Source: Minisyncoccota bacterium
GTDB taxonomy: Bacteria > Patescibacteriota > Minisyncoccia > Phycocordibacterales > UBA9973
Assembly (NCBI GenBank): GCA_041661005.1
Contig: JBAZVG010000001.1
Location: 196,917-260,916 of the forward strand
Direction: 5' to 3'
DNA: 64,000 nt
In this document: positions 1 to 64,000 of the stretch, in pieces
Layout: each line of letters opens with the position of its first letter
Position numbering within the stretch: the first letter of the stretch is position 1
Made by a program: the position numbers and the translations under genes
The notes under the pieces: generated by a model
Database searches by the model: none
What the model saw: the letters and a program-made list of their open reading frames with translations, nothing else
What the model was told of the DNA's origin: nothing

Positions 1-1006
<1,006 letters not shown>

Positions 1007-1105
1007 TTTTGAAAATAAAATAGTTCTTGAGAAAAGCCTTGCGCAGGAGCTTAGAAAATAAAAATGGTATTCCATTTATTATTTTCTTGAGCGACGAGCA
1101 GTTCG

Positions 1106-1123
1106 CTGGCGAAGCTTCGCCAG
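1106..1123. repeat. Perfect 18-bp palindrome CTGGCGAAGCTTCGCCAG in the 170-nt atpD-atpC spacer
   Basis: Read directly from the sequence. Centred on AAGCTT, as is the stem of the 72-bp intergenic repeat family. Confidence 0.5.
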
Positions 1124-1179
1124 ATAGATTGCTTTTCGAGAGAAGTTATTTTATTTTTAAAAATTAAAAGATTAAATAT

Positions 1180-1626
1180 ATGTCAAAACAATTAAAACTT
1201 AAAATAATTACCCCGGAACGCCTCATTTTGGAAGAAATGGTGGATCAAGTCAGCCTACCGACCACAGAGGGCGAAATAACTATTTTGCCGGAGCATATTC
1301 CGCTTATTTCCGGGCTTTCTGCCGGAGATGTGATAGCTTTCACAAATGGCGAACATGTGCCGATGGCAGTTGTAGGCGGATTCGTGGAGGTAAAGAATGG
1401 TAAAGATGGAACAACAGAAGTTGCCGTACTCGCTGATTTTGCCGAAACTATTGCCGAATTGACCGATGAGAAAATAATTCAGGCGAAAGCTCGCGCAGAA
1501 GAATTAAAGAAGCTGATGGAAAACAAAGAACATGTTGATTTCGAGCATTTCGAAGCTGAACTCGAACGCTCGCTCACACGCGTCAAAATCGCTGACAAGT
1601 GGAGAACAAGGAAATATAGAAAATAG
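1180..1626 (+). CDS. atpC: ATP synthase F1 epsilon subunit
   Basis: 148 aa; N-terminal beta-sandwich plus C-terminal helical hairpin pattern; lies immediately after atpD. Confidence 0.85.
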   Translation: MSKQLKLKIITPERLILEEMVDQVSLPTTEGEITILPEHIPLISGLSAGDVIAFTNGEHVPMAVVGGFVEVKNGKDGTTEVAVLADFAETIAELTDEKIIQAKARAEELKKLMENKEHVDFEHFEAELERSLTRVKIADKWRTRKYRK

Positions 1627-1737
1627 AACCTATTTTTAAGCTTGATTTTTCTTTTTTTTTAACATAACATCACTTTAAATGTTGTTCAAGCCCTCTTCTG
1701 GGCTTTTTGTCATAAACCTCAATCAATACTCAAAACT

Positions 1738-2754
1738 ATGCAAGAACAAAATCAGGGGCTCGTGCAAGAGCTTCAGGACGTTCAGACGTTTATCATTGGA
1801 GACAGTAAAATCGCGCTCGAAATGCGTATTCTCGCCAAGAAGCTTGGAGAAACTGATCACAAGGTTCTCATCCAAGGAGAAACTGGAGTTGGGAAAGAAA
1901 ACGCTGCCAGAGAAATTCACAAGAACGGACGCCAAGATAAACCGTTCGTGCCAGTGAATTGCTCGGCACTGCCTGAGAACCTTATCGAAAGTGAATTGTT
2001 TGGTCACAAGAAGGGTTCATTCACGGGTGCTATCGAGGACAGGAAAGGTTACTTTGAAACAGTCGAGGATGGCACTCTCTTACTCGACGAGATAGGAACA
2101 TTACCTTTACCTTCGCAGGTGAAAATCTTGCGAGTTCTTCAAGATGGGGTATTTAGTCCAGTTGGCGATCGACGTCCAATTCAACTCAAGGCGAGGGTTA
2201 TTGCCGGGACAAACATCGACCTTGAAAATGCGATACATAAAGGAGAGTTTCGCTCGGATCTTTTCCATCGTCTGAATGTGATTCCATTTTTTGTTCCGCC
2301 TCTGCGAGAACGTTTGGAGGATGTGCCTCTACTCGTTGAGCACTTTCTCAATAAGGAACAAGGAGAGGACAAACTCAAAAGATTCACTGCGGAAGCAATG
2401 GTGATGATGCAGGGCTATCACTGGCCAGGCAACATTCGTGAACTTGAGAATGCAGTTGCGCGTGCAGTGTTTTTCTCTAACGGAGAGATGGACATTAAGG
2501 TTGGGCACCTTTGTCTTCATCCCAAACTCAGAAATATGGATGAATCCGATCCTGTTTCTGGTGATGAGTTTAGGAGAGAGGGGAGGTTCATAAATTTTTA
2601 TGAGCTTGAAGAGCTCTATCTCCGAAAGCTCTTGGTAGAAGCAAGAGGAAATGTTTATCGGAGTGCCATCATTTCAGGTTTGCATCGTAACACCATCATA
2701 AGGCAGGTTAGTGAGTTCAAACTTGAACATTTGACTAATAAGCATAAAAAATAG
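1738..2754 (+). CDS. Sigma-54-dependent transcriptional activator (AAA+ enhancer-binding protein domain plus C-terminal Fis-type HTH, no N-terminal sensor domain; PspF-like)
   Basis: Motifs GETGVGKE (Walker A), GSFTGA (GAFTGA-like sigma-54 contact), LLLDEIG (Walker B), RVIAGTN and FRSDLFHRLNV. C-terminal HTH reads RSAIISGLHRNTIIRQV. Confidence 0.8.
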   Translation: MQEQNQGLVQELQDVQTFIIGDSKIALEMRILAKKLGETDHKVLIQGETGVGKENAAREIHKNGRQDKPFVPVNCSALPENLIESELFGHKKGSFTGAIEDRKGYFETVEDGTLLLDEIGTLPLPSQVKILRVLQDGVFSPVGDRRPIQLKARVIAGTNIDLENAIHKGEFRSDLFHRLNVIPFFVPPLRERLEDVPLLVEHFLNKEQGEDKLKRFTAEAMVMMQGYHWPGNIRELENAVARAVFFSNGEMDIKVGHLCLHPKLRNMDESDPVSGDEFRREGRFINFYELEELYLRKLLVEARGNVYRSAIISGLHRNTIIRQVSEFKLEHLTNKHKK

Positions 2755-2785
2755 TTAGAGGGCTACTAATTTAACCCTCGAAAAG
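2751..2785 (+). repeat. Conserved stop-codon-overlapping stem-loop ATAGTTAGAGGGYTACTAATTNAAYCCTCRAAAA (copy 1 of 2)
   Basis: Near-identical sequence recurs at 28574-28608, again overlapping a stop codon. GAGGG/CCCTC form the stem. Confidence 0.5.
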
Positions 2786-2825
2786 GCCAGTGCAACACCG
2801 AAAGGAAAAAAGTGCTGGCTTTTTA
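2786..2825 (+). terminator. Candidate rho-independent terminator after the EBP gene
   Basis: GCCAGTGC ... GTGCTGGC stem (with G-U pairs) followed by TTTTT. Confidence 0.45.
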
Positions 2826-2867
2826 GTTTTTTGTAGTTCTCGCTTGATTATTTAATTATTTAGATAT

Positions 2868-2884
2868 ATACTATATAATAGTAT
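2868..2884. promoter_or_regulatory. 17-nt perfect palindrome ATACTATATAATAGTAT (includes a TATAAT) upstream of the TA operon; putative promoter/operator
   Basis: Read directly from the sequence, about 25 nt upstream of the RHH antitoxin start. Confidence 0.4.
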
Positions 2885-2908
2885 TATAAGTTAATATTAT
2901 ATTATCAT

Positions 2909-3130
2909 ATGTCTACAATATCTGTGCCATTAAATTCAAAATTAGAGCAGTCCCTAGATTATTTAGTGAAATCAGGTGTTGCTGACAACAGAGCCGCAGT
3001 GATGCGAAAAGCTTTGACTCGCTTAACTGAAGATGAGGCAGTTTCTGCTGTTTTGCGCGCGGAGCAGGAAGTTAAAGATGGGTTAATTTTAAGAGGTGAT
3101 CTGAGAAAATTGGCTAAAAAAATAAAATAA
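2909..3130 (+). CDS. Ribbon-helix-helix (CopG/ParD-like) antitoxin
   Basis: 73 aa with an N-terminal beta-strand then two helices, typical of RHH. Lies directly upstream of a RelE-like gene with a 5-nt gap. Confidence 0.55.
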   Translation: MSTISVPLNSKLEQSLDYLVKSGVADNRAAVMRKALTRLTEDEAVSAVLRAEQEVKDGLILRGDLRKLAKKIK

Positions 3131-3135
3131 ATTTT

Positions 3136-3393
3136 ATGAAAGTAGCCTATACGCCAGCTTTTATTAAGCAATTTAACACTCTTTCGAAAGAACTTCAGGA
3201 AGAAGTTTTGGCAAAAATAGAGCTTTTCAAAGATCGAAATAATCATAAGATGCTGAAAGTTCATAAATTACACGGTAAGCATTCCTCAAAATATAGTTTT
3301 TCCATTGATTATAAAAATAGAATTGTTTTTATGTATCTAACAAAACAAGAGATTATCTGTTTATTTATTGGTGATCATGATATTTATAAATAA
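3136..3393 (+). CDS. RelE/ParE-family toxin (mRNA interferase)
   Basis: 85 aa. C-terminal KLHGKHSSKYSFSIDYKNRIVFMY...IGDHDIYK matches the RelE/ParE pattern (G..LRvg.yRiiY ... ighR.d.Y). Confidence 0.6.
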   Translation: MKVAYTPAFIKQFNTLSKELQEEVLAKIELFKDRNNHKMLKVHKLHGKHSSKYSFSIDYKNRIVFMYLTKQEIICLFIGDHDIYK

Positions 3394-3401
3394 TTTTTTA
3401 C

Positions 3402-4142
3402 ATGTCTAAATTTTACATTGTGGCGACGCCGATCGGGAATATGGGGGACATCACGCTTAGAGCTATCGAGACGCTTAAAAGCGTTGATTTGATATTGTGT
3501 GAAGATACGCGCGAGACAAAAAAAATTTTAGATAAATATGGAATAAATAAACCGACGATGAGCTATCCATCCGACGATGTAGTCGGAAAAGATAATAGAC
3601 AAAGTAAACTCGCAAAGATTCTTACTTTATTAGAAGAGGGAAAAAACTTAGCTTTAGTGTCAGATGCCGGCACGCCAACTATCTCAGACCCGGGTGCTAT
3701 GCTTGTTTCTAAGATTAAAGAAAAATTTAACCTCACCCCTTCGCCCCTCTCCTTGACAAGGAGAGGGGTTGGGGGAGAGGTGAGTGTTCAGGTGATTCCA
3801 ATTCCGGGCCCCTCGGCTGTCATCACTGCGCTTTCTGCTTCAGGACTGCCAACGCATGAATTTACTTTTCTTGGTTTTTTACCGCACAAAAAAGGTAGAG
3901 AGACTTTATTTAAAGAAATCGCTAGCGCAGAACGCACGATGGTTTTTTATGAATCTCCGCATAGAATTTTAAAAACTTTAGAGTCATTAATAAAATTTTC
4001 TCCAGAGAAGAAAGTTTGCATCGCGAGGGAGCTCACAAAAATTTACGAAGAATTTAAAACTGGAAGTCCTACTGAAGTTTTAGAATACTTAAATAAAAAT
4101 CCGATGAAACAAAAAGGGGAGTTTACGGTGATTGTGTCTTAA
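3402..4142 (+). CDS. rsmI: 16S rRNA (cytidine1402-2'-O)-methyltransferase
   Basis: N-terminus LYIVATPIGNMGDITLRA...LILCEDTR and the IPGPSAV motif. Carries an in-frame ~57-nt palindromic insertion (see repeat 3731-3786). Confidence 0.9.
   Translation: MSKFYIVATPIGNMGDITLRAIETLKSVDLILCEDTRETKKILDKYGINKPTMSYPSDDVVGKDNRQSKLAKILTLLEEGKNLALVSDAGTPTISDPGAMLVSKIKEKFNLTPSPLSLTRRGVGGEVSVQVIPIPGPSAVITALSASGLPTHEFTFLGFLPHKKGRETLFKEIASAERTMVFYESPHRILKTLESLIKFSPEKKVCIARELTKIYEEFKTGSPTEVLEYLNKNPMKQKGEFTVIVS
3731..3786 (+). repeat. In-frame G/C-rich hairpin insertion inside rsmI (CCCCTCTCC-TTGACAAG-GAGAGGGG core)
   Basis: Perfect 9-bp stem with 8-nt loop. It encodes an extra ~19 aa (NLTPSPLSLTRRGVGGEVS) between the conserved SDPG and PIPGPSA motifs. 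Related sequence occurs in purD at 61045-61085. Confidence 0.6.
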
Positions 4143-4192
4143 AATGATCGAGGGACGCACGGATGGCTCCGGTGCGTCCCTCTGACGATGCT

Positions 4193-4420
4193 TCAAGCGT
4201 ATTTCTTCAATAATTCAGGACCGCCATAATCCCTTGACAGGACGGCCGCGATTTTTTCACGTGTCTTGTCATCTACAAGCTCGGTAGATGATGGAACCTC
4301 TCGAAACAGCCTCCCACCTTTTCCAAATCTTTGTTCAGCTTCACGCCGAGCTAAAATTTGGTTGAGATTACCCTCGAATTCGTTAGATCCAAAGGTATTA
4401 GTATATATGTAGTTTGGCAT
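4193..4420 (-). CDS. Hypothetical protein (75 aa)
   Basis: ORF only; no recognisable motif. Confidence 0.3.
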   Translation of the reverse strand: MPNYIYTNTFGSNEFEGNLNQILARREAEQRFGKGGRLFREVPSSTELVDDKTREKIAAVLSRDYGGPELLKKYA

Positions 4421-4454
4421 AGAACAATTTTCCTTTCTTGCCTAACAATATACT

Positions 4455-4802
4455 CTATTTCAATTTATGTTTCAAGCAAGTAATTATAGACCAATCGAAT
4501 TTTCCTTTCTCTGCCAGGTATTTCATTTTGTCTAACGCCCAAATAGAGTCGTCTAAAACCTCATTGCATGCTTGATATAATTTTTTTGCTTCACTGGCGA
4601 GCTTTCTATATTCATATCTACCTTTATAAAATCCTTTAGGCATTTTTTCCCAGCCGTTCATTTTGTAATAACAATTTACTATCTCATGCACCGGGTTGAC
4701 AGCTTGTTTATGTTTCTGCAAATTCGCCAAATATCCACTGAATGGATTTTTTAATTCATCTTCAGAGCCGTTTTTTTTATCATCTTTCTCCATGCTATCC
4801 AT
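4455..4802 (-). CDS. Hypothetical protein (115 aa)
   Basis: ORF only. Confidence 0.35.
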   Translation of the reverse strand: MDSMEKDDKKNGSEDELKNPFSGYLANLQKHKQAVNPVHEIVNCYYKMNGWEKMPKGFYKGRYEYRKLASEAKKLYQACNEVLDDSIWALDKMKYLAEKGKFDWSIITCLKHKLK

Positions 4803-4909
4803 CCTTTTATTTTAGCATAAATATGATACCCGGTAGTGAAACTTGGCAAAGTTTTTTAAACGTGCTTCGCGCATTGCCAAGTTCTACTACCGGGTGATAT
4901 ATTACCTAT

Positions 4910-5923
4910 ATGGGTATCTTCACAAAAAGGTTGGGCATAGATTTAGGGACGGCGAATACCCTAGTGTTTTTGCCTGGCAAGGGAATAATTTTAAACGAGC
5001 CTTCGGTGGTGGCTGTTTCTGAACAAGACAATAAAATTTTAGCCATTGGTTTTGAGGCTAAAGATATGATCGGCAAAACTCCAGAGTCTATCATTACTTA
5101 TTGTCCAATGAAAGACGGAGTGATTGCAGACTATCGTGTTACGGAGGCGATGCTTCGTTATTTCATAAACAAAGCGATGGGGCGGTTTAATTTTTTTAAA
5201 CCCGATGTGATGGTTTCAGTTCCGGCGGGCGTTACTTCCACAGAAAGACGAGCTGTCATAGAGGCTACCATACGCGCAGGCGCTAAAAATGCTTACGTAG
5301 TGAAGGAGCCCATCTTGGCGGCCATCGGCGCCGGAATTCCAATCTATGAATCGAAGGGTCATATGGTGGTGGACATCGGTGGAGGCACGACGGACGTGGC
5401 TGTTATCTCACTCGGAGGAATCGTGGCTTCTACATCAGTTAAATGCGCTGGAAATAAAATAGACCAAGCCATAGCTGATTACATAAAGAAAACTTTCAAT
5501 TTGGCGATAGGTGATAGAACAGCCGAAGAAGTTAAAATAAAAATAGGTGCCGCAGTAATGCTCGAAGAAGAATTGAGTGTAACGATAAAAGGGCGAGATT
5601 TTATCCAAGGTTTGCCTAGATCTGCTCGCGTCGGAACGAATGAAATAGTAAAAGCCATAGATGGAGAATTAAGGCAAATTATAAAAGCGATTAAAGCTGT
5701 TTTGCAAGAAACTCCGCCGGAACTTGCTTCGGACATTATAGATCAAGGTATCATTATGACTGGTGGTTCGTCTCAATTGCGAAATTTTACAGACTTGGTT
5801 TTTCGCAAGACAGGCGTCAAGGCGGCGCTCGCCGAAGATCCTCTTTTTTGCGTGGTGAAGGGCACAGGCATAGCGCTCGAGCATTTGGATGTATATAAAA
5901 AAACAGTTTTAAGTAAAAAGTGA
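4910..5923 (+). CDS. mreB: Rod shape-determining protein MreB (actin-like ATPase)
   Basis: GIDLGTANTLVF phosphate-1 motif, DIGGGTTD, and 337 aa length. Confidence 0.9.
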   Translation: MGIFTKRLGIDLGTANTLVFLPGKGIILNEPSVVAVSEQDNKILAIGFEAKDMIGKTPESIITYCPMKDGVIADYRVTEAMLRYFINKAMGRFNFFKPDVMVSVPAGVTSTERRAVIEATIRAGAKNAYVVKEPILAAIGAGIPIYESKGHMVVDIGGGTTDVAVISLGGIVASTSVKCAGNKIDQAIADYIKKTFNLAIGDRTAEEVKIKIGAAVMLEEELSVTIKGRDFIQGLPRSARVGTNEIVKAIDGELRQIIKAIKAVLQETPPELASDIIDQGIIMTGGSSQLRNFTDLVFRKTGVKAALAEDPLFCVVKGTGIALEHLDVYKKTVLSKK

Positions 5924-6058
5924 GTTCTTCAAAAACAAAATAGCTACTTTTAAAAACCCGCATAAAATTCTGCTGAATTTTTGCTAAGACTTCGGCCCGT
6001 CGGCCTCCGTACGATTTTTAAAAGCACTATTTTATTTTTGAAGAATTGTTTAAACTAT

Positions 6059-6817
6059 ATGAAAATAAAAGAACATTTAGATAAAAATAATTTACATCAT
6101 GCTTATCTAGTAGAGGGCATACGTGAAGAGATTGTGTCGGAGATTTTTAATTTTTTGAAGGATTTAAACATTAAGACTTCCGGCAATCCTGATTTTTGCC
6201 ATATAACAATTGATAATTTTAAAATTGACGAGGCATTTGATCTGCGCGCCATGTCTTCAAATAAAAGCTTTGCCCTTGGCCATAGCCCTACGGGCGAGCC
6301 AGGCGAGGCTTCCTTTAAGAAAGTTTTCCTTGTTTGTGTGAACAGCTTTTCTTTAGATGCGCAGAATGTTTTGCTCAAAATGTTTGAAGAACCGATAGAG
6401 AACACGCATTTTTTTCTAGTTGTGCCAGATGTAAATGTTCTTTTGAAAACATTAGTTTCTAGATTTTATTTAATAAAAAATGAAAATTTAAATAATGAAA
6501 CAGAAGAAGCAGAGAAATTTATAAATATGTCTTTACAAAAGAGAATAGATTTTATAAAAGAATTGTTGTTAGAACCGGAGGAGAAAGATGAAGACGGGAA
6601 TGAAATTGTTCTTTTGGATTCATCTCGCTCAAAAGCACTGAAATTCTTGAATGCTCTGGAATTAACTCTGCATAAAAACCTAGTGTCAAGGGCGGGCTTT
6701 GACACTAGGTTTTTTGAGCAAATTTTCAAAGTCCGTGAATTTCTCCGTATGCCAGGTTCTTCCGCTAAAACTCTAATGGAGTCCGTGGCGTTGTTGATAC
6801 CGGAAAAAATATCTTAA
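6059..6817 (+). CDS. holB: DNA polymerase III delta' subunit-like (HolB), degenerate AAA+ fold
   Basis: HAYLVEG..., DNFKIDEAFDLR, NSFSLDAQNVLLKMFEEP and T.FFLVV match the delta' pattern (HAYLF ... AANALLKTLEEPP). The ORF extends to 5981 with a non-ATG start; 6059 is the first ATG in a good position. Confidence 0.55.
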   Translation: MKIKEHLDKNNLHHAYLVEGIREEIVSEIFNFLKDLNIKTSGNPDFCHITIDNFKIDEAFDLRAMSSNKSFALGHSPTGEPGEASFKKVFLVCVNSFSLDAQNVLLKMFEEPIENTHFFLVVPDVNVLLKTLVSRFYLIKNENLNNETEEAEKFINMSLQKRIDFIKELLLEPEEKDEDGNEIVLLDSSRSKALKFLNALELTLHKNLVSRAGFDTRFFEQIFKVREFLRMPGSSAKTLMESVALLIPEKIS

Positions 6818-6856
6818 AGATGAAATACAAAGTACGGGGCAGGCTGTAAAAAAGAC

Positions 6857-8581
6857 ATGGACAATATTAGTAAAAATAGAATATGTCAAAATTGTCGAGG
6901 TGAATTTGTAATCGAATCGGAGGATTTTAATTTCTACGAAAAGATGAAAGTTCCTGCGCCGACTTTTTGTCCGGAGTGTCGACTCATCAGGAGGCTTGTG
7001 TTGAGAAATGAGCGTATTTTATACAAACGTGAGTGTAATTTATGTAAAAAAAATATTATTTCGATTTATCATCAATCTGTACCTTTTCCAGTGTATTGTC
7101 TTCAATGCTGGTACGGCGATGGCTGGGATCCAGTTTCTTTCGGGCGGGACTATGACTTCTCTAGGCCCTTTTTTGAACAATGGAAAGGATTTTCCGATTC
7201 TGCTCCACGACTTGCTTTATGGCACAGAAATGCGATCAATTCCGATTACTCGAGCTTTGTAGGAGAGTCGAAGAATGTTTATTTATCAGTCTCGGTAGTT
7301 CTTGGATCAGAAAATGTATTTTATTCAAAATTTGTGGATAAATCAACGGATATTGTTGATTGTTTGAATATTAAAGACGGACAAATTCTTTATGAAGACA
7401 TAGAGGGCGAAAAAAATTACAATTGCCAGCACCTTTTCTTATCAAAGAATTGTATTGATTCTTTTTTTCTCGTTGACTGCACAAATTGCAGTAATTGTTT
7501 ACTTTCCCATAATTTGCGTAATAAAGAATTTTACATTCGTAATGTGAAATATTCAAAAGAAGAATATTTTAAAGAATTGGAAAAAATTAATTTAAAAAGC
7601 AGAGCGTCAAGAAAAATTTCATTGGAAGAATTTGAAAAAATCAAAATAAAATCTATTTATCGTTTTGCCAATATTGTAAAATCTGTGAACTCAACAGGGA
7701 ATAATCTTTTAAATGTTAAAAATTGTAAAAATTGTTTCGAAGTTTATGATGCTGAAAATTTAAAATATTGTTATCGGGTATTGAGATCTTTTAAAGATTC
7801 CATGGATACGAGTTATGGGATGAAATCTGAATTAATTTATGAATATATAACTGGCGCTAATACTGATTATAATGTGAAATTTTCTTCCTCTGGAATAAAT
7901 TATGTGCAAAATGCCGAATATACTGATTGTTGCATTAATTGTAATAATATTTTTGGTTGCATTTCTCTGAAGAATAAAGAAAACGCGGTTTTTAATAAAA
8001 TTTACACTAAAGAAGAATTTTTTAAACTTCGTGAAAAAATTATTGACCACATGAATGAAATGCCCTATGTTGACCAAAAGGGAAGAGTTTATAAATATGG
8101 AGAATTTTTCCCAATAGAATTGTCTCCGTTTGCCTACAATGAAACTTTGGCGCAGGAGATAGCTCCGATTACAGAGAAGCAAGCAAGCGCAGAAGGTTAT
8201 CCATGGCGCAAGTCGGACCAAAAGAATTTCAAAATTACAATTCCTGCGGAAGATATTCCAGACAACATCAATGAAGTAAGTGACAAAATTTTGAATGAAG
8301 TTTTGGGTTGCGCGCATGAAGGGAAATGTGAACATCAGTGTAATGAAGCTTTTCGCATAACCAATTATGAATTAAATTTTTATAAAAAACACAGTATACC
8401 ATTGCCGATTCTTTGTCAGAATTGCCGTTATTATGAAAGATCGAAAGTTATGCCATCACTCAAATTGTGGCACAGAAAGTGTATGAAAAAAGGTTGCGAA
8501 AATGAATTTGAAACCTCATATGCTCCAAATCGGCCGGAGATTATTTATTGTGAGCGTTGTTATCAGCAAGAAGTTTATTAA
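6857..8581 (+). CDS. Large cysteine-rich protein of unknown function (574 aa), paralog of 55332-57041
   Basis: ~40 Cys. N- and C-terminal modules read CxxC ... FY.KM.VP.PT.CP.CR, with internal C.NC.NCF.C..L.NK repeats. Clearly alignable end-to-end with the second copy. Confidence 0.8.
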   Translation: MDNISKNRICQNCRGEFVIESEDFNFYEKMKVPAPTFCPECRLIRRLVLRNERILYKRECNLCKKNIISIYHQSVPFPVYCLQCWYGDGWDPVSFGRDYDFSRPFFEQWKGFSDSAPRLALWHRNAINSDYSSFVGESKNVYLSVSVVLGSENVFYSKFVDKSTDIVDCLNIKDGQILYEDIEGEKNYNCQHLFLSKNCIDSFFLVDCTNCSNCLLSHNLRNKEFYIRNVKYSKEEYFKELEKINLKSRASRKISLEEFEKIKIKSIYRFANIVKSVNSTGNNLLNVKNCKNCFEVYDAENLKYCYRVLRSFKDSMDTSYGMKSELIYEYITGANTDYNVKFSSSGINYVQNAEYTDCCINCNNIFGCISLKNKENAVFNKIYTKEEFFKLREKIIDHMNEMPYVDQKGRVYKYGEFFPIELSPFAYNETLAQEIAPITEKQASAEGYPWRKSDQKNFKITIPAEDIPDNINEVSDKILNEVLGCAHEGKCEHQCNEAFRITNYELNFYKKHSIPLPILCQNCRYYERSKVMPSLKLWHRKCMKKGCENEFETSYAPNRPEIIYCERCYQQEVY

Positions 8582-8615
8582 ATTTAAAATTTATGATACA
8601 ATAAAATCATGCAAT

Positions 8616-8732
8616 CCCGTTAGAAGCCGCGGTCGCAGTATTATATAAAAATTATGAAGTGGAAAAATATAGAAATTAATAGTTTAATCAAGCACAGTTA
8701 CGGTTTATTGACCGCGACCTGCTTCTAACGGG
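8616..8732. mobile_element. MITE-like element: 12-bp perfect terminal inverted repeats CCCGTTAGAAGC/GCTTCTAACGGG flanked by a 7-bp direct repeat ATGCAAT
   Basis: Read from the sequence. The right-hand copy of the direct repeat is the frr start codon (ATGCAAT at 8733-8739); the left-hand copy is at 8609-8615. Confidence 0.55.
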
Positions 8733-9284
8733 ATGCAATACAATTTTTCAAACTTTAAAACAGAAATTAAAAAAGTAGGGGATTTTTTAAGCAAAGAATA
8801 TAGCCAATTAAATATTGGACGAGCGTCGCCTATGGTTTTGGACGGCGTTTCCGTAGAATCATACGGATCTCGTGTCCCGTTAAAAAACACCGCTTCTGTT
8901 TCCATTGAGGATCCGAAAACTTTGCGCGTGGTGCCTTGGGACAAGGGTCAAATAAAAGATATTGAAAAGGCTATCAATGCGGCCAATCTGGGGCTGTCAG
9001 TTGCGACCGATGATGCTGGTATTCGAGTTATTTTTCCACAGTTAACGACGGATACAAGGCAATCTCTCGTGAAAGTGCTGAAAGAAAAATTGGAGGAAAC
9101 CAGAATCACTGTGCGTCGCGAGCGTGAAAGTATTTGGAAAGACGTAGAAGCCAAAGAAAAGGAAGGCAAGCTGACCGAAGATGAAAAATTTAGAGCAAAG
9201 GAAGAATTACAAAAAATTATAGATGAAGCTAACAGAAACCTAGAGGCAAGTTTCGAAAAAAAGCAGAAAGAAGTCATGGGGTAG
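8733..9284 (+). CDS. frr: Ribosome recycling factor
   Basis: 183 aa. Pattern GRASPMVLDGV.VE.YG ... WDK ... IEKAI ... LGL ... IRV.FP.LT.D.R matches RRF. Confidence 0.9.
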   Translation: MQYNFSNFKTEIKKVGDFLSKEYSQLNIGRASPMVLDGVSVESYGSRVPLKNTASVSIEDPKTLRVVPWDKGQIKDIEKAINAANLGLSVATDDAGIRVIFPQLTTDTRQSLVKVLKEKLEETRITVRRERESIWKDVEAKEKEGKLTEDEKFRAKEELQKIIDEANRNLEASFEKKQKEVMG

Positions 9285-9296
9285 AGCCGTATGAAT

Positions 9297-9370
9297 CCCG
9301 TTAGAAATTATAGGGACATGAAAAATATAAATTACAATCAAATATTACTTTTGGGTGAATTTCTAACGGG
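9297..9370. mobile_element. MITE-like element, second copy: terminal inverted repeats CCCGTTAGAAAT/ATTTCTAACGGG flanked by a 6-bp direct repeat ATGAAT
   Basis: The right-hand ATGAAT (9371-9376) is the rseP start codon; the left-hand copy is at 9291-9296. Positions 11-12 of the inverted repeat covary relative to copy 1 (GC/GC versus AT/AT). Confidence 0.55.
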
Positions 9371-10477
9371 ATGAATATAATAATTTTTATCATAATGTTG
9401 TTGGTGTTGGTTCTCGTGCACGAAGCGGGACATTTTTTTACTGCAAAGAAATTTGGTATTCGGGTTGACGAATTTGGATTTGGTTTTCCGCCGAAGATAT
9501 TTGGCAAGAAATATGGTGAGACTGAATATAGTTTGAATTTACTACCCATCGGAGGTTTTGTGAAAATTTTTGGCGAGAACCCCGATGATGAAAACACTAA
9601 CGGGCCGGATGCTAGCCGAAGTTTCGTCAATAAAGCAAAATGGAAGCAAGCGATAGTCTTGGTCGCTGGAGTCACTGCAAATTTTTTATTGGCATGGCTT
9701 TTGTTTTCTGTTGGATTTATGTCTGGAATGCCTACATCAGTGGGTAGTCAGCCGAAAGGTATTAATTTAAATAATGTTTTTTTAACCATAGTTTCTGTTG
9801 CGCCGGATTCTCCAGCTGAAAAAGCAGGACTTAAAACTGGAGATAGGATTGCTGCTGTAGAAATTTTACCTTATACAATGGATGAGCTTAACACTGATGC
9901 TTTTAAAGCATTTATAGTTGCACATCCTCAAAAAGAGTTTGGAATAGAGTATTTAAGAGGTAAAGATGAATATACTCTTCATACAACAAAAGTCACTCCA
10001 ACTGCGGGTATTAATGGTGCACAGCCAATGATAGGCATATCTATGGATATGATCGGCACGGCTAAATTGCCCTTTTTTACAGCCCTAAAAGAGGGAATGG
10101 AGTTAACCCTATTTGTCACAAAAGGCACAGTTGTAGGGCTTTATGAGCTTATTGTAGGCAGTATACAAGGCAAAAGCGACCTTTTGTCATCCGTGACAGG
10201 TCCCGTGGGGATGGTGGGCATAGTAGGTGACGCTTATCAGTTTGGCTTCGTCTATCTTCTTTCTTTTGCCGCACTTATCTCAGTTAATCTTGCAATCATA
10301 AACTTACTTCCGTTTCCGGCGCTAGATGGCGGACGGCTTTTCTTTCTACTGATTGAGAAAATAAAAGGTTCACGAATAAATCCAAAGTTTGCCAATATGG
10401 CCAACATGATTGGTTTTGGTATTTTGATTTTGCTTATGGTTGTAGTCACTTTTCATGATGTAATTAAATTGTTCTAA
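9371..10477 (+). CDS. rseP: Site-2 protease / M50 zinc metalloprotease RseP family with PDZ domain
   Basis: HEAGHF (HExxH) in TM1, a PDZ region, and NLLPFPALDGGRL. Confidence 0.85.
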   Translation: MNIIIFIIMLLVLVLVHEAGHFFTAKKFGIRVDEFGFGFPPKIFGKKYGETEYSLNLLPIGGFVKIFGENPDDENTNGPDASRSFVNKAKWKQAIVLVAGVTANFLLAWLLFSVGFMSGMPTSVGSQPKGINLNNVFLTIVSVAPDSPAEKAGLKTGDRIAAVEILPYTMDELNTDAFKAFIVAHPQKEFGIEYLRGKDEYTLHTTKVTPTAGINGAQPMIGISMDMIGTAKLPFFTALKEGMELTLFVTKGTVVGLYELIVGSIQGKSDLLSSVTGPVGMVGIVGDAYQFGFVYLLSFAALISVNLAIINLLPFPALDGGRLFFLLIEKIKGSRINPKFANMANMIGFGILILLMVVVTFHDVIKLF

Positions 10478-10507
10478 AAATACTCTAACATTCTATAGAA
10501 TATTAGA

Positions 10508-11275
10508 ATGAAAAATCAAGGTAAAAAAATAAAATTAATTCACGAGATTCGAGCTGTTAAGAGCAGGAAGGAACTTGCATATATTGTAAAAGCGCAAAGA
10601 ATATCAGAAAAAGTATTAACAGATACTGTAAAAAAATTACGTACAGGCGTGACAGAACTTGAAATTGCGGATTTAATTAAAAAAGCATATATCAGCCATG
10701 GCGTAAATGTGTTATCTTTTCCGCCTATAGTCGCTTTTGGGAAAAATACCGCAAATATTCATCATGAACCCAACAAAACAAAATTAAAAAAAGGGAATAC
10801 TGTGATGTTTGATTTTGGATGCACAGTAAATCATTATTGTTCTGATATGACGCGGACATATTTCTGGGGTGAACCGAGTGCAAAGCAAAAGAAAATTTAT
10901 TTAATTGTTTTAGAAGCTCAAGAAATAGCTATTAGCAAAATAGAAAAGGGAGAGCGGCAGGCAAAGGTTATAGATAACGTAGCGCGAAAATTTCTTAATA
11001 AAAAATACAGAAATAAATCCGCCTCGGATCGACCGAGTCGAGACGGGTTTCCACATGGTCTTGGTCATGGAGTAGGTACTGTCATTCACGAATGGCCGAA
11101 TTTTAAACCAAAGAGTGAAGATATCCTTCCGACAGGATGCGTGATGACTATTGAGCCCGGACTATATTTCAAAGGTTTTGGCGGAATACGGATCGAAGAT
11201 ATGATTCTGATTACCAAAAATGGCTGCAAGAACCTAACCAATTTTCCTAAAGATTTAAAAAACGCAATTATATAA
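10508..11275 (+). CDS. M24-family metallopeptidase (Xaa-Pro dipeptidase / aminopeptidase catalytic domain only)
   Basis: Pita-bread fold motifs: FDFGC..N.Y.SD.TRT, HGLGHGVG.VIHE, EPG.Y and GIRIED. Confidence 0.75.
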   Translation: MKNQGKKIKLIHEIRAVKSRKELAYIVKAQRISEKVLTDTVKKLRTGVTELEIADLIKKAYISHGVNVLSFPPIVAFGKNTANIHHEPNKTKLKKGNTVMFDFGCTVNHYCSDMTRTYFWGEPSAKQKKIYLIVLEAQEIAISKIEKGERQAKVIDNVARKFLNKKYRNKSASDRPSRDGFPHGLGHGVGTVIHEWPNFKPKSEDILPTGCVMTIEPGLYFKGFGGIRIEDMILITKNGCKNLTNFPKDLKNAII

Positions 11276-11293
11276 AATAATCAAACTTTTTCC

Positions 11294-11366
11294 GGTACGA
11301 ATTTTTTTAAGCTTAAAAAATCCTGAAATTCTCTGCTCGTCAGCCTCGAAACCCCTCCAAAAGTTT
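11294..11366 (+). repeat. 72-bp intergenic repeat, copy 1 (GGTACGRATTTTTTTAAGCTTAAAAAATCCTGAAGTTYTCGGCTCGTCAGCCTCGAAACCCC..AAAAGTT)
   Basis: Three near-identical copies in this window (11294, 14908, 26738), all outside CDSs. Contains a perfect palindrome GATTTTTTTAAGCTTAAAAAAATC. Confidence 0.65.
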
Positions 11367-11416
11367 ATTATTTTATATATTTTGAAAAAAACAATTATCA
11401 AGGTATACTGTTTCCT

Positions 11417-12385
11417 ATGGCAAAAAAGAAGTTAAAAATTGGAGTGCTTTTTGGAGGAAAATCAGCGGAACATGAAGTTTCTATAAATTCAGCGCATAAT
11501 GTCATCAATGCTCTCGATAAAACTAAATATCAAATAACCCCAATAAAAATAAATATAAACGGGAAATTTAATTTGAATATTGTTAAAAATTTTGATGTGA
11601 TTTTTCCCGTGATGCACGGACCATTTGGTGAAGATGGCAGTATGCAGGGGCTTCTGAAACTTGCTGGAGTGCCGTTTGTGGGTGCGGGAGTATTAGGTTC
11701 AGCTGTTGGAATGGATAAAGATGTAATGAAAAGACTTTTGTTACAGGCAGGAATTCCGATAGGAAAATATATTACATTGAGAGACTATGAGCACATAGAT
11801 TTTAGTAAAGTAAAAAGAGATTTAGGGTTACCGGTTTTTATAAAACCGGCGAATATGGGTTCATCGGTAGGTGTCAGTAAGGTACGAAATGAAGAAGAAT
11901 GGGATAATGCTATAAAAGAGGCTTTTAAATTTGATACGAAAATAATTATAGAAAAATTTATTGATGGACGTGAAATCGAATGCGCAGTCTTGGGTAATAG
12001 TGATCCAAAAGCATCTATCCCAGGTGAAATTATAGCTAATCAAGAATTCTATTCTTACAATGCAAAATATATTGACGAAGGATATGTTATAGAAATTCCA
12101 GCAAAAATAGACAAAAAAACAACTAAAAAAGTTCAAGAGCTGGCGATTAAAGTTTTTAAAACTCTGAATTGTGAAGGTCTGGGGCGAGTGGATTCTTTTG
12201 TGACAAAAAATGGAGAAGTTTTTGTAAACGAAATAAACACGATACCTGGATTTACCAACATCAGTATGTATCCTAAATTATGGGAGGCGAGTGGAATACC
12301 ACAATCAAAACTTCTAGATAAATTGATTGATCTAGCGATAGAACGATTTGAAAAAGAACAGAAATTAAAAACCACAGTTGTCTGA
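11417..12385 (+). CDS. ddl: D-alanine--D-alanine ligase
   Basis: [16 protein letters not shown]-terminus and ATP-grasp motifs; 322 aa. Confidence 0.9.
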
Positions 12386-12391
12386 TATACT

Positions 12392-13600
12392 TTGAAAAAT
12401 AATTTACCTCTTTCCTATATTGAAATTTCTAAAAAGAATTTGATTCACAATATCAAACAATTTAGGAATTTAATAAAAGCGGGAACTAAGATTTCTGTAG
12501 CCATAAAAGGCAATGCTTATGGCCATGGACAAAATATCGTAGCAAAAATTCTTGAGCCACACGTAGATTATTTTCAAGTAAATAACGTGGAAGAGCTTGA
12601 ATCATTGCGTAAAATAAGTCAGAAAAAAGCTTTTGTTTTAGGGTATGTGCAAAATTCGGATTTACCACGTGCTATACGATCAAATTGTATTTTGACTGTC
12701 TTCTCTCTCGGTCAATTAAAAGAAATAAACAAGATATCAAAGAAGCTTAAAAAAATACAAGAAGTTTGTGTCCCAGTTGATGCATATTTAGGGCGTGAAG
12801 GATTTTTATTTAGTGACTTGGGCGAGATTTTCGAAGAAATAAAAAAATCTGGATACGTAAAATTTACAAGTATCTATGCGCATTTTGCAAATATTGAAGA
12901 TGTGTCAAATTTTACTCATGCGCAAAAACAGATTAAGGAATATGAAAAAGCTTTAGAATTGGCGAAAATGTTCGGTTTTGAAAACCCGCCTAGACCCGTT
13001 TCGACGCAAGGCGAGCTCGGCGAGGCTGGCCCGCCTAGACTCGGCGAGGCTGGTTTGCAAACACATATATCTGCCACTTCTGGAATTTTGGTTTATGAAA
13101 AAGATAGTGGAATTAATTCAATCGTGCGATTGGGTATCGGCGCATACGGCATGTGGCCATCAGAACATTTAAAAAAAGTTTATGAAAATGAAAAATTCAA
13201 TCTGAAACCAGTGTTGTCATGGAAAACAAAGATCGCGCAAGTAAAAATCTTAGAAAAAGGGAATACCGTTGGTTATGGATTGACCTATAAAACAAATCAG
13301 AAAACAAAAATAGCAATTATCCCTCAAGGATATGCCGATGGTCTAGATCGTGGTCTTTCAAACAAGGGAGAGGTTTTGATCGGGGGCGCTCGATGTAAAA
13401 TCATAGGCAGGGTATCGATGAATATGTTTGCGGTTAATGTAAATCATTTGTCAGTTGTTAAAGTCGGCGACGAAGTTGTGATTATCGGAATTCAAAATAA
13501 AGAGAAAATTACGGCAGAGCAGGTGGCGAAAAAATTAGATACGATAAATTATGAAATTACCACGCGGATAAGTTCTTTATTGCCGAGAGTTATTACGTAG
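12392..13600 (+). CDS. alr: Alanine racemase
   Basis: PLP-lysine motif AIKGNAYGHG and the C-terminal beta domain. Carries in-frame 45-nt and 24-nt repeat copies (12985-13053). Confidence 0.85.
   Translation: MKNNLPLSYIEISKKNLIHNIKQFRNLIKAGTKISVAIKGNAYGHGQNIVAKILEPHVDYFQVNNVEELESLRKISQKKAFVLGYVQNSDLPRAIRSNCILTVFSLGQLKEINKISKKLKKIQEVCVPVDAYLGREGFLFSDLGEIFEEIKKSGYVKFTSIYAHFANIEDVSNFTHAQKQIKEYEKALELAKMFGFENPPRPVSTQGELGEAGPPRLGEAGLQTHISATSGILVYEKDSGINSIVRLGIGAYGMWPSEHLKKVYENEKFNLKPVLSWKTKIAQVKILEKGNTVGYGLTYKTNQKTKIAIIPQGYADGLDRGLSNKGEVLIGGARCKIIGRVSMNMFAVNVNHLSVVKVGDEVVIIGIQNKEKITAEQVAKKLDTINYEITTRISSLLPRVIT
12985..13053 (+). repeat. In-frame 45-nt palindromic element (12985-13029) plus adjacent 24-nt deletion derivative (13030-13053) inside alr
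   Basis: CCCGCCTAGACCCGTTTCGACGCAAGGCGAGCTCGGCGAGGCTGG followed by CCCGCCTAGACTCGGCGAGGCTGG. Translated as PRPVSTQGELGEAG then PPRLGEAG. Other copies lie at 14046, 29298 and 54860. Confidence 0.75.
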
Positions 13601-13635
13601 TTGCTTTTTGTGGTTTTTTATACTAATATCTAAAT

Positions 13636-13794
13636 ATGTCACAAGATAGACTTATAAAACTTGCGTGTGGAACCTGCAAACGAGTAAATTACTGGTCCAG
13701 TAAAAACAAGAAGCTCGTAACTAAAAAAATCGAGCTCAAAAAGTATTGCAAATGGTGCCGAAAACAAACTAAGCACAAAGAAAGTAAAAAATAG
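13636..13794 (+). CDS. rpmG: 50S ribosomal protein L33
   Basis: 52 aa, MSQDRLIKLACGTCKRVNYWSSKNKK..ELKKYCKWCRKQTKHKE, with a CxxC...CxxC zinc ribbon. Below the ORF-track size cutoff. Confidence 0.8.
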   Translation: MSQDRLIKLACGTCKRVNYWSSKNKKLVTKKIELKKYCKWCRKQTKHKESKK

Positions 13795-13853
13795 ATTTTT
13801 AATGCTTTTCTGATATACTTAAAAGCGACCTAGTAAGGTCGTTTTTGGTTATA

Positions 13854-13928
13854 CGGGCGATTAGTTAAGTGGCATAACGAAGGCCTCCAAATCCTTTGTC
13901 GGGGGTTCGATTCCCTCATCGCCCGCCG
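13854..13928 (+). tRNA. tRNA-Trp (anticodon CCA)
   Basis: Acceptor stem GGGCGAT/ATCGCCC, anticodon loop CUCCAAA, T-loop TTCGATT. CCA is not encoded. Confidence 0.8.
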
Positions 13929-13965
13929 ATATATTTTATGAAATTTTTACTATCAATAAATTATA

Positions 13966-14883
13966 TTATTTGGTTAATAATTTCCGCTTTGTTTTTCGCT
14001 GTTGGTGAATTTTTGTCAGGCGAATTTTCTTAGAAGCCCGCCTAGACCCGCTTCGATGCGAAGCGAGCTCGGCGAGGCTGGCATCAAACCATTTTATTTC
14101 TTTATCGCGCTTAAACCATGTCATTTGACGTTTAGCGTATTTTAGAGTTTCAGTGACGACTTTTTCTGGCGTCGGTTTGTAGTATTCAAAACCCAATTCT
14201 TTCAGTCGTTTTTCTGACACACCATTCTTTTTTAACTTTTTAATTTCATTAAGTAAGCCATCTTTGAACATCTTTTTGACCCTTTTTTCTACTTTCTGTC
14301 TTAGTTTATCCTGCGGTAAATACAAGCCTATTTTTATAAATTTATACGGAGGAGACTTCTCCGTAATTTTTGGAACTTTACCGAGAGCTTTCACTATTTC
14401 AATTGCCCTGATTAATCTGATTTTATTTTTTGGGTCTATATTCTTTGCTCGCTCGGGGTCTATTCTTTTTAAATACTCAAATAATGCTATCGCTGATTTT
14501 GAGTATAGTTCTTTACGAAGCTTTTCATTTGGCGGAACTTCTGGGAAAATAATACCTTTAGTCATTGCATCAATGTAAAATCCCGTGCCTCCGCAAATTA
14601 TCGGAGTTTTACCTCGAGCGATTATTTCTTTTATTTTATCTTCAGCTAATTCTTTATATTGCGCTACAGTAAATTTTCTTTTAGGGTTCGCGATGTCTAG
14701 CAGATGATGGGGGACGCCTCGCATTTCTTTTCTTGTTATTTTTCCCGTGCCAATATCAAGGCCTTTGTAAACTTGTCGTGAATCAGCTGAAATTATTTCT
14801 CCATCTATTTTTTTAGCAATCTTTACGGCTAAATCACTTTTACCTGTAGCTGTTTGACCTAATATGATAATGATTGTGGGCAC
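13966..14883 (-). CDS. miaA: tRNA dimethylallyltransferase
   Basis: P-loop GQTATGKS, DSRQVYKGLDIGT(G)K. Likely GTG start at 14883 giving MPTIIIILGQTATGKS. The ORF track extends it to 15003 by reading through the intergenic repeat. The C-terminal tail contains an in-frame copy of the 45-nt element. Confidence 0.85.
   Translation of the reverse strand: MPTIIIILGQTATGKSDLAVKIAKKIDGEIISADSRQVYKGLDIGTGKITRKEMRGVPHHLLDIANPKRKFTVAQYKELAEDKIKEIIARGKTPIICGGTGFYIDAMTKGIIFPEVPPNEKLRKELYSKSAIALFEYLKRIDPERAKNIDPKNKIRLIRAIEIVKALGKVPKITEKSPPYKFIKIGLYLPQDKLRQKVEKRVKKMFKDGLLNEIKKLKKNGVSEKRLKELGFEYYKPTPEKVVTETLKYAKRQMTWFKRDKEIKWFDASLAELASHRSGSRRASKKIRLTKIHQQRKTKRKLLTK
14046..14090 (+). repeat. 45-nt palindromic element, copy within the miaA 3' region (read on the reverse strand as ASLAELASHRSGSRRA)
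   Basis: CCCGCCTAGACCCGCTTCGATGCGAAGCGAGCTCGGCGAGGCTGG, 45 nt, with internal hairpin CGCTTCG-ATG-CGAAGCG. Confidence 0.75.
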
Positions 14884-14907
14884 AGATTGAAAAACGAACT
14901 TTTTTTT

Positions 14908-14979
14908 GGTACGGATTTTTTGAAGCTTGAAAAATCCTGAAGTTCTCGGCTCGTCAGCCTCGAAACCCCGCAAAAAGTT
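14908..14979 (+). repeat. 72-bp intergenic repeat, copy 2 (in the miaA 5' leader / murA 3' flank)
   Basis: GGTACGGATTTTTTGAAGCTTGAAAAATCCTGAAGTTCTCGGCTCGTCAGCCTCGAAACCCCGCAAAAAGTTG. Confidence 0.65.
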
Positions 14980-15002
14980 GTTTTTTATTATTCGCCTCTG
15001 CA

Positions 15003-16538
15003 TTAATTTCCCTTGATTATTTTAATATCTGCGCCGATGGAATTCAATCGCTCGGCGATTTCTTCGTAACCACGATTTATCATATAAACGTTTCGTAGTA
15101 TTGAAGTGCCACTAGCTCCAAGCATTGAGATAAGTATTACCATTGATGGTCGTAAGGCCGGTGGGCAAACGACTTGAGCTCCCTTTAACGCTGTTCCGCC
15201 GTTGATATAGAGGCGATGTGGATCTGCGAGGGTAATATCTGCGCCTAGGCGGTTTAATTCAGTCAGATATATCGCGCGATTCTCATAAACCCAGTCATGG
15301 ATCATTGTTTGACCTTTGGCCTTTATGGCAATAGGCACAAAGAATGGCAGGTTGTCTATATTTATTCCGGGATAGGGATTGGAGTGTAATTTATCATAAA
15401 GAGCTTTTAGTTTGCTTGGGAAAATTTCTACATCTACTAATTTTGTTCGTCCATTAAAAGAATAATAAATTTTTGAAGCTTTGAATTTTAAATTCATTCT
15501 TTTTAGTTTTTCCAATTCTAAAGAAAGAAAGTCTATGGGGACGCGAGTGATGCTGAGTCTCGAGTCAGTGATAATTCCAGCAGAAATAAACATCATGGAT
15601 TCTATAGGGTCTTCACTGTTCCAATATTCTATATCTTTATTTATATTTGCTACGCCATGCACGGTCAGATTGGCAGTGCCGATACCTTCTATTTTTACAC
15701 CCAAAGCTTCAAGAAAAAAACAAACTTCTTGCACCATATAGTTTGCGCTGGCAAAGTTTATTTTTGTGGCGCCAGGTATAAGAGCAGAAGCCATCAAAAC
15801 ATTTTCACAGGCCGTGTCTCCAGATTCATACATTACTATTTCACTTGGTTTTAGTTTTCGTGAAGAGATTTCATAATTCTTTGCCGTAGTCTTTACTTTT
15901 ACCCCGAGTTTTTCTAGGGCGTAGATGTGGGCGGCTATTGTGCGTTTACCTAGATTGCATCCATGTGGATGGGGGAGAGAAAAGGTTGATAATTTATGAA
16001 TGAGTGGACCCATGAGCATTACGACTGAACGAGTTTTGACCGCTGACTCTATGTTTATATTTTCTAAATTAAATTTCTCTCCTGGTGTGATGGTTAAAGT
16101 ATTCTGGTTTAGCCATTTTATTGCGACCCCGATACTTTCGAGAATTTCAATGACCCGATACACTTCCTCGATTCGCGCTATGCCATGCAAGGTTGTTGTC
16201 CCCCTGTTTAAGAGCGAAGCGCAAAGAAGCCCGACCGAACCATTTTTAGAAAAATTAGTTTTGATAGTTCCACTTAATTTTTTCCCTCCATGCACTTCGA
16301 AATCGATCGAATCATTTATAGAAACTATTTGATGATCTAAAACATTGCTTATTTTTAAAAGTAATTCAGTTGTAAAATTTTGTTCGCCTTTTTCCATTCG
16401 GGGGATAGAACTTTGAGAAGTATTCAGCGCTTTAGCAAATTGCTCTTGAGTCATTCCGCGGTGTTCGCGCAATTCTTTGATAAAATAACCTATCTTTTGT
16501 TGTTCGGTCTGTACTGTTGATTTTATATTTTTTGTCAT
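15003..16538 (-). CDS. murA: UDP-N-acetylglucosamine 1-carboxyvinyltransferase (MurA) with an N-terminal HTH_XRE DNA-binding domain fusion
   Basis: N-terminal ~75 aa reads GYFIKELREHRGMTQEQFAKALNTSQSSIPRMEKGE (XRE HTH). The rest is an EPT fold with a GCNLGKR loop and ~420 aa MurA-like sequence. Confidence 0.8.
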   Translation of the reverse strand: MTKNIKSTVQTEQQKIGYFIKELREHRGMTQEQFAKALNTSQSSIPRMEKGEQNFTTELLLKISNVLDHQIVSINDSIDFEVHGGKKLSGTIKTNFSKNGSVGLLCASLLNRGTTTLHGIARIEEVYRVIEILESIGVAIKWLNQNTLTITPGEKFNLENINIESAVKTRSVVMLMGPLIHKLSTFSLPHPHGCNLGKRTIAAHIYALEKLGVKVKTTAKNYEISSRKLKPSEIVMYESGDTACENVLMASALIPGATKINFASANYMVQEVCFFLEALGVKIEGIGTANLTVHGVANINKDIEYWNSEDPIESMMFISAGIITDSRLSITRVPIDFLSLELEKLKRMNLKFKASKIYYSFNGRTKLVDVEIFPSKLKALYDKLHSNPYPGINIDNLPFFVPIAIKAKGQTMIHDWVYENRAIYLTELNRLGADITLADPHRLYINGGTALKGAQVVCPPALRPSMVILISMLGASGTSILRNVYMINRGYEEIAERLNSIGADIKIIKGN

Positions 16539-16548
16539 ATCAAACAGT

Positions 16549-16566
16549 ATATCTCATATATGAGAT
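16549..16566. promoter_or_regulatory. Perfect 18-bp palindrome TATCTCATATATGAGATA 11 bp upstream of the HTH-MurA start codon; candidate operator
   Basis: Read from the sequence. XRE-family HTH proteins typically bind such dyads. Confidence 0.4.
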
Positions 16567-16794
16567 AATGCAAGTTTATCGATTATCTGGAGTGTGGATA
16601 ACTCGCCAGAGGCGGGCAAGGTTTTATTTTAGCCCATGCCCCAGCGCTATTGACTTTTTTGCTAATATATGATAAGAAGAATGGGAAGTTCAAACTAACT
16701 GCTTTTTTAAAACCTGCAGTCAGGGTAATAGCTAAATCCTGAATGTTTAGGTAAGTTTAAAGCAACAAACGGACAGCACTTACAATCAGTAAAT

Positions 16795-17814
16795 ATGAGA
16801 AAGATCCAGTCCCTTATCGTGGCAGTGGCACTCGCGTGCTTCACGGCCCTAACCTCCGCTAACGCGGCGATGTCTGTGCAGGCGTTCTTTTCACCGGGAG
16901 TGCCCACAGATTCAACCAACAACCTGTCGAGCCAGCAGAACAAAATGGCTTTTCTCGACGCTGGCAACCTCGTGGGCGGAGCCTACGAGACAAATCCGGT
17001 GGCGATGAATCTCCCGAAGGTGCTGAAGATCGGGGATGTGTTGCGTTTCCGGCCGGGCTTTCCTGGTTGGCTTGCAGTGCCGACTTCGTCGGGACCGGAT
17101 GCATATGGCGCTCGTCTCTTCTGCATGGTGAAGGTCACCAGCACGGAGGCGAATGTGAATCCACGCCGGGTTCGGGTTCGCACATGGACGCCTCTGAATG
17201 ACGGTGTCCTTTGGTCAACCAACTGGTTGGCCAGCGAGACCATCACCATGTCGTCAACCCTAACGGGCCGTAAGTATGGCCCTGATGGAGTTCGAGGTGG
17301 ATCGGATGATCAGCCGTTCAGTTCCGGAACCTCGGACCTGAACTTCAACGAACTCATCACGGTCGGTCCCAGGATATTCCTTGACGTCTTCAATCAAGAA
17401 GATTTAAGTCTTGCGCTCAACTACTGGGATGGCAAAAGGCCCATGGAGTTACACGTCGAGGTCACGGTTTACGCCGCAGACATGGTGACGGTGCTCGGAA
17501 GGAAGGAAATTGTCCTCACCGCGCGGCCGTATCTCTTGATCGACCGTGGTGGTCTCAACTCCGAGATTCGGTACGTTCGCATGGAGAGTGAACGGGCGAA
17601 AAACTACCAGCTAATGTCATCGCTGTGGCCTGGAGGCGGTTACTCTGACGTTCCAGCCGGAGGACTTCTGCATGATGGCAGTGTTTACACGAACACCAAT
17701 CTTGCCGATCGTCAGTTCTTCGGAGTCCGGGAGACGTCGGTCTCGGCAGCGGGGTTAAGGTCGGCAACGTCGGCTTCAAAACCTTCCAGTGGAGTCGAAA
17801 GCGGAAATGAGTAA
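16795..17814 (+). CDS. Secreted hypothetical protein (signal peptide), encoded in a GC-rich (~57%) block
   Basis: N-terminus MRKIQSLIVAVALACFTALTSANA. Codon usage and GC differ from the surrounding AT-rich genome. Confidence 0.6.
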   Translation: MRKIQSLIVAVALACFTALTSANAAMSVQAFFSPGVPTDSTNNLSSQQNKMAFLDAGNLVGGAYETNPVAMNLPKVLKIGDVLRFRPGFPGWLAVPTSSGPDAYGARLFCMVKVTSTEANVNPRRVRVRTWTPLNDGVLWSTNWLASETITMSSTLTGRKYGPDGVRGGSDDQPFSSGTSDLNFNELITVGPRIFLDVFNQEDLSLALNYWDGKRPMELHVEVTVYAADMVTVLGRKEIVLTARPYLLIDRGGLNSEIRYVRMESERAKNYQLMSSLWPGGGYSDVPAGGLLHDGSVYTNTNLADRQFFGVRETSVSAAGLRSATSASKPSSGVESGNE

Positions 17815-17998
17815 GATGATGAATATGTTATGGGGGCGAGCGGATATCCCAATCGCCCCAGAGTTAGCGAGATGTGTGTCTCGCCTGATGAGCTCAAAAG
17901 AGCGAAAACTCTTGACAAACAATTGACTTTATGCTAGCGTGAGTAAATTGATAATTAATTAATAGGTCGCAGGTAATTATAAAGTAATAAATAAATAT

Positions 17999-18922
17999 AT
18001 GAGCAAGACAATAAAGACTTTTTTGAAATATGGATTTGTGGCAATTGTCGCTATTTTTATAGCCTTTTTGTCGTCAGTCGCTTTTGCTATAGATGAGGTA
18101 AATGTTAATCCAGCAAGTGATTCGGAAAATGGTAATGAAAACGCAAATCCAGGAAGTGGTTCAGAAAGAGGTAGTGAGGTAAATGTTAATCCAGGAAATG
18201 GTTCAGAAAACGGTAATGAAGGTGGAAATGTGGATACAATCCCTGGCGATGTAACTCCTCCAGATGGTGGACCTACCGGAGATAGCTCTGGCAGTAGAAG
18301 TACTGGTAGTAGCAGAACAAGCACCCAGAATATTTCTGACATTAAAGTTACGCTTGTTGGTTCTTCTGTCTCTATAACTAATCTCGTTCGCGGAGGTACT
18401 TACACTATTTCTTGGGACGCATCAGTTCAAAACGCAGACACTTCTATTAGTTTAGTTTCTTCTTATGGTTCAAATATTTTAATCGGCACAAGCAAGAATG
18501 CAAACGGTGCTAATACTTTAAATTGGACTGTTCCCACATATCTAGCTCTCGGTACTTACACTTTACGCTTTACGGATTCTAGTAATCGAATGACCGACGC
18601 TTCGAACGTGTATAGGATAGTATCTCGAAGATCTTCTAACGCAGGCGCAGAAGCTCTAGGAACTGGTGGCGGAAATTTAATTGACACAGATGGAGAATCC
18701 TCAACTGTTTCGCCTGATGAAACAGAAGTTTTACCATCGGAAGATTCGCAAATTTCGGACGAGACTTCTCCCGTAGATCAGACAGCCGCAGTTGGAAATG
18801 CTTTTACAGATTTCTTGAGTAATAAGTATATTTTGTGGTTCTTTGTTCTTCTACTTATCATTGTTGGCGCTCTTTTTTTTCAAGAACGCAAAGATAGCGA
18901 TAAATTCCCTTTTAACAAGTAA
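17999..18922 (+). CDS. Cell-surface repeat protein (signal peptide, EVNVNP.(S/N).SENGNE repeats, Ser/Thr/Gly-rich, C-terminal TM anchor)
   Basis: N-terminal TM/signal, three imperfect ~20-aa repeats, C-terminal hydrophobic ILWFFVLLLIIVGALFF. Confidence 0.6.
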   Translation: MSKTIKTFLKYGFVAIVAIFIAFLSSVAFAIDEVNVNPASDSENGNENANPGSGSERGSEVNVNPGNGSENGNEGGNVDTIPGDVTPPDGGPTGDSSGSRSTGSSRTSTQNISDIKVTLVGSSVSITNLVRGGTYTISWDASVQNADTSISLVSSYGSNILIGTSKNANGANTLNWTVPTYLALGTYTLRFTDSSNRMTDASNVYRIVSRRSSNAGAEALGTGGGNLIDTDGESSTVSPDETEVLPSEDSQISDETSPVDQTAAVGNAFTDFLSNKYILWFFVLLLIIVGALFFQERKDSDKFPFNK

Positions 18923-18944
18923 TTGTTTTACTAAACATTCAAAA

Positions 18945-18980
18945 ACAGCCTCGACTAACGTCGAGGCTGTTTTTGTTTTT
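18945..18980 (+). terminator. Rho-independent terminator
   Basis: ACAGCCTCGAC-TAAC-GTCGAGGCTGT followed by TTTTGTTTTT. Confidence 0.7.
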
Positions 18981-19054
18981 GATCTATGAATGATAATTTC
19001 AAGTTTTTCTTTGGCGGCATTCAAAATAAAATTAGTTTTCATAAATTTTTTAAT

Positions 19055-19249
19055 TTATGAAGGACCAATTTTCTGAATGTTATATTTTTTTACTTTATTT
19101 ATGACAAATCCAATAATTAATCCGATTAAACTAAATATGACGACCGGAGTGATGAACAAAATAATTTTAAAACCAATCATAGAGTCAGTAAATCCTGGAA
19201 TCCAACTAAGAAATAAAACAGGAATAATCCATAGACAGAATTCAACCAC
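19055..19249 (-). CDS. Small hydrophobic protein (64 aa, 2 TM), hypothetical
   Basis: ORF only; strongly hydrophobic. Confidence 0.3.
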   Translation of the reverse strand: MVEFCLWIIPVLFLSWIPGFTDSMIGFKIILFITPVVIFSLIGLIIGFVINKVKKYNIQKIGPS

Positions 19250-19267
19250 TGCGATTGAAAGTTGTAA

Positions 19268-19450
19268 TTAATTTTCACATCCGTTTGGTCCACCAGGAGA
19301 AGTATGGCAATTAGTTATATTACTGTAAATTCCGAAAATTATTCCAATGCATAAACCAATGAGCAACCCCTTTTTAGTTATTGACATATTTTTGTTATTT
19401 AATGATAGATTTTTTGTATATTTTAAAATAATTAAAAAATCTTCTTCCAA
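19268..19450 (-). CDS. Small membrane protein (60 aa), hypothetical
   Basis: ORF only. Confidence 0.25.
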   Translation of the reverse strand: MEEDFLIILKYTKNLSLNNKNMSITKKGLLIGLCIGIIFGIYSNITNCHTSPGGPNGCEN

Positions 19451-19506
19451 TTATATTCTATATGGCAATTAATCTCAAGCTAGTGCAAAGGAAAAGAATC
19501 AAACTC

Positions 19507-20046
19507 TCATAATTTCCAGAAGTTGATAATTTTTATAAATTTTTCCACATTCTTTGAAATTCTAATTATATATTTAACTCTATTTTTCTTTATGTCCAAG
19601 ACTTTTCTTGCTTTTATTGCAAAGCCAATTTCTTGGAGCATATCCTCTATATCTCTAATTAGAGTATAACAAACTGACGTAAAATTTACCATTTTGTAGC
19701 CTCGATCACTATAGATTGATCCGTCTGTTTGGAATAATCCTCGCAAACATTCTTTTCTATAAACCTTATTTTCCTTGATCCAGCTAGGCACGCCTACCTT
19801 CTGTTTAATTTTTGAACCACCTTTAGCTCCCCATCCCAATATTTTTTCTAAATCATTTGAATAAATACATATGTCTAAGGCATTAACTCGATCTGTGATA
19901 GAAATTTTGTTTTGAGTAAAAATTATTTTTAGATTTTTAATTATATTTTCTACAATTAGAGGATACTTTTTATCACAAGTAATTCTAAGTCTAACAGCTC
20001 TTCCATTTGGATTCGACAAATTACCATCCCCGAGAGCTATGCCCAT
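19507..20046 (-). CDS. LAGLIDADG-family homing endonuclease (double-motif, free-standing)
   Basis: Two LAGLIDADG motifs: IMGIALGDGNL and LRGLFQTDGSIY. The ORF track starts it at 20127, but that extension is antisense to tRNA-Leu, so the internal ATG at 20046 is more plausible. Confidence 0.7.
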   Translation of the reverse strand: MGIALGDGNLSNPNGRAVRLRITCDKKYPLIVENIIKNLKIIFTQNKISITDRVNALDICIYSNDLEKILGWGAKGGSKIKQKVGVPSWIKENKVYRKECLRGLFQTDGSIYSDRGYKMVNFTSVCYTLIRDIEDMLQEIGFAIKARKVLDIKKNRVKYIIRISKNVEKFIKIINFWKL

Positions 20047-20086
20047 TATGTAGGCTATAGATTTTTTATTATTTATATGAGGCAAG

Positions 20087-20170
20087 TGCCGGGAGGGAGA
20101 CTCGAACTCCCACGGGGTTGCCCCCAAACGATTTTGAGTCGTTCGCGTAAACCAATTCCGCCATCCCGGC
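20087..20170 (-). tRNA. tRNA-Leu (anticodon CAA), type II with long variable arm
   Basis: Reverse complement reads GCCGGGA ... anticodon loop CUCAAAA ... variable stem GGGG-GCAA-CCCC ... T-loop TTCGAGT ... TCCCGGC-A. Confidence 0.8.
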
Positions 20171-20211
20171 TATAATTTTTATTTTACTTTACTTTATGAT
20201 AAAATACAATC

Positions 20212-21198
20212 ATGTCCAACATATATTCAAATTCAATTTTTTGGGTAGATACAGACAAAATCAAACCTAACCCCTACCAACCCAGAAGAGATTTCGATGA
20301 ATTACGGTTGCAAGATTTGGCAGATTCCATAAAACAATACGGCGTGCTCCAACCGCTGACAGTTTCTCGCGTAGAAAAAGAAAAAGAAGGAGGCGGGCTA
20401 GTGACTGAATATGAATTGATTGCCGGAGAGCGCAGATTGCGCGCGGCTATCTTGGCTCATGTTTTGCAAGTGCCTGTCATCATACGTGAGGGAGATACAG
20501 CAATTATGAAGCTGGAGCTTGCTATCATTGAAAATTTGCAACGTGAAGATTTGAACGTAGTTGATCGCGCTCGCGCCTTTTTCCGATTAGCAAGCGAATT
20601 TAAATTTACTCACAATGAAATCGCAAAAAAAATGGGACGAAGCAGGGAATATGTTTCCAATTCTTTACGTATTTTGACTTTGCCGGAAGAGATTTTAACT
20701 GGCTTAAGGGATGGCAAGATTACCGAGGGTCATACTCGGCCGATACTAATGCTTGCCGATCACCCAGAAGAACAGTTGGTTTTGTTCAAAGAAATTGTTT
20801 ACAAGAAAATCACGGTGCGTGAGGCTGAAAAATTGGCGAGAAAAATAGCTTACGATCGAGTGCGCAAGAAAGAATTCATGCCCGATCCAGAAATAATTGA
20901 GCTCGAAGAAGAATTCCAAGAAAAATTAGGCACTCGAGTTCATATAGACAGAAAAGAGTTGGGCGGGCAAATTAAAATTGATTTTTTTTCCACCGAAGAT
21001 CTGCGATCTATTTTAGATTTGATAAGCAAGTCGAGCACTGAAAAAGCCCCGAACGAAATGCTTGAGAATTATATTGCTGGTGAAGAAGCAAAAACGTCAA
21101 CACCATCGAGCGATGAAACGCCGATAGACGACAGATCAAAAGAGGAAAAAAAAGAAGATGATGCCGACCTTTACAATATTTCTAATTTTAGCGTTTAA
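20212..21198 (+). CDS. parB: Chromosome partitioning protein ParB/Spo0J
   Basis: ParB box reads ..QPRR.F....L..L..SI...G.LQP..V ... LIAGERRLRAA. Confidence 0.85.
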   Translation: MSNIYSNSIFWVDTDKIKPNPYQPRRDFDELRLQDLADSIKQYGVLQPLTVSRVEKEKEGGGLVTEYELIAGERRLRAAILAHVLQVPVIIREGDTAIMKLELAIIENLQREDLNVVDRARAFFRLASEFKFTHNEIAKKMGRSREYVSNSLRILTLPEEILTGLRDGKITEGHTRPILMLADHPEEQLVLFKEIVYKKITVREAEKLARKIAYDRVRKKEFMPDPEIIELEEEFQEKLGTRVHIDRKELGGQIKIDFFSTEDLRSILDLISKSSTEKAPNEMLENYIAGEEAKTSTPSSDETPIDDRSKEEKKEDDADLYNISNFSV

Positions 21199-21212
21199 GA
21201 AGTGCAAAATAT

Positions 21213-23465
21213 CTATATCTCAATCTTCTTTATTTTGTGGGGGTTATGCATGGGGCAAGATTTATTGGAGCAACGTTCTGGGATAGTTTTGGTGCCTTCC
21301 ATCATCAGACTGCCACATTCTTTACATATCGCGCCAGTTGGTTTTGCCTTGATCGCAAACTTGCATTTGGGATAGTTTGAACAAGAATAAAAAATACCAA
21401 ATCGTCCACGACGTTCACTGATATCTCCTGTTTTACAAAGGGGACACAACACGCCAGTTCTCTTTTTTGCTTCATCTGCTTCATCGCTTTTGATAAATTT
21501 ACATTTTGGATAACGTGAGCAAGAAATAAATGTGCCAGTGCCATCGCGTCTTTCTCTGACAACAAGTTTTCCACCACCAGATTTACCTTTTTTTTCACCG
21601 CATTCTGGACATATTTCTCCGGTTTCTGCTGGACCTTTTAATTCTGTGCCGTCGAGCATAAGGGCTCCATCACAATCAGGATATTTGGAACAAGAATAAA
21701 ATTTACCTGCGCGAGAAAGTTTTATTATCATTTCGGATCCGCATTTCGGGCATTTTATGTTTGAGGGCGCTGATCCCAAGTTTGTCGCTTTTTCCAATTT
21801 TTCTTTTGATTTTACTTCCTTTAGAAAAGGTCCGTAAAAATCTCTCAGAGTTTTTTCATATTCGCGTTCTCCTCTCGATATCTCGTCAAGCTCGTCTTCC
21901 ATTTCTGCTGTAAAACTATCTGAAATATAATTCATAAAATGTTTTTCCAAAAAATCTGAAACAACTTCACCGACATCAGTGGGGAATAATGTTTTTCCTT
22001 CTTTGTTCACATAACCTCTCTCTTCAATTGTTTTCATGATGGATGCATATGTGGACGGTCTGCCTATCCCTCTAGCTTCTAATTCTTTGACCAGTCCTGC
22101 TTCGCTGTATCTGTCGGGTGGCAGGGTGAATTTTTCTTCATTTACGAGATCAAGTAGTTTCAACTCTTCTTCTGCTTTGCACACTGGTAGTTCTACATCA
22201 TCGCCTCGAGCGTCGCTATCCACCTTGAGCCATCCAGGAAAAAGCAGACGGGAACCATTGATGGAAAAATCTGGCAAGTCCTCATGTCCTTTTATAACGG
22301 CTGAAATTTTAGTTTTCAATAATTTTGCGTCAGTCATCTGCGAGGATATGGCGCGCTCCCAGATCAATCTATACAATTTGTCTTGCTCATCAGTGCCTAC
22401 AATCATATTTGTTATGTGCGTTGGACGTATGGCCTCATGCGCTTCCTGGGCGTTTTTTGATTTTGTTTTGTAAATTCTAGCTTCAGCATATTCTTTTCCA
22501 TATTTATTTTGGATAAAAGAAATTATTTGCGTTTGCGCAGCTGCAGATAAGTTTGTGCTGTCGGTTCGCATATATGTGATATGTCCAGCCTCGTAAAGTT
22601 TCTGCGCTATTTGCATGGTGCGAGAAGGTGAATACCCGAGACGTGAACTCGCTGTTTGTTGCAATGTAGAAGTGGTAAAAGGCGCGCGGGGCGAACGTTT
22701 CTGTTCAGATTCCTTTACCCCACTAACAATCCATGTGCCGGCTTTACCCTCGGTCATTATTTTTTGTACTAATTTTTCATCTCGTGGTTCTTCTGAACAT
22801 TCTAGAGTAATTTTTTCCCCTCCTGCCTGAGGAGGGGTGCCCTTTAGGGCGGGGTGGTGGGAGGTTTCAAACAGTCCGAATATTTTCCAATATTTCTCTG
22901 GAACAAAGGCGCGGATTTCACGTTCACGTTCCATTACTATGCGAAGCGCAGGGGACTGCACGCGTCCGGCAGAAAGTCCGTATCGCACTTTTTTCCAAAT
23001 AAGTCCCGAAAGGTCATAGCCCACAAGACGGTCCAAGACTCGGCGCGCCTCTTGCGCCTTTCTTAATGCTGTGTCTATCTGGCGTGGATGTTGCAGGGCT
23101 TCTTCTACGGCTTCTTTAGTAATTTCATGAAAAGTTACTCGCTCAATGGGGGCTTTTACTTTTTTATCTTCTTTTAAAAGAGTTTCTATATGCCAAGCAA
23201 TGGCTTCTCCTTCGCGATCAGGGTCGGTCGCTAAAATTATTTCTTTCGCCTTTTCCGCCAATCCTTGCAATTCGTGCACAATTTTTTCTTTACCTTTAGA
23301 AATTTCATAATGCGGAATAAAACCTCCTTCGATATCAATTGCTATTTTATTTGATTTCGGTAAATCACGAATATGTCCGACAGATGCACGCACAGTAAAA
23401 GCGCCTTCCAAATATTTTTCAATCGTCTTTGCTTTTGATGGTGACTCAACAATTAATAATTTCAT
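21213..23465 (-). CDS. topA: DNA topoisomerase I
   Basis: TOPRIM N-terminus MKLLIVESPSKAKTI, active-site region, C-terminal C4 zinc ribbons; 750 aa. Confidence 0.9.
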   Translation of the reverse strand: MKLLIVESPSKAKTIEKYLEGAFTVRASVGHIRDLPKSNKIAIDIEGGFIPHYEISKGKEKIVHELQGLAEKAKEIILATDPDREGEAIAWHIETLLKEDKKVKAPIERVTFHEITKEAVEEALQHPRQIDTALRKAQEARRVLDRLVGYDLSGLIWKKVRYGLSAGRVQSPALRIVMEREREIRAFVPEKYWKIFGLFETSHHPALKGTPPQAGGEKITLECSEEPRDEKLVQKIMTEGKAGTWIVSGVKESEQKRSPRAPFTTSTLQQTASSRLGYSPSRTMQIAQKLYEAGHITYMRTDSTNLSAAAQTQIISFIQNKYGKEYAEARIYKTKSKNAQEAHEAIRPTHITNMIVGTDEQDKLYRLIWERAISSQMTDAKLLKTKISAVIKGHEDLPDFSINGSRLLFPGWLKVDSDARGDDVELPVCKAEEELKLLDLVNEEKFTLPPDRYSEAGLVKELEARGIGRPSTYASIMKTIEERGYVNKEGKTLFPTDVGEVVSDFLEKHFMNYISDSFTAEMEDELDEISRGEREYEKTLRDFYGPFLKEVKSKEKLEKATNLGSAPSNIKCPKCGSEMIIKLSRAGKFYSCSKYPDCDGALMLDGTELKGPAETGEICPECGEKKGKSGGGKLVVRERRDGTGTFISCSRYPKCKFIKSDEADEAKKRTGVLCPLCKTGDISERRGRFGIFYSCSNYPKCKFAIKAKPTGAICKECGSLMMEGTKTIPERCSNKSCPMHNPHKIKKIEI

Positions 23466-23519
23466 ACTGCTAGAACAGTATTACACGAAATAGTTTTGCA
23501 ATGCAAATTTATGTAAATT

Positions 23520-24383
23520 TTAATTTAATTTTATCTCACTCATTTCTTCTTTAATAAGTCCTTTGATTTCCATAACCGTCAGTAAAGCGTTAGCGTTTGG
23601 AATTGGCATTTTCATAGTGCGAATTAAATAATCTCTTTGCATAGGCTCTCTTAATAATTTAACAACGGTTTTCTCTTCTGGCGATAAATCTTCAAAAAGT
23701 CTTTTTTGTTTTTCTTCATCTTTGGCTAATTTAAAACCAAGTGCTTCCAACACGTCTTCAGAGCAAGTGATGGGGGTCGCGCCTTGATGAAGTAGTCTGT
23801 TTGTTCCTTTTGAATTGGAAGAGAAAATTGATCCAGGCACTACCAGTAAATCTCTATTGTATTCTGTCGTGAGTCGCGCAGTGATAAGGGTGCCAGATCG
23901 CTCTTCGGCTTCTATTATTAACACAGCTTTTGAAATGCCTGCCATAAGTCTGTTGCGCATTGGAAAACTCCATTGAGTTGCTTTGAAGTCAGGTTCGAAT
24001 TCTGAAATTAAACATCCACCATTTTCAACTATTTCATTTATCAATCGCACGTTCGTTTTCGGATACATTGCTTCGTCGGAGAGTCCAGAACCCGGGAAGA
24101 CGATAGTCGTGAGTCCCGTTTGCATTGCTTTTTTGTGTGCGATTGTGTCTATGCCTATGGCAAAACCGGAGACTATCACTATGGGATAGCCTTTTAGACC
24201 CGCAATTATTTTCTCACAAGCTTCGCGTCCATAGGTAGTAAACTTGCGCGAGCCTACCACGCATAAGTAAATTAAATTTTCGTCAGTAGGTAAGTCGCCT
24301 ATGATCCAAAGGTCTTCTGGGGGTTGGGGAATTTCTAGAAGTGCTTTTGGGAATTTATTTTTTGGTAGTTTTCTGATTTGCAT
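23520..24383 (-). CDS. dprA: DNA processing protein DprA (Smf)
   Basis: Rossmann-like DprA core GSRKFTTYG ... VVSGFAIGID..AHKKAM ... ERSGTLITA. Confidence 0.85.
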   Translation of the reverse strand: MQIRKLPKNKFPKALLEIPQPPEDLWIIGDLPTDENLIYLCVVGSRKFTTYGREACEKIIAGLKGYPIVIVSGFAIGIDTIAHKKAMQTGLTTIVFPGSGLSDEAMYPKTNVRLINEIVENGGCLISEFEPDFKATQWSFPMRNRLMAGISKAVLIIEAEERSGTLITARLTTEYNRDLLVVPGSIFSSNSKGTNRLLHQGATPITCSEDVLEALGFKLAKDEEKQKRLFEDLSPEEKTVVKLLREPMQRDYLIRTMKMPIPNANALLTVMEIKGLIKEEMSEIKLN

Positions 24384-24523
24384 GTTACGCGAGAAATATC
24401 TTTTAAAAACCGCACATAATTTTCTGCTGAAAATTTGTTATGCTCGGCGCGCCCGCCTGCGCAATGCTTTTTAAAAGTTATTTCTCGCTTCACATTATAG
24501 CAAGTTTGATATACAATATGAAT

Positions 24524-25792
24524 ATGCTAGACATAAAATTTATTCGTGAAAATAAGGATATCGTGCAAGCGGGGGCTAAAAAAAAGCATGTGGATATCGA
24601 TATTGAAAAGCTTATAACTCTCGACGATGAACGATTAAAAGAACTTAAAGAAGTAGAAGATCTTCGAGCGGAAGTCAATCGAGTGTCGAATGACATAGCT
24701 CGTGACCAAGATTCCGCGCTCAAAATCCAACTGATTGAAGAAATGCGTACCGTCAAAGAAGATATCAAGGCTAAAGAAGAAAAATTAAAAAAAACGATAG
24801 AGGAATGGCAAAAAATAATGTTGCAGGTTCCAAACGTGCCGGATATGTCAGTGCCGGAAGGTGATGGTGAAGAAAACAATAAAGAAATTTTGACCTGGGG
24901 AGAGAAACCTAGATTTGATTTTACTCCCAAAGATCATGTCGAGTTGATGTTGAAGCTGGATATGGTTGATTTTGAAAGAGGCGTGAAAGTTCACGGTTTT
25001 CGAGGTTATTTTTTGAAAAACGATGGAGCGGAACTTTCTTGGGCGATTTGGAATTATGCCCGAAAGTTTTTTGGAGAAAAAAAATTCAGTACTTTTATTG
25101 CCCCAGCAATCGTACGCAAGCAACATCTATACGGCACAGGACATTTACCTGGCGGAGCAGAAGATATTTATCAGACACAAGACGAGGATTATTTATCTGG
25201 TACAGCAGAAATACCAATGATGGGATATCATAGCAACGAAATCATAGGGAAAGAAGAATTACCAAAAAGATATCTAGCATTTTCACCATGTTTTAGAAGG
25301 GAAGCCGGAGCGCATTCAAAAGACACGAAAGGGCTCATAAGAGTGCAGGAATTTTATAAGTTAGAGCAACTTATACTTTGTGAAGCAAGTCACACCGAAT
25401 CAGTAAAATATCATGAAGAAATAAATAGAAATTTCGAAGAATTTTTAGAATCTCTCGATATTCCTTATCGTCGGTTAGAGATTTGCACAGGAGATTTAAA
25501 ATCTGCGCATGTAAAAAGCTATGACACCGAAGCTTGGATTCCATCGCAAAATCAATACCGTGAGCTTTCTAGCGCTTCGTATTATCATGACTTTCAGGCG
25601 AGAAGATTTAATATTCGCTACAAAGACGAAGCTGGAAAATATCATTTTGTTCACTCACTCAATAGTACCGCTGTGGCAACTCCGAGAATCCTCGTGGCAA
25701 TTGTAGAAAATTTTCAACAAGCAGACGGCTCTGTAAAAATTCCGGAAGTCTTGAGGAAATACATGGGCGATAGGGAGTTCATAACGAAATAA
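24524..25792 (+). CDS. serS: Seryl-tRNA synthetase
   Basis: N-terminal coiled coil (MLDIKFIREN...) and class II motifs FRREAG and GLIRVQEF. The ORF-track start at 24440 is probably too far upstream. Confidence 0.9.
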   Translation: MLDIKFIRENKDIVQAGAKKKHVDIDIEKLITLDDERLKELKEVEDLRAEVNRVSNDIARDQDSALKIQLIEEMRTVKEDIKAKEEKLKKTIEEWQKIMLQVPNVPDMSVPEGDGEENNKEILTWGEKPRFDFTPKDHVELMLKLDMVDFERGVKVHGFRGYFLKNDGAELSWAIWNYARKFFGEKKFSTFIAPAIVRKQHLYGTGHLPGGAEDIYQTQDEDYLSGTAEIPMMGYHSNEIIGKEELPKRYLAFSPCFRREAGAHSKDTKGLIRVQEFYKLEQLILCEASHTESVKYHEEINRNFEEFLESLDIPYRRLEICTGDLKSAHVKSYDTEAWIPSQNQYRELSSASYYHDFQARRFNIRYKDEAGKYHFVHSLNSTAVATPRILVAIVENFQQADGSVKIPEVLRKYMGDREFITK

Positions 25793-25816
25793 AACGATTC
25801 GTTTGAATAAAATGAG

Positions 25817-26710
25817 ATGCAAAAGAAAAATATTTTAAATTCTCCACGGCTTTTGGAGTTAAAAAAACACAGGCGTAAGATTTTTTTAGGGAAAATCGCA
25901 TTTTATGTATTTGTATTTTTGGCAATTTCTTTCGGGTTGACTTACGCATCTCGCATTTCTGTTTTAAATATTGGTTCAATAGAAGTATCGGGCAATAAAG
26001 TTGTAGATACCGAAACTATTAAAATGGTCGTTAAGAAAGAAATTAACGGATATTACCTTTGGTTTTTTCCCAAAACGAACGTTTTGTTTTATCCAAAAGA
26101 CAAAATTAAAAATGCACTCAGAGAGAATTTTGCAAGGCTCCAAAACGTAAATTTATCAATTAAAGAAGATAAAATTTTAAAAATAGATTTGACTGAACGC
26201 ATAGTGAAATACACATGGTGCGGAAATACGGTTGACTCGACGGTCGGATTGGGAGAGGGCGACACAACGAGCCAAAAGGAAAAATGTTATTTTATGGATG
26301 CAGAAGGTTATATTTTTGACGAAGCGCCGTATTTTTCCGGTGAAGTTTATTTTAAATTTTACGGAACCACTGATTCAAACTCTGATGAACCATCGGGATC
26401 TTATTTCTTGAAAGAGAATTTTGGAAAATTAGTTTCATTTAAAAAAACACTGGAAAACATCGGGCTCGTGCCTGCGAAACTATACAAAAAAGACAACGGG
26501 GATATCGAATTTTTCCTTTCTAGGAAGAACTCAGTATCTATCGGCCCTAAAATAATTTTTAAAATTGATTCTGATTTCCAGAAGATAGCTGAAAATTTAG
26601 AAGTGGCTCTTGACACGGAACCTCTTTTGTCGGATTTTAAGAATAAATACTCTTCTCTGTTATATATTGATTTAAGGTTTGGAAATAAGGTATACTATAA
26701 GTTTAAGTAA
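25817..26710 (+). CDS. Cell division protein FtsQ/DivIB-like (single N-terminal TM plus POTRA)
   Basis: Basic N-terminus, one TM, then ISVLNIGSIEVSGNKVVDTETIK (POTRA-like). Confidence 0.5.
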   Translation: MQKKNILNSPRLLELKKHRRKIFLGKIAFYVFVFLAISFGLTYASRISVLNIGSIEVSGNKVVDTETIKMVVKKEINGYYLWFFPKTNVLFYPKDKIKNALRENFARLQNVNLSIKEDKILKIDLTERIVKYTWCGNTVDSTVGLGEGDTTSQKEKCYFMDAEGYIFDEAPYFSGEVYFKFYGTTDSNSDEPSGSYFLKENFGKLVSFKKTLENIGLVPAKLYKKDNGDIEFFLSRKNSVSIGPKIIFKIDSDFQKIAENLEVALDTEPLLSDFKNKYSSLLYIDLRFGNKVYYKFK

Positions 26711-26737
26711 ACTCTTTATCGGTATATCTTTTTCTAG

Positions 26738-26810
26738 GGTACGGATTTTTTTAAGCTTAAAAAATCCTGAAGTTTTCGGCTCGTCAGCCTCAAAACCCCC
26801 TAAAAAAGTT
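26738..26810 (+). repeat. 72-bp intergenic repeat, copy 3
   Basis: GGTACGGATTTTTTTAAGCTTAAAAAATCCTGAAGTTTTCGGCTCGTCAGCCTCAAAACCCCCTAAAAAAGTT. Confidence 0.65.
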
Positions 26811-26837
26811 ATCCCTCAATGAGTTTACTTTATTTTT

Positions 26838-27959
26838 ATGCAAAATTTTTGGAAAAAATTAAAAAAGCCCGCCTTGCCTGACGGAAGTCGAGGCAGGCCA
26901 TTTTTCTGCCTTGCGCCGATGTCAGATGTCACTGATATCGCTTTTCGTCACATGTTGGCAAAATATGGCAAAAATAGGGAAAATAAAGATAGAGTTGTTT
27001 TTTGGACAGAGTTTGTGTCTGCTGATGGTTTGTGCAATAAATTTGCCAGACAAAAGTTGGCACACATGCTGGTCTTCTCGGAATCTGAAAGGCCAATTGT
27101 GGCGCAAATTTTTGGCGCTAATCCGGAAAATATGAAGAAAGCTTGCCAATATGTCGCAAATCTTGGCTTTGATGGGATAGATATAAATATGGGTTGCCCA
27201 GATAAATCAGTCGTGAGTCAGGGGGCTGGCGCAGGGTTGATTAAAAATCCAGAACTTGCGCGACAGATTATCAAAGCAGTTCATGCGGGTATAAAATCAG
27301 CTGGACGAGACATACCTGTGTCAGTGAAAACTAGAATTGGTTTTAATAAAGAAGAAATTGATCGCTGGATACCAGAATTATTAAAAGAAGATATTTCTGC
27401 TTTGACGATTCACTTGCGCACAGCCAAAGAGCTTTCACTCGTTCCAGCCAATTGGGAACATATCAAAAAAATAAAGAAACTTATAGAAAAAAGTGGGAAA
27501 AATATTTTGCTGATAGGCAACGGTGATGTGAAAGATTTAAAAGATGCAGAAGAAAAAGCCTCGAAATATGGCTGTGATGGGGTGATGATAGGTCGCGGAG
27601 TTTTTGGCAATCCGTGGTTTTTTGATTCCACTAGAAAAATGGAAAACGGTAGTGAATTTTATGTCCCCGAGGGTCCCGCTTTGTGTCCCTTAATGCGCCC
27701 AAAGAAGGGCGCAGGGGCAGAAAATTCACTACCGTTTTCCATTATACGAGAAAAACTTCAAGTCCTCATAGAGCATACGCAAATTTTTGATAAAGAACTT
27801 GCGATACCTAAACATAAAAATTTTGATGTAATGAAAAAACATTTCAAGGCTTATGTGAATGGTTTTGATGGCGCCAAAGAACTTCGAATAAAATTAATGG
27901 AAACTGAAAATTCGAAACAAGTTGAAAAGATAATAAATGATTTTTTGGAAACAAACTGA
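26838..27959 (+). CDS. dus: tRNA-dihydrouridine synthase
   Basis: FMN-binding TIM barrel motifs LAPMSDVTD.AFR and GFDGIDINMGCP. Carries an in-frame ~106-nt inverted-repeat insertion (27638-27743). Confidence 0.85.
   Translation: MQNFWKKLKKPALPDGSRGRPFFCLAPMSDVTDIAFRHMLAKYGKNRENKDRVVFWTEFVSADGLCNKFARQKLAHMLVFSESERPIVAQIFGANPENMKKACQYVANLGFDGIDINMGCPDKSVVSQGAGAGLIKNPELARQIIKAVHAGIKSAGRDIPVSVKTRIGFNKEEIDRWIPELLKEDISALTIHLRTAKELSLVPANWEHIKKIKKLIEKSGKNILLIGNGDVKDLKDAEEKASKYGCDGVMIGRGVFGNPWFFDSTRKMENGSEFYVPEGPALCPLMRPKKGAGAENSLPFSIIREKLQVLIEHTQIFDKELAIPKHKNFDVMKKHFKAYVNGFDGAKELRIKLMETENSKQVEKIINDFLETN
27638..27743 (+). repeat. In-frame ~106-bp palindromic element inside dus: 23-bp perfect terminal inverted repeats AATGGAAAACGGTAGTGAATTTT / AAAATTCACTACCGTTTTCCATT
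   Basis: Read from the sequence. Its GC-rich palindromic core GCGCCCAAAGAAGGGCGC is translated in frame as ..MENGSEFYVPEGPALCPLMRPKKGAGAENSLPFSI.. Confidence 0.7.
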
Positions 27960-28065
27960 GTCAAAGTTTGACTAAATACATATTTTTGTGTTAAAATAAA
28001 TCTGGAGATAGTTATCCATTTTGTGATGCAAATCAGCACTACAAAAAGAAAAAGGGTAGCTCACA

Positions 28066-28581
28066 ATGAAGAATATGATCCTTAACAATGCGGTATTGCA
28101 GAGTTTTGGTAAAACGGACAAGCGGTGGTGGATGAAGGTATTAAACCTAAGCTTGGTAACTCAAGAATATGCCACAAAACTTCCCAAATCGGTGAAATTT
28201 CCCACTTTTGAATGTCACACGATATGTAGGGCAATCGCCAAGCATATTCATGGATTAAAGGTAGTTGATGGTTACTATGTGGGAGTAGCTCAACAACACA
28301 GAAATGGCAAAGTCGTAGCGCAATTACAATATTGTGAGCATTCGTGGTTGGTCACACCGAGTGGTTCCATTATTGATCCATATCCGGTTGGATGTCTGGC
28401 AACCAATCCAATTCTGGTGGTGAACCGAGGTAAATACAAAAACTTCGGGGGAGACCTTTATTGGCCGGACAGATTCATCACCAAGAAAGTATGCACTCAA
28501 AGACTGCGCGAAAAAGTGAAAATTCTATCGCGTATTGCCAAAGAGGCTGAGAAACACGCTCGACGCTCCGAGCATAGTTAG
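28066..28581 (+). CDS. Hypothetical protein (171 aa, Cys/His-containing)
   Basis: ORF only. Confidence 0.45.
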   Translation: MKNMILNNAVLQSFGKTDKRWWMKVLNLSLVTQEYATKLPKSVKFPTFECHTICRAIAKHIHGLKVVDGYYVGVAQQHRNGKVVAQLQYCEHSWLVTPSGSIIDPYPVGCLATNPILVVNRGKYKNFGGDLYWPDRFITKKVCTQRLREKVKILSRIAKEAEKHARRSEHS

Positions 28582-28608
28582 AGGGTTACTAATTAATCCT
28601 CAAAAAAA
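28574..28608 (+). repeat. Conserved stop-codon-overlapping stem-loop (copy 2 of 2), followed by a terminator hairpin
   Basis: ATAGTTAGAGGGTTACTAATTAATCCTCAAAAAAA, then AGCTAGC-taaacaaaat-GCTAG plus TTTTTTT (28608-28637). Confidence 0.5.
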
Positions 28609-28663
28609 GCTAGCTAAACAAAATGCTAGTTTTTTTAGTTATATATAAGGTATAATCATTTCT

Positions 28664-29722
28664 ATGCACGACTTGGCATTATATCGCAAATATCGGCCGA
28701 AAAACTTCAAGGAAGTCTTGGGGCAAGATCATATCGTAAAAGTGCTGGAAAGCTCTGTAGAAGCCAACAAGGTTTCCCACGCATACCTTTTTGTAGGTTC
28801 GCGTGGCACAGGCAAAACTTCCGTCGCCAGAATTTTTGCAAATGAAATCGGTGTATCAGCCAATGACTTATATGAGATAGACGCCGCCAGCAATAGGGGA
28901 ATCGAAGATATAAAAGAATTGCGTGATGGCGCGCGAGTATTGCCTTTTGATTCAAAATACAAAGTTTATATAATCGACGAAGTGCATATGCTCTCCAAAG
29001 ACGCTTGGGGTGCGTTATTGAAGACCCTAGAAGAACCTCCAAAACATGTTATTTTTATTCTAGCTACCACTGAGTTTCATAAAGTGCCTGAGACTATTAT
29101 CTCACGCTGTCAGGTTTTCACTTTCAAAAAAGCATCAGACGTAGTTTGTAAAAAAATGCTGACTGATGTTGGGAAGAAAGAAGGTTTCGATTTGGATGCC
29201 GGCTCGGCCGAGCTTTTAGCTGTATTATCTGATGGATCGTTCAGGGATGGATTGGGAGAGTTGCAAAAAGTTTTGAATTTCAGTGGAAGTAAGAAAACCC
29301 GCCTAGACTCGGCGAGGCTGGTCAATAGAGAAGATGTTGAAAAAATAACCGGCGCGCCAAAGGCGACTTTGGTAAATGATTTTATTTCAGCAATTGCAGA
29401 AAAAAATATTGAAAAAGGAATATCTGTCGTGCGATCTGCGGCTGAAGAAAATTTAGATATGGAATTATATTTGAAACTCATTATCGCAAAATTCCGTATG
29501 GCGATAATTTTGCGATACGCGCCAAAATTAAAAGGAGAGATGATAGGGGATTTATCTGAAGCTGATTTAGAATTTCTGCAGATTTTAATAAAAGAAAGTG
29601 GGGAGATGTTTAATTCTTCTACTCTAGCGACACTTTTAGAAGCTTATCAGAATATAGATAATGCGTTTATTACCGAGTTACCACTGGAGCTTGCGTTAGT
29701 GAAGATTTTAAGCAAAGAGTAA
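28664..29722 (+). CDS. dnaX: DNA polymerase III gamma/tau subunit (short form)
   Basis: YRKYRP..F.EV.GQ.H ... HAYLF.G.RGTGKTS.ARI.A ... AWGALLKTLEEPP. Carries an in-frame 24-nt repeat copy. Confidence 0.85.
   Translation: MHDLALYRKYRPKNFKEVLGQDHIVKVLESSVEANKVSHAYLFVGSRGTGKTSVARIFANEIGVSANDLYEIDAASNRGIEDIKELRDGARVLPFDSKYKVYIIDEVHMLSKDAWGALLKTLEEPPKHVIFILATTEFHKVPETIISRCQVFTFKKASDVVCKKMLTDVGKKEGFDLDAGSAELLAVLSDGSFRDGLGELQKVLNFSGSKKTRLDSARLVNREDVEKITGAPKATLVNDFISAIAEKNIEKGISVVRSAAEENLDMELYLKLIIAKFRMAIILRYAPKLKGEMIGDLSEADLEFLQILIKESGEMFNSSTLATLLEAYQNIDNAFITELPLELALVKILSKE
29298..29321 (+). repeat. 24-nt short form of the 45-nt element inside dnaX (translated TRLDSARL)
   Basis: CCCGCCTAGACTCGGCGAGGCTGG, identical to the short copy in alr. 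Confidence 0.7.
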
Positions 29723-29725
29723 TAT

Positions 29726-30586
29726 TTAAAAATAACTATTCGCCTTTACTAATTCTTTGAAGTCACTAAACATTCTTTCTGCTGTTATTCTTCCTCCAGC
29801 ACCAGGACCTTCTATAATTTTTTTACCATTAATATACAAAACGTTATTTACACCTTTTGGAAACCAAGAAATGTCTTCAAATTTAATAAATCCTGCTTTA
29901 ATTTCTTTTTTATTCAAAAGTACAGAGCATCGAAGACTTTGATTATATTTTTGTAATTTTATATCTTCAGTTTTGATTGTGCGTTTGTAAAGTTTGGAAT
30001 GATTGGCAAGTATCAGTGTTTTATAAATTACGTCTTTCAATTCGTTTTCAATAACTTCTTCAAAGTTTTTTGAACTTGGCTCAGCGAAACCATTTCCCAA
30101 TACTTCTCTATATAGTTGTTCCTTAGAAACTCCTGTACTTAATTTATCACTTATATAATTCAGCGTTCCATTTGCTATAACTTTAATTTCTTTCATTTTA
30201 TTTTTATTTTCTGTAATTGCATTTAAAATTCCAGAATTACCTCCGACTGTCGCTGAATATTTTATTAGTTTTTTAAATTTTTTAATCAGCTCCCAGTTAT
30301 TAGCTAAAAAAGCTTTTTCACAAGTTATAATCTTTGCATTTTTTTGTAATGCATTTAAATAGTATTTAGACGCATCTTCTCCTTTACCTTTACTGGGTAT
30401 AGCTATAAAAATATACGTGTCTGAATCTAAATATTTTTCAAGATTTTGATTTTCATCAATCTTTAAATTATTAGCATCAAATATGCCATTGGTTTTGACA
30501 ATGAAATTTTCCGCTAAGTTTTTCTCGTTAAGAATCTTATGCAATTCTTTTCCCACGTTTCCATATCCAATAAGTATAATTTTCAT
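29726..30586 (-). CDS. Homoserine dehydrogenase-family protein (putative)
   Basis: N-terminal Rossmann MKIILIGYGNVGKELHKIL ... ITCEKA (compare vvTANKA); C-terminal region resembles the HSDH catalytic domain. Weak call. Confidence 0.4.
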   Translation of the reverse strand: MKIILIGYGNVGKELHKILNEKNLAENFIVKTNGIFDANNLKIDENQNLEKYLDSDTYIFIAIPSKGKGEDASKYYLNALQKNAKIITCEKAFLANNWELIKKFKKLIKYSATVGGNSGILNAITENKNKMKEIKVIANGTLNYISDKLSTGVSKEQLYREVLGNGFAEPSSKNFEEVIENELKDVIYKTLILANHSKLYKRTIKTEDIKLQKYNQSLRCSVLLNKKEIKAGFIKFEDISWFPKGVNNVLYINGKKIIEGPGAGGRITAERMFSDFKELVKANSYF

Positions 30587-30695
30587 GCTTATCTAGTATA
30601 TCAGAATTACATATGGCAAGGGGACTTTGAAAGATTAAAAAGATATCTAGTTTTTTCTAAAAATTTATGTTATAAATTAAGTGTTTTTAAGATAT

Positions 30696-30766
30696 TGGGG
30701 GATCGTCTAATGGTAGGACACATCCCTTTGAAGGATGTTATTTTGGTTCGAGTCCAAGTCCCCCAG
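30696..30766 (+). tRNA. tRNA-Gln (anticodon UUG)
   Basis: Acceptor TGGGGGA/TCCCCCA, anticodon stem-loop CATCC-CUUUGAA-GGATG, T-loop TTCGAGT. GC content jumps immediately at its 3' end. Confidence 0.8.
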
Positions 30767-32446
30767 CACGTTTGGACTCACAGAGGCGGATGCCTCATTT
30801 GGCCCTTTCGACAGGCCAGTATTTTCAGGTTCGATTGGCTTGTTTTCGGTTTCTGTATCCGACATGGACTTTTCGAGGATGAAGAACGGTTCGCGGGCTT
30901 CAATGCTCAGCTTTTTGGCCTTCAAAGTTAGGTTCGATCCGAATGTCACCAGCATCTCCTCTTTGGTCTTCGCATCGCCGTTCGCGAACCGCTCCCGAGC
31001 GGTCGAGGCAAATTCAAACGTGTCTTCGGACAGTTTTAACTGCTGCTCAATCCGCTTCCCGGCATCCTGAAGCAACTCCTCCAAAGCGGACTTTTCTTTG
31101 AGTAGCTTCACCCTCCTCTGACCGTATTCCTCATCCGATAGCTGGCTTCCGTCTGCGTTGCTGGACGAGGTTTTCAGACCCACCAGATTGTCGATTTCCT
31201 GCAAGCACGCTCGATATGCCTTCTGCTGGGCTTCGATGATGGCGCTTTGCTCCATGCTCTCCTTCGCGTGCAATTCATGGAGGAATTTGATGCAGTAGGC
31301 TTTGAATTTCTCGGAAATATGGATGCGGCCAAGATATTCACGAATCTGCCTTTCGAGATCAAATGCACTCACACTCTTCTGCGGACAAGATGGACGTTTG
31401 CTTTTTGAACAATGGTAATAGGTGTAGTGAAGGAAGAGCGGGTTCGTCATTTCTTCGATCGATGTCTGGCAGCGCGGGCAGGCGTTTCGCTTGCGGTAGG
31501 CAAACTTGAACCGGCATTGGCCACACATGACCTGGTGCTTTTCCTCAGCGGTCACCATCCGGTCACACTCGCCACAACGGATGAGGCCGGTGAAAGCAAA
31601 TTCAAAGTGCGATTGAGGCCGCGGACTGCCGTTGCGGCCAAGCAAAGTCTGCACCCGGTCATATTCCGCTTCGGTGATCATCGGCTCGTGCTTTCCCTGA
31701 TACCACTTGTTGCTGCCGTTTGGATATTCAAACCAGCCGTAATAGAAGGGCTTGGTGAAGATCTGGTAGATGGCGCTTCGGCAAAGAGGCTTGCCACCCA
31801 TCTTGCGCGTTGGCCTCGTGCGGAAGGCCCACTCTTTGTTGGCGATTTCCAGAATTCTCGGCGGGGTGTAGAGGCCGGTCAGCATCAAATCCCACATGCG
31901 ACGGAGCAGAGGAAAACGCTCCGGATCTTTGACCAGAGTGTTTTCGCCCGTCAGCTTGTCGGTGTGGTTCAAGTAGCCTGCCGGGGCGACGCCGGGATAC
32001 CAGCCGTTTTCGGTCTTGGTCTTGAGTCCCCGTTTTACGTTTTTGCTCAGGTCGTCCACGTATTTCTGCGCCATGCCGAATTCGATATACATGAGGATGA
32101 TATTGTCATCTTCACGGGCGTAAGTCTGGGCCGGGGTCATGATCCTGATGCCATGCTGTTTGATGCCCCAGATGATGGAACCTCCGTCCACCGGATTACG
32201 CGCCAGACGATCAAGTTTCCAGCAGATGACGCCGGCAGCTTCACCACGGTAAAGGCGTTGCATCATCTGATTGAACACCGGGCGCCCCGGATCTTTTGCG
32301 GATTTCGACTCGGTCAATACTTCGACAACTTGTAAATTTAACTTGGCCGCCAACTGCTCCAATTCGCGGGTTTGGGATTCAATGGAAAGAATCTGCCGGT
32401 CTTCGGCTTCGGATGATTTGCGACAATAGATGAAGTATCCTGACAT
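30707..32446 (-). CDS. Large serine recombinase (integrase of a tRNA-Gln-associated island)
   Basis: N-terminal resolvase catalytic domain IYCRKSSEAEDRQ..SIESQ ... LDRLARN, a recombinase domain, a zinc ribbon CGECDR...CGQC...CPRC, and a coiled coil. Its 3' end overlaps the tRNA-Gln 3' half on the opposite strand. Confidence 0.8.
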   Translation of the reverse strand: MSGYFIYCRKSSEAEDRQILSIESQTRELEQLAAKLNLQVVEVLTESKSAKDPGRPVFNQMMQRLYRGEAAGVICWKLDRLARNPVDGGSIIWGIKQHGIRIMTPAQTYAREDDNIILMYIEFGMAQKYVDDLSKNVKRGLKTKTENGWYPGVAPAGYLNHTDKLTGENTLVKDPERFPLLRRMWDLMLTGLYTPPRILEIANKEWAFRTRPTRKMGGKPLCRSAIYQIFTKPFYYGWFEYPNGSNKWYQGKHEPMITEAEYDRVQTLLGRNGSPRPQSHFEFAFTGLIRCGECDRMVTAEEKHQVMCGQCRFKFAYRKRNACPRCQTSIEEMTNPLFLHYTYYHCSKSKRPSCPQKSVSAFDLERQIREYLGRIHISEKFKAYCIKFLHELHAKESMEQSAIIEAQQKAYRACLQEIDNLVGLKTSSSNADGSQLSDEEYGQRRVKLLKEKSALEELLQDAGKRIEQQLKLSEDTFEFASTARERFANGDAKTKEEMLVTFGSNLTLKAKKLSIEAREPFFILEKSMSDTETENKPIEPENTGLSKGPNEASASVSPNVLGDLDSNQNNILQRDVSYH

Positions 32447-32532
32447 GGAAATGGGTGATTAAAATAAGGGAGGCGGGCGACCTTGGAGCCTGCATCCCTA
32501 TGCTAACGTACCGGCAAAATACGTCAATGAGG

Positions 32533-32796
32533 TCACTGGCTAAGACGGTTCTCGTCGGGCTCCTTGTCTGAACCCGGCTGCTTCAGAATCCCGAAGAAGC
32601 GAAGTAGACGCACAGCGATTTCTTGGATCTCGTCGTCGCTAAGACGCTTACCGAACTCCTCTTGGTAAATGGCTCTGAACTCCTCGATAGCTTCACGACT
32701 TAGTTGTTGTGGTGTTTTCATATCGTCCACTTTACTTGCTGTTACTCTTCGGCAAAGGACGGAAGAATTGCCACATACGGCATGTCCGCATTGCAC
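32533..32796 (-). CDS. Small helical hypothetical protein upstream of the recombinase (possible directionality or regulatory factor)
   Basis: ORF only; the likely true start is an internal Met (MKTPQQLSREAIEEF...). Confidence 0.3.
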   Translation of the reverse strand: MQCGHAVCGNSSVLCRRVTASKVDDMKTPQQLSREAIEEFRAIYQEEFGKRLSDDEIQEIAVRLLRFFGILKQPGSDKEPDENRLSQ

Positions 32797-33024
32797 TTGG
32801 AACTAGAATTCGGGGCACCTCCCTTGACGAATAGCGAGTTTCGTGCTTAAATACGAAAACCTTCCACCGAGTTCAAGAAGCTCGGTGTTTAATAGGTTTG
32901 CCATTTCTGGCAAAGGTTCCCGCCTTTGGTATTTTTACCATTGAGATATGGTGGTGTCGTGGAACTCGCATTGGGTTCCTCCGCTTCCACACTGATGACT
33001 TCACTTCAACTTCCAAACTATTTG

Positions 33025-33366
33025 CTATCTAATCGAAAACGCCTGACTCTTTCTCAAGAAGAGGTCGCATTTCTGTTGGGAGCGGGAAGGCGGCGTATTG
33101 TCCACCTTGGTCGTCGCGGCGAGCGTGACCCGCGAGAGGCGGTTGCCGGCATCGTCGTAGGCGTATGACTCAGCCGAACCGTCGGAATATGCGGCGTTGG
33201 TGAGGCGGGACAGGGGGTCGTGGGAATGCTCGAAAGTGGCGCCATTTACTTGCGATATCGCAAGGATAATGCAACCGCAGGCCAAAACGTAAACAGCGGT
33301 AAACATAATACACCTCATACTAGTTATTGTTAAATACGTTAAATACGATTCGGATAACCAACCCAA
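33025..33366 (-). pseudogene. Fragment: signal peptide plus a single YD/RHS repeat (YAYDDAGNRL), likely a remnant of an RHS-family protein
   Basis: Hydrophobic N-terminus MFTAVYVLACGCIILAISQVNGA, then a YxYDxxGRL-type repeat, then an unrelated tail. Confidence 0.4.
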
Positions 33367-33471
33367 TCATTGTAATCGAAATAACTAACCACATAGGTGG
33401 AAGAAGCGGCCCATCATGACCGAAAAATAAACCACGTAAAAACGAAATTATCTGCTGGATTGTTTGCTTTT

Positions 33472-34962
33472 TCATGGAAGCTGAAAGAGATTTATATAAG
33501 CGTTCACACCCTGTTGAATTTGATCGCCTCGCAGTTGGAAAAGATTTAACGTATAGGTGTTCAAAAAAACAGCGCTATACGAAGTCAAAGCATCATCAAC
33601 AGACTGCCACGCCTCAAGCGGATTATGTAGTGCATACGTCAGGTTCTCGTCAATGTGCATAATACTTTCACCCAGAGTGCTGAAATCGACGCCCCGAGCA
33701 CGCAATTCGGCCTGACTTGATTGGAAAACGCCGTAAACAGTGGAGGCCCTTGCAGTTAATCTGAGCGTGCGACCGATACCATGAAGGTCGATAACGTTTC
33801 CCGGTGATAATCGCAGTTGTCCAATCGTAACTCGACCGTATCCCGTATCCACATACAGTTCGAGCCGCGAACCAATTTCGCGCAACAGCCATTCAATCGA
33901 TTCTCTTGGCAAATCGCCAAAATTTAATTGACCGAATATATTGCCTGAGGTTGTTCCTCCTTCCTGCGCCGACAAGCCACTTACATCAAGCCATTTCAAA
34001 GGATTGTTCAGCGCATACACATAGCGATTCAAACTCTGCCCGTCGCTGTCCTTCCCAGTAACTGGGTCTTTAGTGGCAAATCGGCCCAGTTGCGGGCTGA
34101 AATAGCGAGCGCGGGCATGATAAAGACCATTACCGTCATCCATGATACCATACCGCCCCAGATAACGGAAGGGCTGCGGAGAATCCCCCTCGGAATTCGC
34201 CACGACGCCAAACGAATCAAACGCGTAGGCGTCGGTTTCGTCTCCGTTGGTGTTGAATGAATCATTCCCACCGATGGACTGAACTTGATGCGAATACAGT
34301 TTGTTAATCAGACGTTCGCGTTCCATGAACTGCTCTGGTTGCAGAAATGGACGATCCCAGCGTAAGTAGTGTTTGAAATAAATACATCTGAGAATGGTTC
34401 GCATCTCTGACGCACTAACGAGTACACGCTGATCTGGTAAGAGCACCATTAAGTCTGCTGGATAACTTGTCTGTCCATCGTAAGTTTGAAGAACTGGATA
34501 ATGGTAAGCAAAATCCACGGTGCGAAATCCGAGTCGCTTGAAATACCCGATCAGTTTGTCGTCGGGCTCCCATTGTTGGGAACTATTCCGCCTCCGTGCT
34601 ACCTCAAACACAATGGAAAAACCAGGTGGGTAGTTCTGTGCGAGAAACTGTTCTATACTCCTAATAGCACGACTTGGCAAAAGGCCAGGCCGTTTGGAGT
34701 CGCGAATGCATAGATACTCAAAGAAGAAAAGTTGTTCCTCTATGAAAAAGCTGTACTGCAAATATCCCACAACGGTGTGGTCATTTTGAAGTGCAAAGCA
34801 TTTGAACTCATCGGCGAGAACTTCTTTGCTGTGCTCGATCCAATAGAGAATCTGGCGCTCTGGATTCTGAGCTTCCGGCAGTATGGTTTCCCGGTAGATA
34901 CTCAAAGCTGCATACAAGCGATTCTTCCCGCGATTTGTCCGGTCGATTGGCTTAAGAAACAT
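33472..34962 (-). CDS. Chimeric protein: N-terminal GNAT-like fold, RHS repeat-associated core domain, C-terminal ~170-aa variable (toxin-like) domain
   Basis: The core reads PFRYLGRYGIMDDGNGLYHARARYFSPQLGRFATKDPVTGKDSDGQSLNRYVYALNNPLKWLDVSGL, which matches the RHS core consensus (..Y.ARYYDP..GRF.S.DP ... N.Y.Y..NNP....DPSGL). The N-terminus FSIVFEVARRR..KLIGYFKRLGF is GNAT-like. Confidence 0.55.
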   Translation of the reverse strand: MFLKPIDRTNRGKNRLYAALSIYRETILPEAQNPERQILYWIEHSKEVLADEFKCFALQNDHTVVGYLQYSFFIEEQLFFFEYLCIRDSKRPGLLPSRAIRSIEQFLAQNYPPGFSIVFEVARRRNSSQQWEPDDKLIGYFKRLGFRTVDFAYHYPVLQTYDGQTSYPADLMVLLPDQRVLVSASEMRTILRCIYFKHYLRWDRPFLQPEQFMERERLINKLYSHQVQSIGGNDSFNTNGDETDAYAFDSFGVVANSEGDSPQPFRYLGRYGIMDDGNGLYHARARYFSPQLGRFATKDPVTGKDSDGQSLNRYVYALNNPLKWLDVSGLSAQEGGTTSGNIFGQLNFGDLPRESIEWLLREIGSRLELYVDTGYGRVTIGQLRLSPGNVIDLHGIGRTLRLTARASTVYGVFQSSQAELRARGVDFSTLGESIMHIDENLTYALHNPLEAWQSVDDALTSYSAVFLNTYTLNLFQLRGDQIQQGVNAYINLFQLP

Positions 34963-35287
34963 AGATAATTGTTAATTATCCGTGATGTGGGCGAGATGTC
35001 TTGTTCGGAAATGTGTGTTTCGTATCCGACATTGCGGTAGTCAGTGCAGGAGACCAAGGAAGATGTTGCTAGTCTGCTGGATTCCTCTCTCTTGGTTCTT
35101 CGCAAGACAGTGTTCTGTCACAAAAGTGATCGAATTACAGTGGGCTTTTGTTTTCGGAGCGAGGCTTTGATAACGGATTTCTGGTGCATACACATACCAC
35201 AGCCTAATGTTTTTGAATTACTGGTCTATGAGTTATGATTGTCCTCCTGCGAGATTTATAGAGAAATAGTTTGCTGGATGAGGGCGT

Positions 35288-35761
35288 ATGTTGAGGTATA
35301 TGCATATTTGGTGCTATAATGAGAACATGTGGGTTATTTATGCATTTATAGCTGCATTGTTGTGGGGTCTTGATTATGCACTTACAGAAAAAGTACTAAA
35401 CAGGATTACATTCTCGACATTGCTCAGTATTGAGTTGTTTTTCGGTCTGCTTGGTATGCTCTTGTTGGGGCTTTTACGGGGGACGTATTGGAAAGACTGG
35501 TCAGTGATTCTCTCTTCCCAAAAGATAATATGGCACGTTGTTATAATTGTGCTTGTGTTCAACATCGCCAACACTTTTATCGTTCTTTCCATTGGAAACA
35601 AGAACGCCACCCTTGCGGGCTTAATTGAGATTTCTTACCCCTTGTTTATTGCCGTTTTTTCGTGGTTCTTGTTCAAGGAGAGCCATGTTAACCTATGGAC
35701 AGGAATTGGTGCGGTATTGGTGTTTAGCGGGATTGGGTTGATCTACTACGTCAACAAATGA
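35288..35761 (+). CDS. EamA/DMT-family transporter half (4-5 TM), hypothetical
   Basis: Hydrophobic protein with an EamA-like WGLDYALTEK region; 157 aa, likely a fragment. Confidence 0.4.
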   Translation: MLRYMHIWCYNENMWVIYAFIAALLWGLDYALTEKVLNRITFSTLLSIELFFGLLGMLLLGLLRGTYWKDWSVILSSQKIIWHVVIIVLVFNIANTFIVLSIGNKNATLAGLIEISYPLFIAVFSWFLFKESHVNLWTGIGAVLVFSGIGLIYYVNK

Positions 35762-35862
35762 AGAGGAAAAGGGACGCTCATCCTTGCCGGCGTCGGCAAA
35801 TAAGAAAAAGGGCGACCCGATTGGATCGCCCTTGTGATTAGTAGTCTTCCGGCACCCAAGCG

Positions 35863-36240
35863 GTGAGTTTGTTTGAGCAGGCAATTTTGGTCGCTCAAGC
35901 ATTACATGATTTGCGATATGAAGGATTCTGGATGGGTAGTCTTGGTGTCCTTTATATGGAAGAAAAGCACTACAAGGACGCGGAAGCTTTCTTGCAACGC
36001 GCTTTGGCAATCGCTATTCAAATAGGTGACCAACGTTACGAAGGAACGCATTTGAGTTGGCTTGGGGATTTATACACCACGACGGGCCAATTTCAGAAAG
36101 CTCGTGAATGCCTTGAAAGGGCCGTGAAATTGGCAGAGGATCTGCAGATTGAATCATGGATTCAGCAGCGCAAAGCGAAAATTGAGAAATTGGAACGTTT
36201 GGAGAAGGAGGCGGGTGACCACGCTCGTCCTCAAATCTGA
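35863..36240 (+). CDS. TPR-repeat protein fragment
   Basis: Three TPR-like helical repeats (..AE.FLQRALAIA...GDQRYEG..L..LGDLY...GQFQKA.E.LERA..LA). Confidence 0.4.
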   Translation: MSLFEQAILVAQALHDLRYEGFWMGSLGVLYMEEKHYKDAEAFLQRALAIAIQIGDQRYEGTHLSWLGDLYTTTGQFQKARECLERAVKLAEDLQIESWIQQRKAKIEKLERLEKEAGDHARPQI

Positions 36241-36855
36241 TTGGACCTTATTGGACAAAGCTCGAACTCTTTTCGATGAACATCGAAGTGATACGCAGAA
36301 AACGATGCCGATGAACCGACCGGATGATTTCACCGTCGCGCTCGGTGATTTGGATGGGGGCAACCGCAGATGCGCGTTTGAAACGGGGAAGACGATGGGA
36401 TTCCATCCATCCACGGTAACGAAGATCAAGCTCCTAATGTAGGAGGCGGGGTTTGCGCACTGCGCCAAGTCACATAATCTCGGTGATGTTTCAGTATAAT
36501 CATTGGAAGCAAATTGTCACTATTACATTAACACTCTGCAATCCTAGCTTGACGGACAATAGGCACTTACTTACGGATAAACGATAAAAGCCCCTTCGGG
36601 GTGTTGGATGATGAATAATGGATGTTCAAACGCGCCAATATCGTAGCACAAAAAAAACTCCGAATACATACAATGACGTATTCGGAGTCACGCTTTGATA
36701 CAACCAACAGATGCGTGATTCTTGTTGGGCGACCCTTTGGTCCGCTCAAGGCTCGGGTAGATCCAAGAGAAGCCGAGTTAAGACGAGGTTATCCCAGGGA
36801 ACTCGGACTGCTGGGACACACATTATAGCACAGGTAAGTGGCAATGTGTCATCAT

Positions 36856-37581
36856 CTAAACATTGTCGTCTTGATTTAGTCCACCCCTTACCTCCGCTAG
36901 CCTCCGCGACAGAGACAGCAATTCGTCTTCCATTCCAAAATATGACCAGTCCTGAATGTAGCGGGTGTAGAACGAGTAAATGCCAGCACTGAATCCGTTC
37001 AATAGCCTATCCGATATCCACTCATTTCCAAACTCAATACGGAAATCATCGAGAATGTCATCATTCTTGAGTCTTAAGAGTTCCGCAGCTTCGCCTTCAA
37101 CTGCGTCTTGGCACAACGCTAAAACCTCTCGACAGCGTTGCCTGATGTCTAACTGGTGCGTCGGAATACGGGTCCAGTTATGGCGTTCGGAGAGGTGGAG
37201 GTCATCTCTAAAGCATCCAAGGAGTGTATCGTTAGTCGCCAATTCTTCCCAGATCTTCCGGGCTCTTGGAGTGACCGTAATTGCGTCGCCTGGACTCAAT
37301 AAAGATGGTGCATACCCTCTGTCAGATTCAATCAAGCGTTCGGCATATAATTCATCGAGCATGTCGCTCATCTGCTCTGGCTTTTTCGCGAAATAGCTAG
37401 CACCAATTGCATTCATGGCATCCAACGTCCATGGCGACCGTGTGCGCTCTTCAACGAATGGTTCCACCAGTCGGCGATGAGAATGCGGCTGCCACAACGG
37501 CAGCAGATGGGGAATCAACCAGCGCTTGCCACCCGGCCATTTGAGCGGTGGCCGGTTCTCCGTTGTGCTCGTAATCGGCAA
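36856..37581 (-). CDS. Hypothetical protein with an N-terminal remnant of a D12-class (Dam-like) adenine MTase motif
   Basis: PLKWPGGKRWLIPHLLPL....RLVEPFVE matches the Dam N-terminal motif (KWAGGK..L...I......Y.EPF.GGG), but the rest is unrelated. Confidence 0.35.
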   Translation of the reverse strand: MPITSTTENRPPLKWPGGKRWLIPHLLPLWQPHSHRRLVEPFVEERTRSPWTLDAMNAIGASYFAKKPEQMSDMLDELYAERLIESDRGYAPSLLSPGDAITVTPRARKIWEELATNDTLLGCFRDDLHLSERHNWTRIPTHQLDIRQRCREVLALCQDAVEGEAAELLRLKNDDILDDFRIEFGNEWISDRLLNGFSAGIYSFYTRYIQDWSYFGMEDELLSLSRRLAEVRGGLNQDDNV

Positions 37582-37743
37582 GGCTGGAGAGAAGTCACGC
37601 GAGTTGTGACTGACGACAGAAACACGCCTTTGAAATGGGCGTAGATGAGTGCGGCTGCCCGTTCTGCTTTGTGACCATAGGCTCGAACATCGTCCAGTCC
37701 TCTCAGCATTTTAAATGAGAGTGATTACTTGCAATTATCCTTG

Positions 37744-37766
37744 CTTGCAATGAAAAAAATTGCAAG
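37744..37766. promoter_or_regulatory. Dyad CTTGCAAT-N7-ATTGCAAG (plus an extra TTGCAAT half-site at 37729) upstream of an extended -10 (TGATATAAT ~37787-37795) preceding the putative REase gene
   Basis: Read from the sequence. Confidence 0.4.
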
Positions 37767-37801
37767 TTTATAACTTTCTAGGAAAGTGATATAATCCCAA
37801 C

Positions 37802-38638
37802 ATGTCTAGTAATTTAATCGGAAAAACAGAAGCTATCAATTTTCTTAATGTATCAGAAAAAGATTTTAAAAATTACCATGAATCTAGTAAAGAAATAGAA
37901 GGTCAAAAAATATCAGGAAGATGGTATTTTGATAAACAAAAATTAGAAGAATGGAAAAAATTAAAGGGAGAAAGAACCATATTTTTAACTATTAGTGAAT
38001 ATGAAAAATGTTTTCAATTTGCAATTAAAATGGTTTATGGAGGACTTTCTCTTAATGGAATAAGAGGACAAAGAACAGAGGTTCAAGCAGCAGACGATGT
38101 TATTTTAGGAATTCTTGCAGAACATGCTGTTAAGAATTTTCTAAAAAATAAATTCTCAATCGAAATAGAATTAGACGAAGAAGTTCACCCAGAACGTATT
38201 ACCCCTCAAGACTTTGATAAAATCAAGGTAAATAATGTTTTCAAAACACCTAAAATAGGTGTGGGTATCAAAGCAAGTAAAATGAAAAACGCCTTTTTGG
38301 TTTTAGGAGGTAATGAAGTAGACCTCAAGGAAAGAAGAAGTGATGTTTATGTATTTGCCAGAGTAGGTTTACCAAGCGACCACTTATTTAGGATTTTACG
38401 AGACCATTCATTCTTTAAACAAGTAAGAGAATTTATGGATAAAGATAAAAAATTTAGAAAAATAGAATTACTAAAACCAATTCCAATATGGATATGTGGT
38501 TTTACATACAAAGAAGAGTTAGAAAAAGTAACTGAAATTCCGGGTCAAGAATTTGCAAATGGGTATAGATATGTTAAGTCTGTAAGTAAACTTCACAACT
38601 CAGACCAAGACTGGAAAAATCTTATAAAAAAACTTTAA
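37802..38638 (+). CDS. Putative type II restriction endonuclease with N-terminal excisionase/MerR-type HTH (HTH_17-like)
   Basis: Convergent with and abutting a C5-MTase gene (2-nt gap). N-terminus LNVSEKDFKNYHES..ISGRWYFDKQKLEEWKK matches the (G)RW.F....L..W pattern. No clear PD-(D/E)xK motif could be assigned by eye. Confidence 0.5.
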   Translation: MSSNLIGKTEAINFLNVSEKDFKNYHESSKEIEGQKISGRWYFDKQKLEEWKKLKGERTIFLTISEYEKCFQFAIKMVYGGLSLNGIRGQRTEVQAADDVILGILAEHAVKNFLKNKFSIEIELDEEVHPERITPQDFDKIKVNNVFKTPKIGVGIKASKMKNAFLVLGGNEVDLKERRSDVYVFARVGLPSDHLFRILRDHSFFKQVREFMDKDKKFRKIELLKPIPIWICGFTYKEELEKVTEIPGQEFANGYRYVKSVSKLHNSDQDWKNLIKKL

Positions 38639-38639
38639 T

Positions 38640-39647
38640 CTAGTATGCCATGGCTAGGGACAACCTAGGTTGTGTAGCTTGTTGCGTTTGTCCATTCAGC
38701 ACCTCCTGAATATTGTTCGCAATTCTACCAATGACAGAAATACTTACGGAATTACCGAATTGTTTATATAAATGTGAATCTGAAATATTTGGTAATTTAT
38801 AGGAATTAGGAAAACCTTGTAGGCGAGCACATTCTCTTGGTGTTAACTTTCGTATACCACGAGAATCCCTTACTAAGGGGACATTATGACCTCCTGTACC
38901 CATATTTGCAGTTAAAGTAGGACATACTCCACTTTTATTATGTCTTATATATTGTCGTCTCCATTGATAGACATCTCCAATTTCAAAATCGTACTTTTTT
39001 AACTTTTCAAACAAAGGTTTGTCGTTATAATAGTATTTCTGATCAATAAATTCTGGCTTTTCCAAAATATCTAAAACAGTTTTATTTCTTTCAATTTTTT
39101 CAGGAAATTCAAAACTATTAATATATCCAGTATCTTTTCTAAAACCAACAATATATATCCGCTCTCTGTTTTGGGGAACATTCCCATAATGCATACTATT
39201 TAATATTTCAGCTTTAACATCATAACCAAGCTCATCCAATGTTTTCAGAATGACACGAAATGTATTTCCATTATCATGATTATAAAGATTTTTTACATTT
39301 TCTAAAAGAAAGCCAATGGGTTTTCTTTCATCAATTATTCTTGCAACATCAAAAAATAAATTACCCCTGTCATCTTTAAATCCATGACGATAACCAGCAA
39401 TAGAAAATGCCTGACATGGGAATCCACCCAATAAAAAATCAAATTGGGGTAAATCACTAATTTTAATTTTTCTTATATCCTCAACAGTTAAAGCTGTATC
39501 TTTAAAATTTAGATCGTAAGTATCTTTGCATTTAGGTTCAAAATCATTAGCAAAGACTGTATTAAAGCCAGCTTTTTCAAAGCCAATTCTTATACCTCCG
39601 ACTCCCGCAAATAAGTCTATTGTTCTATATTTTTTTACATTTGCCAT
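38640..39647 (-). CDS. DNA (cytosine-5)-methyltransferase
   Basis: Motifs I DLFAGVGG, IV GFPCQAFS, VI ENVKNL, VIII QNRERIYIVG, X RKLTPRECARLQGFP. Confidence 0.9.
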   Translation of the reverse strand: MANVKKYRTIDLFAGVGGIRIGFEKAGFNTVFANDFEPKCKDTYDLNFKDTALTVEDIRKIKISDLPQFDFLLGGFPCQAFSIAGYRHGFKDDRGNLFFDVARIIDERKPIGFLLENVKNLYNHDNGNTFRVILKTLDELGYDVKAEILNSMHYGNVPQNRERIYIVGFRKDTGYINSFEFPEKIERNKTVLDILEKPEFIDQKYYYNDKPLFEKLKKYDFEIGDVYQWRRQYIRHNKSGVCPTLTANMGTGGHNVPLVRDSRGIRKLTPRECARLQGFPNSYKLPNISDSHLYKQFGNSVSISVIGRIANNIQEVLNGQTQQATQPRLSLAMAY

Positions 39648-39718
39648 TGATTATAATTATAACATTATCCCTTTAAAAAAGCAGCAATCAACTTTTACAG
39701 TTATGTTATAATGCTTTT

Positions 39719-40084
39719 ATGAGTGATGAAGAGAATAGTATAAATAGACTAGGCATTGACCAGACTAGTTTGGGGAAACTAAAACCTGAAGATCTTAATA
39801 ATGCAAAAACTGCTGGAATGGTTTTAAATTACTTAACCTCTCTAGAGTCTGAAAATACTCAACTTAAAACAAAAAATGAAACCTTGAGTACTTATGTGAG
39901 TAGTTATAATAATCAAAAAAATAATTCAAAAATTGCTGCAACTTTATCTTTAATTTCAGTTGTCTCTATTGGTTTTGCAATAAATATTCTTACAAGTGAT
40001 AGTAAAAATTATGGAGGTTATATACTTTTAATCATTGGTATTGTGCTGCAGTTATATAGTACCTATTTAACTTATAAAGAATGA
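39719..40084 (+). CDS. Hypothetical membrane protein (2 C-terminal TM)
   Basis: ORF only. Confidence 0.35.
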   Translation: MSDEENSINRLGIDQTSLGKLKPEDLNNAKTAGMVLNYLTSLESENTQLKTKNETLSTYVSSYNNQKNNSKIAATLSLISVVSIGFAINILTSDSKNYGGYILLIIGIVLQLYSTYLTYKE

Positions 40085-40386
40085 GATATATTTTTAATAC
40101 ATCAGGTGAATACGTGGCCTTTATTTCAGGAGATAATTTATTTAATCTGAACTGCGATTGGATTGGTTTTATTTTAAACGGCAATGAAGTTTATTCATCA
40201 AACGATTTATCTTTTATTGGCTATATTAGTGCAGATGATAGAATCTTAGGTAAAAGAAATGATTTACGTAAACTTCGTCCATTACGACCACTTCGTCCAT
40301 TACGACCACTTCGTCCATTACGACCACTTCGCAGACTAAGAATGCTTAGAGTGCCTTATCCATGGTTTGATGTGTTTGAAAAATAA
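40081..40386 (+). CDS. Hypothetical protein with (LRP)n tandem repeat
   Basis: The ORF contains RKLRPLRPLRPLRPLRPLRRLRMLR, encoded by a 9/18-bp DNA tandem repeat (40272-40335). Confidence 0.3.
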   Translation: MRYIFNTSGEYVAFISGDNLFNLNCDWIGFILNGNEVYSSNDLSFIGYISADDRILGKRNDLRKLRPLRPLRPLRPLRPLRPLRRLRMLRVPYPWFDVFEK

Positions 40387-40476
40387 TATATTACGGTTCC
40401 CACGTCGCACCAAACACCAAGCCAGCAAAAATTTTTATAAAATTTTATGTAACAATTCTATTTCTAAAACGTCTAT

Positions 40477-40962
40477 ATGATTATGAAAAACAATTTAAAA
40501 ATAATTATGGTAGTACTCGTTTTAACTATTGTTGGTATTTTTATCTATTATTACAAAACAAAACCTACACCTATCAATGAAGAAGTTCCAATAGTAACAG
40601 AAGACTCAATAAAAGGTTGCTATGTGGCCAAACTTGCGAAGGATATTTATACTCTCACTATTTCGTCTCAAAGTGGTGAATCCTTTGAGGGTAAACTTTC
40701 GTTTAAGAATTTTGAAAAAGACAGCTCAAGCGGTACATACAAAGGCACATATAAAGATGGAATTCTTTTAGGAAACTATTCTTTCCAATCCGAAGGAATG
40801 TTTTCTGTTATGCAGGTGATATTTAAAAAGTCGGGAAATGGTTTTGTTCGAGGATACGGAGATACGATTCAAGGAGGAACTCGTTTTGTTGACATAAACA
40901 AGATTACCTATGATTTATCTTATGTGTTCGAAACATCCACAGAGTGTATAATTACTAATTAA
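40477..40962 (+). CDS. Membrane-anchored hypothetical protein (N-terminal TM, Gly/Ser-rich ectodomain)
   Basis: ORF only. Confidence 0.4.
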   Translation: MIMKNNLKIIMVVLVLTIVGIFIYYYKTKPTPINEEVPIVTEDSIKGCYVAKLAKDIYTLTISSQSGESFEGKLSFKNFEKDSSSGTYKGTYKDGILLGNYSFQSEGMFSVMQVIFKKSGNGFVRGYGDTIQGGTRFVDINKITYDLSYVFETSTECIITN

Positions 40963-40969
40963 TTAAATT

Positions 40970-41590
40970 ATGAAAAACAAAACACAAATATTTTATATGC
41001 ATGGCGGAATGACCTTTAAAAATAGAAAGGATTATTTGTCTTATCTAAAAAACAAGAAAATTTCGACTGAAAAGAAAATAAGGTGGAGTGATGATTATTT
41101 AGATAAAGAATTAGGTAAAAATTTTGAAATCATTAGGCCGAGAATGCCTTTACAGGAAGATGCCAAGTATGAAGATTGGAAAATATTTTTTGAAAGATAC
41201 TTTCCTTTTTTAAGAAATAATCTAATTTTGATTGGTGCTTCTTTGGGTGGAATTTTTTTAGCAAAATATTTATCTGAACATAAATTCCCAAAAAAGATAT
41301 TATCGACATATTTAATTTGTCCGCCTTTTGACGATACAGTTATGGGAGAGGATTTAGTTGGGGGATTTAAACTTAAATCTAACTTATCTTTACTTGAGAA
41401 AAATGCAGGGAATCTTTATTTATTATTTTCTAAAGACGATGATATTGTTCCTGTGTCTCATGCTAAAAAATATGAAGGAAAATTAAAAAACGCAAAAATA
41501 ATAATCTATAAAAGTAAAAACGGACACTTTAAAATATCTAAGTTTCCAGAAGTTGTGAAGATGATAAAAAGTGATTTTAAGAAAATGTGA
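40970..41590 (+). CDS. Alpha/beta-hydrolase-fold serine hydrolase (GASLGG nucleophile elbow)
   Basis: LILIGASLGGIF matches a GxSxG motif; ~200 aa hydrolase with downstream Asp/His candidates. Confidence 0.55.
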   Translation: MKNKTQIFYMHGGMTFKNRKDYLSYLKNKKISTEKKIRWSDDYLDKELGKNFEIIRPRMPLQEDAKYEDWKIFFERYFPFLRNNLILIGASLGGIFLAKYLSEHKFPKKILSTYLICPPFDDTVMGEDLVGGFKLKSNLSLLEKNAGNLYLLFSKDDDIVPVSHAKKYEGKLKNAKIIIYKSKNGHFKISKFPEVVKMIKSDFKKM

Positions 41591-41949
41591 TTGCGTGAAT
41601 TATCAAGACGTCAAAATTTAAATAAAAAATGAAGAGGGCGCCCCGTAGTGACGAGGCGCCTCTTGTAATTTGGGCGGTGGGATTATGCCCAGATGAACCT
41701 CCTTTTGCGGAAGGTCGCAAAAATTCTTCTCAGAGGCTGTTTTCTGAAGTGATCCAGCCTGAGTTGCCGGACCGTGTTATCTTCACGATTTGCAATCTGA
41801 TGGTTCTGATTACTTTTCATGCTATCTATACTTGGGTTGTTGTGGTTTTCTGACTGTAACCGTCTTCACAAGAAGAGCGATTCAAACAAATTATATAATT
41901 TTATTAGAAAAAAGCAAGGTACTACTAAATCTCTAGAAATACACTCAGC

Positions 41950-42270
41950 TTGAAAGTCTGCTATAATGGAAATATGAAAAAACCATTTTATTTTGCGGGG
42001 GTGGCAGTGGCATATATTGTGTTGATAGTTTCGGGTATCAATTTTATGGGCAACATTATGCAAAATCAAGAGGAAACAATATTCATCCCGATGGCTATGT
42101 TAAGTCTGTTTGTATTATCAGCCGCAATTATGGGATTTTTATTTTTATCTGAACCTCTACAGCTACTTATAGAAAATCGAAGGCAAGAAGCTGTCGTTTT
42201 CTTTGCTAAAATTGTGGGGATTTTTGCTTGTTTTGTGGCTATTTTTACAATTTTACTTTTTTTGTTTTAA
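41950..42270 (+). CDS. Small integral membrane protein (3 TM), hypothetical
   Basis: ORF only. Confidence 0.4.
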   Translation: MKVCYNGNMKKPFYFAGVAVAYIVLIVSGINFMGNIMQNQEETIFIPMAMLSLFVLSAAIMGFLFLSEPLQLLIENRRQEAVVFFAKIVGIFACFVAIFTILLFLF

Positions 42271-42293
42271 TTTCATTTTGATAGAATCATTTC

Positions 42294-42968
42294 ATGAGTA
42301 TGGATATCAAAATCACAAGTGAGGTTGAGATGGTGGCGGGATTCATTGCAAATAAAATTATAAATCAAATCGATCTAGGTAAAAAAGTTTTGTTTTTTGC
42401 GTCGGGTGGTTCAGCTATCGCTGTGACATCCGAGATGGCAAAAATTATTAAGCAACATTCGCATCAAAATTTAACTGTCATACTTGCTGACGAACGTTTT
42501 GGATCAATTGGTCATAAAGATTCAAATTGGCAACAACTTTTGGATAAAGGTTTTGATTTGCCACAGGCGAAACTTATACCCATAATAACCGGAAAAGATA
42601 TTATCGAGACAACACAAGAATTCAACGTTACGCTTGAAAAAGAATTGAAAAAGGCAGATTATAAGATTGGCTTGTTCGGGGTAGGTAAAGATGGACATAC
42701 AGCAGGTATATTGCGGAACAGTGAGGCTGTAAAGAGCCAAAATTGGGCTTGTAGCCATGTTGTGCCACCATTTGAACGTGTCACCATAACAACCAAAACA
42801 ATACTGAAATTAGACGAAGCAGTGCTTTGGGCGCAAGGTAATGAAAAATGGAAAATTATAGAAGAGCTACGTGATGATGATATCGATATAAATACACAGC
42901 CAGCGCAAATTTTGAAAAAGGTTCCAATATTAACAATATTTACAGATTATCCCGGTAGTAGAGTATAG
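42294..42968 (+). CDS. pgl: 6-phosphogluconolactonase
   Basis: FFASGGSA ... LADERF ... GVGKDGHTAG match Pgl/NagB-family motifs; lies in an operon with gnd and zwf. Confidence 0.75.
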   Translation: MSMDIKITSEVEMVAGFIANKIINQIDLGKKVLFFASGGSAIAVTSEMAKIIKQHSHQNLTVILADERFGSIGHKDSNWQQLLDKGFDLPQAKLIPIITGKDIIETTQEFNVTLEKELKKADYKIGLFGVGKDGHTAGILRNSEAVKSQNWACSHVVPPFERVTITTKTILKLDEAVLWAQGNEKWKIIEELRDDDIDINTQPAQILKKVPILTIFTDYPGSRV

Positions 42969-42999
42969 CTCGCTACGGGACAGGTAAAAAATAAAAATT

Positions 43000-43908
43000 A
43001 TGAAAATAGCAATCACTGGTTTAGGAAGAATGGGGAAGCAAATTGCAAAAAAGCTTCATGAAGATGGATTTGAAGTTATCGTTCACAACAGAAGTCAAAG
43101 TTCCATTGAAGAAATGAAATTATTGGGAATGACTCCGGCTTACACAAAAGAGGAAGTGGTAAATTTATTTAAAAAAGAACGTGTCATCATTTGGATGATG
43201 GTTCCATCGGATGCAGTAGATCAAGAATTAAATGAGTGGCTTAAAATTATTCCCAAAAACAGTATTTTGATTGATGGAGGAAATTCAGATTTTCGTCTTA
43301 CAAAAAAAAGGGCTTTGAGGGTTTTGAAAATGGGTTCTACTTTGCTCGATGTTGGGACTAGTGGGGGAATCTGGGGTTATAAAAATGGATTTTCGATGAT
43401 GGTGGGTGGAGACAAAGAATCATTTAAAAAAATAGAGCCTATCTTGAAAACATTAGCCAAGCCAGAAGGCGCGTATTTTCATTTTGGAGAAAGTGGCGCC
43501 GGGCATTATGTAAAAATGACACATAATGCTATCGAATACGGCATGATGGAGTCTTTAGCAGAAGGGTATAGATTATTAAAAGAAGGGCCATATAAAAAGA
43601 TAAATTTAGCGGAAGCTGGAGATGTTTGGCAACATCATAGTGTCGTTACTTCGTGGCTCAATGAGCTGACACGTGATGCATTAAAAGAAAATCCGGAATT
43701 AAAAGGGATAGAAGGATTCGTAGCAGAGAGTGGCGAGGCGCGCTGGGCGTTAGAGACTGCAAGGAAATTAAAAATAGAAACGCCTTCAATCAGCGCGGCG
43801 TTTGGTGTGCGAGTCGCTTCTCAAAAAGGTAAGGTTAATTTTACCACAAAACTTCTAGCTGCTATGCGCAATTCTTTTGGCGGGCACAATATAAATAAAA
43901 ATAAATGA
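43000..43908 (+). CDS. gnd: 6-phosphogluconate dehydrogenase (decarboxylating), short ~300-aa form
   Basis: N-terminal Rossmann MKIAITGLGRMGKQIAKKL ... NRS and the GGNS..... substrate-binding region. Confidence 0.8.
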   Translation: MKIAITGLGRMGKQIAKKLHEDGFEVIVHNRSQSSIEEMKLLGMTPAYTKEEVVNLFKKERVIIWMMVPSDAVDQELNEWLKIIPKNSILIDGGNSDFRLTKKRALRVLKMGSTLLDVGTSGGIWGYKNGFSMMVGGDKESFKKIEPILKTLAKPEGAYFHFGESGAGHYVKMTHNAIEYGMMESLAEGYRLLKEGPYKKINLAEAGDVWQHHSVVTSWLNELTRDALKENPELKGIEGFVAESGEARWALETARKLKIETPSISAAFGVRVASQKGKVNFTTKLLAAMRNSFGGHNINKNK

Positions 43909-44945
43909 GAAAAAGTGAAGCAACTTATATAATTTTCGGAGCCTCCGGAGATTTATCCAGACGTTATTTAATGCCAGCTATCAAGCAGGTAAAGGCTTTG
44001 AACCATGAAGGCGCTGTCGTTCATGTTTCTCGTAAAGATTACAGAAATTTAAAAAATTTAATTACCGGGAAGGGAGAGAAAATATTCCATTTAGCCATTC
44101 CGCCAGAGGCGGTATCGGGTGTTATCGAAATAATCAGCAACAACTTTGGTAAGGACGATATAAAAATAATGCTTGAAAAACCTTTCGGTAAAGATTTAAA
44201 ATCTGCGCAGAGTTTGGTAGAAAGTATTGATAGATATTTCCTTGAAGATCAGATTTATAGAGTGGATCATTATTTAGCGAAAAGATCGATGCAAAAAGTA
44301 ATAGAGGAAAAATGGAGAAAAGAAAATATTGCCAATATTGAAATAATCGCTAGTGAAAAAATAGATATAGAGGGACGGGCTAATTTTTATGAGCAGACTG
44401 GGGCGTTAAAAGATTTTGTGCAAAGCCATCTTCTTGAAATGCTCTCGGTGGTTCTCTCTGGAAGTTTCGAAACCGTCCGCCGTTATAACGCATTAAAAAA
44501 TTTAGAGGTTGTCTGCGATGTTACGAGTCACGAATGTGTAAAAAGGGGTCAATATGAGGGGTATCGTGACGAAGTAAGTAATATGACCAGCATGACGGAA
44601 ACTTTTGTTTCAATTAATCTAGTATCAAATGATCCAGTTTGGCGCGGAGTGTCCATGACTCTTTCGACCGGTAAAGCCATGAGTGAGAAATTGACGCAAA
44701 TAAAAATTAAATATAGAGACGGTAGCAAGAAAATTTTTAATATTGAACATGAACCAGATGCTTATGAGAGAGTTATCTCTGCCGCAATATTAAGGAATCA
44801 TGATTTATTTATATCAAGCGGGGAAGTATTAGAAACTTGGAGAATTTTAGACGCCATACAGAAAACTTGGGAAAAACATCAGGATGATCTAATAATTTAC
44901 AAAAAGGGTAGCGCGATCGATGAAGTGATAAATGCTCACATTTAG
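43905..44945 (+). CDS. zwf: Glucose-6-phosphate 1-dehydrogenase (compact form)
   Basis: IIFGASGDLSRRYLMPA (compare FGATGDLA.RKL.PA), EKPFGKDLKSAQSL, YRVDHYLAKRSMQ (compare RIDHYLGKE). Start overlaps the gnd stop. Confidence 0.75.
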   Translation: MRKSEATYIIFGASGDLSRRYLMPAIKQVKALNHEGAVVHVSRKDYRNLKNLITGKGEKIFHLAIPPEAVSGVIEIISNNFGKDDIKIMLEKPFGKDLKSAQSLVESIDRYFLEDQIYRVDHYLAKRSMQKVIEEKWRKENIANIEIIASEKIDIEGRANFYEQTGALKDFVQSHLLEMLSVVLSGSFETVRRYNALKNLEVVCDVTSHECVKRGQYEGYRDEVSNMTSMTETFVSINLVSNDPVWRGVSMTLSTGKAMSEKLTQIKIKYRDGSKKIFNIEHEPDAYERVISAAILRNHDLFISSGEVLETWRILDAIQKTWEKHQDDLIIYKKGSAIDEVINAHI

Positions 44946-44960
44946 TGCTACAATATAGGA

Positions 44961-46049
44961 ATGTTTTTTACTGAGCCTATCCGTAATTTCTATAGTCGGT
45001 TTGAACGGCCAATTTCTTCCCTTTCTCTAATTTTGGGATTTATTTTTGATGTATTCACTTTAAAACGCGTAGATGCGTTTTGGGAAAATGCTTGGATTTT
45101 TGGTTACCTTGTAATAATTGGAATTTTTATAACACTCATTCATATCAAAGAAAACGAAATCGGTGGCGAGAGAAATCCCGGTAAGGCTCATTTTTGGTAT
45201 GTAAACATACTACAATTTTCCTTTGGTGGAGTTTTTTCCGCTTTTTTGATTCTATATTTTAGGAGCGCGGACATAATGGTAGCATGGCCATTTATCGCTC
45301 TTTTAGCTGCTATTTTTATTGCTAATGAATTTTTTAAAAAGCATTATATTAGGCTCAGTTTTCAGATAAGCTTCTTTTTCCTTTCAATTTATTGGTTTGC
45401 AATTTTCTTAGTGCCGGTTTTGCTTCACAAGATCAATGCGTGGATATTTTTGCTTTCCGGGCTGATCAGTCTCGTGGCGATTTCATTTTATGTTACAGTT
45501 TTATTTTATTTTACCAAGGGAAAGTTTATAAAAAGTAAAGAATTGATTGTATTACTGATCTCGAGTATTTTTATTTTAGTCAATGTGTTATATTTCACAA
45601 ACTTAATTCCGCCGATTCCACTTTCGCTCAAAGATGGTGGTATTTATCATTCTGTGCAAAAAAACAAAGAAGGAAATTACAAAGTTACCTATGAAGACTA
45701 TGGCTGGATGGGATATTTTAAATTATACCCAGATTTTAAAAAGAAAAATGGAGAACCTGTGTATGTTTTTAGCGCTATTTTTTCTCCCAAAAATCTAAAT
45801 ACTGTTATTGTCCACGAATGGCAGCATTATGATGAAATGGAGAGCAGGTGGACGACAGAGAGCATGATAAAGTTGCCTGTAATCGGCGGGCGAGATGGAG
45901 GTTTCAGGACATATTCAATGAGAACAAATGTAGCACTCGGAAAATGGCGGGTAAATGTAAAGACCGAATCCGGCCAAATCATTGGACGTCAGCGTTTCAA
46001 CATCGTGCTGGTGGATACAGATCCGACACTCACGACTGCGGTAAAATAG
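44961..46049 (+). CDS. Polytopic membrane protein with a C-terminal soluble domain, hypothetical
   Basis: ~7 TM segments followed by a ~150-aa hydrophilic domain. Confidence 0.5.
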   Translation: MFFTEPIRNFYSRFERPISSLSLILGFIFDVFTLKRVDAFWENAWIFGYLVIIGIFITLIHIKENEIGGERNPGKAHFWYVNILQFSFGGVFSAFLILYFRSADIMVAWPFIALLAAIFIANEFFKKHYIRLSFQISFFFLSIYWFAIFLVPVLLHKINAWIFLLSGLISLVAISFYVTVLFYFTKGKFIKSKELIVLLISSIFILVNVLYFTNLIPPIPLSLKDGGIYHSVQKNKEGNYKVTYEDYGWMGYFKLYPDFKKKNGEPVYVFSAIFSPKNLNTVIVHEWQHYDEMESRWTTESMIKLPVIGGRDGGFRTYSMRTNVALGKWRVNVKTESGQIIGRQRFNIVLVDTDPTLTTAVK

Positions 46050-46578
46050 AAAGGAGCTTTTCTAAACCTTGTTCATCAAAAAGAATTGTCTTTAGGTTTG
46101 GATATTTTTTAAAATCCAGATTCGCAAAATGTTTCGCTTTATCGTCAACAAAGATTACCTGCTCATCTTTATGTTTAGCGCATATTTTCTCTATTGCTTC
46201 TTTCTTACTATCTGACACTACAGTAATTTTTGAAAAAAGTGTCTCTATACGGGCTCTCTTTATTTTATCTGATTGAAATTCTCTATCGCCAAAACTTACG
46301 ATATAGCAATTCTCCCGTCCCAGTTTTTTTATTATTTTGAGTAAATCCTGGTTTATAAATTCTTCGCTATTTTTAAGTATTTTTTCATACCAATTCAAAT
46401 TTACAGAAAATTTATTTAGCAATTCTTTCAATGAAAAACCTTTTCCTTGCAGATTTTCTACATATTCTTCTACCGCTACGCGAGAAATACCAGCTTTTTC
46501 CAGAGAAGAACGCAAATGCTCTTTAAATCGCGGAGTGCTATGAAACAACACATCATCAAAATCAAAAATAAATTTCAT
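46030..46578 (-). CDS. HAD-superfamily hydrolase
   Basis: Motif I FDFDDVL (DxDx[TV]) at the N-terminus and a C-terminal FVDD motif IV. Confidence 0.6.
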   Translation of the reverse strand: MKFIFDFDDVLFHSTPRFKEHLRSSLEKAGISRVAVEEYVENLQGKGFSLKELLNKFSVNLNWYEKILKNSEEFINQDLLKIIKKLGRENCYIVSFGDREFQSDKIKRARIETLFSKITVVSDSKKEAIEKICAKHKDEQVIFVDDKAKHFANLDFKKYPNLKTILFDEQGLEKLLSILPQS

Positions 46579-46591
46579 ATTACGTAATATA

Positions 46592-47572
46592 TTACTTATA
46601 TATTATTTTCTTAATACACTCTGCTAGTTTTTGAGAATCGTGGCGGATAAATCCTCTCGTCGCTTTCATTTTTTCATCATATTGGGGCTTGAACATTACA
46701 TCAGATAAAAGTTCGGCGTGAATTACTTTGTCATTACTAAGATCATCGTTTACTAGAACTCCTTTTCCTTCTTCTAATTCATATAATTTTGTTTGCTCAG
46801 CGCTTGGTTTTTTATTGTTTACCAAGATGATGTCGACAGATTTTCCTAAATATTTTTCAATATCTTTAACATAATCGCTTACTTTCCAGCCAGAAGTGTG
46901 TTCGAGTTTATTTGTTAGATTCACAGGAAAAATTATCTTCGCTCTACTTTTTGCAATAGCTTCTTTAAAACCACGCACGATAAGGTTCGGTATGACAGAA
47001 CAATAGTAATTGCCGGGACCAAGAATAATCACATCAGCATTGATTATGGCGTCTTTTGCGTGTTTGTTTAAAGAAATATCTTTTTGATAAAACATTTTAT
47101 CTATACCATATTTCTTTACATCAGGATCATTTTGAATATTATCTTCACCTTCTATTATTTTTCCGTTTAAAAGCGACATTGAGAGCTTGGCAGGATCATG
47201 GGTAATGGGCACGACCTTTCCTTTTATTTTTAGAATTTCAGAAGCCACCTCTACTCCTTCGGCAAAATTTCCTGTGACTTTTTCTAAAGCGGCAAGGAAA
47301 ATATTACCAAAACTGTGTCCAGAGAGACCGCCATTTTCAAATCTATAACTCATGAGTTCTCGAACTACGTTGCTATGTTCGGAAAGAGCAACAAGGCACT
47401 GCCTCACGTCTCCAGGAGGTAGAACTCCGAGCTCGTCTCGCAATACTCCGGTCGAACCTCCATCATCTGCCATGGAAACAAGGGCAGTAATAGAAATATT
47501 TTCCAAATTCTTCAGCCCTGACAGAACAGTATAACTTCCAGTACCTCCGCCCACAGTGACTACATTTTTCAT
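46592..47572 (-). CDS. YvcK/CofD-family (UPF0052) gluconeogenesis factor-like protein
   Basis: VVTVGGGTGSYTVLSGLK N-terminal motif and GPG(N/S) motifs. The ORF extends to 47611 with a non-ATG start. Confidence 0.75.
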   Translation of the reverse strand: MKNVVTVGGGTGSYTVLSGLKNLENISITALVSMADDGGSTGVLRDELGVLPPGDVRQCLVALSEHSNVVRELMSYRFENGGLSGHSFGNIFLAALEKVTGNFAEGVEVASEILKIKGKVVPITHDPAKLSMSLLNGKIIEGEDNIQNDPDVKKYGIDKMFYQKDISLNKHAKDAIINADVIILGPGNYYCSVIPNLIVRGFKEAIAKSRAKIIFPVNLTNKLEHTSGWKVSDYVKDIEKYLGKSVDIILVNNKKPSAEQTKLYELEEGKGVLVNDDLSNDKVIHAELLSDVMFKPQYDEKMKATRGFIRHDSQKLAECIKKIIYK

Positions 47573-47617
47573 TCTTAAATAATAGCCTAAATTCGTTAAT
47601 TTTGCTATCATTTTGCC

Positions 47618-49459
47618 ATGTGTGGCATTGTTGGATACATAGGAAAAAGAGAAGCGTGGCCGGTCTTAGTCAAAGGATTGGAGCGGTTGGAATACCGTGG
47701 TTATGACTCCGCAGGGATCGCATTATTGGAAAATGGTGTTTTTTCAGTTTTTAAAAAGAAGGGTAGAGTTGTAGAATTGTCTAAATTTGTAAAAAATAGC
47801 CATGAACTTTCAGGTGGAGTTGGCATCGCGCATACACGTTGGGCAACGCATGGTGTGCCATCAGACAAAAATGCTCATCCGCATTTATCAAACGGTGGAG
47901 ATATTGTAATAGTTCACAATGGCATAATTGAAAATTATCTTTCTATAAAAAAAGCATTGACAGAAAAAGGATACAGATTTAAAAGTGATACTGATACAGA
48001 AGTTTTGGCGAACTTAATTGAAGACATTAAAAAAAATGCAAAAGTTGACATAACTGAGGCTGTGCGGTTGGCGTTAGCGCAAGTCGTCGGCGCTTATGCC
48101 ATATTAGTTTTATCGAAAGATGAACCTGATACCATGATTGTCGCAAAAGTAGGTAGTCCGGCTGTTATCGGCGTCGGTAAGGGTGAATTTTTTATTGCTT
48201 CGGACGCTACACCTATTGTCGAACATACAAATAAAGTTATTTATTTAGAAGACGGAGAAATTGCCATAATAAAAAACGGCAAGCTTTTCATTAAAACAGT
48301 TCAAAACAAAATAATCAAAAATCCTTATATTCATAGACTAAAAACTAAGATTGAAGAATTAGAAAAAGGAGGTTTTCCGCATTTTATGTTGAAAGAAATT
48401 TTCGAACAGCCGGAATCTTTGCGTAATACCATACGAGGCAGAATTATTTTAGAAAAAGGTAGCTTTAAATTTGGCGGACTTGAAAAATTTTCAAAAAAAT
48501 TAAAAAATTTAAATAGTTTGACTATAGTGGGGATGGGGACAGCTCGTTTTGCTGGACTTGTCGGTGAATATGCGTTTGAAGAATTGTCTGGAATTCCAAC
48601 AAAAGTGGAATACGGTTCAGAATTTACTTATCGCGATGTTGCCAAACATTCCAATGCTGGACTGTTAGCCATCTCGCAATCAGGAGAAACTGCAGACACA
48701 TTGAATGCCATAAAAAAAGCTAAAAAAGAAAAAATGCTAACTTTGGGAATTGTAAATGTTATCGGTTCAAGTATCGCGCGAGAGGTAGATGCCGGTATTT
48801 ATAATCATGTGGGCGGAGAAACGGCTGTAGCTTCTACTAAAGCATCAACATCGCAAGTTTTGCTTCAGATAATGCTGGCTATTTATCTGGGAAGAATGCG
48901 TGACCTTCCCAAATCCAAAGGTCAGGAAATTATAAAAGAAATACAAAAACTTCCAGAATTAGTCGAGCAAATTTTGAAAAACGCGAATTTGATTAAAAAA
49001 TTGGCGCAAAAATACAAAAAATATAATAATTTCTTTTTTTTGGGACGTAAATATAATGTTGCCACCGCAATGGAGGGAGCCTTAAAAATGAAAGAGTGTT
49101 CTTATATTCACACCGAAGGAACTAATTCAGCAGAACTTAAACACGGTCCTATTTCTCTGATAGATAAAAATTTCCCCTCAGTTGTTATTGTGCCGACTGA
49201 CAGTATGTATGAAAAAAATAAAAGTTCCATACAAGAGATCAAGGCTCGTGGAGGGTTGGTGATAGCTCTCACGACTTTCGGCAATAAAGATCTGGAAAAT
49301 ATCGCCGATGATGTGATCTACATTCCAGAAACTCTTGAAATGTTGACTCCAATTCTAGCTTTTATACCAATGCAACTTTTAGCTTATTATATATCAGTGG
49401 AACGCGGTAACGATGTCGACAAACCGCGCAACCTAGCAAAAAGTGTAACTGTGGAGTAA
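47618..49459 (+). CDS. glmS: Glutamine--fructose-6-phosphate aminotransferase
   Basis: MCGIVGY N-terminal nucleophile, two SIS domains, C-terminal ...VE end; 613 aa. Confidence 0.9.
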   Translation: MCGIVGYIGKREAWPVLVKGLERLEYRGYDSAGIALLENGVFSVFKKKGRVVELSKFVKNSHELSGGVGIAHTRWATHGVPSDKNAHPHLSNGGDIVIVHNGIIENYLSIKKALTEKGYRFKSDTDTEVLANLIEDIKKNAKVDITEAVRLALAQVVGAYAILVLSKDEPDTMIVAKVGSPAVIGVGKGEFFIASDATPIVEHTNKVIYLEDGEIAIIKNGKLFIKTVQNKIIKNPYIHRLKTKIEELEKGGFPHFMLKEIFEQPESLRNTIRGRIILEKGSFKFGGLEKFSKKLKNLNSLTIVGMGTARFAGLVGEYAFEELSGIPTKVEYGSEFTYRDVAKHSNAGLLAISQSGETADTLNAIKKAKKEKMLTLGIVNVIGSSIAREVDAGIYNHVGGETAVASTKASTSQVLLQIMLAIYLGRMRDLPKSKGQEIIKEIQKLPELVEQILKNANLIKKLAQKYKKYNNFFFLGRKYNVATAMEGALKMKECSYIHTEGTNSAELKHGPISLIDKNFPSVVIVPTDSMYEKNKSSIQEIKARGGLVIALTTFGNKDLENIADDVIYIPETLEMLTPILAFIPMQLLAYYISVERGNDVDKPRNLAKSVTVE

Positions 49460-49482
49460 AATTAATTTTAATATAAAAATTT

Positions 49483-50709
49483 ATGCAAAAAAACACCAAA
49501 AAAATTGAAGGAAAATTTATTAAAGCTTTAACTTTTGATTTACAAAAAGATGGCTGGGACAAAAGCCGTGGCTTTGTCATGCGTGATGTATCGATGCCAG
49601 TTTTAAATGAAAAAAGTAATCCCGAAGATTCAATTTCTGTTATCGTAAAAATACGATACGCAGGTGTCTGTGGTTCTGATAGGGGACTTTGGCATAGGAC
49701 ATCTTTTAAAGATTTAGTTCATAGTTCTCTTGAAAAAGAGGGAAAAACTATGAGGATAACCGGACATGAATTTGTGGGAGAAATTGTAGAAGCTGGCAGT
49801 ATGGTGAAAAATCTTTATTATGATAAAGATCCACAAAATAAAGCAAAAATAGAAGTCGGCGGTCTCGTGTCTGGAGATTCTCATGTCACATGCGGGCGTT
49901 GCTATCAATGCAGGATAGGTGAAGGACATGTTTGTCTAAATGAGTCAATTCTTGGGATTTCCATTGATGGTATTTTTGCGGAGTATGTAAAAATTCCAGC
50001 AAAAAATTTATGGGCAGTGGATGAAAGTCGTCTTCGTACTGAAATTGCATCTATCTATGATCCATTTGGTAATGCCGTCCATGCGACAACAAAGGTAGAT
50101 TTTCGCGGACAACGGGTGGCTATTTTTGGTTGCGGACCTATTGGATTATTTTCGATTTTGCTAGCGCGCAATTTTGGCGCGGCAAAAATTATTGCTGTAG
50201 ATATACTTCCCGAAAATTTAAAAATGGCAAAAGAGCTGGGCGCGCATGAAACTATTCTTATTCCAGAAACTAAAAAAGAAAATAATTGGGAAAGTGATAA
50301 GTCTGTGGTTGATCAAATCATGAAATTAACCTATGGCAAAGGTGTGGATGTGTCCATGGAAATGTCTGGAGCTTTTTCATCAGTAAATAATGCTATCGAT
50401 AGCACTCGTCGCGGGGGTGACGTCATATTTTTTGGAATCAAAGATGGTGATCTGGTAATACCAAAATTTTCCCGTGTTATTGTGCGAGGTTTGACCATGC
50501 ATAACATTATCGGCCGTGAAATCTTTCGCACATGGCAAATAGCGCAACGTATTTTGAATGATAAAAGTAATGGAATTCAAGATGCCATTTGGAATATAAT
50601 TCTAAAAAGTGGGAAGGGAACTATTTTATCGTTTAAAGATTTTACACCTGAAAGTTTTGAAAAAGCAATGAACGAAAATCCAAAAATTATTTTCAAAATT
50701 AACGGCTAA
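49483..50709 (+). CDS. tdh: L-threonine 3-dehydrogenase (zinc-dependent MDR family)
   Basis: GHEFVGEIVEAG and CGRCYQCRIGEGHVC zinc motifs, GCGPIGL Rossmann fold; followed by kbl. Confidence 0.75.
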   Translation: MQKNTKKIEGKFIKALTFDLQKDGWDKSRGFVMRDVSMPVLNEKSNPEDSISVIVKIRYAGVCGSDRGLWHRTSFKDLVHSSLEKEGKTMRITGHEFVGEIVEAGSMVKNLYYDKDPQNKAKIEVGGLVSGDSHVTCGRCYQCRIGEGHVCLNESILGISIDGIFAEYVKIPAKNLWAVDESRLRTEIASIYDPFGNAVHATTKVDFRGQRVAIFGCGPIGLFSILLARNFGAAKIIAVDILPENLKMAKELGAHETILIPETKKENNWESDKSVVDQIMKLTYGKGVDVSMEMSGAFSSVNNAIDSTRRGGDVIFFGIKDGDLVIPKFSRVIVRGLTMHNIIGREIFRTWQIAQRILNDKSNGIQDAIWNIILKSGKGTILSFKDFTPESFEKAMNENPKIIFKING

Positions 50710-50787
50710 AAAATACCTGTCCCGTACTAAATTTTTGAGTAAAACAAATGGTCAATATTAATAACAATTTAAAATTTTAGTACTGGG

Positions 50788-51120
50788 ATGGATATAAAAT
50801 CAAATAAAGAAAATAAAAGTTGTGCGATAAAGTTTACAGCCGAAGAAAATTGTAAAATTTTGGGCCGAGCATACCTTTATATTGTGTTCAACGATTTACA
50901 CAAAGAACCTTTTGGATTTATGGAGGACGTCTTTGTGGAGGAAAAAAATCGTGGCAAAGGCATTGGAACAAAACTTGTAAATGAAGTAATAGCCGAAGCA
51001 AAGAAACAAAATTGTTATAAAATTATCTGTACAAGTCGTTATGAAAAACCCGAAGTTCATTCATTATATAAAAAGCTTGGTTTTAAAGATCATGGTAAAG
51101 AATTTAGAATAGATTTATAA
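50788..51120 (+). CDS. GNAT-family N-acetyltransferase
   Basis: FVEEKNRGKGIGTKLV...YKKLGF match motif A/B. Confidence 0.6.
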   Translation: MDIKSNKENKSCAIKFTAEENCKILGRAYLYIVFNDLHKEPFGFMEDVFVEEKNRGKGIGTKLVNEVIAEAKKQNCYKIICTSRYEKPEVHSLYKKLGFKDHGKEFRIDL

Positions 51121-51132
51121 TAGTAAAACTAT

Positions 51133-52356
51133 ATGTATTCAAAAAAATTGATTCAAGATATTGAGAATGAGTTAAAAGCGCTTCAACAGGCCGGTAAATT
51201 TAAAGTTGAAAGGGAATTAGAGGGTGCGCAGGGTCCGGAAGTGGAAATAAATAGTAAGAAAGTTCTAATGTTTGCCTCCAATAATTACTTGGGTTTAGCA
51301 AATCATCCTGAAATAGTTAAAGCGAGCAAAGAAGCGATAGATAAATATGGTTTTGGACTTTCTTCTGTGCGTTTTATTTCTGGTACTGAAACGATACACA
51401 AAATTTTAGAAAAGAAATTGTCAGAATTTTTAGGCACAGAAGACGTCATTCTATATTCTACAAATTTTATGGCAAATTTAGGATTTTTTGCGACTATTAC
51501 CAATGAAGCTTTAGGTAGCACAGAATATATAGACGCTATTTACAGTGATGAACTAAACCATGCTAGCATTATTGATAGCTTCAAGCTTTGTAAAAAAGAA
51601 AATGTTGTGAAAAGAATTTATCCACATGGTGATTTGGTTGCATTAGAAAAAATACTTGAAGAAGATGAAACTAAAAACTACCGATTTAAAATCATTGTTA
51701 CGGATGGAGTTTTTTCGATGGAAGGATATTTAGCGCAACTACCAAAAATTGTGGAGCTTTCAAAGAAATACGAGACATTAGTCTTTGTGGATGATGCGCA
51801 TGCTATAGGGGTGCTCGGTAAAACAGGCGCAGGTACGCCAGAGCATTTCGGTCTTCACGGAAAAATTGATGTCCTCTCTGGAACTTTTGGTAAAGCGCTC
51901 GGTGGAGCAGTCGGTGGATATATCGCGGGTAAAAAAGAAATTATAGAATTACTTCGTCAAAAATCCCGCACTTATCTTTTTTCAAATTCTGTACCTCCAT
52001 CTGTAGTTATCGCTTCTATTAGGGCATTAGATTTATTAAAAGAAAAACCAGAACTTCTAAAAAAAGTTAGAGAAAATTCAGAATATTTTAGAAATGGAGT
52101 CAAGAAAATGGGTTTTAATGTTTTAGAGGGTGATCATCCGATAGTGCCAGTCATGCTCGGTGATGCTGCTAAAACTCAAGAAATGAGTAAAAAACTATTA
52201 GAAAAAGGCCTTTTTGTTGTAGGTCTTTGGTTTCCAGTTGTGCCAGAAGGTACAGCTAGACTGCGTTTTCAGCTTTCCGCCGCGCATACCCGTGAACAGA
52301 TAGATCAAGCGCTAAAAATAATGGGAGAGGTTGGTAAAGAAATGAAAATAGTATAA
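51133..52356 (+). CDS. kbl: 2-amino-3-ketobutyrate CoA ligase (glycine C-acetyltransferase)
   Basis: PLP-dependent AOS family: FASNNYLGLANHP ... DDAHA.G ... SGTFGKALGG. Confidence 0.85.
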   Translation: MYSKKLIQDIENELKALQQAGKFKVERELEGAQGPEVEINSKKVLMFASNNYLGLANHPEIVKASKEAIDKYGFGLSSVRFISGTETIHKILEKKLSEFLGTEDVILYSTNFMANLGFFATITNEALGSTEYIDAIYSDELNHASIIDSFKLCKKENVVKRIYPHGDLVALEKILEEDETKNYRFKIIVTDGVFSMEGYLAQLPKIVELSKKYETLVFVDDAHAIGVLGKTGAGTPEHFGLHGKIDVLSGTFGKALGGAVGGYIAGKKEIIELLRQKSRTYLFSNSVPPSVVIASIRALDLLKEKPELLKKVRENSEYFRNGVKKMGFNVLEGDHPIVPVMLGDAAKTQEMSKKLLEKGLFVVGLWFPVVPEGTARLRFQLSAAHTREQIDQALKIMGEVGKEMKIV

Positions 52357-52365
52357 TATGTCAGT

Positions 52366-55335
52366 ATGATTTCACGGATATATGTGATACCTAAAAACGA
52401 AGCAACCAAGGCAGATTCTTATTTGATTGACTCTAAATTATCTAAAAAAGAACTTGTAAAACTAGCTCAGACACTTACTAATCCTATTTTGGAGGATTAT
52501 TTTATAGACGAATCTCCAAGAGTTGGAAACTTTTCCCATGCAATCGAAATAGGATTTTTACCGGGGGTCACAGATAATGTCGGCCATACAGTCAAAGAAA
52601 TTGCGACAGATATGCTTCATCTAAAAAAGAATTTCAGTTTGGCGGTTTATACCTCCAAGATTTTTTTTATTAATTCACACGGCCTTGAAGACGCCCAGAA
52701 ACACTCTCTTACTTTATACAATCCGCTTATTGAAAGAGCCCTTTTTGTAGAGATAAAATCCGGAAAAATAGATTTGCCAAATAAAATACCTGAAGTTGTT
52801 TTAAGAAAAGGTGTGTCAATTTTACCTGTTTCACTTTCAGTGTCAGATGAAGAACTTATAAAAATAGGGAAAGAAGGAATACTGGACGAGACAAATTTAC
52901 GCAGGGGACCTTTAGCGCTTGATCTATCTTCAATGCAAGCTATTCAAAAATATTTTTCTTCGCTAAAAAGAAACCCGACTGATATAGAGCTCGAATCTCT
53001 AGCTCAAACTTGGTCAGAACATTGCAAGCACACTATTTTTGCAAATGAAATAGATGATATTAAAGATGGCTTGTATAAAACTTACATAAAAGGGGCGACA
53101 AATTTAATAAGAAAACAAAAGACAGAGAGAGGTCAGCAGGATTTTTGTGTTTCTGTTTTTAGTGATAATGCTGGCGGAATAATTTTTGATGAAGATTATT
53201 TAATAACACACAAAGTCGAAACCCATAACAGCCCTTCGGCTCTCGATCCATTTGGTGGAGCAATCACAGGCATAGTAGGGGTGAATCGCGACACAATCGG
53301 CTTTGGATTGGGCGCCAAACCGATAGCCAATACTTATGGATTTTGTTTTGGTAATCCGGAAGATACAAGACCGCTTTTTCGAGATAAAGAGCAGAAACAA
53401 AGAATGCTTTTACCGAAACGCATCATGGAAGGGGTGGTAAAGGGAATAAACGTCGGAGGAAACTGCTCCGGGATTCCGACTCTTTCTGGATTTATCAAAT
53501 TTGACGATAGATATAGGGGGAAACCTTTGGTTTTTGCCGGAACTGTTGGATTAATTCCAAGAAACTTATCTATCCATGGAGGGAAAAAACAACTATCGCA
53601 TGAAAAACAGGCACGAGTAGGGGATTATATAGTTATGGTTGGTGGAAGGGTAGGACTCGATGGAATACATGGAGCCACTTTTTCTTCCGTAACTATGGAT
53701 TCGACTTCTCCTGCGACAGCAGTGCAGATAGGAGATCCGATAACTCAAAAGAAACTTAGCGATAGCATCGTCAAAGAAGCGCGCGATATGAATTTATATA
53801 CTAGCATCACAGATAACGGTGCTGGTGGGCTGTCATGTTCAGTATCCGAGATGGCAAAAGAATGCGGTGGAGCAAAAGTTTTCATAGAAAAAATACCACT
53901 TAAATATCCAGGTCTTCTTCCTTGGGAAATTTGGATTTCTGAATCGCAAGAACGAATGACTTTGTCTGTTCCAAAAAATAAATGGAAAATGTTCCAAAAG
54001 TTGATGGAAAGTCGGGGGGTAGAAGCGATTGTGATTGGAGAATTCACAAATTCTGGAAAAGTTATCGTGCAATATAAAGGAAAAAAAATTATGGATATAG
54101 ATATGGAGTTTTTGCACAACGGATTGCCGAAACATTATTTAAACACTACTCCAGTGATAATCAAAAATCTTGAGCCTGCATTACCTAAAGGTCTATCACG
54201 CACAAAGGTTCTAGAAAAATTGTTAGGTGAAAAAAATATCAGCGGATTTGCTTTCATTTCCGAGCAGTATGACCACGAGGTGCAAGCATCTTCCGTGTTA
54301 AAACCGTTGTCCGGGAGGGGACGTATTAATACCGACAGTCAAATTTTTCGTCCGGTTTTGAATTCAAACAAAGGAGTTGTGTTGTCATCCTCAAGCTATC
54401 CTTCATACGGAGACATAAGCTCTTATGACATGGCATCTTGCGCGCTCGATACTGCAATTCGAAACATAATTGCATCAGGTGGTACGCTTTCACACCTTGC
54501 GATACTAGATAATTTCTGCTGGTGCTCATCAAATGATCCGAAACGGCTATACCAGCTTGTAGAGGCTGTAAAGGCTTGTCATGACACAGCTATCGGCTAC
54601 GGGACGCCGTTTATCTCTGGTAAAGACAGTATGTTCAATGATTTTAAAGGATATGATGAAAAAGGTAATCCTGTTTCTATCTCCATCCCGCCAACCCTTT
54701 TGATTTCTGCGATTAGTGTAATGCCTGATTTATATAAAACAGTTTCACCAGAATTTAAAAATAGTGGGGATATAATTTATTTACTGGGAGAAACGCATGA
54801 TGAATTAGGCGCAAGCGAATATTATAAACTTTTGGTAAAACAAGAGGGGAATAATGCAACCCACCTAGACCCGCTTCGATGCGAGGCGAGCTCGGCGAGG
54901 CTGGTAGGCAATAGTGTGCCAAAAGTTAATTTAGAAAAAAATCTAAAAACTTATTTAGCGTTAGAGAAGGCTATTCAAAAAGAACTGTTAGCTTCTTCGC
55001 TTTCTGTAACTTCCGGAGGCTTTGGAATCGCCTTAACTAAAGCATCTATTGGTGGAATGCTCGGATGTGAAATAAACATCAAAAACATGCTGGGGGGCTC
55101 AAATTTGGCCGATGTGAAGCTTTTTTCTGAAAGCCAGGGTAGGATATTGGTTTCTGTATCTCCTAAAAACACAAAGCAGTTTGAAAGAATAATGCAGGAA
55201 ATTCCTTGTGCTAAACTTGGAAAAGTAACAAAAAATGATAAGTTTGTAATTTTAGATGGTAAAGATAAAATTGTCGAAACAAATATTAAAAAATTGCACG
55301 CCATTTATCATAAATTTTCGAATTCACAACAATGA
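52366..55335 (+). CDS. purL: Phosphoribosylformylglycinamidine synthase subunit PurL with a large-type N-terminal (PurS-like) domain; glutaminase encoded separately
   Basis: RNPTDIELESLAQTWSEHCKHTIF (compare NP.DIEL.M.AQ.NSEHCRHKIF), VETHNSPSALDPFGGA, AIR-synthase-like domains; 989 aa. Carries an in-frame 45-nt element at 54860-54904. Confidence 0.85.
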   Translation: MISRIYVIPKNEATKADSYLIDSKLSKKELVKLAQTLTNPILEDYFIDESPRVGNFSHAIEIGFLPGVTDNVGHTVKEIATDMLHLKKNFSLAVYTSKIFFINSHGLEDAQKHSLTLYNPLIERALFVEIKSGKIDLPNKIPEVVLRKGVSILPVSLSVSDEELIKIGKEGILDETNLRRGPLALDLSSMQAIQKYFSSLKRNPTDIELESLAQTWSEHCKHTIFANEIDDIKDGLYKTYIKGATNLIRKQKTERGQQDFCVSVFSDNAGGIIFDEDYLITHKVETHNSPSALDPFGGAITGIVGVNRDTIGFGLGAKPIANTYGFCFGNPEDTRPLFRDKEQKQRMLLPKRIMEGVVKGINVGGNCSGIPTLSGFIKFDDRYRGKPLVFAGTVGLIPRNLSIHGGKKQLSHEKQARVGDYIVMVGGRVGLDGIHGATFSSVTMDSTSPATAVQIGDPITQKKLSDSIVKEARDMNLYTSITDNGAGGLSCSVSEMAKECGGAKVFIEKIPLKYPGLLPWEIWISESQERMTLSVPKNKWKMFQKLMESRGVEAIVIGEFTNSGKVIVQYKGKKIMDIDMEFLHNGLPKHYLNTTPVIIKNLEPALPKGLSRTKVLEKLLGEKNISGFAFISEQYDHEVQASSVLKPLSGRGRINTDSQIFRPVLNSNKGVVLSSSSYPSYGDISSYDMASCALDTAIRNIIASGGTLSHLAILDNFCWCSSNDPKRLYQLVEAVKACHDTAIGYGTPFISGKDSMFNDFKGYDEKGNPVSISIPPTLLISAISVMPDLYKTVSPEFKNSGDIIYLLGETHDELGASEYYKLLVKQEGNNATHLDPLRCEASSARLVGNSVPKVNLEKNLKTYLALEKAIQKELLASSLSVTSGGFGIALTKASIGGMLGCEINIKNMLGGSNLADVKLFSESQGRILVSVSPKNTKQFERIMQEIPCAKLGKVTKNDKFVILDGKDKIVETNIKKLHAIYHKFSNSQQ
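54860..54904 (+). repeat. 45-nt palindromic element copy inside purL (translated THLDPLRCEASSARL)
   Basis: CCCACCTAGACCCGCTTCGATGCGAGGCGAGCTCGGCGAGGCTGG. Confidence 0.75.
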
Positions 55336-57041
55336 AAGCTGAAACAAAAATCTGTCAAAACTGTAAAAAGGATTTCGTCATCGAATCGGATGATTTTGGA
55401 TTTTATAAAAAGATGGGTGTACCGGTGCCGACTTTTTGCCCTGACTGTAGGTTTCAAAGAAGACTTTTATTTAGAAATAATCGAGTGTTTTATAAACGCG
55501 AGTGTGCTTTTTGTAAGAAAGTAGTTCTAAGTTTATATAATAAGGATCGTCCTTTTATAGTTTATTGTCATGATTGCTGGTTTTCAGATAAATGGGATGT
55601 AATGAGTTATGGACGTGATTATGATTTTTCAATTCCATTTTTTAGACAATTTCAATTACTCCAAAAAGCAGTACCCAGAGCAAACTTATACCAAACAAAT
55701 TTCGTTTCAAGTGAATATTGTAATTACGGACTAGATTTTAAAGAATGTTATCTTTTATTTGGAGGTCATAATAACGAGCGAGTTTATTTTGGCAATCAGG
55801 TTTTTGATTCCCGTGATTCCTTTGATATTGCATTCTCAGCAACAAATGAACTTAGCTATGAAATTTTCGAGGGTAAAAGTTTAAACAAAGTTGTTTATAG
55901 TTCTTATTCAAAAGATTGTATAGACAGCCATTATCTAATTTTTTGCAAAAATTGCATTAATTGTTTTGGTTGTATCGGGCTGGTAAATAAGCAATATTAT
56001 ATTTGGAATATCCCACATTCGAAAGCAAGTTATGAAAAGTTCATTAAAGAAAATCAAGGAAGCTATACAAGGCACCTTGAAAATTTAAGAAAACTTCAGG
56101 AATTGAAATTAGAATTACCACACAGATATGCGAGAGTATACCAATCTGTAAATTCTGACGGTGATGATATTAGAAGATGTAGAAATACCCACATGGCTTT
56201 CACGTCCAGTGATGCGGAAAACTCCAAACATCTTTTTTTTTGCGTAAGAGGCGCAAACGAGTGCTATGATAATTCTTTTCAGGGTACAGGTAGTGAACTC
56301 TTATATGAAATAGCCCACGGTTTCGGTGGTTCCAGAAGTATTGTCGGTGTCGGAAATTTTAGTAATCAAGATTCACAATATAATGAGGAATGCCACGATT
56401 GTTTAAATATTTTTGGATGCGAAGGATTGCGAAAGAAACAATATTGTATTTTGAATAAACAATATAGTAAGGAAGAGTATGAAAAAATATTACCTAAAAT
56501 AATTGTGCATATGAAAAGCACGAGAGAATATGGTGAATTTTTCCCTAGTAATTTATCTCCGTTTTCATACAACGAAACTATTGCGCAAGAATATTTTCCT
56601 TTAAACAAAGAAGACGCCCTAAAACAAGGTTTTCTATGGCAGGACAGTGAAGCCAGGAATTATAAAATTGATATAGAAAATCAGGATATACCGGATAACA
56701 TCCAAGATGTTACGGAAAATATAGTGAGTAAAGTGATTGCTTGCGGACACGAAGGTAAATGCAAACATCAATGTACTGAGGCATTTAAAATTGTCTCTGA
56801 AGAATTTAAATTCTATAAAAAAATGAATTTGCCCTTGCCTAGACTATGTCCGAATTGTAGACATTATCAGCGTATCAATTTAAGAAATCCATTGAAACTT
56901 TGGGAGAGAGTTTGCATGTGCGAAAAAGAAAATCATTTTCACGGGCAAGAAAAATGTGTAGTAGAATTCAAAACGAGCTATGCATCAGACAGACCAGAAA
57001 TAGTGTATTGTGAAAAATGTTATCAACAAGAAATTTATTAA
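55332..57041 (+). CDS. Large cysteine-rich protein, paralog of 6857-8581, embedded in the pur operon
   Basis: 569 aa; N- and C-terminal modules and internal Cys repeats are collinear with the first copy. ATGA overlap with the purL stop codon. Confidence 0.8.
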   Translation: MKAETKICQNCKKDFVIESDDFGFYKKMGVPVPTFCPDCRFQRRLLFRNNRVFYKRECAFCKKVVLSLYNKDRPFIVYCHDCWFSDKWDVMSYGRDYDFSIPFFRQFQLLQKAVPRANLYQTNFVSSEYCNYGLDFKECYLLFGGHNNERVYFGNQVFDSRDSFDIAFSATNELSYEIFEGKSLNKVVYSSYSKDCIDSHYLIFCKNCINCFGCIGLVNKQYYIWNIPHSKASYEKFIKENQGSYTRHLENLRKLQELKLELPHRYARVYQSVNSDGDDIRRCRNTHMAFTSSDAENSKHLFFCVRGANECYDNSFQGTGSELLYEIAHGFGGSRSIVGVGNFSNQDSQYNEECHDCLNIFGCEGLRKKQYCILNKQYSKEEYEKILPKIIVHMKSTREYGEFFPSNLSPFSYNETIAQEYFPLNKEDALKQGFLWQDSEARNYKIDIENQDIPDNIQDVTENIVSKVIACGHEGKCKHQCTEAFKIVSEEFKFYKKMNLPLPRLCPNCRHYQRINLRNPLKLWERVCMCEKENHFHGQEKCVVEFKTSYASDRPEIVYCEKCYQQEIY

Positions 57042-57045
57042 AATA

Positions 57046-57900
57046 ATGAAAAATAAAAAACTACATTCGCATAGCTCAGTATTTTCGGCAAAAAAGCCTC
57101 GGATTATAATAATGTCCGGTTACGGACTTAATTGTGAAGAAGAAACAAAATTCGCTTTTGAGACGACAGGTGGAATTGCGAATATTGTGCATATCAATGA
57201 CCTTATCGCTAAACCGAAGATGCTTTCACAATATCAAATACTGGTTTTTCCGGGAGGGTTTTCTTATGGCGATGATACTGGTAGTGGAAAAGCTTATGCA
57301 AATAAATTTAAAAATCATCTAGAAAAAGAACTAGAGGAATTCTTATCTCGCGACACTCTCACTATAGGTATTTGTAACGGATTTCAAATCATAACTAATT
57401 TAGGAATTTTACCCGGTGCGTTAACGCATAATAAAAATGGTAAATATATCGACCGTTGGGTGGACCTGACCACCTCCACAGGAAGCTCCAGTGTGTCAAA
57501 GGAAGTTAGTCCATGGCTTAAAGATATTAAAAGTATATCGCTTCCGATAGCGCACGGCGAAGGGCATTATGTTGTTGACCCAAAGAAATACAAAGAATTA
57601 GAAAAAAATAACCAGATAGCTTTTAAATATACCAAAGGGGAAATTTGTAAATTTCAAAATCTCGAAAAAAATCCTAATGGCTCGGAACATGACATTGCGG
57701 GAGTTTTGGCATATAATGGTAGGGTATTGGGAATGATGCCCCATCCGGAAAGGGCCATGTTTTCACACCAGAGTCCGTTGTGGTCCCTCGACAAAACTCG
57801 GGATAAACAGAAAATAAAAAAGGAAGGAATAGGTTTACAAATTTTTAAAAACGCAGTTAATTATTTCAAGAATCATGAGAAAAATTTCTTAGGAAAATAA
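57046..57900 (+). CDS. purQ: Phosphoribosylformylglycinamidine synthase glutaminase subunit
   Basis: Class I GATase: RIIIMSGYGLNCEEET, FPGGFSYGDD, GICNGFQ and a catalytic His region. The ORF track begins it at 57010 with a non-ATG codon. Confidence 0.8.
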   Translation: MKNKKLHSHSSVFSAKKPRIIIMSGYGLNCEEETKFAFETTGGIANIVHINDLIAKPKMLSQYQILVFPGGFSYGDDTGSGKAYANKFKNHLEKELEEFLSRDTLTIGICNGFQIITNLGILPGALTHNKNGKYIDRWVDLTTSTGSSSVSKEVSPWLKDIKSISLPIAHGEGHYVVDPKKYKELEKNNQIAFKYTKGEICKFQNLEKNPNGSEHDIAGVLAYNGRVLGMMPHPERAMFSHQSPLWSLDKTRDKQKIKKEGIGLQIFKNAVNYFKNHEKNFLGK

Positions 57901-57931
57901 ACTTTTTCTAAGAAATTTTTAGAAAATTACT

Positions 57932-59365
57932 ATGAAAGATTTAAACGAAAAGTGCGCAGTATTTGGAATTTTTGGAGACAAAAATTCTTTAGAAAATAGA
58001 ATTGCAAGAGAGACATATTTCGGATTATTTTCTTTACAACATCGCGGACAGGAACATTCGGGGATTGCGACGACTGACGGTGAAAGACTTCACATGCACA
58101 AAAGCTCAGGCTTGGTAAGTCAAATTTATACTGAAGAAATTTTAAAAAAACTTCCCGGTTTTGCCGCCATTGGACACAATCGCTATTCTACATCCAATGG
58201 AAATCATGTCGAATACGCCCAGCCATTTCTTTACGATAATCTTTTTGCTTTTGGGCATAATGGCAATTTGCCGAGCACGGCAAAATTGGTTGAATTCTTA
58301 AAAAAAAATAATGAAATATCAAAAAATCTTTCTGATTCACAACTCATGACGCAAGCCATCGGTGTATATGTAAAAAAAGGAGAATCACTCGCTGACTCTA
58401 TTGAAAAAACTTACCCACTTTTTACTGGAGCGTTCTCTTGTGTAGTGCTGGGATTAAACGAACTGATAGCTTTTCGCGATTCGTGTGGTATTCGCCCGCT
58501 TATTTTAGGTAAAAGAGGGAACGAAACAATCATATGTTCTGAGACATGCGCGTTAAACACTCTCGGAGCAGAATTCATAAGGGAAATAGATCCCGGAGAA
58601 ATGGTTATTGTCACAAAAAATGGCATTAAAAGCAGAAAAATAGCCAAAGCCAAGCCAAAATTTGATATTTTTGAATTTGTTTATTTTGCTCGTTATGACA
58701 GCATGATGCTCGGCAAATCTGTTTACGAAGTTAGAAAAAACTTAGGACGCATGCTCGCGCGTCAAAACAAAACACAGAATAAAATTAACAGCGGAGTAAA
58801 CGATGTCGACATGATAATTCCCGTGCCGGAATCAGCCATATCGGCCTCGATCGGCTACGCAGAAGAATCAGGCATACCATTTGAAATGGCTATTTCTAAG
58901 AACCGTTATATTAATCGCACTTTTATCGAACCCACCCAAGAGATTCGAGCGGAAAAAGTGAAATTAAAACTCTCTCCACTCAAAAGCGTAATCTTTGGAA
59001 AAAAAATTGCGGTAATGGATGATTCGATAGTGCGAGGCACAACTAGCAAGCAAATTGTAAAAATGCTTTTTGAAGCAGGCGCAAAAGAAGTGCATTTCTT
59101 GGTGAGTTCTGCGCCGATACGTTTCCCTGATTTTTACGGTATTGATACCCCGAATCAAAAAGAACTTATTGCTTCAAAGAAGACAATAAAAGAAATCTGT
59201 AAATTCCTTGGAGCGACATCACTTTCATATTTATCAATTGACGGAATGGTGTCTGCAACGGGGTTACCCAAAGAATGTTTTTCGCTTGCTTCTTTTGATG
59301 GAGTTTATCCGGTTGATATTCATGAACGCGCCAAAGAGATAAATTACGATGTCCCAAAAGACTAA
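57932..59365 (+). CDS. purF: Amidophosphoribosyltransferase
   Basis: N-terminal MKDLNEKCAVFGIFG (Ntn Cys) and a PRTase domain with DDSIVRGTT. Confidence 0.9.
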   Translation: MKDLNEKCAVFGIFGDKNSLENRIARETYFGLFSLQHRGQEHSGIATTDGERLHMHKSSGLVSQIYTEEILKKLPGFAAIGHNRYSTSNGNHVEYAQPFLYDNLFAFGHNGNLPSTAKLVEFLKKNNEISKNLSDSQLMTQAIGVYVKKGESLADSIEKTYPLFTGAFSCVVLGLNELIAFRDSCGIRPLILGKRGNETIICSETCALNTLGAEFIREIDPGEMVIVTKNGIKSRKIAKAKPKFDIFEFVYFARYDSMMLGKSVYEVRKNLGRMLARQNKTQNKINSGVNDVDMIIPVPESAISASIGYAEESGIPFEMAISKNRYINRTFIEPTQEIRAEKVKLKLSPLKSVIFGKKIAVMDDSIVRGTTSKQIVKMLFEAGAKEVHFLVSSAPIRFPDFYGIDTPNQKELIASKKTIKEICKFLGATSLSYLSIDGMVSATGLPKECFSLASFDGVYPVDIHERAKEINYDVPKD

Positions 59366-59957
59366 AATAAAATTGGCAATTCTTATTTCCGACGCTGGCA
59401 CTGGCACTAATCTCCAAGCTATAATTGACGGAATCGAGAATGGAAAAATTAATGCAGAAATATGCGCAGTGATTTCCGACAAAATTGAAACGCAGGGATT
59501 GGAACGCGCTAGAAAACACAATTTAAAAATTGAAATTTGCTCAAAAAAAGAAGCCCTACTTCCGCTCTTAAAAAAATTAAATCCAAATTATATTTGCCTT
59601 GCTGGTTGGAAGCAGATTATTTTAGATGAAGTAATCCTCGCATATCCGAATAAAATTTTAAATTTACACCCGGGGCTTATTCCGAACACTATTGGTGGAG
59701 ATGTGAAAAATCCCGATGGCACAGACGCGCTTTGGAACAAGGGAATGCTCACAACCAAAGCTATTCAAAATTTTTTAGATCAAAAGTCTACCTTTGCAGG
59801 ATCATCAATCCATTTTTTGACGTTAAATTTTGATTTTGGTCCGGTTCTGGATAGAACTTTTGAAAAAATTCAAGCTGGAGATACTGTGGAATCTTTGTAT
59901 AGAAGGCTAAAGAAAAAAGAAAATAACTTATACGTAGAAGTTTTATCCCGCTTATAG
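59349..59957 (+). CDS. purN: Phosphoribosylglycinamide formyltransferase
   Basis: KLAILISDAGTGTNLQAI ... LAGWKQII ... NLHPGL(IP). Confidence 0.85.
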   Translation: MSQKTKIKLAILISDAGTGTNLQAIIDGIENGKINAEICAVISDKIETQGLERARKHNLKIEICSKKEALLPLLKKLNPNYICLAGWKQIILDEVILAYPNKILNLHPGLIPNTIGGDVKNPDGTDALWNKGMLTTKAIQNFLDQKSTFAGSSIHFLTLNFDFGPVLDRTFEKIQAGDTVESLYRRLKKKENNLYVEVLSRL

Positions 59958-59975
59958 CGGGACCCCGCCAAGGCG

Positions 59976-61280
59976 GTGGGAAAAATTAACCAAATGAAAC
60001 AAGATAAACGAAAAATTTTAATAATTGGCGGCGGAGGAAGAGAACATGCAATAGGATGGAAAATTACCCAGTCTGAAAGGTCAGTGGACCTGTATTTTGC
60101 TCCTGGAAACGCGGGAACAGCTCAAATTGGAACAAATTTGCTTATCATGGCAACGAATGTATCAGGGCTCTTAAATTTCGCAAAGGAAGAGAAAATAGAT
60201 CTAATATTGGCTTTGCCTGACGATCCTCTTGCTCTCGGTATAGTTGATGAATTTCAAAAAGCGGGTATGCGAATTTGGGGTCCAACAAAGAGAGCGAGTG
60301 AGCTTGAGTGGTCTAAAGCATATGCTAAAGATTTAATGAAAAGACATAAAATCCCAACTGCGAAACACGAAGTTTTTACTAACTTTGAAAAAGCAAAAAC
60401 ATATATTGAAAAAGGGTCATTACCTATTGTGATCAAAGCAAGTGGGCTGGCGCTCGGGAAAGGCGTGACAGTCGCGCAAACGAAAGAGGAAGCCGTCGAA
60501 GCGCTTCATAAAATATTGGTAGATAAAATTTTTGGAAATGCCGGTAATGAAGTTGTGATTGAAGAATATCTATCCGGTATTGAAATTTCAATTCACGCAA
60601 TTTCTGATGGAAAATCATGGAAAATTTTTCCATCATCGCAAGATCACAAACGCATATTTGACGGAAATGTGGGTCCGAACACTGGCGGAATGGGAGTTAT
60701 TGCGCCACTGCCTTTTGTAGATGATAAACTTATGTTGCAAATTGAAAAAGAAATAATTAAACCCACCATAGATGGAATGAGAGAAGAGGGAAGACCGTTT
60801 GTTGGCATTTTGTATCCAGGAATAATGCTTACCAACGAAGGTCCGAAGGTATTTGAATTTAACGCGCGTTTTGGCGATCCAGAAACACAAGTCTATATGC
60901 GATTGCTTGATACGGATATTCTCGATATTATTGACGCCAGTATTGATGGTAAAATTTCTAACTTAGACATCCAGTGGAAAAAAAATAAATATGCCTGCAA
61001 TATTGCGCTGGCTTCAGCCGGTTATCCGGGAAATTATGAGAAGGGGAACCCCATCCTCCTTGAGGAGGGGGGAGGGGGTGGTGACATCATAATCTTTCAC
61101 GCCGGTACAAAAATAGAAAACAATAAACTTGTCACCAACGGCGGGCGAGTTCTGGGAGTCAGTGCCGTAGGTGATACTTTAAAAGAAGCGCTTAAGAAAG
61201 CATATAAAGCAATAGATAAAATTTCTTTTGCGGGGATGCAATATAGAAAAGATATCGGCAAAATTGCTCTTAAATTGTAA
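59976..61280 (+). CDS. purD: Phosphoribosylamine--glycine ligase
   Basis: ILIIGGGGREHAIGWKI N-terminus, ATP-grasp fold, C-terminal domain. Confidence 0.9.
   Translation: MGKINQMKQDKRKILIIGGGGREHAIGWKITQSERSVDLYFAPGNAGTAQIGTNLLIMATNVSGLLNFAKEEKIDLILALPDDPLALGIVDEFQKAGMRIWGPTKRASELEWSKAYAKDLMKRHKIPTAKHEVFTNFEKAKTYIEKGSLPIVIKASGLALGKGVTVAQTKEEAVEALHKILVDKIFGNAGNEVVIEEYLSGIEISIHAISDGKSWKIFPSSQDHKRIFDGNVGPNTGGMGVIAPLPFVDDKLMLQIEKEIIKPTIDGMREEGRPFVGILYPGIMLTNEGPKVFEFNARFGDPETQVYMRLLDTDILDIIDASIDGKISNLDIQWKKNKYACNIALASAGYPGNYEKGNPILLEEGGGGGDIIIFHAGTKIENNKLVTNGGRVLGVSAVGDTLKEALKKAYKAIDKISFAGMQYRKDIGKIALKL
61045..61085 (+). repeat. G-rich hairpin segment in purD (CCTCC-TTGA-GGAGG GGGGAGGGGGTGGTGA) related to the rsmI insertion
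   Basis: Shares the CTCCTTGA..GGAG.GGGG..GGGGGAG.GGTGA pattern with 3731-3786 and is translated LLEEGGGGGD. It may be partly native linker. Confidence 0.4.
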
Positions 61281-61572
61281 AAATAAAAAGAGCCGTCCCT
61301 CTGGGTGGGACGGCTCGGGTTGAAATTGATGTCTGTTTGTTGTGCTTGTACTGGAAGCACTGCCATTTTAGGCGGAGGTGGTACCCAGTCTTGTTCAAAA
61401 ACACCGTGATATTTTGAATTAAATTGGGAACCTCTTCCGTTTGTTTGGACCAATAAAACTTGAACAACAGTCGAAATTATGCGACAGAAAAGTCCGCATA
61501 CCGACTGGTAAAAGAAGAACAGCATACTTAGTGAGGACTATAACACAGAAAAGATAAATAAATCAAGTAAAT

Positions 61573-62937
61573 CTATCTATCCCAATTAAAAAAGTGCTCG
61601 CGGTCAGGACCGGTGCCGACGGAGATGATTTTCACATCGAGATCGGCTAGTTCAGCTTTTATATATTTTAAATACGAGGCTAATTCTTTTGAAACTTTCT
61701 TTTTGTCTCTTACCCCATAATTAGCTTTTCCCCAGCCGGGTATTTCTTCTGTCACTACGCTTTTTATTTCACTTAAGTAAAGCGGGAATTCCTTGAAATT
61801 TTTCCCAGCATTGTTTTTGTATCCAGTCACAACTTTCACTTTATCGCTCAGGCAGATATCGGCCTTATTTATAAAAATTTTATTGGCGCCCGATAAGGTA
61901 ATCGCATAACGAAGCGCAAACAGATCGAGCCAGCCACACATACGAGGTCTTCCAGTCGTAGCTCCGAATTCATGTCCAGCATTTTGAAAAAGTTTTTCTA
62001 GAGCTTCGTCTTTGATTCTAGAAGGAAAATTTCCACCACCCACTTTAGTAGTATAAGCTTTAATAACTCCATATATATTTCTGATTGCAGTATGAGGCAC
62101 ACCCAAACCGAGACACGCATTCGCCGGCAGGGTATTACTGCTTGTGACATTTGGATAATCTCCAAAATCAATATCAAGCATGACAGCTTGCGCTCCCTCG
62201 GCTAAAATATTTTTACCCTCGCGCAATCGTGTTTGAATCAAAAATGCTAAATCGCAAATTTGTAATTTTTTCATTTCTTTCACAGCTTTCAGCCATTTTT
62301 CTTTTGTTTCTTTTATTTTTTCTACAGGAATTTCAAAACCATACTTCTCTTTATACATATTCAAGATATTCATGTGGAATTCCGCAAGAGCTGTTTCTTT
62401 TTGTTCAAAATCAGAAAGAAGTATGTCGCCGATTAGAAGCCCTCTTCGAGCTCGCACATCGCTATAAGCAGGACCGATACCTCTTGAAGTCGTGCCTATT
62501 TTTGTTCCTAGTTTATTTCTGCGATATTCGTCAGCCTGATCTAAAAACGGATGTAAATATGAAACTAATTTTGCGCGATTAGAAATATAAAGACAAGAGG
62601 CAACATCAAACCCTAAACTTTTCAATTGGGACATTTCTGCCGTCAATGACACAGCATCGACTACGACACCATTGCCAATATATAATTCTATATTTTTTTG
62701 CAAACATCCAGAAGGCACGATATGTCCGATGAAAGTCACATCGCCCAATTTGAGAGTGTGTCCGGCATTTGCTCCGCCTTGGAAACGCGCTACCCCCGAA
62801 TAATCACCCCTCGATAGAAGCTCATCTATATTTTTTCCTTTTCCCTCGTCTCCCCATTGCAGGCCGACAACTACATCAACAAATCCATGTCGAGACGATG
62901 AGCGAGCTTTTTTATTTTTTACAATTTTACTTTTCAT
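61573..62937 (-). CDS. purA: Adenylosuccinate synthetase
   Basis: QWGDEGKGK P-loop, GIGP and TTGR motifs; ~20-aa N-terminal extension in the ORF track. Confidence 0.9.
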   Translation of the reverse strand: MKSKIVKNKKARSSSRHGFVDVVVGLQWGDEGKGKNIDELLSRGDYSGVARFQGGANAGHTLKLGDVTFIGHIVPSGCLQKNIELYIGNGVVVDAVSLTAEMSQLKSLGFDVASCLYISNRAKLVSYLHPFLDQADEYRRNKLGTKIGTTSRGIGPAYSDVRARRGLLIGDILLSDFEQKETALAEFHMNILNMYKEKYGFEIPVEKIKETKEKWLKAVKEMKKLQICDLAFLIQTRLREGKNILAEGAQAVMLDIDFGDYPNVTSSNTLPANACLGLGVPHTAIRNIYGVIKAYTTKVGGGNFPSRIKDEALEKLFQNAGHEFGATTGRPRMCGWLDLFALRYAITLSGANKIFINKADICLSDKVKVVTGYKNNAGKNFKEFPLYLSEIKSVVTEEIPGWGKANYGVRDKKKVSKELASYLKYIKAELADLDVKIISVGTGPDREHFFNWDR

Positions 62938-62940
62938 AAT

Positions 62941-64000
62941 CTAGTTTCCAATACTATAATTAGGAGCTTCTTTTGTAATTATGACATCGTGCGGATGACT
63001 TTCTGTCATACCAGACTGCGTAATTCTAACAAATTTTGCTTTTTTCTGCAGAGCCTCAATATTTTTTGCTCCACAATACCCCATGCCAGCTCTAAGTCCT
63101 CCAACGAGCTGATAAACAACTTCGGAAAGACCGCCTTTGAAAGACACCCTACCCACAATGCCCTCAGGCACAAGTTTTTTAATATCATCTTCCGCGTCTT
63201 GGAAATATCTATCCTTTGAGCCTTGATGCATAGCTTCGATTGAACCCATACCACGGTATGTTTTATATTTTCTGGCTTCTAAGATTATTGTCTCACCCGG
63301 AGATTCTTCTACTCCGGCAAAAATAGAACCGGCCATAACCGAACTTGCCCCAGCGGCGATAGCTTTTGGAATGTCTCCAGTATGCCGTATTCCTCCGTCA
63401 GCGATAATCGGCACACCAGATCCTTTTATCGCTCTAGCAACTTCATACACAGCAGAAAATTGCGGAAAACCAACGCCAGCGATCACCCGAGTGGTGCAAA
63501 TTGACCCCGGACCGATGCCAACTTTTACCGCATCAGCTCCAGCCAGCACCAAGTCTTTTGCCGCATCTCCGGTAGCGATATTTCCGACTATAACTTCTAA
63601 TTTTGGAAATATTTTTTTTATTTTCTTTAACATCTCGATCACCCCCTTGGAATGACCATGAGCCGTATCTATAACTATCGCATCAACTCCATTTTGTTCG
63701 AGCTCTTTGACTCTCTCTAAAGTATCAGCTGTCACTCCGACTGCAGCGCCCACTCGCAGACGTCCGAGACTATCTCTGCAGGAATTCGGGCGGGATTTCA
63801 CTTTCATTATATCTTTATAAGTAATGAGACCGATAAGCTTGTTTTGTTTATCAACCAAAGGCAATTTTTCAACTTTATATTTTGTAAGTATTTTTTCTGC
63901 ATCGGCTAGATTTGTGCCTAGACTGCCGGTTATTAAATTTTTCTTGGTCATAATTTCTCCGACAGGAAGCTCTAAATTTTTCTGAAACCTCAAATCTCGA
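62941..64000 (-). CDS. guaB: IMP dehydrogenase, 3'-portion (gene continues beyond the window end)
   Basis: GIGPGSICTTR, GGIR..GD, one CBS-domain segment near the window edge. The reading frame is open to position 64000 (TTG at 63993 is not the true start). Confidence 0.8.
   Translation of the reverse strand, partial: RDLRFQKNLELPVGEIMTKKNLITGSLGTNLADAEKILTKYKVEKLPLVDKQNKLIGLITYKDIMKVKSRPNSCRDSLGRLRVGAAVGVTADTLERVKELEQNGVDAIVIDTAHGHSKGVIEMLKKIKKIFPKLEVIVGNIATGDAAKDLVLAGADAVKVGIGPGSICTTRVIAGVGFPQFSAVYEVARAIKGSGVPIIADGGIRHTGDIPKAIAAGASSVMAGSIFAGVEESPGETIILEARKYKTYRGMGSIEAMHQGSKDRYFQDAEDDIKKLVPEGIVGRVSFKGGLSEVVYQLVGGLRAGMGYCGAKNIEALQKKAKFVRITQSGMTESHPHDVIITKEAPNYSIGN

What the first reader, a model, noticed from the sequence alone, without database searches (positions are those of the whole stretch)
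27638..27743. ~106-bp element with 23-bp perfect terminal inverted repeats inserted in frame in the tRNA-dihydrouridine synthase gene
Inside dus, between conserved blocks (..GRGVFGNPWFF | ... | REKLQVL..), sit AATGGAAAACGGTAGTGAATTTT ... AAAATTCACTACCGTTTTCCATT. They flank a GC-rich palindromic core (GTCCCCGAGGGTCCCG, GCGCCCAAAGAAGGGCGC), and the whole element is translated as ~35 extra residues. This is a third family of in-frame palindromic insertions, and a larger one. It should extrude as a cruciform or fold into a long RNA hairpin.
Basis: seen in the sequence. Interest (0 to 1): 0.7.

Follow-up and report, generated by a model that had tools for sequence, protein, structure and literature searches.

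The report
In-frame palindromic element inside dus
A roughly 100-base hairpin-forming piece of selfish-looking DNA sits in frame in the tRNA-dihydrouridine synthase gene of a Paceibacteria (CPR) bacterium; relatives of it occur in frame in other housekeeping genes of related bacteria, much like the palindromic elements of Rickettsia.

Summary
Window 27638-27660 and 27721-27743 are a perfect 23-nt inverted repeat around a GC-rich core, inside an intact Dus gene. It is the strongest hairpin in the 64 kb (-64 kcal/mol, z = -9).

Close Dus orthologs have a 9-13 aa linker here; this gene has 43 aa. The extra roughly 31 residues are predicted to be disordered, between the TIM barrel and the helical domain.

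The insert belongs to a DNA family found in many Paceibacteria/Nomurabacteria MAGs. Copies sit stop-free and in frame in Dus, UvrC, and genes that look like LigA, Tgt, RecG and LeuRS, in four orientation/frame combinations.

Two core boxes (GAGGGTCCC, GAAGGGCGCAG) never vary. The arms differ between loci but stay complementary (176 compensated cells against 45 expected). So the 23-bp "TIRs" are locus-specific; the outer half is probably an inverted copy of adjacent host codons.

The Dus linker is a hot spot: at least 10 unrelated palindrome families occupy it in different orthologs, and the nearest relatives have it empty or filled differently.

Best reading: an RPE-like in-frame palindromic mobile element, new for this phylum. 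How it moves is unknown. Evidence for target-site duplication is mixed.

The parts
26838..27959 (+). Host gene: tRNA-dihydrouridine synthase (Dus), 373 aa, intact ORF
   Evidence: PF01207, E = 2.6e-61; PDB Dus hits. The protein is 100% identical to P0001, a Candidatus Paceibacterota MAG protein from a contig of 813,355 bp.
27638..27743 (.). Whole palindrome as reported: 23-nt perfect arms plus a 60-nt interior
   Evidence: Covariance model R1 scores 105.7 bits, E = 2.8e-22, over 27631-27751.
27638..27660 (+). Left arm, AATGGAAAACGGTAGTGAATTTT. The outer 12 nt (27638-27649) are inferred to be an inverted copy of host codons at 27732-27743. The inner GAATTTT (27654-27660) is the family-conserved inverted repeat.
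   Evidence: 9/9 inverted match of the flanks; comparison with ortholog linkers.
27665..27717 (+). GC-rich core, CCCC..GGGG. It contains the invariant boxes GAGGGTCCC (27669-27677) and GAAGGGCGCAG (27704-27714) and the inner hairpin GCGCCC/GGGCGC (27695-27712).
   Evidence: The boxes are exact in 8/8 copies that were found through the host protein rather than through the core sequence.
27721..27743 (+). Right arm, AAAATTCACTACCGTTTTCCATT. The outer CCGTTTTCCATT (27732-27743) encodes P-F-S-I and resembles the native linker end (..ISIEE / ..SVSIQD) of orthologs.
27639..27731 (+). Inferred net inserted DNA: 93 bp, 31 codons, residues M268-L298. What remains is DSTRK + PFSIIRE = 12 aa, the baseline linker length.
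   Evidence: Inference. AlphaFold2 gives pLDDT < 50 only for residues 268-273 and 275-294.

Best explanation
The segment is a copy of a small, non-coding, palindromic mobile or insertion element. It belongs to a family dispersed in Paceibacteria (Patescibacteria/CPR), and it has landed in the flexible linker between the TIM-barrel and helical domains of Dus.

It survives there because the inserted length is a multiple of three, it has no stop codon in the reading frame used, and the site tolerates about 31 extra disordered residues. In this it resembles the Rickettsia palindromic elements (RPEs).

What is shown:
- It is an insertion relative to orthologs.
- It is read through.
- The same DNA family sits in frame in at least 8 different housekeeping genes, in 4 orientation/frame combinations.
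- The core is invariant at the nucleotide level regardless of frame.
- The arms differ between loci but stay complementary.
- The Dus linker (and a UvrC linker) is a hot spot occupied by many unrelated palindrome families, with fast turnover.

What is inferred:
- The unit that actually moves is the core plus inverted repeats of about 10-16 nt (roughly 55-85 bp).
- Insertion makes a direct duplication of about 9 bp. Replication template switching (quasi-palindrome correction) often rewrites this into an inverted repeat. This lengthens the stem into host sequence and keeps the arms complementary without selection.
- Cores can later be deleted, leaving 'solo arms'.

The enzyme or process that moves the core is unknown.
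For: Insertion.
- Of 119 close orthologs, 57 have linkers of 14 aa or less and 57 have linkers of 17 aa or more.
- All 78 of the 80 metagenomic Dus loci that are complete across the linker keep one open frame through it (L109 stops at a contig end, L116 is a partial match). Empty linkers fold at 0 to -6 kcal/mol; most filled ones fold at -17 to -64 kcal/mol, the weakest at -12.
- The nearest relative by 600 nt of flanking sequence, L046 (83.7%), has an empty linker. The next, L045, carries a different family. L002's nearest, L059 (90.5%), also carries a different family.

Family.
- The core pattern hits 40 loci in one-genome-per-species GTDB contigs. Twenty-five are low-GC CPR MAGs, and some genomes have 2 hits.
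- Twenty-three of those 25 CPR loci lie inside long ORFs, without stops, read as ..PEGP..KGAG....PRGS..GEGRRG....LRPS..DPRGQK.. or ..APAPF..GPSGTK...
- Dus carries the element in both orientations at the same linker.

Structure.
- There are 34 pairs, 94.5% of cells paired against 76.8% in shuffles and 42-57% in slid controls, and 176 doubly changed cells against 45 expected.
- Window against L001: the core differs at 2/53 positions, while 11/21 arm pairs are changed on both sides and none is broken.
- The core boxes are exact in 8/8 copies found independently of the core.

Protein. AlphaFold2 gives pTM 0.84, with only residues 268-294 at low confidence and coiled.

Boundaries and turnover.
- Perfect 9-bp direct repeats sit 15-17 nt outside the core in L002 and L034, and 8/9 in L049. 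Perfect 9-bp inverted repeats sit at the same place in the window copy and in L007, L013, L018, L027 and L043.
- UvrC pair: in filled L043 one arm is the native KSEGSS codons, also present in empty L125, and the other arm is its inverted copy.
- Dus pair L126/L127: they differ by exactly 54 bp of core, and both arms are present in the 'empty' allele.

No Rfam family matches, and no promoter- or terminator-like site lies in the element.
Against: - Only one copy of this family lies in the 64-kb window, so the copy number in the source genome is unknown and seems low.
- No transposase or parent IS was identified. The variable termini with an invariant interior are the reverse of a classical MITE.
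- Direct-repeat (TSD) evidence is significant only in a minority of copies. Overall, direct similarity is not above cross-copy controls (p = 0.11; 12% against 5.5%).
- The direction of the filled/empty differences (insertion or deletion) was not resolved by phylogeny.
- The perfect conservation of the core is not explained by neutral decay of selfish DNA. It could mean a host function.
- Translation of the insert is inferred from frame conservation, not from proteomics.
Confidence: 0.72

Rival explanations
1. The element moves through single-stranded DNA. One specific strand folds into the bulged hairpin, and the invariant asymmetric core (unpaired G/A bases, one invariant T.G) is the recognition structure for a strand-specific enzyme. 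That enzyme would be of the HUH/Y1 type, as for IS200/IS605 and REP/RAYT elements, or an integron-integrase type acting on a folded site, as for attC. This is a rival only for how the element moves; it is compatible with the in-frame selfish-DNA reading.
For: - Non-Watson-Crick transition pairs in the arms are G.T on the element's CCCCGAGGG strand 37 times and A.C 7 times. The bias follows the element's orientation, not the host mRNA strand (sense strand: 13 G.U against 31 A.C). In the inner arm it is 28 against 2, p = 9e-7.
- The core is an imperfect stem with conserved bulges and an invariant T.G pair.
- The arm sequence is free as long as pairing is kept.
- The core boxes are conserved irrespective of reading frame.
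Against: - No HUH, Y1 or integrase gene was linked to the element. The serine recombinase at 30707-32446 belongs to a separate island next to tRNA-Gln.
- IS200/IS605 and attC recombination make no 9-bp direct duplication, yet L002, L034 and L049 have one.
- The G.T bias is not significant in the outer arms (10 against 6), and copies at orthologous sites are not independent.
- Element orientation shows no clear bias independent of gene orientation.
Confidence: 0.15
2. No dedicated enzyme is involved. The hairpins arise and spread by replication template switching or microhomology-mediated break-induced copying. A stalled nascent strand copies a palindromic core from another locus, folds back on itself (producing an inverted duplication of the flank), and returns to its original template.
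For: - Flanks just outside the conserved unit are copy-specific inverted repeats in 45% of copies, against 5.8% in cross-copy controls (p < 0.0005).
- In L043 one arm is native host codons and the other is its inverted copy.
- At least 10 unrelated palindrome families pile up in the same two linkers. A process driven by structure and tolerance, not by sequence-specific targeting, would produce this.
- Quasi-palindrome correction by template switching is an established mutational mechanism (my own knowledge: Ripley 1982; work of the Lovett laboratory).
Against: - It does not explain perfect 9-bp direct repeats at a fixed distance from the core in three copies.
- It does not explain why the same 20 nt of core stay invariant across species.
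- Long-range copying of a 55-85-nt unit between unlinked loci by template switching is not documented in bacteria, to my knowledge.
Confidence: 0.15
3. The hairpin is kept by the host for a function in the dus transcript or gene. Candidates are a ribosome pause between two protein domains, an RNase III site controlling Dus level, or a binding site for a host protein.
For: - The stem is very stable (-64 kcal/mol).
- The arms are kept complementary by double changes.
- The core is invariant.
- Insertion sites lie at domain boundaries in Dus and UvrC.
Against: - About half of close Dus orthologs have no insert, and the nearest relatives have empty linkers or unrelated families. Dus therefore does not need it.
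- The same element occurs in both orientations at the same site, so in many genes the sense mRNA carries the strand with A.C mismatches.
- It sits in unrelated genes with no shared regulation.
Confidence: 0.08
4. The segment is not translated. It is removed from the mRNA (intron-like) or skipped by the ribosome, like the mitochondrial byp elements of Magnusiomyces.
For: It has a GC-rich structured core in an AT-rich genome, superficially like mobile mitochondrial GC clusters and byps (my own knowledge).
Against: - Every copy inside a gene keeps the frame and lacks stops in the frame used: all 78 metagenomic Dus loci that are complete across the linker, 119 of 120 Dus proteins parsed, and 23 long-ORF loci in other genes or genomes. 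An excised or bypassed element would be out of frame two times in three.
- Reading frame +2 is open in only 3 of 28 copies and was not the longest open frame spanning the core in any of them.
- No intron or ribozyme family matches.
Confidence: 0.02

Closest known systems
Rickettsia palindromic elements (RPE-1 to RPE-8/10; Ogata et al. 2000 Science 290:347; Ogata et al. 2002 Genome Res; summarised in PMC10969869)
   Same: - Palindromic repeats of about 100-150 bp with no coding capacity of their own, in a small AT-rich genome.
- Inserted in frame into unrelated housekeeping genes.
- Translated as extra peptide segments at positions compatible with the fold.
- Several families per genome.
- Mechanism of movement unknown.
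   Different: - Different phylum (Patescibacteria/CPR).
- No sequence relationship to RPEs was tested here.
- The interior core is invariant and the arms are locus-specific, whereas RPE families are defined by whole-length consensus sequences.
- The same family is read in four frame/orientation combinations, whereas RPEs are described as encoding a conserved peptide.
- Many families pile up at the same linker of the same gene.
Bacterial MITEs (Correia/CREE, ERIC, RUP, Nezha and others; review PMC10969869)
   Same: Small, non-autonomous, inverted repeats, can be co-transcribed, sometimes intragenic. A duplication of about 9 bp is visible in some copies.
   Different: - The terminal sequences are not conserved and the interior is, which is the reverse of a MITE.
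- No parent IS was found.
- Apparent copy number is low.
- Most copies sampled are intragenic.
REP/BIME elements with RAYT (Y1 HUH) transposases; IS200/IS605-derived palindromic elements (PMC3733652, listed)
   Same: Recognition is plausibly of a folded, imperfect hairpin on one strand. Stem sequence is free if pairing is kept.
   Different: - REPs are 20-40 bp, extragenic and high-copy, and carry a GTAG or CGTC tag.
- This element is about 100 bp, intragenic and low-copy. GTAG occurs in the window's arm only by locus-specific sequence.
- No RAYT gene was seen.
Mobile GC clusters and double-hairpin elements of fungal mitochondria; byp elements (my own knowledge: Weiller 1989; Paquin, Laforest and Lang 2000; Lang et al. 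2014)
   Same: GC-rich palindromic units in AT-rich compact genomes. They invade coding regions, and their mobility mechanism is unresolved.
   Different: These are organellar. Byps are bypassed by the ribosome and are not constrained to be in frame, whereas here the frame is always kept.
Coding palindromes in Nematomorpha mitochondrial genes (PMC6649704)
   Same: Long, near-perfect inverted repeats inside translated protein-coding genes. Protein function and hairpin are kept together.
   Different: There, both arms encode conserved protein regions and no dispersed mobile core exists. Here the palindrome is an add-on in a disordered linker and carries a dispersed conserved core.

Membership tests
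RPE-like in-frame palindromic repeats (a functional class, not a sequence family) | Absent from orthologs of the host gene (a true insertion) | tested here: met
   The baseline linker is 9-13 aa in orthologs against 43 aa here. The nearest relative, L046, has an empty linker.
RPE-like in-frame palindromic repeats (a functional class, not a sequence family) | Palindromic, predicted to form a stable hairpin | tested here: met
   23/23 perfect arms; -63.9 kcal/mol, z = -9.2. Across 28 copies, 94.5% of cells are paired.
RPE-like in-frame palindromic repeats (a functional class, not a sequence family) | Repeated: related copies at unrelated loci, many inside ORFs and in frame | tested here: met
   Copies lie in Dus, UvrC and genes that look like LigA, Tgt, RecG, LeuRS and NifS across CPR MAGs. 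Twenty-three of 25 CPR pattern-hit loci lie in long ORFs. Within this window there is only one copy.
RPE-like in-frame palindromic repeats (a functional class, not a sequence family) | Located at a surface or permissive position of the host protein | tested here: met
   In the AlphaFold2 model, residues 268-294 have pLDDT < 50 and are coil, between the last barrel strand and the first helix of the C-terminal domain. This is a prediction only.
RPE sequence families of Rickettsia (RPE-1..) | Sequence similarity to an RPE consensus | not tested
   No RPE consensus was available in the tools. The host phylum and the GC-rich core make homology unlikely.
MITE | Conserved terminal inverted repeats shared by all copies and by a parent IS | tested here: not met
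   Termini differ between copies. Only the inner roughly 10-12 nt and the core are shared. No parent IS was identified.
MITE | Target-site duplication of fixed length | tested here: inconclusive
   Direct repeats of 9/9 in L002 and L034 and 8/9 in L049, at a fixed distance from the core. Most copies, including the window copy, have inverted repeats there instead.
REP / RAYT system | 20-40 bp extragenic palindromes with a GTAG or CGTC tag, high copy number, associated RAYT gene | tested here: not met
   The element is about 100 bp, intragenic, with one copy per 64 kb and no tag conserved across copies. The presence of a RAYT gene was not searched genome-wide.
Self-splicing intron / ribozyme / any Rfam family | Match to a curated covariance model | tested here: not met
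   No match at gathering scores. At E <= 10 there are only chance hits far below threshold, for example MIR2646 at 24.9 bits against a cut-off of 245.
Translational bypass (byp-like) or excised intervening sequence | No constraint on frame or stop codons within the element | tested here: not met
   The frame is kept and stop-free in every gene-borne copy examined.
Integron attC site | Imperfect palindrome with R''/L''-L'/R' boxes (RYYYAAC..GTTRRRY), located at cassette boundaries next to an integron integrase | tested here: not met
   The outer stems read AAAC/GTTT in many copies, but they are locus-specific host sequence. Copies lie inside housekeeping ORFs, not at cassette boundaries. The resemblance is limited to a bulged hairpin with a strand bias.

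The most novel reading that the evidence does not exclude
The mobile unit is only the 55-85-nt bulged GC-rich core. An as yet unknown strand-specific enzyme, or an enzyme-free replication process, recognises it as a folded single strand.

The core hops into coding linkers of essential genes and then recruits the flanking host codons into its own stem by template switching. Cores are later lost, leaving solo arms.

This gain, extension and loss cycle would be a major generator of linker length and sequence diversity in the proteomes of Paceibacteria. It would be a form of mobile DNA whose ends are rewritten at every locus.
Probability: 0.25. Interest if true: 0.8.

Novelty: new variant of a known kind. 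Interest (0 to 1): 0.62.

Why it matters
In-frame palindromic repeats have been treated as a peculiarity of Rickettsia. Here the same phenomenon appears in an unrelated, ultra-small-genome phylum, and at high density. About half of close Dus orthologs and most of the 120 best-scoring UvrC orthologs carry some palindrome in one particular linker, drawn from many families.

This has several consequences:
- A large share of the length variation among CPR housekeeping proteins may be selfish DNA, not adaptation.
- Such inserts will distort alignments, phylogenies and structure predictions for these organisms.
- CPR metagenomes offer thousands of natural filled and empty sites for working out how palindromic elements move. 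That question is still open for RPEs, for mitochondrial GC clusters and for many MITE-like repeats.
- An invariant asymmetric core combined with freely covarying, partly host-derived arms is a concrete handle for finding the responsible enzyme or process.

Tried and rejected
- **Other copies in the window.** The exact arm, the core halves with 2 mismatches, and covariance model R1 with filters off all find only this one copy. The other hairpins that R1 touches (24373-24503, 9281-9387, 4814-4910) score 22 bits or less and are unrelated palindromes, although 4820-4903 shares the 10-mer CGGTAGTGAA.
- **Rfam.** Nothing at gathering scores or at E <= 10.
- **Promoter and terminator scan.** Nothing in the element.
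- **Viral contigs.** The one hit is a chance match in a 52%-GC contig.
- **ACNAGAAAAA as a TSD of the window copy.** Rejected, because removing 117 bp would leave a linker of about 4 aa.
- **A single ancient insertion in Dus.** Rejected, because carriers are not each other's nearest relatives and the element occurs in both orientations and three frames at that site.
- **Core conservation as an artefact of searching with the core.** Rejected, using 8 copies found through the host protein instead.
- **Recombination tract around the L126/L127 linker.** Local identity (0.88-0.92 over few bases) is not clearly above other parts of the gene, so no claim is made.
- **Orientation relative to local GC skew.** This is confounded with gene orientation and with non-independent orthologous copies, so no claim is made.
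- **Open in all six frames.** Not so: about 2.8 of 6 frames are open per copy.
- **Literature.** Six full-text searches found no description of such elements in Patescibacteria/CPR. The library is open-access only.
Full report
**1. The observation**

The sequence is as described. AATGGAAAACGGTAGTGAATTTT lies at 27638-27660 and its exact reverse complement at 27721-27743. There are no other matches in the window even with 3 mismatches, and none in shuffled sequence.

The region folds at -63.9 kcal/mol, against -29.3 +/- 3.8 for shuffles (z = -9.2), and about equally well on the other strand. In a scan of all 110-nt windows (mean -19.7, sd 7.3) it is the strongest hairpin in the 64 kb.

It lies in an uninterrupted 373-aa ORF (26838-27959, +) that is a tRNA-dihydrouridine synthase: Pfam PF01207 at E = 2.6e-61, with PDB Dus relatives. 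The protein is identical to one annotated from a Candidatus Paceibacterota MAG on an 813-kb contig. The window is therefore CPR/Patescibacteria DNA, about 37% GC.

**2. It is an insertion in a permissive linker**

Among the 120 best Dus homologs (70-80% identity), the stretch between ..GNPWFF and (E)KLxVLxEH is 14 aa or less in 57 proteins and 17 aa or more in 57.

Eighty Dus loci were fetched from metagenomes. All 78 that are complete across the linker have one open frame through it; L109 stops at a contig end and L116 is a partial match. Short linkers (9-13 aa) fold at 0 to -6 kcal/mol, and most long ones fold at -17 to -64 kcal/mol, the weakest at -12.

The window's linker is 43 aa. Removing 27639-27731 (31 codons) leaves DSTRK+PFSIIRE. 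That is 12 aa, the baseline length, and it has the usual ..S-I-x-E ending.

An AlphaFold2 model built on 55 sequences is confident overall (pLDDT 83.7, pTM 0.84). The exception is residues 268-273 and 275-294, which form a coil between the end of the barrel and the first helix of the C-terminal domain.

**3. It belongs to a dispersed DNA family**

Three Dus orthologs with a similar peptide (L001, L002/L003) share the GC-rich core at the DNA level but have different arms.

A scan of one genome per species (GTDB) with CCCCGAGGGTCCC-N15-45-GGCGCAGGG gave 40 loci. Twenty-five are low-GC Paceibacteria, Nomurabacteria or other CPR MAGs, and some genomes have two hits. The rest are chance matches in GC-rich genomes.

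In every CPR hit the core is flanked by ..AATTTT.. and ..AAAATT.., and then by 12-25 nt that pair with each other but differ between loci.

Twenty-three of the 25 CPR pattern-hit loci lie inside long ORFs without stops. UvrC was later confirmed as a host by homology search. The other hosts were identified only from conserved motifs: LigA-like, Tgt-like, RecG-like, LeuRS-like and NifS-like genes, and one other gene.

The same DNA is read in four ways: forward as ..EF..PEGP..KGAG.EN.. or ..ILNPRGS..GEGRRGEKF.., and reverse as ..NFSPLRPS..DPRGQKI.. or ..KFSAPAPF..GPSGTKN...

So three peptide 'families' that I first separated among Dus orthologs are one DNA family in different orientations and frames at the same linker.

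Model R1, built from 28 copies, finds only the one copy in the window (105.7 bits). In the related loci it finds extra diverged or sister copies, for example a second copy in one UvrC gene and a sister family in the UvrA zinc-finger region.

**4. Invariant core, covarying arms**

On the 28-copy alignment, 34 pairs are predicted:
- 94.5% of cells pair, against 76.8% in shuffles and 42-57% when partners are slid.
- 176 cells have changes on both sides, against 45 expected.
- 0 of 500 shuffles reach any of the measures.

Between the window and L001 the core differs at 2 of 53 positions. In the same comparison, 11 of 21 arm pairs are changed on both sides and none is broken.

Because the core was my search pattern, I re-checked with 8 copies found through the host protein only. 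GAGGGTCCC and GAAGGGCGCAG are exact in all 8, although the host genes differ by 16-25%.

Conservation is independent of reading frame and orientation. It therefore acts on the nucleic acid, or the copies are young.

Transition-type mispairs in the arms are G.T on the CCCCGAGGG strand 37 times and A.C 7 times. They follow the element's orientation, not the mRNA strand. The bias is confined to the inner arm (28 against 2), and the outer arm shows 10 against 6. This hints that one strand of the element is the folded, relevant form, but copies at orthologous sites are not independent.

**5. What the '23-bp TIRs' are**

Only the inner part (GTGAATTTT / AAAATTCAC) matches the family. The outer AATGGAAAACGG / CCGTTTTCCATT is unique to this locus.

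I compared 9-nt windows placed 15-18 nt outside the core:

| Flank pattern | Copies | At least 7/9 within copies | At least 7/9 across copies |
|---|---|---|---|
| Perfect inverted repeats (9/9) | window, L007, L013, L018, L027, L043 | 45% | 5.8% |
| Perfect direct repeats (9/9) | L002 (AACGAAGTT), L034 (GTGAAACTC); L049 is 8/9 | 12% | 5.5% |

Overall direct similarity is not significant (p = 0.11).

Two filled/empty pairs are informative.

- **UvrC.** Empty L125 reads ..AAA AGT GAG GGC TCT TCC | GCT GCT TTT... Filled L043 reads ..AAA AGC GAA GGT TCT TCC [core.. GAA AGA ACC TTC] GCT TTT... One arm is the native K-S-E-G-S-S codons, and the other is a new inverted copy of them.
- **Dus.** L126 and L127 (about 80% identical) differ by exactly 54 bp of core, and both arms are present in the 'empty' allele.

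In the window, the right outer arm CCG TTT TCC ATT resembles the native end of the linker in orthologs (..TCC GTT TCT ATT.. in L049), and the left outer arm is its inverted copy.

My reading, which is inference, runs as follows:
- The unit that moves is the core plus 10-16-nt inverted repeats.
- Insertion gives a direct duplication of about 9 bp.
- Template switching at the quasi-palindrome often rewrites one copy into the complement of the other. This extends the stem into host sequence and keeps the arms complementary.
- Cores can be deleted again.

The alternative reading, that cores insert at the tip of pre-existing quasi-palindromes, is not excluded.

**6. Hot spot and turnover**

At least ten unrelated palindromic families occupy the same Dus linker in different orthologs. 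Examples:
- the TGTCAAAG..CTTTGACA family
- GC-rich 'PLL.KERG / SPPYQGGE' hairpins
- several others
- two different elements in tandem in L054

By 600 nt of flanking sequence, the window's nearest relatives are L046 (83.7%, empty), L045 (another family) and L048 (empty). L001, which has nearly the same core, is only 81.1% identical. L002's nearest relative (90.5%) carries a different family.

A UvrC linker behaves the same way. The baseline is 10-16 aa, and most of the 120 best-scoring orthologs carry inserts of 17-52 aa from many families. P0199 and P0161 carry this family at two different UvrC sites, reciprocally.

The simplest explanation is that palindromes insert widely and only those in permissive linkers, with a length that is a multiple of three and no stop codon, survive. 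Targeting is not excluded.

**7. Comparison with known systems**

The closest known kind is the Rickettsia palindromic elements, which are in-frame, translated palindromic repeats in housekeeping genes of a reduced genome.

The differences are these:
- a different phylum
- an invariant bulged core with locus-specific arms
- use of four frame/orientation combinations
- stacking of many families at one site

It fails the MITE definition on conserved termini and on a parent IS, and its TSD status is unresolved. It is not a REP, by size, location and copy number. It matches no Rfam family. It is not an excised or bypassed element, because the frame is always kept.

Mitochondrial GC clusters, double-hairpin elements and the Nematomorpha coding palindromes are analogues, not relatives.

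Six literature searches found no report of such elements in Patescibacteria. The library is limited to open-access papers.

**8. Verdict**

What is there is an RPE-like in-frame palindromic element of a family new to CPR bacteria.

Two features are not explained by simple selfish-DNA decay: the invariant asymmetric core, and the arms rewritten at each locus.

Still open:
- the mechanism of movement
- the copy number in the source genome
- the direction of the filled/empty differences
- whether the insert is expressed as protein

Noticed in passing
window 3728-3785 (ORF 3402-4142, +): A different GC-rich palindrome, CACCCCTTCGCCCCTCTCCTTGACAAGGAGAGGGGTTGGGGGAG (-40.5 kcal/mol), lies in frame and is read as ..SPLSLTRRGVGGEV... 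The same kind of hairpin occupies the Dus linker in other orthologs (L113, L073).
   Followed up: partly
window 13011-13029, 14063-14081, 54886-54904 (and diverged 6255-6320): Three exact copies of GCGAGCTCGGCGAGGCTGG, each part of a GC-rich hairpin of about 45 nt (CCTAGACCCGCTTCGATGCGAAGCGAGCTCGGCGAGGCTGG). All lie inside long ORFs on either strand and are read without stops. This is a multi-copy in-frame family in this genome.
   Followed up: partly
window 61035-61090 (ORF 59976-61280) and 22812-22868 (ORF 21213-23465, -): Two more in-frame GC-rich hairpins (..CCATCCTCCTTGAGGAGGGGGGAGGGGGTGGTG.. and ..CCCCTCCTGCCTGAGGAGGGGTGCCCTTTAGGGCGGGGTGGTGGGAGG..) lie inside long ORFs.
   Followed up: no
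window 4820-4903, 9290-9377, 24382-24495, 5925-6045: Long palindromes with 20-31-nt arms lie in or at the edges of intergenic spacers. The one at 4820-4903 shares the 10-mer CGGTAGTGAA with the Dus arm (9 matches with at most 1 mismatch in the window against 2 expected), but it is not the same family by covariance model (19 bits or less).
   Followed up: partly
window 30696-37600: A large serine recombinase (30707-32446, -; Resolvase + Recombinase + Zn_ribbon_recom) abuts tRNA-Gln (30696-30767). It is followed by about 7 kb at 44-49% GC, against about 36% elsewhere. This is probably an integrated mobile element or prophage remnant.
   Followed up: partly
window 38640-39647 (-): A C-5 cytosine DNA methylase (PF00145, E = 4e-97) lies just beyond the GC-rich island. 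No partner restriction gene was looked for.
   Followed up: no
window 15003-16538 (-) and 16000-18000: A 510-aa protein fuses an N-terminal HTH_3 domain to an EPSP-synthase-fold (MurA/AroA-like) domain. The next 2 kb are GC-rich (47%) and hold ORFs (16795-17814, 17999-18922) with no Pfam match.
   Followed up: no
window 28066-28581 (+): A 171-aa ORF with no Pfam match sits between dus and the next gene (28664-29722). In L002 and L003 the DNA polymerase III delta'-like gene follows dus directly.
   Followed up: no
L054 (Dus linker), L076 (Dus), L011 2300-2408 and 1855-1960 (UvrC): Multiple hits occur in one gene: two different palindromic elements in tandem in the Dus linker of L054, a second insert further downstream in the Dus of L076 (..LMDTNPIRTDGRKRPTSNGAKNF..), and two copies of the present family at two sites of one UvrC gene in L011.
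   Followed up: partly
L011 4886-4992, L028 1661-1767, L032 4790-4898, L004 539-647 and 1801-1911, L053 Dus linker: A sister family has the same architecture (variable arms, GAATTT inner repeat, GTGGGTCCC .. hairpin .. GAGGGT core). It lies in frame in the UvrA zinc-finger region (..KKNFSGLTLPGVPGGTHT..), in a LeuRS-like gene and in a Dus linker. This suggests a wider superfamily.
   Followed up: partly

What the first reader, a model, noticed from the sequence alone, without database searches (positions are those of the whole stretch)
30696..37740. GC-rich (~55%) ~7-kb genomic island integrated at tRNA-Gln with a large serine recombinase
Base composition switches abruptly at the 3' end of tRNA-Gln (30766) from ~33% to ~55% GC and returns near 37740. 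The first island gene is a large serine recombinase whose 3' end overlaps the tRNA on the opposite strand (an attachment site reconstituting the tRNA). The cargo is decayed: RHS/YD toxin pieces, a TPR fragment, a transporter half and a Dam-motif remnant. This is clearly foreign DNA from a high-GC donor captured by a CPR-like host, and a second GC-rich block at 16.6-17.9 kb may share its origin.
Basis: partly seen in the sequence, partly recalled or inferred. Interest (0 to 1): 0.7.

Follow-up and report, generated by a model that had tools for sequence, protein, structure and literature searches.

The report
Serine-integrase island that splits its own gene
A 6.9-kb piece of foreign DNA sits just after a tRNA-Gln gene of a tiny-genome (Patescibacteria) bacterium. 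It was inserted by a large serine integrase whose attachment site lies inside its own gene, so insertion cut off and relocated the enzyme's tail. This layout is reported so far only for archaeal integrases of a different enzyme family.

Summary
Window 30769-37708 (6,940 bp) has 48.8% GC, not ~55%, against 35-38% for the host. It starts right after tRNA-Gln(UUG), and a large serine recombinase (LSR) gene runs antisense into that tRNA.

The island is a true site-specific insertion, not an assembly chimera. Its far end (37708-37620, minus strand) encodes the missing C-terminal tail of that same LSR. Joining the two ends at a shared 5-bp core (CAGCA) gives one 623-codon ORF collinear with unsplit 595-630-aa homologues. 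A separately built Logan assembly reproduces both junctions at 100% identity, though possibly from the same sample.

So attP lies inside the LSR gene. attB is the last 22 nt of the tRNA plus its trailer. The tRNA is not rebuilt from island DNA.

The tail-side attP arm equals the tRNA 3' end with a 5-bp insertion before TCGAACC, which is the known attP/attB spacing rule for these enzymes.

Homologues fused to tRNA-Gln, Asn, Ser, Asp or Trp are common in Patescibacteria. Verrucomicrobiota copies are all unsplit.

The cargo is decayed. The GC-rich block at 16.7-17.9 kb shows no link to the island.

Verdict: a new variant of a known kind.

The parts
30696..30766 (+). tRNA-Gln(UUG), intact and host-derived. 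Its last 22 nt (30745-30766: T-loop, T-stem and 3' acceptor strand) form the B' half-site of attB.
   Evidence: ARAGORN; Rfam RF00005, 60.1 bits; junction alignment with other tRNA-Gln-fused loci.
30764..30768 (.). attL core CAGCA, the only block identical to the other end. The probable crossover dinucleotide is CA at 30767-30768, immediately 3' of the discriminator G30766.
   Evidence: Sequence read directly. Reconstruction of attP and attB. A GGAC motif lies at positions 6-9 in the P arm, and at 6-9 or 7-10 in the P' arm, around this dinucleotide in the canonical sites (by inspection).
30707..32446 (-). Large serine recombinase, integrated (split) form, 579 aa. Residues 1-560 are element-encoded. 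Residues 561-579 (LGDLDSNQNNILQRDVSYH) are the antisense tRNA, with the stop codon in the antisense D-loop.
   Evidence: Pfam Resolvase, Recombinase and Zn ribbon. 5,725 homologues, the best at 72-84% identity. PDB matches to a conjugative-transposon recombinase catalytic domain and to A118 integrase. The same C-terminal ending occurs in P0007, P0008, P0009 and P0013.
32533..32796 (-). Small conserved ORF directly upstream of the recombinase. The conserved part starts at the Met at 32721 (MKTPQQLSREAIEEF...). It is a candidate regulator or directionality factor; its function is unknown.
   Evidence: tblastn finds it directly upstream of the recombinase, on the same strand, in about 30 loci at 40-80% identity. 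No significant Pfam match.
32926..33168 (+). Truncated XRE-type HTH gene of the element backbone. Homology to other elements ends at about 33081-33094. The RuvC-like backbone gene that follows in relatives is missing here.
   Evidence: blastn extent against L004, L005, L003 and others. The ORF contains QLPNYLLSNRKRLTLSQEEVAFLLG, matching L026 9182-9508. Weak HTH_3 and RuvC matches for the L026 genes.
33025..33366 (-). RHS-repeat fragment (113-aa ORF).
   Evidence: PF05593, 24.3 bits against a cut-off of 22. tblastn to RHS cargo of L024.
33472..34962 (-). Chimeric 496-aa ORF. Residues 1-242 are the truncated front of a widespread 331-aa protein family. Residues about 243-496 are the end of an RHS core plus a C-terminal toxin-like region.
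   Evidence: Homologues P0122-P0240 cover only about 49% of the query at 65-80% identity. P0123 residues 1-242 align to 34962-34237. Residues 237-334 match the RHS cargo of L024. NCBI names it 'RHS repeat-associated core domain-containing protein'.
35288..35761 (+). Single-domain EamA-family membrane protein (157 aa).
   Evidence: PF00892, 1.4e-13. 50% identical to a gene 2 kb from a recombinase fragment in Limisphaerales locus L051.
35863..36240 (+). TPR-repeat protein fragment (125 aa).
   Evidence: PF13424, 9.6e-17.
36856..37581 (-). 241-aa ORF of unknown function. Its first ~35 residues resemble the N-terminus of D12-class adenine methyltransferases by eye only.
   Evidence: Translation. 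No Pfam family at E<=5.
37620..37708 (-). Displaced 3' end of the recombinase gene (LRGLDDVRAYGHKAERAAALIYAHFK...), encoding the conserved C-terminal helix. The P' half-site of attP is 37680-37706 and includes GACGATGTTCGAGCC at 37694-37680.
   Evidence: Translation. tblastn with canonical tails, E=3.6e-12. Tail HMM 46 bits, the only hit in the window. The DNA motif occurs once in the window. 86% DNA identity to the tail of L004. Joining it to the body gives a 623-codon ORF.
37704..37708 (.). attR core CAGCA. AT-rich host DNA resumes at 37709.

Best explanation
Window 30769-37708 is an integrated, partly decayed member of a large family of small cargo islands moved by a large serine recombinase (LSR).

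In the free circular element, the attachment site attP lies inside the LSR's own reading frame, at about codons 558-566. This is at the end of a disordered linker and just before a conserved C-terminal helix.

The chromosomal partner attB is the 3' end of tRNA-Gln. The tRNA's last 22 nt form one half-site. The crossover dinucleotide (probably CA) directly follows the discriminator base. The tRNA's 3' trailer forms the other half-site.

Strand exchange therefore left the tRNA intact. It fused the LSR body to the antisense tRNA, giving 19 new codons and a stop. It carried the LSR's own tail to the far end of the island, 6.9 kb away.

Shown here: the split-gene anatomy, the junction positions, the attP/attB half-site geometry, and the recurrence of the same anatomy in other genomes.

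Inferred, not shown: that the zinc-ribbon domain reads the universal T-loop sequence TCGAACC while the recombinase domain reads the acceptor/T-stem part; that loss of the tail helix changes the enzyme's activity or directionality after integration; and that the small upstream ORF is a regulator or directionality factor.

The element has since lost part of its backbone and most of its cargo, so it may no longer be mobile.
For: 1. Split gene. The minus strand at 37708-37620 encodes LRGLDDVRAYGHKAERAAALIYAHFK. This is the conserved tail of unsplit homologues (...LGDLDDVRTYGYKAERAAALIYAHFKKEFG).
2. Joining 30769 to 37708 at the shared core gives an in-frame 623-aa ORF collinear with the 595-635-aa homologues.
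3. The two ends share only CAGCA. No longer direct repeat exists. This fits a serine integrase, not a tyrosine integrase.
4. Half-site geometry. The attP tail arm is CTG(G/A)GAGGACTGGAC-GATGT-TCGA(A/G)CC and the tRNA arm is CTGGGGGACTTGGAC-TCGAACC. The outer motif is thus 5 bp closer to the centre in attB. That is the rule described for LSR sites (PMC11722253). The same 5-bp shift appears in a clade only 41-44% identical (L061 versus tRNA-fused L080 and others).
5. Recurrence. LSRs of 58-79% identity end in the same antisense tRNA-Gln in L001, L002/L003, L021 and L024. More distant ones end in tRNA-Asn, Ser, Asp or Trp.
6. A separately built assembly (Logan contigs of run SRR18595301) covers both junctions at 100% identity.
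7. The left flank is syntenic (topA, dprA, serS, dus, holB, tRNA-Gln) with a Saccharibacteria MAG. That MAG carries a different island with a 78%-identical LSR at the same tRNA.
8. An AlphaFold2 model of the unsplit homologue P0001 shows a coiled coil at 379-488, a disordered linker at 518-566 and a tail helix at 567-589 (pLDDT about 78).
9. LSR bodies 93-95% identical carry tails only about 30% identical, so exchange at this site happens in nature.
Against: - No empty attB and no circular attP junction of this element was found. Both metagenome scans returned nothing.
- No read-level data were available.
- This window is the only case among the loci fetched in which both ends of an island could be read. 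In L001, L003 and L024 no tail was found within 10 kb.
- All Verrucomicrobiota copies sit unsplit in long chromosomal contigs. Integration through the intragenic site therefore cannot be the only way these modules reside in genomes.
- The exact crossover dinucleotide is inferred from symmetry, not measured.
- Any functional consequence of losing the tail is untested.
- The AlphaFold2 model has low overall confidence (mean pLDDT 67, pTM 0.31).
Confidence: 0.85

Rival explanations
1. Assembly or binning chimera: a roughly 50%-GC fragment from another organism was joined to the low-GC genome at the conserved tRNA sequence.
For: The GC step coincides with a tRNA, and tRNAs are conserved between genomes. 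The data come from a metagenome. No coverage data could be examined.
Against: - A chimera would need two false joins that both return to the same genome.
- The two ends of the insert are the two halves of one recombinase ORF, broken at the same position as in tRNA-fused homologues from other samples.
- A separately built Logan assembly reproduces both junctions at 100% identity.
- The source contig is 813 kb, nearly a whole genome of this group.
Confidence: 0.03
2. The island integrated by an attP outside the recombinase gene. On this view, the tail-coding piece at 37620-37708 is the remnant of a second, deleted recombinase gene from a tandem element, not the displaced end of this one.
For: - Remnant recombinase 3' ends and 'orphan' tails do occur next to related recombinases (L004 12840, L041 15353).
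- The island is visibly decayed.
Against: - The fragment starts exactly at the 5-bp core, with AT-rich host DNA directly upstream and no recombinase-like codons before it.
- The resident recombinase ends at exactly the complementary position.
- The join is in frame.
- No second recombinase-like sequence exists in the window.
Confidence: 0.07
3. The region is old, vertically inherited DNA of this lineage, with unusual composition for functional reasons, rather than a recent insertion.
For: A related MAG also has an island with the same kind of recombinase at the same tRNA-Gln.
Against: - The two islands share only the recombinase module (77% DNA identity) and have different cargo.
- The host genes beside them are only 44-63% identical in protein while the recombinases are 78% identical.
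- The module's closest relatives (82-85%) are in another phylum.
- GC and tetranucleotide use differ from the host.
Confidence: 0.03

Closest known systems
Large serine integrases of phages and mobile elements (phiC31, Bxb1, A118/LI, SPbeta SprA)
   Same: Resolvase catalytic domain, recombinase domain, and zinc-ribbon domain with an inserted coiled coil. Short att sites with a tiny crossover core and no long repeats. The outer half-site motif lies 5 bp closer to the centre in attB than in attP.
   Different: attP lies inside the integrase's own coding sequence, so integration replaces its C-terminal helix. The target is the 3' end of a tRNA gene. Sequence similarity to solved integrases is marginal (E about 6e-4 to A118).
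SSV-type 'suicidal' tyrosine integrases of archaea (SSV1, pTN3, pT26-2)
   Same: [quoted passage not shown]
   Different: They belong to an unrelated enzyme family (tyrosine recombinases) and an archaeal host domain. There the split removes essential parts of the enzyme. Here only about 35-60 C-terminal residues after a disordered linker are exchanged, and all catalytic and DNA-binding domains stay together. The review states that such self-disrupting recombinases are found exclusively in archaea.
Integration-dependent immunity of mycobacteriophage BPs and relatives
   Same: attP sits inside a protein-coding gene of the element, so the integrated and free forms encode proteins with different C-termini. 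This acts as a switch (PMC4557955).
   Different: In BPs the split gene is the repressor and the integrase is a tyrosine recombinase. A switch function is demonstrated there and only hypothesised here.
tRNA-gene genomic islands of the Islander/TIGER type, and tycheposons
   Same: A small cargo island next to an intact tRNA gene, with the integrase gene at the tRNA-proximal end. A few such islands have been predicted to use serine integrases: 14 of 297 in TIGER (PMC7192596) and 27 of 937 tycheposon-like elements.
   Different: The classical type uses tyrosine integrases and duplicates a tRNA 3' segment of tens of bases. Here nothing of the tRNA is duplicated. The 2020 TIGER paper says that use of a tRNA gene by a serine integrase had not been reported before and needed proof.
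SCCmec and related elements moved by Ccr large serine recombinases
   Same: LSR-driven cargo islands inserted at the extreme 3' end of a conserved housekeeping gene (rlmH) without inactivating it, and prone to stacking. This comparison rests on my own knowledge of the SCC literature.
   Different: The target is a protein-coding gene, attSCC is not inside ccr, and there are two recombinase subunits.

Membership tests
Large serine recombinase (serine integrase) | N-terminal resolvase-type catalytic domain with the serine nucleophile | tested here: met
   PF00239 E=7.9e-23 over residues 5-148. The YCRKSSEAEDRQ motif is invariant in 70 homologues. PDB 3g13 catalytic domain E=7e-8.
Large serine recombinase (serine integrase) | Recombinase domain (DBD1) | tested here: met
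   PF07508 scores 29.4 bits against a cut-off of 21.1. Residues 207-317 align to A118 integrase 4kis.
Large serine recombinase (serine integrase) | Zinc-ribbon domain (DBD2) with an inserted coiled coil | tested here: inconclusive
   PF13408 scores 25.0 bits, just under the 25.3 cut-off. Many homologues carry a precomputed PF13408 hit. Cysteines are invariant. AlphaFold2 of the homologue P0001 shows a long helical hairpin at 379-488 between beta elements, but overall model confidence is low.
Large serine recombinase (serine integrase) | Short att sites sharing only a small crossover core, with the attB outer motif about 5 bp closer to the centre than in attP | tested here: met
   5-bp shared core. 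The GATGT insertion before TCGAACC on the attP arm, relative to the tRNA arm, appears in 20 or more canonical sites and in a second clade. The rule is quoted in PMC11722253.
Large serine recombinase (serine integrase) | Catalyses attP x attB recombination | not testable with these tools
   Needs an in vitro or in vivo assay.
Classical tRNA-gene genomic island (tyrosine integrase type) | Tyrosine integrase | tested here: not met
   No Phage_integrase match among the island ORFs. The only recombinase is of the serine type.
Classical tRNA-gene genomic island (tyrosine integrase type) | Direct repeat of a tRNA 3' segment at the distal end | tested here: not met
   The repeat search finds none. The ends share 5 identical bases. 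The neighbouring 16 nt are 11/16 identical ungapped, or 13/16 with one gap (read directly).
Classical tRNA-gene genomic island (tyrosine integrase type) | Insertion at a tRNA gene that leaves a functional tRNA | tested here: met
   The tRNA is intact by ARAGORN and Rfam.
'Suicidal' SSV-type integrases | att site inside the integrase ORF, so the gene is fragmented on integration | tested here: met
'Suicidal' SSV-type integrases | Tyrosine recombinase fold and an archaeal element | tested here: not met
   The enzyme is a serine recombinase in a bacterial host.
'Suicidal' SSV-type integrases | The split form is unable to excise | not testable with these tools
   Only the C-terminal helix is removed. 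The activity of the 579-aa form is unknown.
RHS/YD polymorphic toxin | Long array of RHS repeats forming a shell, a core-end motif, and a C-terminal toxin | tested here: not met
   Only one repeat reaches the cut-off. There is also a core-end piece fused to an unrelated truncated gene. The relative L003 has a full protein of more than 3,460 aa. Here only fragments remain.

The most novel reading that the evidence does not exclude
The intragenic att site may be more than an integration site. It may be a general exchange point at which the recombinase swaps whatever lies downstream of its codon ~560.

In Verrucomicrobiota the unsplit recombinase would act as a fixed platform that captures and releases recombinase-less cassettes. 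Each cassette would bring its own replacement tail. This would be a serine-recombinase counterpart of an integron.

In Patescibacteria the same chemistry would insert the whole module at tRNA 3' ends. The gain or loss of the C-terminal helix would then act as an integration-dependent switch of recombinase activity or directionality.
Probability: 0.3. Interest if true: 0.8.

Novelty: new variant of a known kind. Interest (0 to 1): 0.62.

Why it matters
Three reasons.

1. It gives sequence-level evidence, with both junctions and a reconstructable attP and attB, that large serine integrases use tRNA genes as targets. A 2020 survey called this unreported and in need of proof (PMC7192596).

2. It shows bacterial serine integrases that carry their attachment site inside their own gene and are remodelled by integration. 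A 2021 review describes this layout as exclusive to archaeal tyrosine integrases (PMC8371274).

3. The family is very large: 5,725 hits with E<=1e-10 among the candidates scored. It is frequent in Patescibacteria, whose mobile elements are poorly known.

Its site logic reads a universal tRNA T-loop motif plus a tRNA-specific acceptor/T-stem part, shifted 5 bp in attP. This could explain how such enzymes retarget between tRNAs. It could also supply integrases aimed at sequences present in every cell.

For this particular window, the practical message is simpler. The island is real horizontally acquired DNA, now decaying, and not a mis-assembly.

Tried and rejected
- Searched for a long att direct repeat or a displaced tRNA 3' half at 37.6-37.8 kb. 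None exists. The resemblance of 37619-37634 to the anticodon arm is a chance match.
- Exact look-up of the recombinase in the assembly collection: not on record.
- Looked for an empty attB (tRNA 3' end joined to the right flank), and for the right flank alone, in JGI metagenome contigs.
- Looked for displaced tails upstream of the other tRNA-fused recombinases (L001, L003, L024) with tblastn, a DNA motif and a tail HMM. None found within 10 kb. Tails of distant clades likewise gave no second complete example.
- Viral contigs hold only 2 relatives, so there is no support for a phage origin.
- Pfam does not confirm the Dam-like remnant.
- Tested whether the GC-rich gene at 16795-17814 belongs to the island: no shared homologues, no recombinase, weak k-mer similarity.
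- Compared loci of two recombinases with 95%-identical bodies but different tails (P0027, P0028), hoping for a clean cassette insertion polymorphism. Homology stops about 25 nt past the core as expected, but one locus is not a simple insertion derivative of the other.
- Literature searches found no description of this recombinase family in Patescibacteria or Saccharibacteria.

Full report

ARAGORN and Rfam both call an intact tRNA-Gln(UUG) at 30696-30766/7 on the plus strand. In 200-bp windows GC is 26-29% up to 30700. It jumps to 50-52% at the tRNA 3' end, stays mostly between 41% and 61%, and falls from 57% to 27% between 37500 and 37900.

Measured between the junctions defined below, the island (30769-37708, 6,940 bp) is 48.8% GC. 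Three host stretches are 35.2-38.1%.

ORF 30707-32446 (minus strand, 579 aa) has Resolvase, Recombinase and a borderline Zn-ribbon Pfam domain. Its 3' end runs antisense through the tRNA. The RHS, TPR and EamA pieces of the cargo are confirmed. The 'Dam remnant' is not confirmed by Pfam.

**2. What the two ends are.**

A search with the recombinase returned 5,725 homologues, the best at 72-84% identity. Their C-termini fall into two classes.

- Most are 595-635 aa. After a variable linker they end with a conserved tail, typically ...PNVLGDLDDVRTYGYKAERAAALIYAHFKKEFG.
- A minority of 578-579 aa (P0007, P0008, P0009, P0013 and the window protein) end ...LGDLDSNQ(D/N)NILQRDVSYH.

That second ending is simply the antisense translation of tRNA-Gln. 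The contigs carrying P0008 and P0013 indeed have tRNA-Gln overlapping the ORF end on the opposite strand.

The missing tail of the window's protein lies at the other end of the island. The minus strand at 37708-37620 reads LRGLDDVRAYGHKAERAAALIYAHFK. Its support:

- tblastn E=3.6e-12 with a canonical tail.
- 46 bits with a tail HMM, the only hit in the 64 kb.
- 86% DNA identity to the tail of locus L004.

Directly upstream of it is AT-rich host DNA.

**3. Reconstruction of the sites.**

The two junctions, written in the sense of the recombinase, are:

- attL: ...GAGTCCAAACG-TGCTG-GGGGACTTGGACTCGAACC...
- attR: ...CATTTAAAA-TGCTG-AGAGGACTGGACGATGTTCGAGCC...

They share only TGCTG, which is CAGCA on the plus strand at 30764-30768 and 37704-37708. 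A repeat search found nothing longer.

Swapping the arms gives two products. The first is an attP that reads in frame ...SPNVLRGLDDVRAY.... The whole reconstructed gene is one 623-codon ORF collinear with the unsplit homologues. The second is an attB made of the tRNA 3' end followed by its original AT-rich trailer.

The tRNA is therefore entirely host DNA, and nothing of it is duplicated. The gene that integration splits is the recombinase gene.

In canonical sites the P arm carries GGAC at positions 6-9 on one side of the TG (CA in tRNA sense). The P' arm carries GGAC at 6-9 or 7-10 on the other side. This points to the two bases immediately 3' of the discriminator as the crossover dinucleotide. 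That step is an inference.

**4. Half-site geometry.**

In 20 or more unsplit genes the tail-side arm is CTGGG(A/G)G(G)AC(T)TGGAC-GATGT-TCGAACC, with GACGATGTTCGAACC almost invariant at the DNA level. The tRNA arm is CTGGGGGACTTGGAC-TCGAACC.

The attP arm thus equals the tRNA 3' end with five extra bases in front of the T-loop-derived TCGAACC. For large serine integrases, the motif read by the zinc-ribbon domain is known to lie 5 bp closer to the centre in attB than in attP. This difference underlies directionality (PMC11722253).

The conserved protein motif D-V-R-T of the tail is the translation of that DNA motif.

The same shift is seen in a clade only 41-44% identical. All its members share the body-side arm GTGAGGTTTCGTCACTAGGGCTC. 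Integrated copies continue with diverse tRNA 3' ends (...GGGATCGAACC...). The unsplit L061 continues with ...GAGTTCAGAACC, with the motif 5 bp further out.

I consider this strong internal evidence that these are genuine attP/attB pairs of a serine integrase.

**5. Not an artefact.**

- Two Logan contigs from run SRR18595301, built separately from the window's contig (possibly from the same sample), are 100% identical to window 27833-32101 and 32393-40301. Each spans one junction.
- The identical cargo protein is on record on an 813-kb contig that NCBI names 'Candidatus Paceibacterota bacterium'.
- The left flank (topA, dprA, serS, dus, holB, a homoserine-dehydrogenase-like gene, tRNA-Gln) is syntenic at 44-63% protein identity with a 'Candidatus Saccharibacteria' MAG contig (L021, matching L002/L003). 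That contig carries a different island at the same tRNA, with a 78%-identical recombinase and an intact RHS protein of more than 3,460 aa.

A chimera would need two false joins that happen to bisect one ORF exactly where homologues in other samples are bisected.

**6. The element and its state.**

Comparison of about 25 loci shows a conserved 3.1-kb backbone:

- a RuvC-like gene and an XRE-type HTH gene on one strand;
- a small conserved ORF and the recombinase, with its tail, on the other.

In the window, homology stops at about 33081-33094, inside the HTH gene. The RuvC-like gene is absent.

The cargo is fragmentary:

- one RHS repeat piece;
- a 496-aa ORF that fuses residues 1-242 of a widespread 331-aa family to an RHS core end plus toxin-like region;
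- a single-domain EamA protein;
- a TPR piece;
- an unassignable 241-aa ORF.

The recombinase body, the small ORF and both att junctions are intact.

The recombinase's GC (52.6%) equals the family mean of 52.2% +/- 4% over 31 loci. The composition therefore reflects the element pool, not an identifiable donor. The nearest recombinases (82-85% identity) are in Verrucomicrobiota/Limisphaerales MAGs.

**7. Structure.**

An AlphaFold2 model of the unsplit homologue P0001 (70-sequence alignment; mean pLDDT 67, pTM 0.31) gives this layout:

- catalytic domain, residues 1-150;
- recombinase domain, 155-270;
- zinc-ribbon elements, with a long coiled coil at 379-488;
- a last beta hairpin, 505-516;
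- a disordered linker, 518-566;
- a helix, 567-589 (pLDDT about 78).

The att core lies at the end of the linker. Integration therefore removes just this tethered helix and replaces it with 19 tRNA-encoded residues. What the helix does is unknown. A role in regulating activity or directionality is my hypothesis, by analogy with integration-dependent switches (PMC4557955).

**8. Family-wide picture.**

Among 80 loci from species-representative genomes, recombinases fused to the antisense 3' end of tRNA-Gln, Asn, Ser, Asp or Trp are the usual state in Patescibacteria. A strict motif gave 17 of 32 complete loci. Several of the 10 called 'other' are tRNA-like by eye.

None of about 19 complete Verrucomicrobiota loci is tRNA-fused. 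The 16 the classifier resolved are unsplit. The 3 it called 'other' also carry intact tails by the tail HMM, although they lie in contigs of up to 5.8 Mb. How those copies are inserted is unexplained.

Downstream of many of the unsplit copies, on the same strand, lie 'orphan' junctions. These consist of unrelated DNA, the core, and then tail-coding DNA. In several loci a conserved small-ORF/HTH module precedes the orphan, and cargo follows it.

Recombinase bodies 93-95% identical can carry tails only about 30% identical. In one such pair, DNA homology ends about 25 nt past the core. Exchange at the intragenic site therefore occurs in nature. Whether it amounts to cassette capture is open.

**9. 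Comparison with what is known.**

The enzyme passes the tests for a large serine integrase that could be run here; only the zinc-ribbon Pfam score falls just short of its cut-off. The island is not a classical tRNA island, since it has no tyrosine integrase and no tRNA repeat.

The self-splitting layout is that of archaeal SSV-type 'suicidal' integrases. A 2021 review calls that layout exclusive to archaea (PMC8371274). Here, however, the enzyme family is different and only a C-terminal helix is lost.

Use of tRNA genes by serine integrases was called unreported in 2020 (PMC7192596). It appears only as a small minority in tycheposon-like elements.

I found no paper describing this family. The library searched is incomplete, so prior description cannot be excluded.

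**10. Verdict.**

The finding is real and its core reading is right: a foreign island placed at tRNA-Gln by a large serine recombinase in a CPR host. The att interpretation was wrong, in an interesting way. I rate it a new variant of a known kind, interest 0.62.

The island itself is a decaying copy. The value lies in the split-gene att anatomy that it happens to preserve at both ends.

Noticed in passing
L004 12840 and 14842; L007 13168; L026 12927; L034 13389; L016 20111; L050 7919; L043 12522; L041 12862 and 15353; L090 3441: 'Orphan' att-type junctions (unrelated DNA, then the core, then recombinase-tail coding DNA) lie 0.8-8 kb downstream of unsplit recombinases, always on the same strand. 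In L004, L026, L007 and L090 they are preceded by a conserved module: a small ORF on the opposite strand, an XRE-HTH gene, and the arm GGTATATCTACCAA. L090 2808-3466 is 82% identical to L004 14218-14879.
   Followed up: partly
Proteins P0001-P0120; loci L090 and L091: Recombinase bodies 93-95% identical carry C-terminal tails only about 30% identical (for example P0027 and P0028). For 37% of proteins, the nearest neighbour by body sequence has a tail less than 40% identical. DNA homology between the two loci ends about 25 nt after the att core.
   Followed up: partly
80 genome loci L005-L084: There is a split by phylum. Patescibacteria copies are mostly fused to tRNA 3' ends (Gln, Asn, Ser, Asp, Trp). 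Verrucomicrobiota copies are never tRNA-fused and always unsplit, even in contigs of megabase size.
   Followed up: partly
window 19507-20127 (-) and 20086-20170 (-): A LAGLIDADG homing-endonuclease-like ORF (PF14528, 1.2e-11) abuts and mechanically overlaps the 3' side of tRNA-Leu(CAA). Group I introns and homing endonucleases in Patescibacteria tRNA genes have been described (PMC13011429, seen).
   Followed up: no
window 11294-11360, 14909-14975 and 26737-26805: Three copies (87-89% identical) of a ~70-nt repeat, GGTACGGATTTTTTTAAGCTTAAAAAATCCTGAAGTTCTCGGCTCGTCAGCCTCGAAACCCC, with two hairpin-forming palindromes. It may be a small dispersed intergenic element or an RNA.
   Followed up: no
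window 16795-17814 (+): A GC-rich (54%) single gene for a signal-peptide protein with no Pfam domain and only four homologues (45-65% identity) among 5.8 billion proteins. It is probably a separate horizontal acquisition.
   Followed up: partly
window 37802-39647: The original neighbour of tRNA-Gln (the B side of attB) is a restriction-modification-like pair. It comprises a 278-aa protein with a weak N-terminal HTH and a C5 cytosine methyltransferase (PF00145, 4e-97). Palindromic TTGCAA repeats lie at 37725-37775 between attR and the first gene.
   Followed up: no
window 15003-16538 (-): An EPSP-synthase-fold protein (PF00275) with an N-terminal XRE-type HTH domain. This is an unusual fusion.
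   Followed up: no
L077 8538-10675: A Verrucomicrobiia recombinase gene whose residues 1-223 are on the plus strand (10001-10675) and residues 219-491 on the minus strand (9323-8538). It looks inverted or rearranged within the gene.
   Followed up: no
L001 5900-7156: A second, shorter serine recombinase (418 aa, Resolvase plus Recombinase) lies inside the GC-shifted block next to the tRNA-Gln-fused recombinase of another Patescibacteria contig.
   Followed up: no

What the first reader, a model, noticed from the sequence alone, without database searches (positions are those of the whole stretch)
33025..34962. Decayed polymorphic-toxin locus: GNAT-like domain fused upstream of an RHS core plus C-terminal variable domain, and a separate signal-peptide plus YD-repeat fragment
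ORF 33472-34962 has the RHS repeat-associated core (..PFRYLGRYGIMDDGNGLYHARARYFSPQLGRFATKDP...NRYVYALNNPLKWLDVSGL) in its middle, followed by ~170 aa of non-conserved C-terminal sequence of the kind that encodes the toxin in RHS and other polymorphic toxins. Its first ~240 aa are instead GNAT-like, not YD repeats. Downstream, a 113-aa ORF has a signal peptide and one YAYDDAGNRL repeat. Together these look like shuffled remnants (an orphan core-CT cassette fused to a GNAT/immunity-like gene). Alternatively, it is a novel GNAT-delivered toxin architecture.
Basis: partly seen in the sequence, partly recalled or inferred. Interest (0 to 1): 0.6.

Follow-up and report, generated by a model that had tools for sequence, protein, structure and literature searches.

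The report
Chimeric GNAT–Rhs toxin-tail gene relic
A 496-codon gene in a foreign DNA island of a tiny candidate-phyla-radiation bacterium is an in-frame join of two unrelated gene fragments: an acetyltransferase-like domain, and the tail end of an Rhs toxin with its likely small immunity gene. It is a stranded remnant, not a new toxin-delivery design.

Summary
ORF 33472-34962(-) has an Rhs-associated core (TIGR03696, E=1.2e-18) at aa 249-330. Its first 242 aa form a GNAT fold, and a 166-aa C-terminal domain (CT) follows. The downstream 113-aa ORF carries one YD repeat.

The GNAT part is not immunity-like. It is the complete soluble domain (65-80% identical) of a conserved ~331-aa GNAT+2TM protein. 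Elsewhere that protein always sits with a methyltransferase in a 1.7-kb invertible cassette beside a Xer-like recombinase. The window keeps only the left recombination site and codons 1-242.

The Rhs part starts exactly at aa 243. It is colinear with orphan-type and full-length rhs loci elsewhere. Its CT belongs to an uncharacterised family found at the C-termini of true 1500-2260-aa Rhs proteins. A 51-aa membrane ORF overlaps the stop codon (ATGA), recurs after this CT family, and is the best immunity candidate.

The 113-aa ORF is the truncated start of a conserved downstream signal-peptide/YD/fn3 gene, not an Rhs N-terminus. There is no YD shell, no secretion domain and no full-length rhs in the window. 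The setting is a 7-kb unameliorated island of other gene fragments at tRNA-Gln, beside a serine recombinase, in a Paceibacterota genome. It is most likely a non-delivering relic.

The parts
33472..34962 (-). Chimeric 496-aa ORF (GNAT domain + last YD repeat + Rhs core + CT). Stop codon at 33472-33474.
   Evidence: Identical protein P0001 is annotated in NCBI as 'RHS repeat-associated core domain-containing protein [Candidatus Paceibacterota bacterium]'.
34964..34980 (-). Left recombination site (inverted-repeat core GATAA-TTAACAA-TTATC) of the invertible GNAT/methyltransferase cassette, retained just upstream of the ATG.
   Evidence: One mismatch to the 15-locus consensus GATAACTNNNAATTATC. 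DNA homology to the cassette (L001) runs from window 34981 to 34256 at 74%.
34237..34962 (-). Codons 1-242: the complete soluble GNAT-fold domain of the ~331-aa GNAT+2TM family. The 2-TM tail is missing.
   Evidence: 65-80% aa identity to P0002-P0120. 89 columns invariant in 29 relatives are all retained. pN 0.12 against pS 0.79 versus L001. GNAT fold. GC 45.3%, the same as L001.
33973..34236 (-). Codons 243-330: last degenerate YD repeat (YAFDSFG) plus the Rhs repeat-associated core, ending in PLKWLDVSGL.
   Evidence: TIGR03696 E=1.2e-18. 64-78% identical to Rhs proteins P0121-P0125 starting exactly at 'TDAYAFDSFG'. tblastn against full-length Rhs P0144 aa 1245-1500 gives E=6e-45.
33475..33972 (-). 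Codons 331-496: C-terminal (CT) effector domain of an uncharacterised polymorphic CT family.
   Evidence: phmmer against 1.84e9 representatives gave 11 hits. All are at C-termini: true Rhs proteins (P0138, P0144 of 1513 aa, P0147 of 2259 aa) and P/S/T-rich non-Rhs proteins. 78% nt identity to L010/L011. dN/dS 0.21.
33320..33475 (-). 51-aa small membrane-protein ORF. Its ATG overlaps the stop of the 496-aa ORF (ATGA). Candidate cognate immunity gene.
   Evidence: Sequence. Homologous to a separate 68-aa ORF right after the related CT in L013 (38% over 32 aa, E=5e-6) and to the N-terminus of P0131 after the CT in L010/L011. Loci with other CTs carry other genes at this position.
33025..33366 (-). 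113-aa ORF: the truncated 5' third of a conserved signal-peptide/one-YD-repeat/fn3 gene. The likely real start is ATG 33318 or 33306. Homology ends at 33085.
   Evidence: PF05593 24.3 bits. 65% identical to P0131 aa 32-106, window 33309-33085. Full-length homologues of 239-550 aa with an fn3 domain follow rhs units in L010, L012, L013 and L029.
30768..37710 (.). About 7-kb foreign island (GC 41-54% against host 34-38%) holding the locus. The right end is approximate.
   Evidence: An independent Logan assembly, L014, is 100% identical to window 32393-40301 and spans the right island/host junction.
30707..32446 (-). Large serine recombinase at the left end of the island. Its 3' end overlaps tRNA-Gln (30696-30767, +).
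   Evidence: Resolvase + Recombinase + Zn_ribbon_recom. tRNA-Gln.
36856..37581 (-). A second chimeric ORF in the island: only the first ~43 aa are Dam-type methyltransferase, and the rest is unrelated.
   Evidence: TIGR00571 and PADLOC MTase models match aa 8-43 only, at profile positions ~3-36 of ~270.
37723..37739 (+). Second cassette-type recombination-site look-alike (GATTACTTGCAATTATC), located at the right GC boundary of the island.
   Evidence: This and the left inverted repeat are the only two loci in 64 kb within 1 mismatch of the consensus. With up to 2 mismatches there are 6 matches against 1.28 expected. Its significance is unexplained.

Best explanation
Window 33085-34984 (minus strand) is a patch of two unrelated foreign gene fragments joined in frame. 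It lies inside a recently acquired, structurally degraded 7-kb island of a Paceibacterota genome.

Fragment A is the left recombination site plus codons 1-242 of a ~331-aa protein. Those codons encode the whole GNAT-fold domain. Elsewhere the protein carries two C-terminal transmembrane helices, and it is encoded with a class-I SAM methyltransferase in a 1.7-kb invertible cassette next to a Xer-like tyrosine recombinase.

Fragment B is an orphan-type rhs module. It holds the last YD repeat, the Rhs core, a 166-aa CT effector domain of an uncharacterised family, a translationally coupled 51-aa membrane protein (the likely immunity protein), and the first ~95 codons of the conserved downstream signal-peptide/YD/fn3 gene.

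The A/B junction falls between codons 242 and 243. It is most simply a deletion or illegitimate recombination event that happened to be in frame. The product has no YD shell, no signal or PAAR-type trafficking domain, and no full-length rhs partner nearby. It therefore cannot work as a delivered polymorphic toxin.

Shown: the domain identities, the exact breakpoints, colinearity with intact loci, the singleton status of the fusion, and the foreign island context. Inferred: non-function as a toxin, the immunity role of the 51-aa ORF, a membrane-directed activity of the CT, and the deletion mechanism.
For: Breakpoints: homology to the GNAT+2TM family stops at 'GDE' (aa 242), the linker before the TM helices. 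Rhs homology starts at 'TDAYAFDSFG' (aa 243).

Two origins: GC is 45.3% for the GNAT piece (L001 45.3%) and 49.1% for the rhs piece (L010 47.9%).

Singleton: of more than 250 hits in 5.8e9 proteins, only P0001, the window's own protein, covers both halves. All other relatives are ~331 aa.

Lost cassette parts: tblastn finds no methyltransferase, tyrosine recombinase, TM tail or other Rhs sequence in the 64 kb.

Colinearity of fragment B: L010/L011 carry core tail + CT, an ATGA overlap, then the next gene, at 78-81% nt identity. L013 carries an orphan-like core+CT, a 68-aa ORF and an fn3 gene. The intact 1845-aa Rhs in L029 has fn3/PKD/DUF6531/10 RHS repeats/core/toxin, then an immunity-like gene, then a YD+fn3 gene.

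The CT sits at the C-terminus of bona fide Rhs proteins.

Degraded context: a Dam fragment is fused to unrelated sequence. The island has unameliorated GC, at tRNA-Gln beside a serine recombinase.

Assembly: an independent assembly is 100% identical across the ORF and the right junction.
Against: There is no stop or frameshift in 496 codons. The GNAT moiety keeps all 89 family-invariant residues, and the CT shows dN/dS 0.21 against its nearest relative. Point-mutational decay is therefore absent, and at least the GNAT domain, or the toxin/immunity pair, could still be active. The cut falls neatly at a domain boundary. ATGA coupling to the 51-aa ORF is preserved. Only 64 kb of an 813-kb contig was examined, so a full-length rhs partner elsewhere in the genome is not excluded. 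The lack of decay is also expected if the island is recent, since its GC is not ameliorated.
Confidence: 0.75

Rival explanations
1. The fusion is a live gene with a new use. A cytoplasmic GNAT-core-CT protein and the coupled 51-aa membrane protein form a toxin/immunity (addiction-like) pair that stabilises the island. Alternatively, the GNAT domain remains a working acetyltransferase that simply swapped its membrane anchor for an inert Rhs tail.
For: The reading frame is open. All 89 invariant GNAT residues are kept, and pN is far below pS. The CT/51-aa ORF pair is intact with an ATGA overlap and is conserved in L013 and L010.
Against: The fusion is a singleton. Intactness is equally expected from recent acquisition (unameliorated GC). 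No significant promoter signal lies upstream: 6 sites found against 4.6 expected. The surrounding genes are fragments.
Confidence: 0.13
2. It is a functional orphan rhs-CT/immunity reservoir. The module waits to recombine, through its core region, with a full-length rhs gene elsewhere in the genome, as described for Salmonella orphan Rhs modules.
For: The module starts at the same point as the orphan-like module in L013, about 4 codons apart. It keeps the core plus CT plus a candidate immunity gene. Orphan modules and their recombination are described in PMC4436062.
Against: There is no other Rhs sequence in the 64-kb window. The host is a reduced-genome Paceibacterota bacterium with about 36% GC, while the module is foreign at 49% GC. 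The module is welded to a GNAT gene rather than lying behind an rhs gene.
Confidence: 0.05
3. It is a genuinely new delivery architecture in which the GNAT domain replaces the YD shell or trafficking domain and carries the Rhs core+CT to a target.
For: Only the in-frame fusion at a domain boundary and the intact core motif PLKWLDVSGL.
Against: There is no signal peptide, PAAR, VgrG-binding or shell element. The GNAT family otherwise always ends in two TM helices and lives in an invertible cassette. There is no second example in 5.8e9 proteins.
Confidence: 0.03
4. It is an assembly chimera: the junctions, or the island's placement in a CPR genome, are artefacts of metagenome assembly or binning.
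For: The GC jump is sharp. The island contains several odd fusion ORFs.
Against: The Logan single-run assembly (SRR18595301) reproduces window 32393-40301 at 100% identity. That stretch includes the 496-aa ORF and the right island/host junction. The left end abuts an intact tRNA-Gln next to a serine recombinase, a typical integration arrangement. Both assemblies probably derive from the same reads, so this support is not fully independent.
Confidence: 0.04

Closest known systems
Orphan rhs-CT/immunity modules of Rhs loci (Enterobacteriaceae; reviewed in PMC4436062, which cites Koskiniemi et al. 2014 on Salmonella)
   Same: It begins at or just before the conserved core and lacks the N-terminal trafficking and YD-repeat region. 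It carries a variable CT after a PxxxxD-x-x-G-L boundary. A small gene follows immediately, coupled by an ATGA overlap.
   Different: It does not lie downstream of a full-length rhs gene (none in 64 kb). It is fused in frame to an unrelated GNAT domain that supplies a start codon. The immunity role of the 51-aa ORF is untested. The host is a CPR bacterium, and the module sits on a foreign island.
Full-length Rhs/YD toxins of the same lineage (for example the 1845-aa protein of L029, and P0144 and P0147)
   Same: The core is 64-78% identical to lineage members. P0138, P0144 and P0147 share the CT family. The downstream gene order CT, then immunity, then the signal-peptide/YD/fn3 gene is the same.
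   Different: The window has only the last ~254 aa. The fn3/PKD/DUF6531 N-terminal region and the YD shell (10-23 RHS repeats in relatives) are absent.
GNAT-superfamily N-acetyltransferases (for example PDB 3ey5, PaiA 1tiq, AAC(6')-Ii 1n71)
   Same: The predicted fold of aa 1-245 (Foldseek probability 1.00, TMt up to 0.75).
   Different: Sequence identity is 11-18%. No Pfam GNAT model reaches threshold. There is an extra ~60-aa helical C-terminal extension (aa 184-228). In all relatives the domain is anchored by two TM helices.
Tyrosine-recombinase-driven invertible DNA segments (the fim switch; hsdS 'epigenetic invertons', PMC7672463; gene-altering programmed inversions, PMC9881135)
   Same: The parent cassette of the GNAT moiety is flanked by short inverted repeats. 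It lies next to a dedicated Xer-like recombinase and is found in both orientations between identical flanks.
   Different: The segment carries two whole convergent genes (GNAT+2TM and a small-molecule-type SAM methyltransferase), not a promoter or alternative hsdS halves. The window holds only a dead-end fragment: one repeat and two-thirds of one gene.

Membership tests
Rhs/YD polymorphic toxin (full-length) | RHS repeat-associated core domain (TIGR03696 / IPR022385) | tested here: met
   aa 249-330, 67.4 bits against a cut-off of 32.5, E=1.2e-18.
Rhs/YD polymorphic toxin (full-length) | PxxxxDPxGL boundary motif between core and CT | tested here: inconclusive
   The window reads PLKWLDVSGL: P, D, G and L are kept, and the second P is V. 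Relatives vary at the same position: DISGL, DASGL, DVNGL, DPSGL. Self-cleavage was not testable.
Rhs/YD polymorphic toxin (full-length) | Large YD-repeat shell (many PF05593 repeats; typically more than 1500 aa) | tested here: not met
   No Pfam family matches the 496-aa ORF. Only one degenerate repeat (YAFDSFG) precedes the core. Relatives have 10-23 repeats.
Rhs/YD polymorphic toxin (full-length) | N-terminal secretion or trafficking module | tested here: not met
   The N-terminus is a GNAT-fold domain. No signal, PAAR or DUF6531 hit.
Rhs/YD polymorphic toxin (full-length) | Variable C-terminal domain shared among different delivery scaffolds | tested here: met
   CT relatives sit at the C-termini of Rhs proteins (P0138, P0144, P0147, P0122, P0145) and of non-Rhs P/S/T-rich proteins (P0139-P0143, P0146).
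Rhs/YD polymorphic toxin (full-length) | Cognate immunity gene immediately downstream | tested here: inconclusive
   The 51-aa membrane ORF has an ATGA overlap. It is homologous to the ORF after the related CT in L013 and to the fused N-terminus in L010. Loci with other CTs have other genes at that position. Only three loci were available, and protection is untested.
Orphan rhs-CT/immunity module | Starts in or just before the core-homology region and lacks the N-terminal part | tested here: met
   Rhs homology starts at aa 243, 6 aa before the core HMM match. L013's orphan-like module starts about 4 codons earlier.
Orphan rhs-CT/immunity module | Lies downstream of a full-length rhs gene that shares the core (the recombination partner) | tested here: not met
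   tblastn with three full-length Rhs proteins finds nothing else in the 64-kb window. The rest of the 813-kb contig could not be examined.
GNAT superfamily | GNAT fold (β1-α1-α2-β2-β3-β4-α3-β5-α4-β6) | tested here: met
   The AF2 model has high confidence over aa 1-245 with that order of elements. All top 50 PDB matches are GNATs.
GNAT superfamily | Sequence match to a curated GNAT model (for example PF00583) at its gathering threshold | tested here: not met
   No hit for the window protein. Relatives reach only 13-15 bits against a cut-off of 20.7.
GNAT superfamily | Acyl-CoA pyrophosphate-binding motif (Q/R-x-x-G-x-G/A) and acyl-transfer activity | tested here: inconclusive
   At the β4-α3 position the family has R-x-G-L-x-P-S (window RPGLLPS, aa 91-97; G93 and P96 nearly invariant, S97 invariant). 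This is not the canonical motif. Activity cannot be tested here.
Invertible GNAT+2TM / methyltransferase cassette with Xer-like recombinase (unnamed; defined here from 19 loci) | Two inverted recombination sites, a convergent methyltransferase gene and an adjacent tyrosine recombinase | tested here: not met
   The window has only the left site (34964-34980) and codons 1-242. There is no methyltransferase, recombinase or TM tail. It is a fragment of a cassette, not a cassette.

The most novel reading that the evidence does not exclude
The chimera is not dead. The cytoplasmic GNAT-Rhs-core-CT protein, possibly self-cleaving at LDVSG|L, and its ATGA-coupled 51-aa membrane partner would act as a toxin/immunity addiction pair, or as a retained immunity gene, on a mobile island of a CPR episymbiont. 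That would be the first use of an Rhs core+CT outside a YD shell. A related possibility concerns the cassette-type recombination sites found at the fusion (34964-34980) and at the island border (37723-37739). Xer-like recombinases of the invertible cassette may help create such gene fusions and insert foreign DNA.
Probability: 0.07. Interest if true: 0.6.

Novelty: new member of a known kind. Interest (0 to 1): 0.3.

Why it matters
In itself it matters little. It is one more stranded Rhs core-CT fragment, and the result warns against reading a long open chimeric ORF as a new toxin architecture.

Three by-products have some value.

(1) It defines an uncharacterised CT effector family with a candidate 51-68-aa membrane immunity partner. 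That pairing hints at a membrane-directed toxin that could be tested directly.

(2) It documents an unameliorated foreign island, built from gene fragments of soil-type bacteria, inside a reduced CPR genome. This bears on how such episymbionts acquire and erode foreign DNA.

(3) Tracing the GNAT half uncovered a widespread invertible two-gene cassette with a dedicated Xer-like recombinase. It occurs in Acidobacteriota, Verrucomicrobiota, Planctomycetota, Bradyrhizobium and others. I did not find it described, and it deserves its own study.

Tried and rejected
1. The word-index protein search with the CT alone returned nothing, not even the protein itself. I replaced it with an exhaustive phmmer search.

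2. The CT structure prediction, made with a 10-sequence alignment, gave mean pLDDT 44. No fold search was run on it. In the whole-protein model the CT was also weak.

3. The CT profile against PDB sequences gave only a partial FabG match at E=0.0056 (19.8 bits). I judged it spurious. Pfam scans of all CT relatives gave nothing.

4. I first read the 51-aa and 113-aa ORFs as the two halves of one frameshifted P0131-type gene. I dropped this after L013 showed the same split arrangement, with a homologous separate small ORF. The fused form in L010/L011 is the variant.

5. A search for att-type direct repeats at the island ends found only short matches consistent with chance.

6. I asked whether the neighbouring EamA gene is part of the cassette unit. 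It is 29% identical to the EamA beside one cassette lineage only, and absent from the other loci. This looks like coincidence.

7. PADLOC defence models gave no hit for the 496-aa ORF or the GNAT family.

8. Literature: the programmed-inversion survey PMC9881135 does not list a GNAT/methyltransferase cassette. This was a text search only.

10. The serine recombinase is only about 24% identical to phage integrases, so the island type could not be named.
Full report
**Setting**

The window comes from an 813-kb contig of a 'Candidatus Paceibacterota bacterium' MAG. The 496-aa protein is 100% identical to P0001, which is held by NCBI, JGI and Logan. Host DNA has 34-38% GC. The stretch from about 30768 to about 37710 has 41-54% GC.

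The island begins directly after an intact tRNA-Gln (30696-30767, + strand). The 3' end of a large serine recombinase gene (30707-32446, - strand; Resolvase + Recombinase + Zn ribbon) overlaps that tRNA. An independent single-run assembly (Logan, SRR18595301; L014) is 100% identical to window 32393-40301. It therefore reproduces the ORFs studied here and the right island/host junction.

**Observation check**

ORFs 33472-34962(-), 496 aa, and 33025-33366(-), 113 aa, exist as described.
- The Rhs-associated core is confirmed by HMM: TIGR03696 at aa 249-330, 67.4 bits against a cut-off of 32.5, E=1.2e-18.
- Pfam finds nothing in the 496-aa ORF.
- The 113-aa ORF has one RHS repeat just above threshold (PF05593, 24.3 against 22).

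**The N-terminal 242 residues**

These residues are 65-80% identical to a very conserved family of ~331-aa proteins with no Pfam domain. The family occurs in Bradyrhizobium, Acidobacteriota, Verrucomicrobiota, Gemmataceae, Opitutaceae, Gemmatimonadota and others.

- **Breakpoint.** The alignment shows homology running from Met1 to 'GDE' (aa 240-242). There the relatives continue into a linker and two transmembrane helices, while the window continues into Rhs sequence.
- **Fold.** An AF2 model built with this alignment is confident over aa 1-245 and has the GNAT order of secondary-structure elements. All top 50 Foldseek PDB hits are GNAT acetyltransferases, best 3ey5 with E=8.6e-7 and TMt 0.75. 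Sequence models give only sub-threshold hints (PF00583, E=0.03-0.13 in relatives). 'GNAT-like' is therefore correct at the fold level.
- **State of preservation.** The moiety is undamaged. All 89 columns invariant in 29 relatives are retained, and pN=0.12 against saturated pS=0.79 versus L001.

**Where that GNAT gene normally lives**

In every locus with enough flank, the 331-aa gene converges on and overlaps a ~200-240-aa Methyltransf_11 gene. The two form a ~1.73-kb module that lies next to a Xer-like tyrosine recombinase. That recombinase scores below the XerC/XerD cut-offs. It is found on either side of the module and in either orientation.

- **Recombination sites.** The module is bounded by inverted sites with core GATAA-C(T)NNN(A)A-TTATC. 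The two copies in a locus share their spacer, and spacers differ between loci. This holds in 15 loci.
- **Inversion.** L004 and L006 have flanks that are 99.98% identical. The 1732-bp module between them is 100% identical but inverted, with the breakpoints inside the repeats.
- **Population signal.** Many Logan contigs of 1720-1746 bp consist of the module alone. This fits branching at the repeats within single samples.
- **What the window keeps.** The window retains the left site (34964-34980, GATAATTAACAATTATC) and codons 1-242. DNA homology to L001 spans window 34981-34256 at 74%. The TM tail, methyltransferase, right site and recombinase are absent from the whole 64 kb.

**The Rhs half**

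Rhs homology starts exactly at aa 243 ('TDAYAFDSFG', the last degenerate YD repeat). It is 64-78% identical to P0121-P0125. The whole stretch 34236-33475 aligns to the last ~255 residues of full-length Rhs proteins (P0144, E=6e-45).

The boundary motif reads PLKWLDVSGL. Relatives of this lineage vary at the same position.

**The 166-aa CT**

The CT has no Pfam, NCBIfam or PDB match. An exhaustive phmmer search found 11 relatives, and in every one the match is C-terminal.
- Some are true Rhs proteins: P0138; P0144 (1513 aa, DUF6531 + 15 RHS repeats); P0147 (2259 aa, 23 repeats).
- Others are signal-bearing P/S/T-rich non-Rhs proteins.

That distribution is the signature of a polymorphic-toxin CT domain. 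Its fold could not be predicted (pLDDT 44), so its activity is unknown.

**Downstream genes and related loci**

The closest relatives of the rhs piece are L010 (GCA_964355815.1) and L011. Their core tail + CT is 78% identical at the DNA level, and the next gene starts at an ATGA overlap, as in the window.

The window's 51-aa ORF (33320-33475) encodes a small membrane protein with the motif I.FL..F..GPL.PP.W followed by a TM helix. It has two homologues:
- a separate 68-aa ORF immediately after the related CT of L013 (38% over 32 aa, pairwise E=5e-6);
- the N-terminus of P0131 in L010/L011, where it is fused to the following gene.

Loci with unrelated CTs carry different genes at this position: a 131-aa TM protein in L012 and a HEAT-repeat protein in L029. 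The small ORF therefore co-varies with the CT family and is the best immunity candidate. This is an inference from three loci. If it holds, a membrane-embedded immunity protein suggests a membrane-directed toxin. That further step is speculative.

The 113-aa ORF matches aa 32-106 of P0131 (65%, window 33309-33085). It then diverges and stops. Full-length homologues (239-550 aa) have a signal peptide or TM helix, one YD repeat, an fn3 domain and a C-terminal domain. They follow the rhs-CT(-immunity) unit in L010, L012, L013 and L029. So this ORF is the truncated start of the conserved downstream neighbour, not the N-terminus of an Rhs toxin.

The intact Rhs in L029 shows what is missing from the window: 1845 aa with fn3, PKD, DUF6531, 10 RHS repeats, core and Tox-REase-7.

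**The junction and its likely origin**

The two moieties differ in GC. The GNAT piece is 45.3%, as is L001. The rhs piece is 49.1%, against 47.9% for L010. The join lies within GGA GAC GAA | ACC GAC. The parental sequences share only loose similarity there (GGT GAT GAA A.. against GGC AAT GTG A..), which is compatible with illegitimate recombination.

L013 carries an orphan-like core+CT whose Rhs homology begins about 4 codons earlier, with unrelated sequence upstream. The rhs piece was therefore probably already an orphan-type module before it met the GNAT fragment.

The island holds at least one other fusion of the same kind: in ORF 36856-37581, only aa 8-43 are Dam-type methyltransferase.

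**Functional verdict**

The product has no YD shell, no trafficking domain and no full-length rhs partner within 64 kb. The fusion is a singleton among more than 250 relatives. The neighbourhood is made of fragments. Together these facts make a delivered toxin very unlikely.

The absence of point-mutational decay does not show selection, because the island's GC is not ameliorated and the acquisition is probably recent. I cannot exclude that the GNAT domain, or the CT/51-aa pair, is still active in the cytoplasm (rival 1, about 0.13).

**Comparison with known systems**

The rhs half works like, and by its anatomy resembles, an orphan rhs-CT/immunity module as defined in PMC4436062. It fails one defining feature: it does not lie behind a full-length rhs gene. 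It is not a full-length Rhs toxin, since the shell and trafficking domain were tested and not met.

The N-terminal half is a GNAT by fold but belongs to no curated GNAT family. The parent cassette resembles tyrosine-recombinase invertons (PMC7672463, PMC9881135) but flips two whole genes. A text search of PMC9881135 did not show it.

**Scores**

- Novelty: new member of a known kind (an orphan-type Rhs module with an uncharacterised CT family, accidentally fused).
- Interest: 0.3. The value lies mostly in the by-products: the CT/immunity family, foreign fragment DNA in a CPR genome, and the invertible cassette.

Noticed in passing
L004 7978-9709, L006 3945-5676, L002 7971-9708, L001/L003/L018 (whole contigs), L015-L027; relic in window 34237-34984: A widespread ~1.73-kb invertible cassette. 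It holds a GNAT+2TM gene and a convergent, overlapping Methyltransf_11 gene, bounded by inverted GATAA-N7-TTATC sites. It always lies next to a Xer-like tyrosine recombinase. L004 and L006 have the module inverted between flanks that are 99.98% identical. Many 1720-1746-bp Logan contigs equal the module alone. It occurs in Bradyrhizobium, Acidobacteriota, Verrucomicrobiota, Gemmataceae, Opitutaceae, Gemmatimonadota and Consotaella. I did not find it in the one inversion survey I searched.
   Followed up: partly
window 37723-37739 (+): GATTACTTGCAATTATC is one mismatch from the cassette recombination-site consensus. It sits at the right GC boundary of the island. Apart from the GNAT gene's own site, it is the only such match in 64 kb. 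It may be chance, since it lies in an AT-rich host promoter region with TTGCAA repeats, or it may be a secondary Xer-type site involved in the island's history.
   Followed up: partly
window 30696-32446: A large serine recombinase gene's last ~60 nt run antisense through an intact tRNA-Gln at the left edge of the foreign island. No att-like direct repeat was found at the other end. The recombinase is only ~24% identical to known phage integrases.
   Followed up: partly
window 36856-37581 (-): A 241-aa ORF in which only aa 8-43 match Dam-type or orphan DNA methyltransferases. The rest has no match. This is another chimeric or truncated gene in the same island.
   Followed up: partly
window 37802-39647: A host-GC restriction-modification pair directly right of the island: a 278-aa ORF with an HTH and a type II restriction-enzyme-like match (PADLOC REase_II, E=1.7e-10), and a convergent C-5 cytosine DNA methyltransferase (PF00145, E=4e-97).
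   Followed up: no
L022 8738-9007: One cassette locus (an Opitutaceae MAG) has a second, partial copy of the GNAT gene (aa 1-90, 73% identity) just beyond the recombinase gene. Truncated 5' copies of this gene therefore occur elsewhere too.
   Followed up: no
window 16795-18922: A local GC peak (52.5% at 17001-18000 in a ~36% GC genome) covers two ORFs (339 and 307 aa) with no Pfam match. It may be another foreign insert.
   Followed up: no
L010 576-1385 versus L013 1119-2167 and window 33025-33475: The small membrane ORF and the signal-peptide/YD/fn3 gene are separate in the window and in L013, but fused into one 269-aa ORF (P0131) in L010/L011. The two forms differ by 73 nt.
   Followed up: partly
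window 35288-35761 (+): A single-domain EamA transporter gene (157 aa) lies divergent from the chimeric ORF. A 29%-identical single-domain EamA sits beside the recombinase in one cassette lineage (L004-L008) but not in the others. This is probably coincidence.
   Followed up: yes
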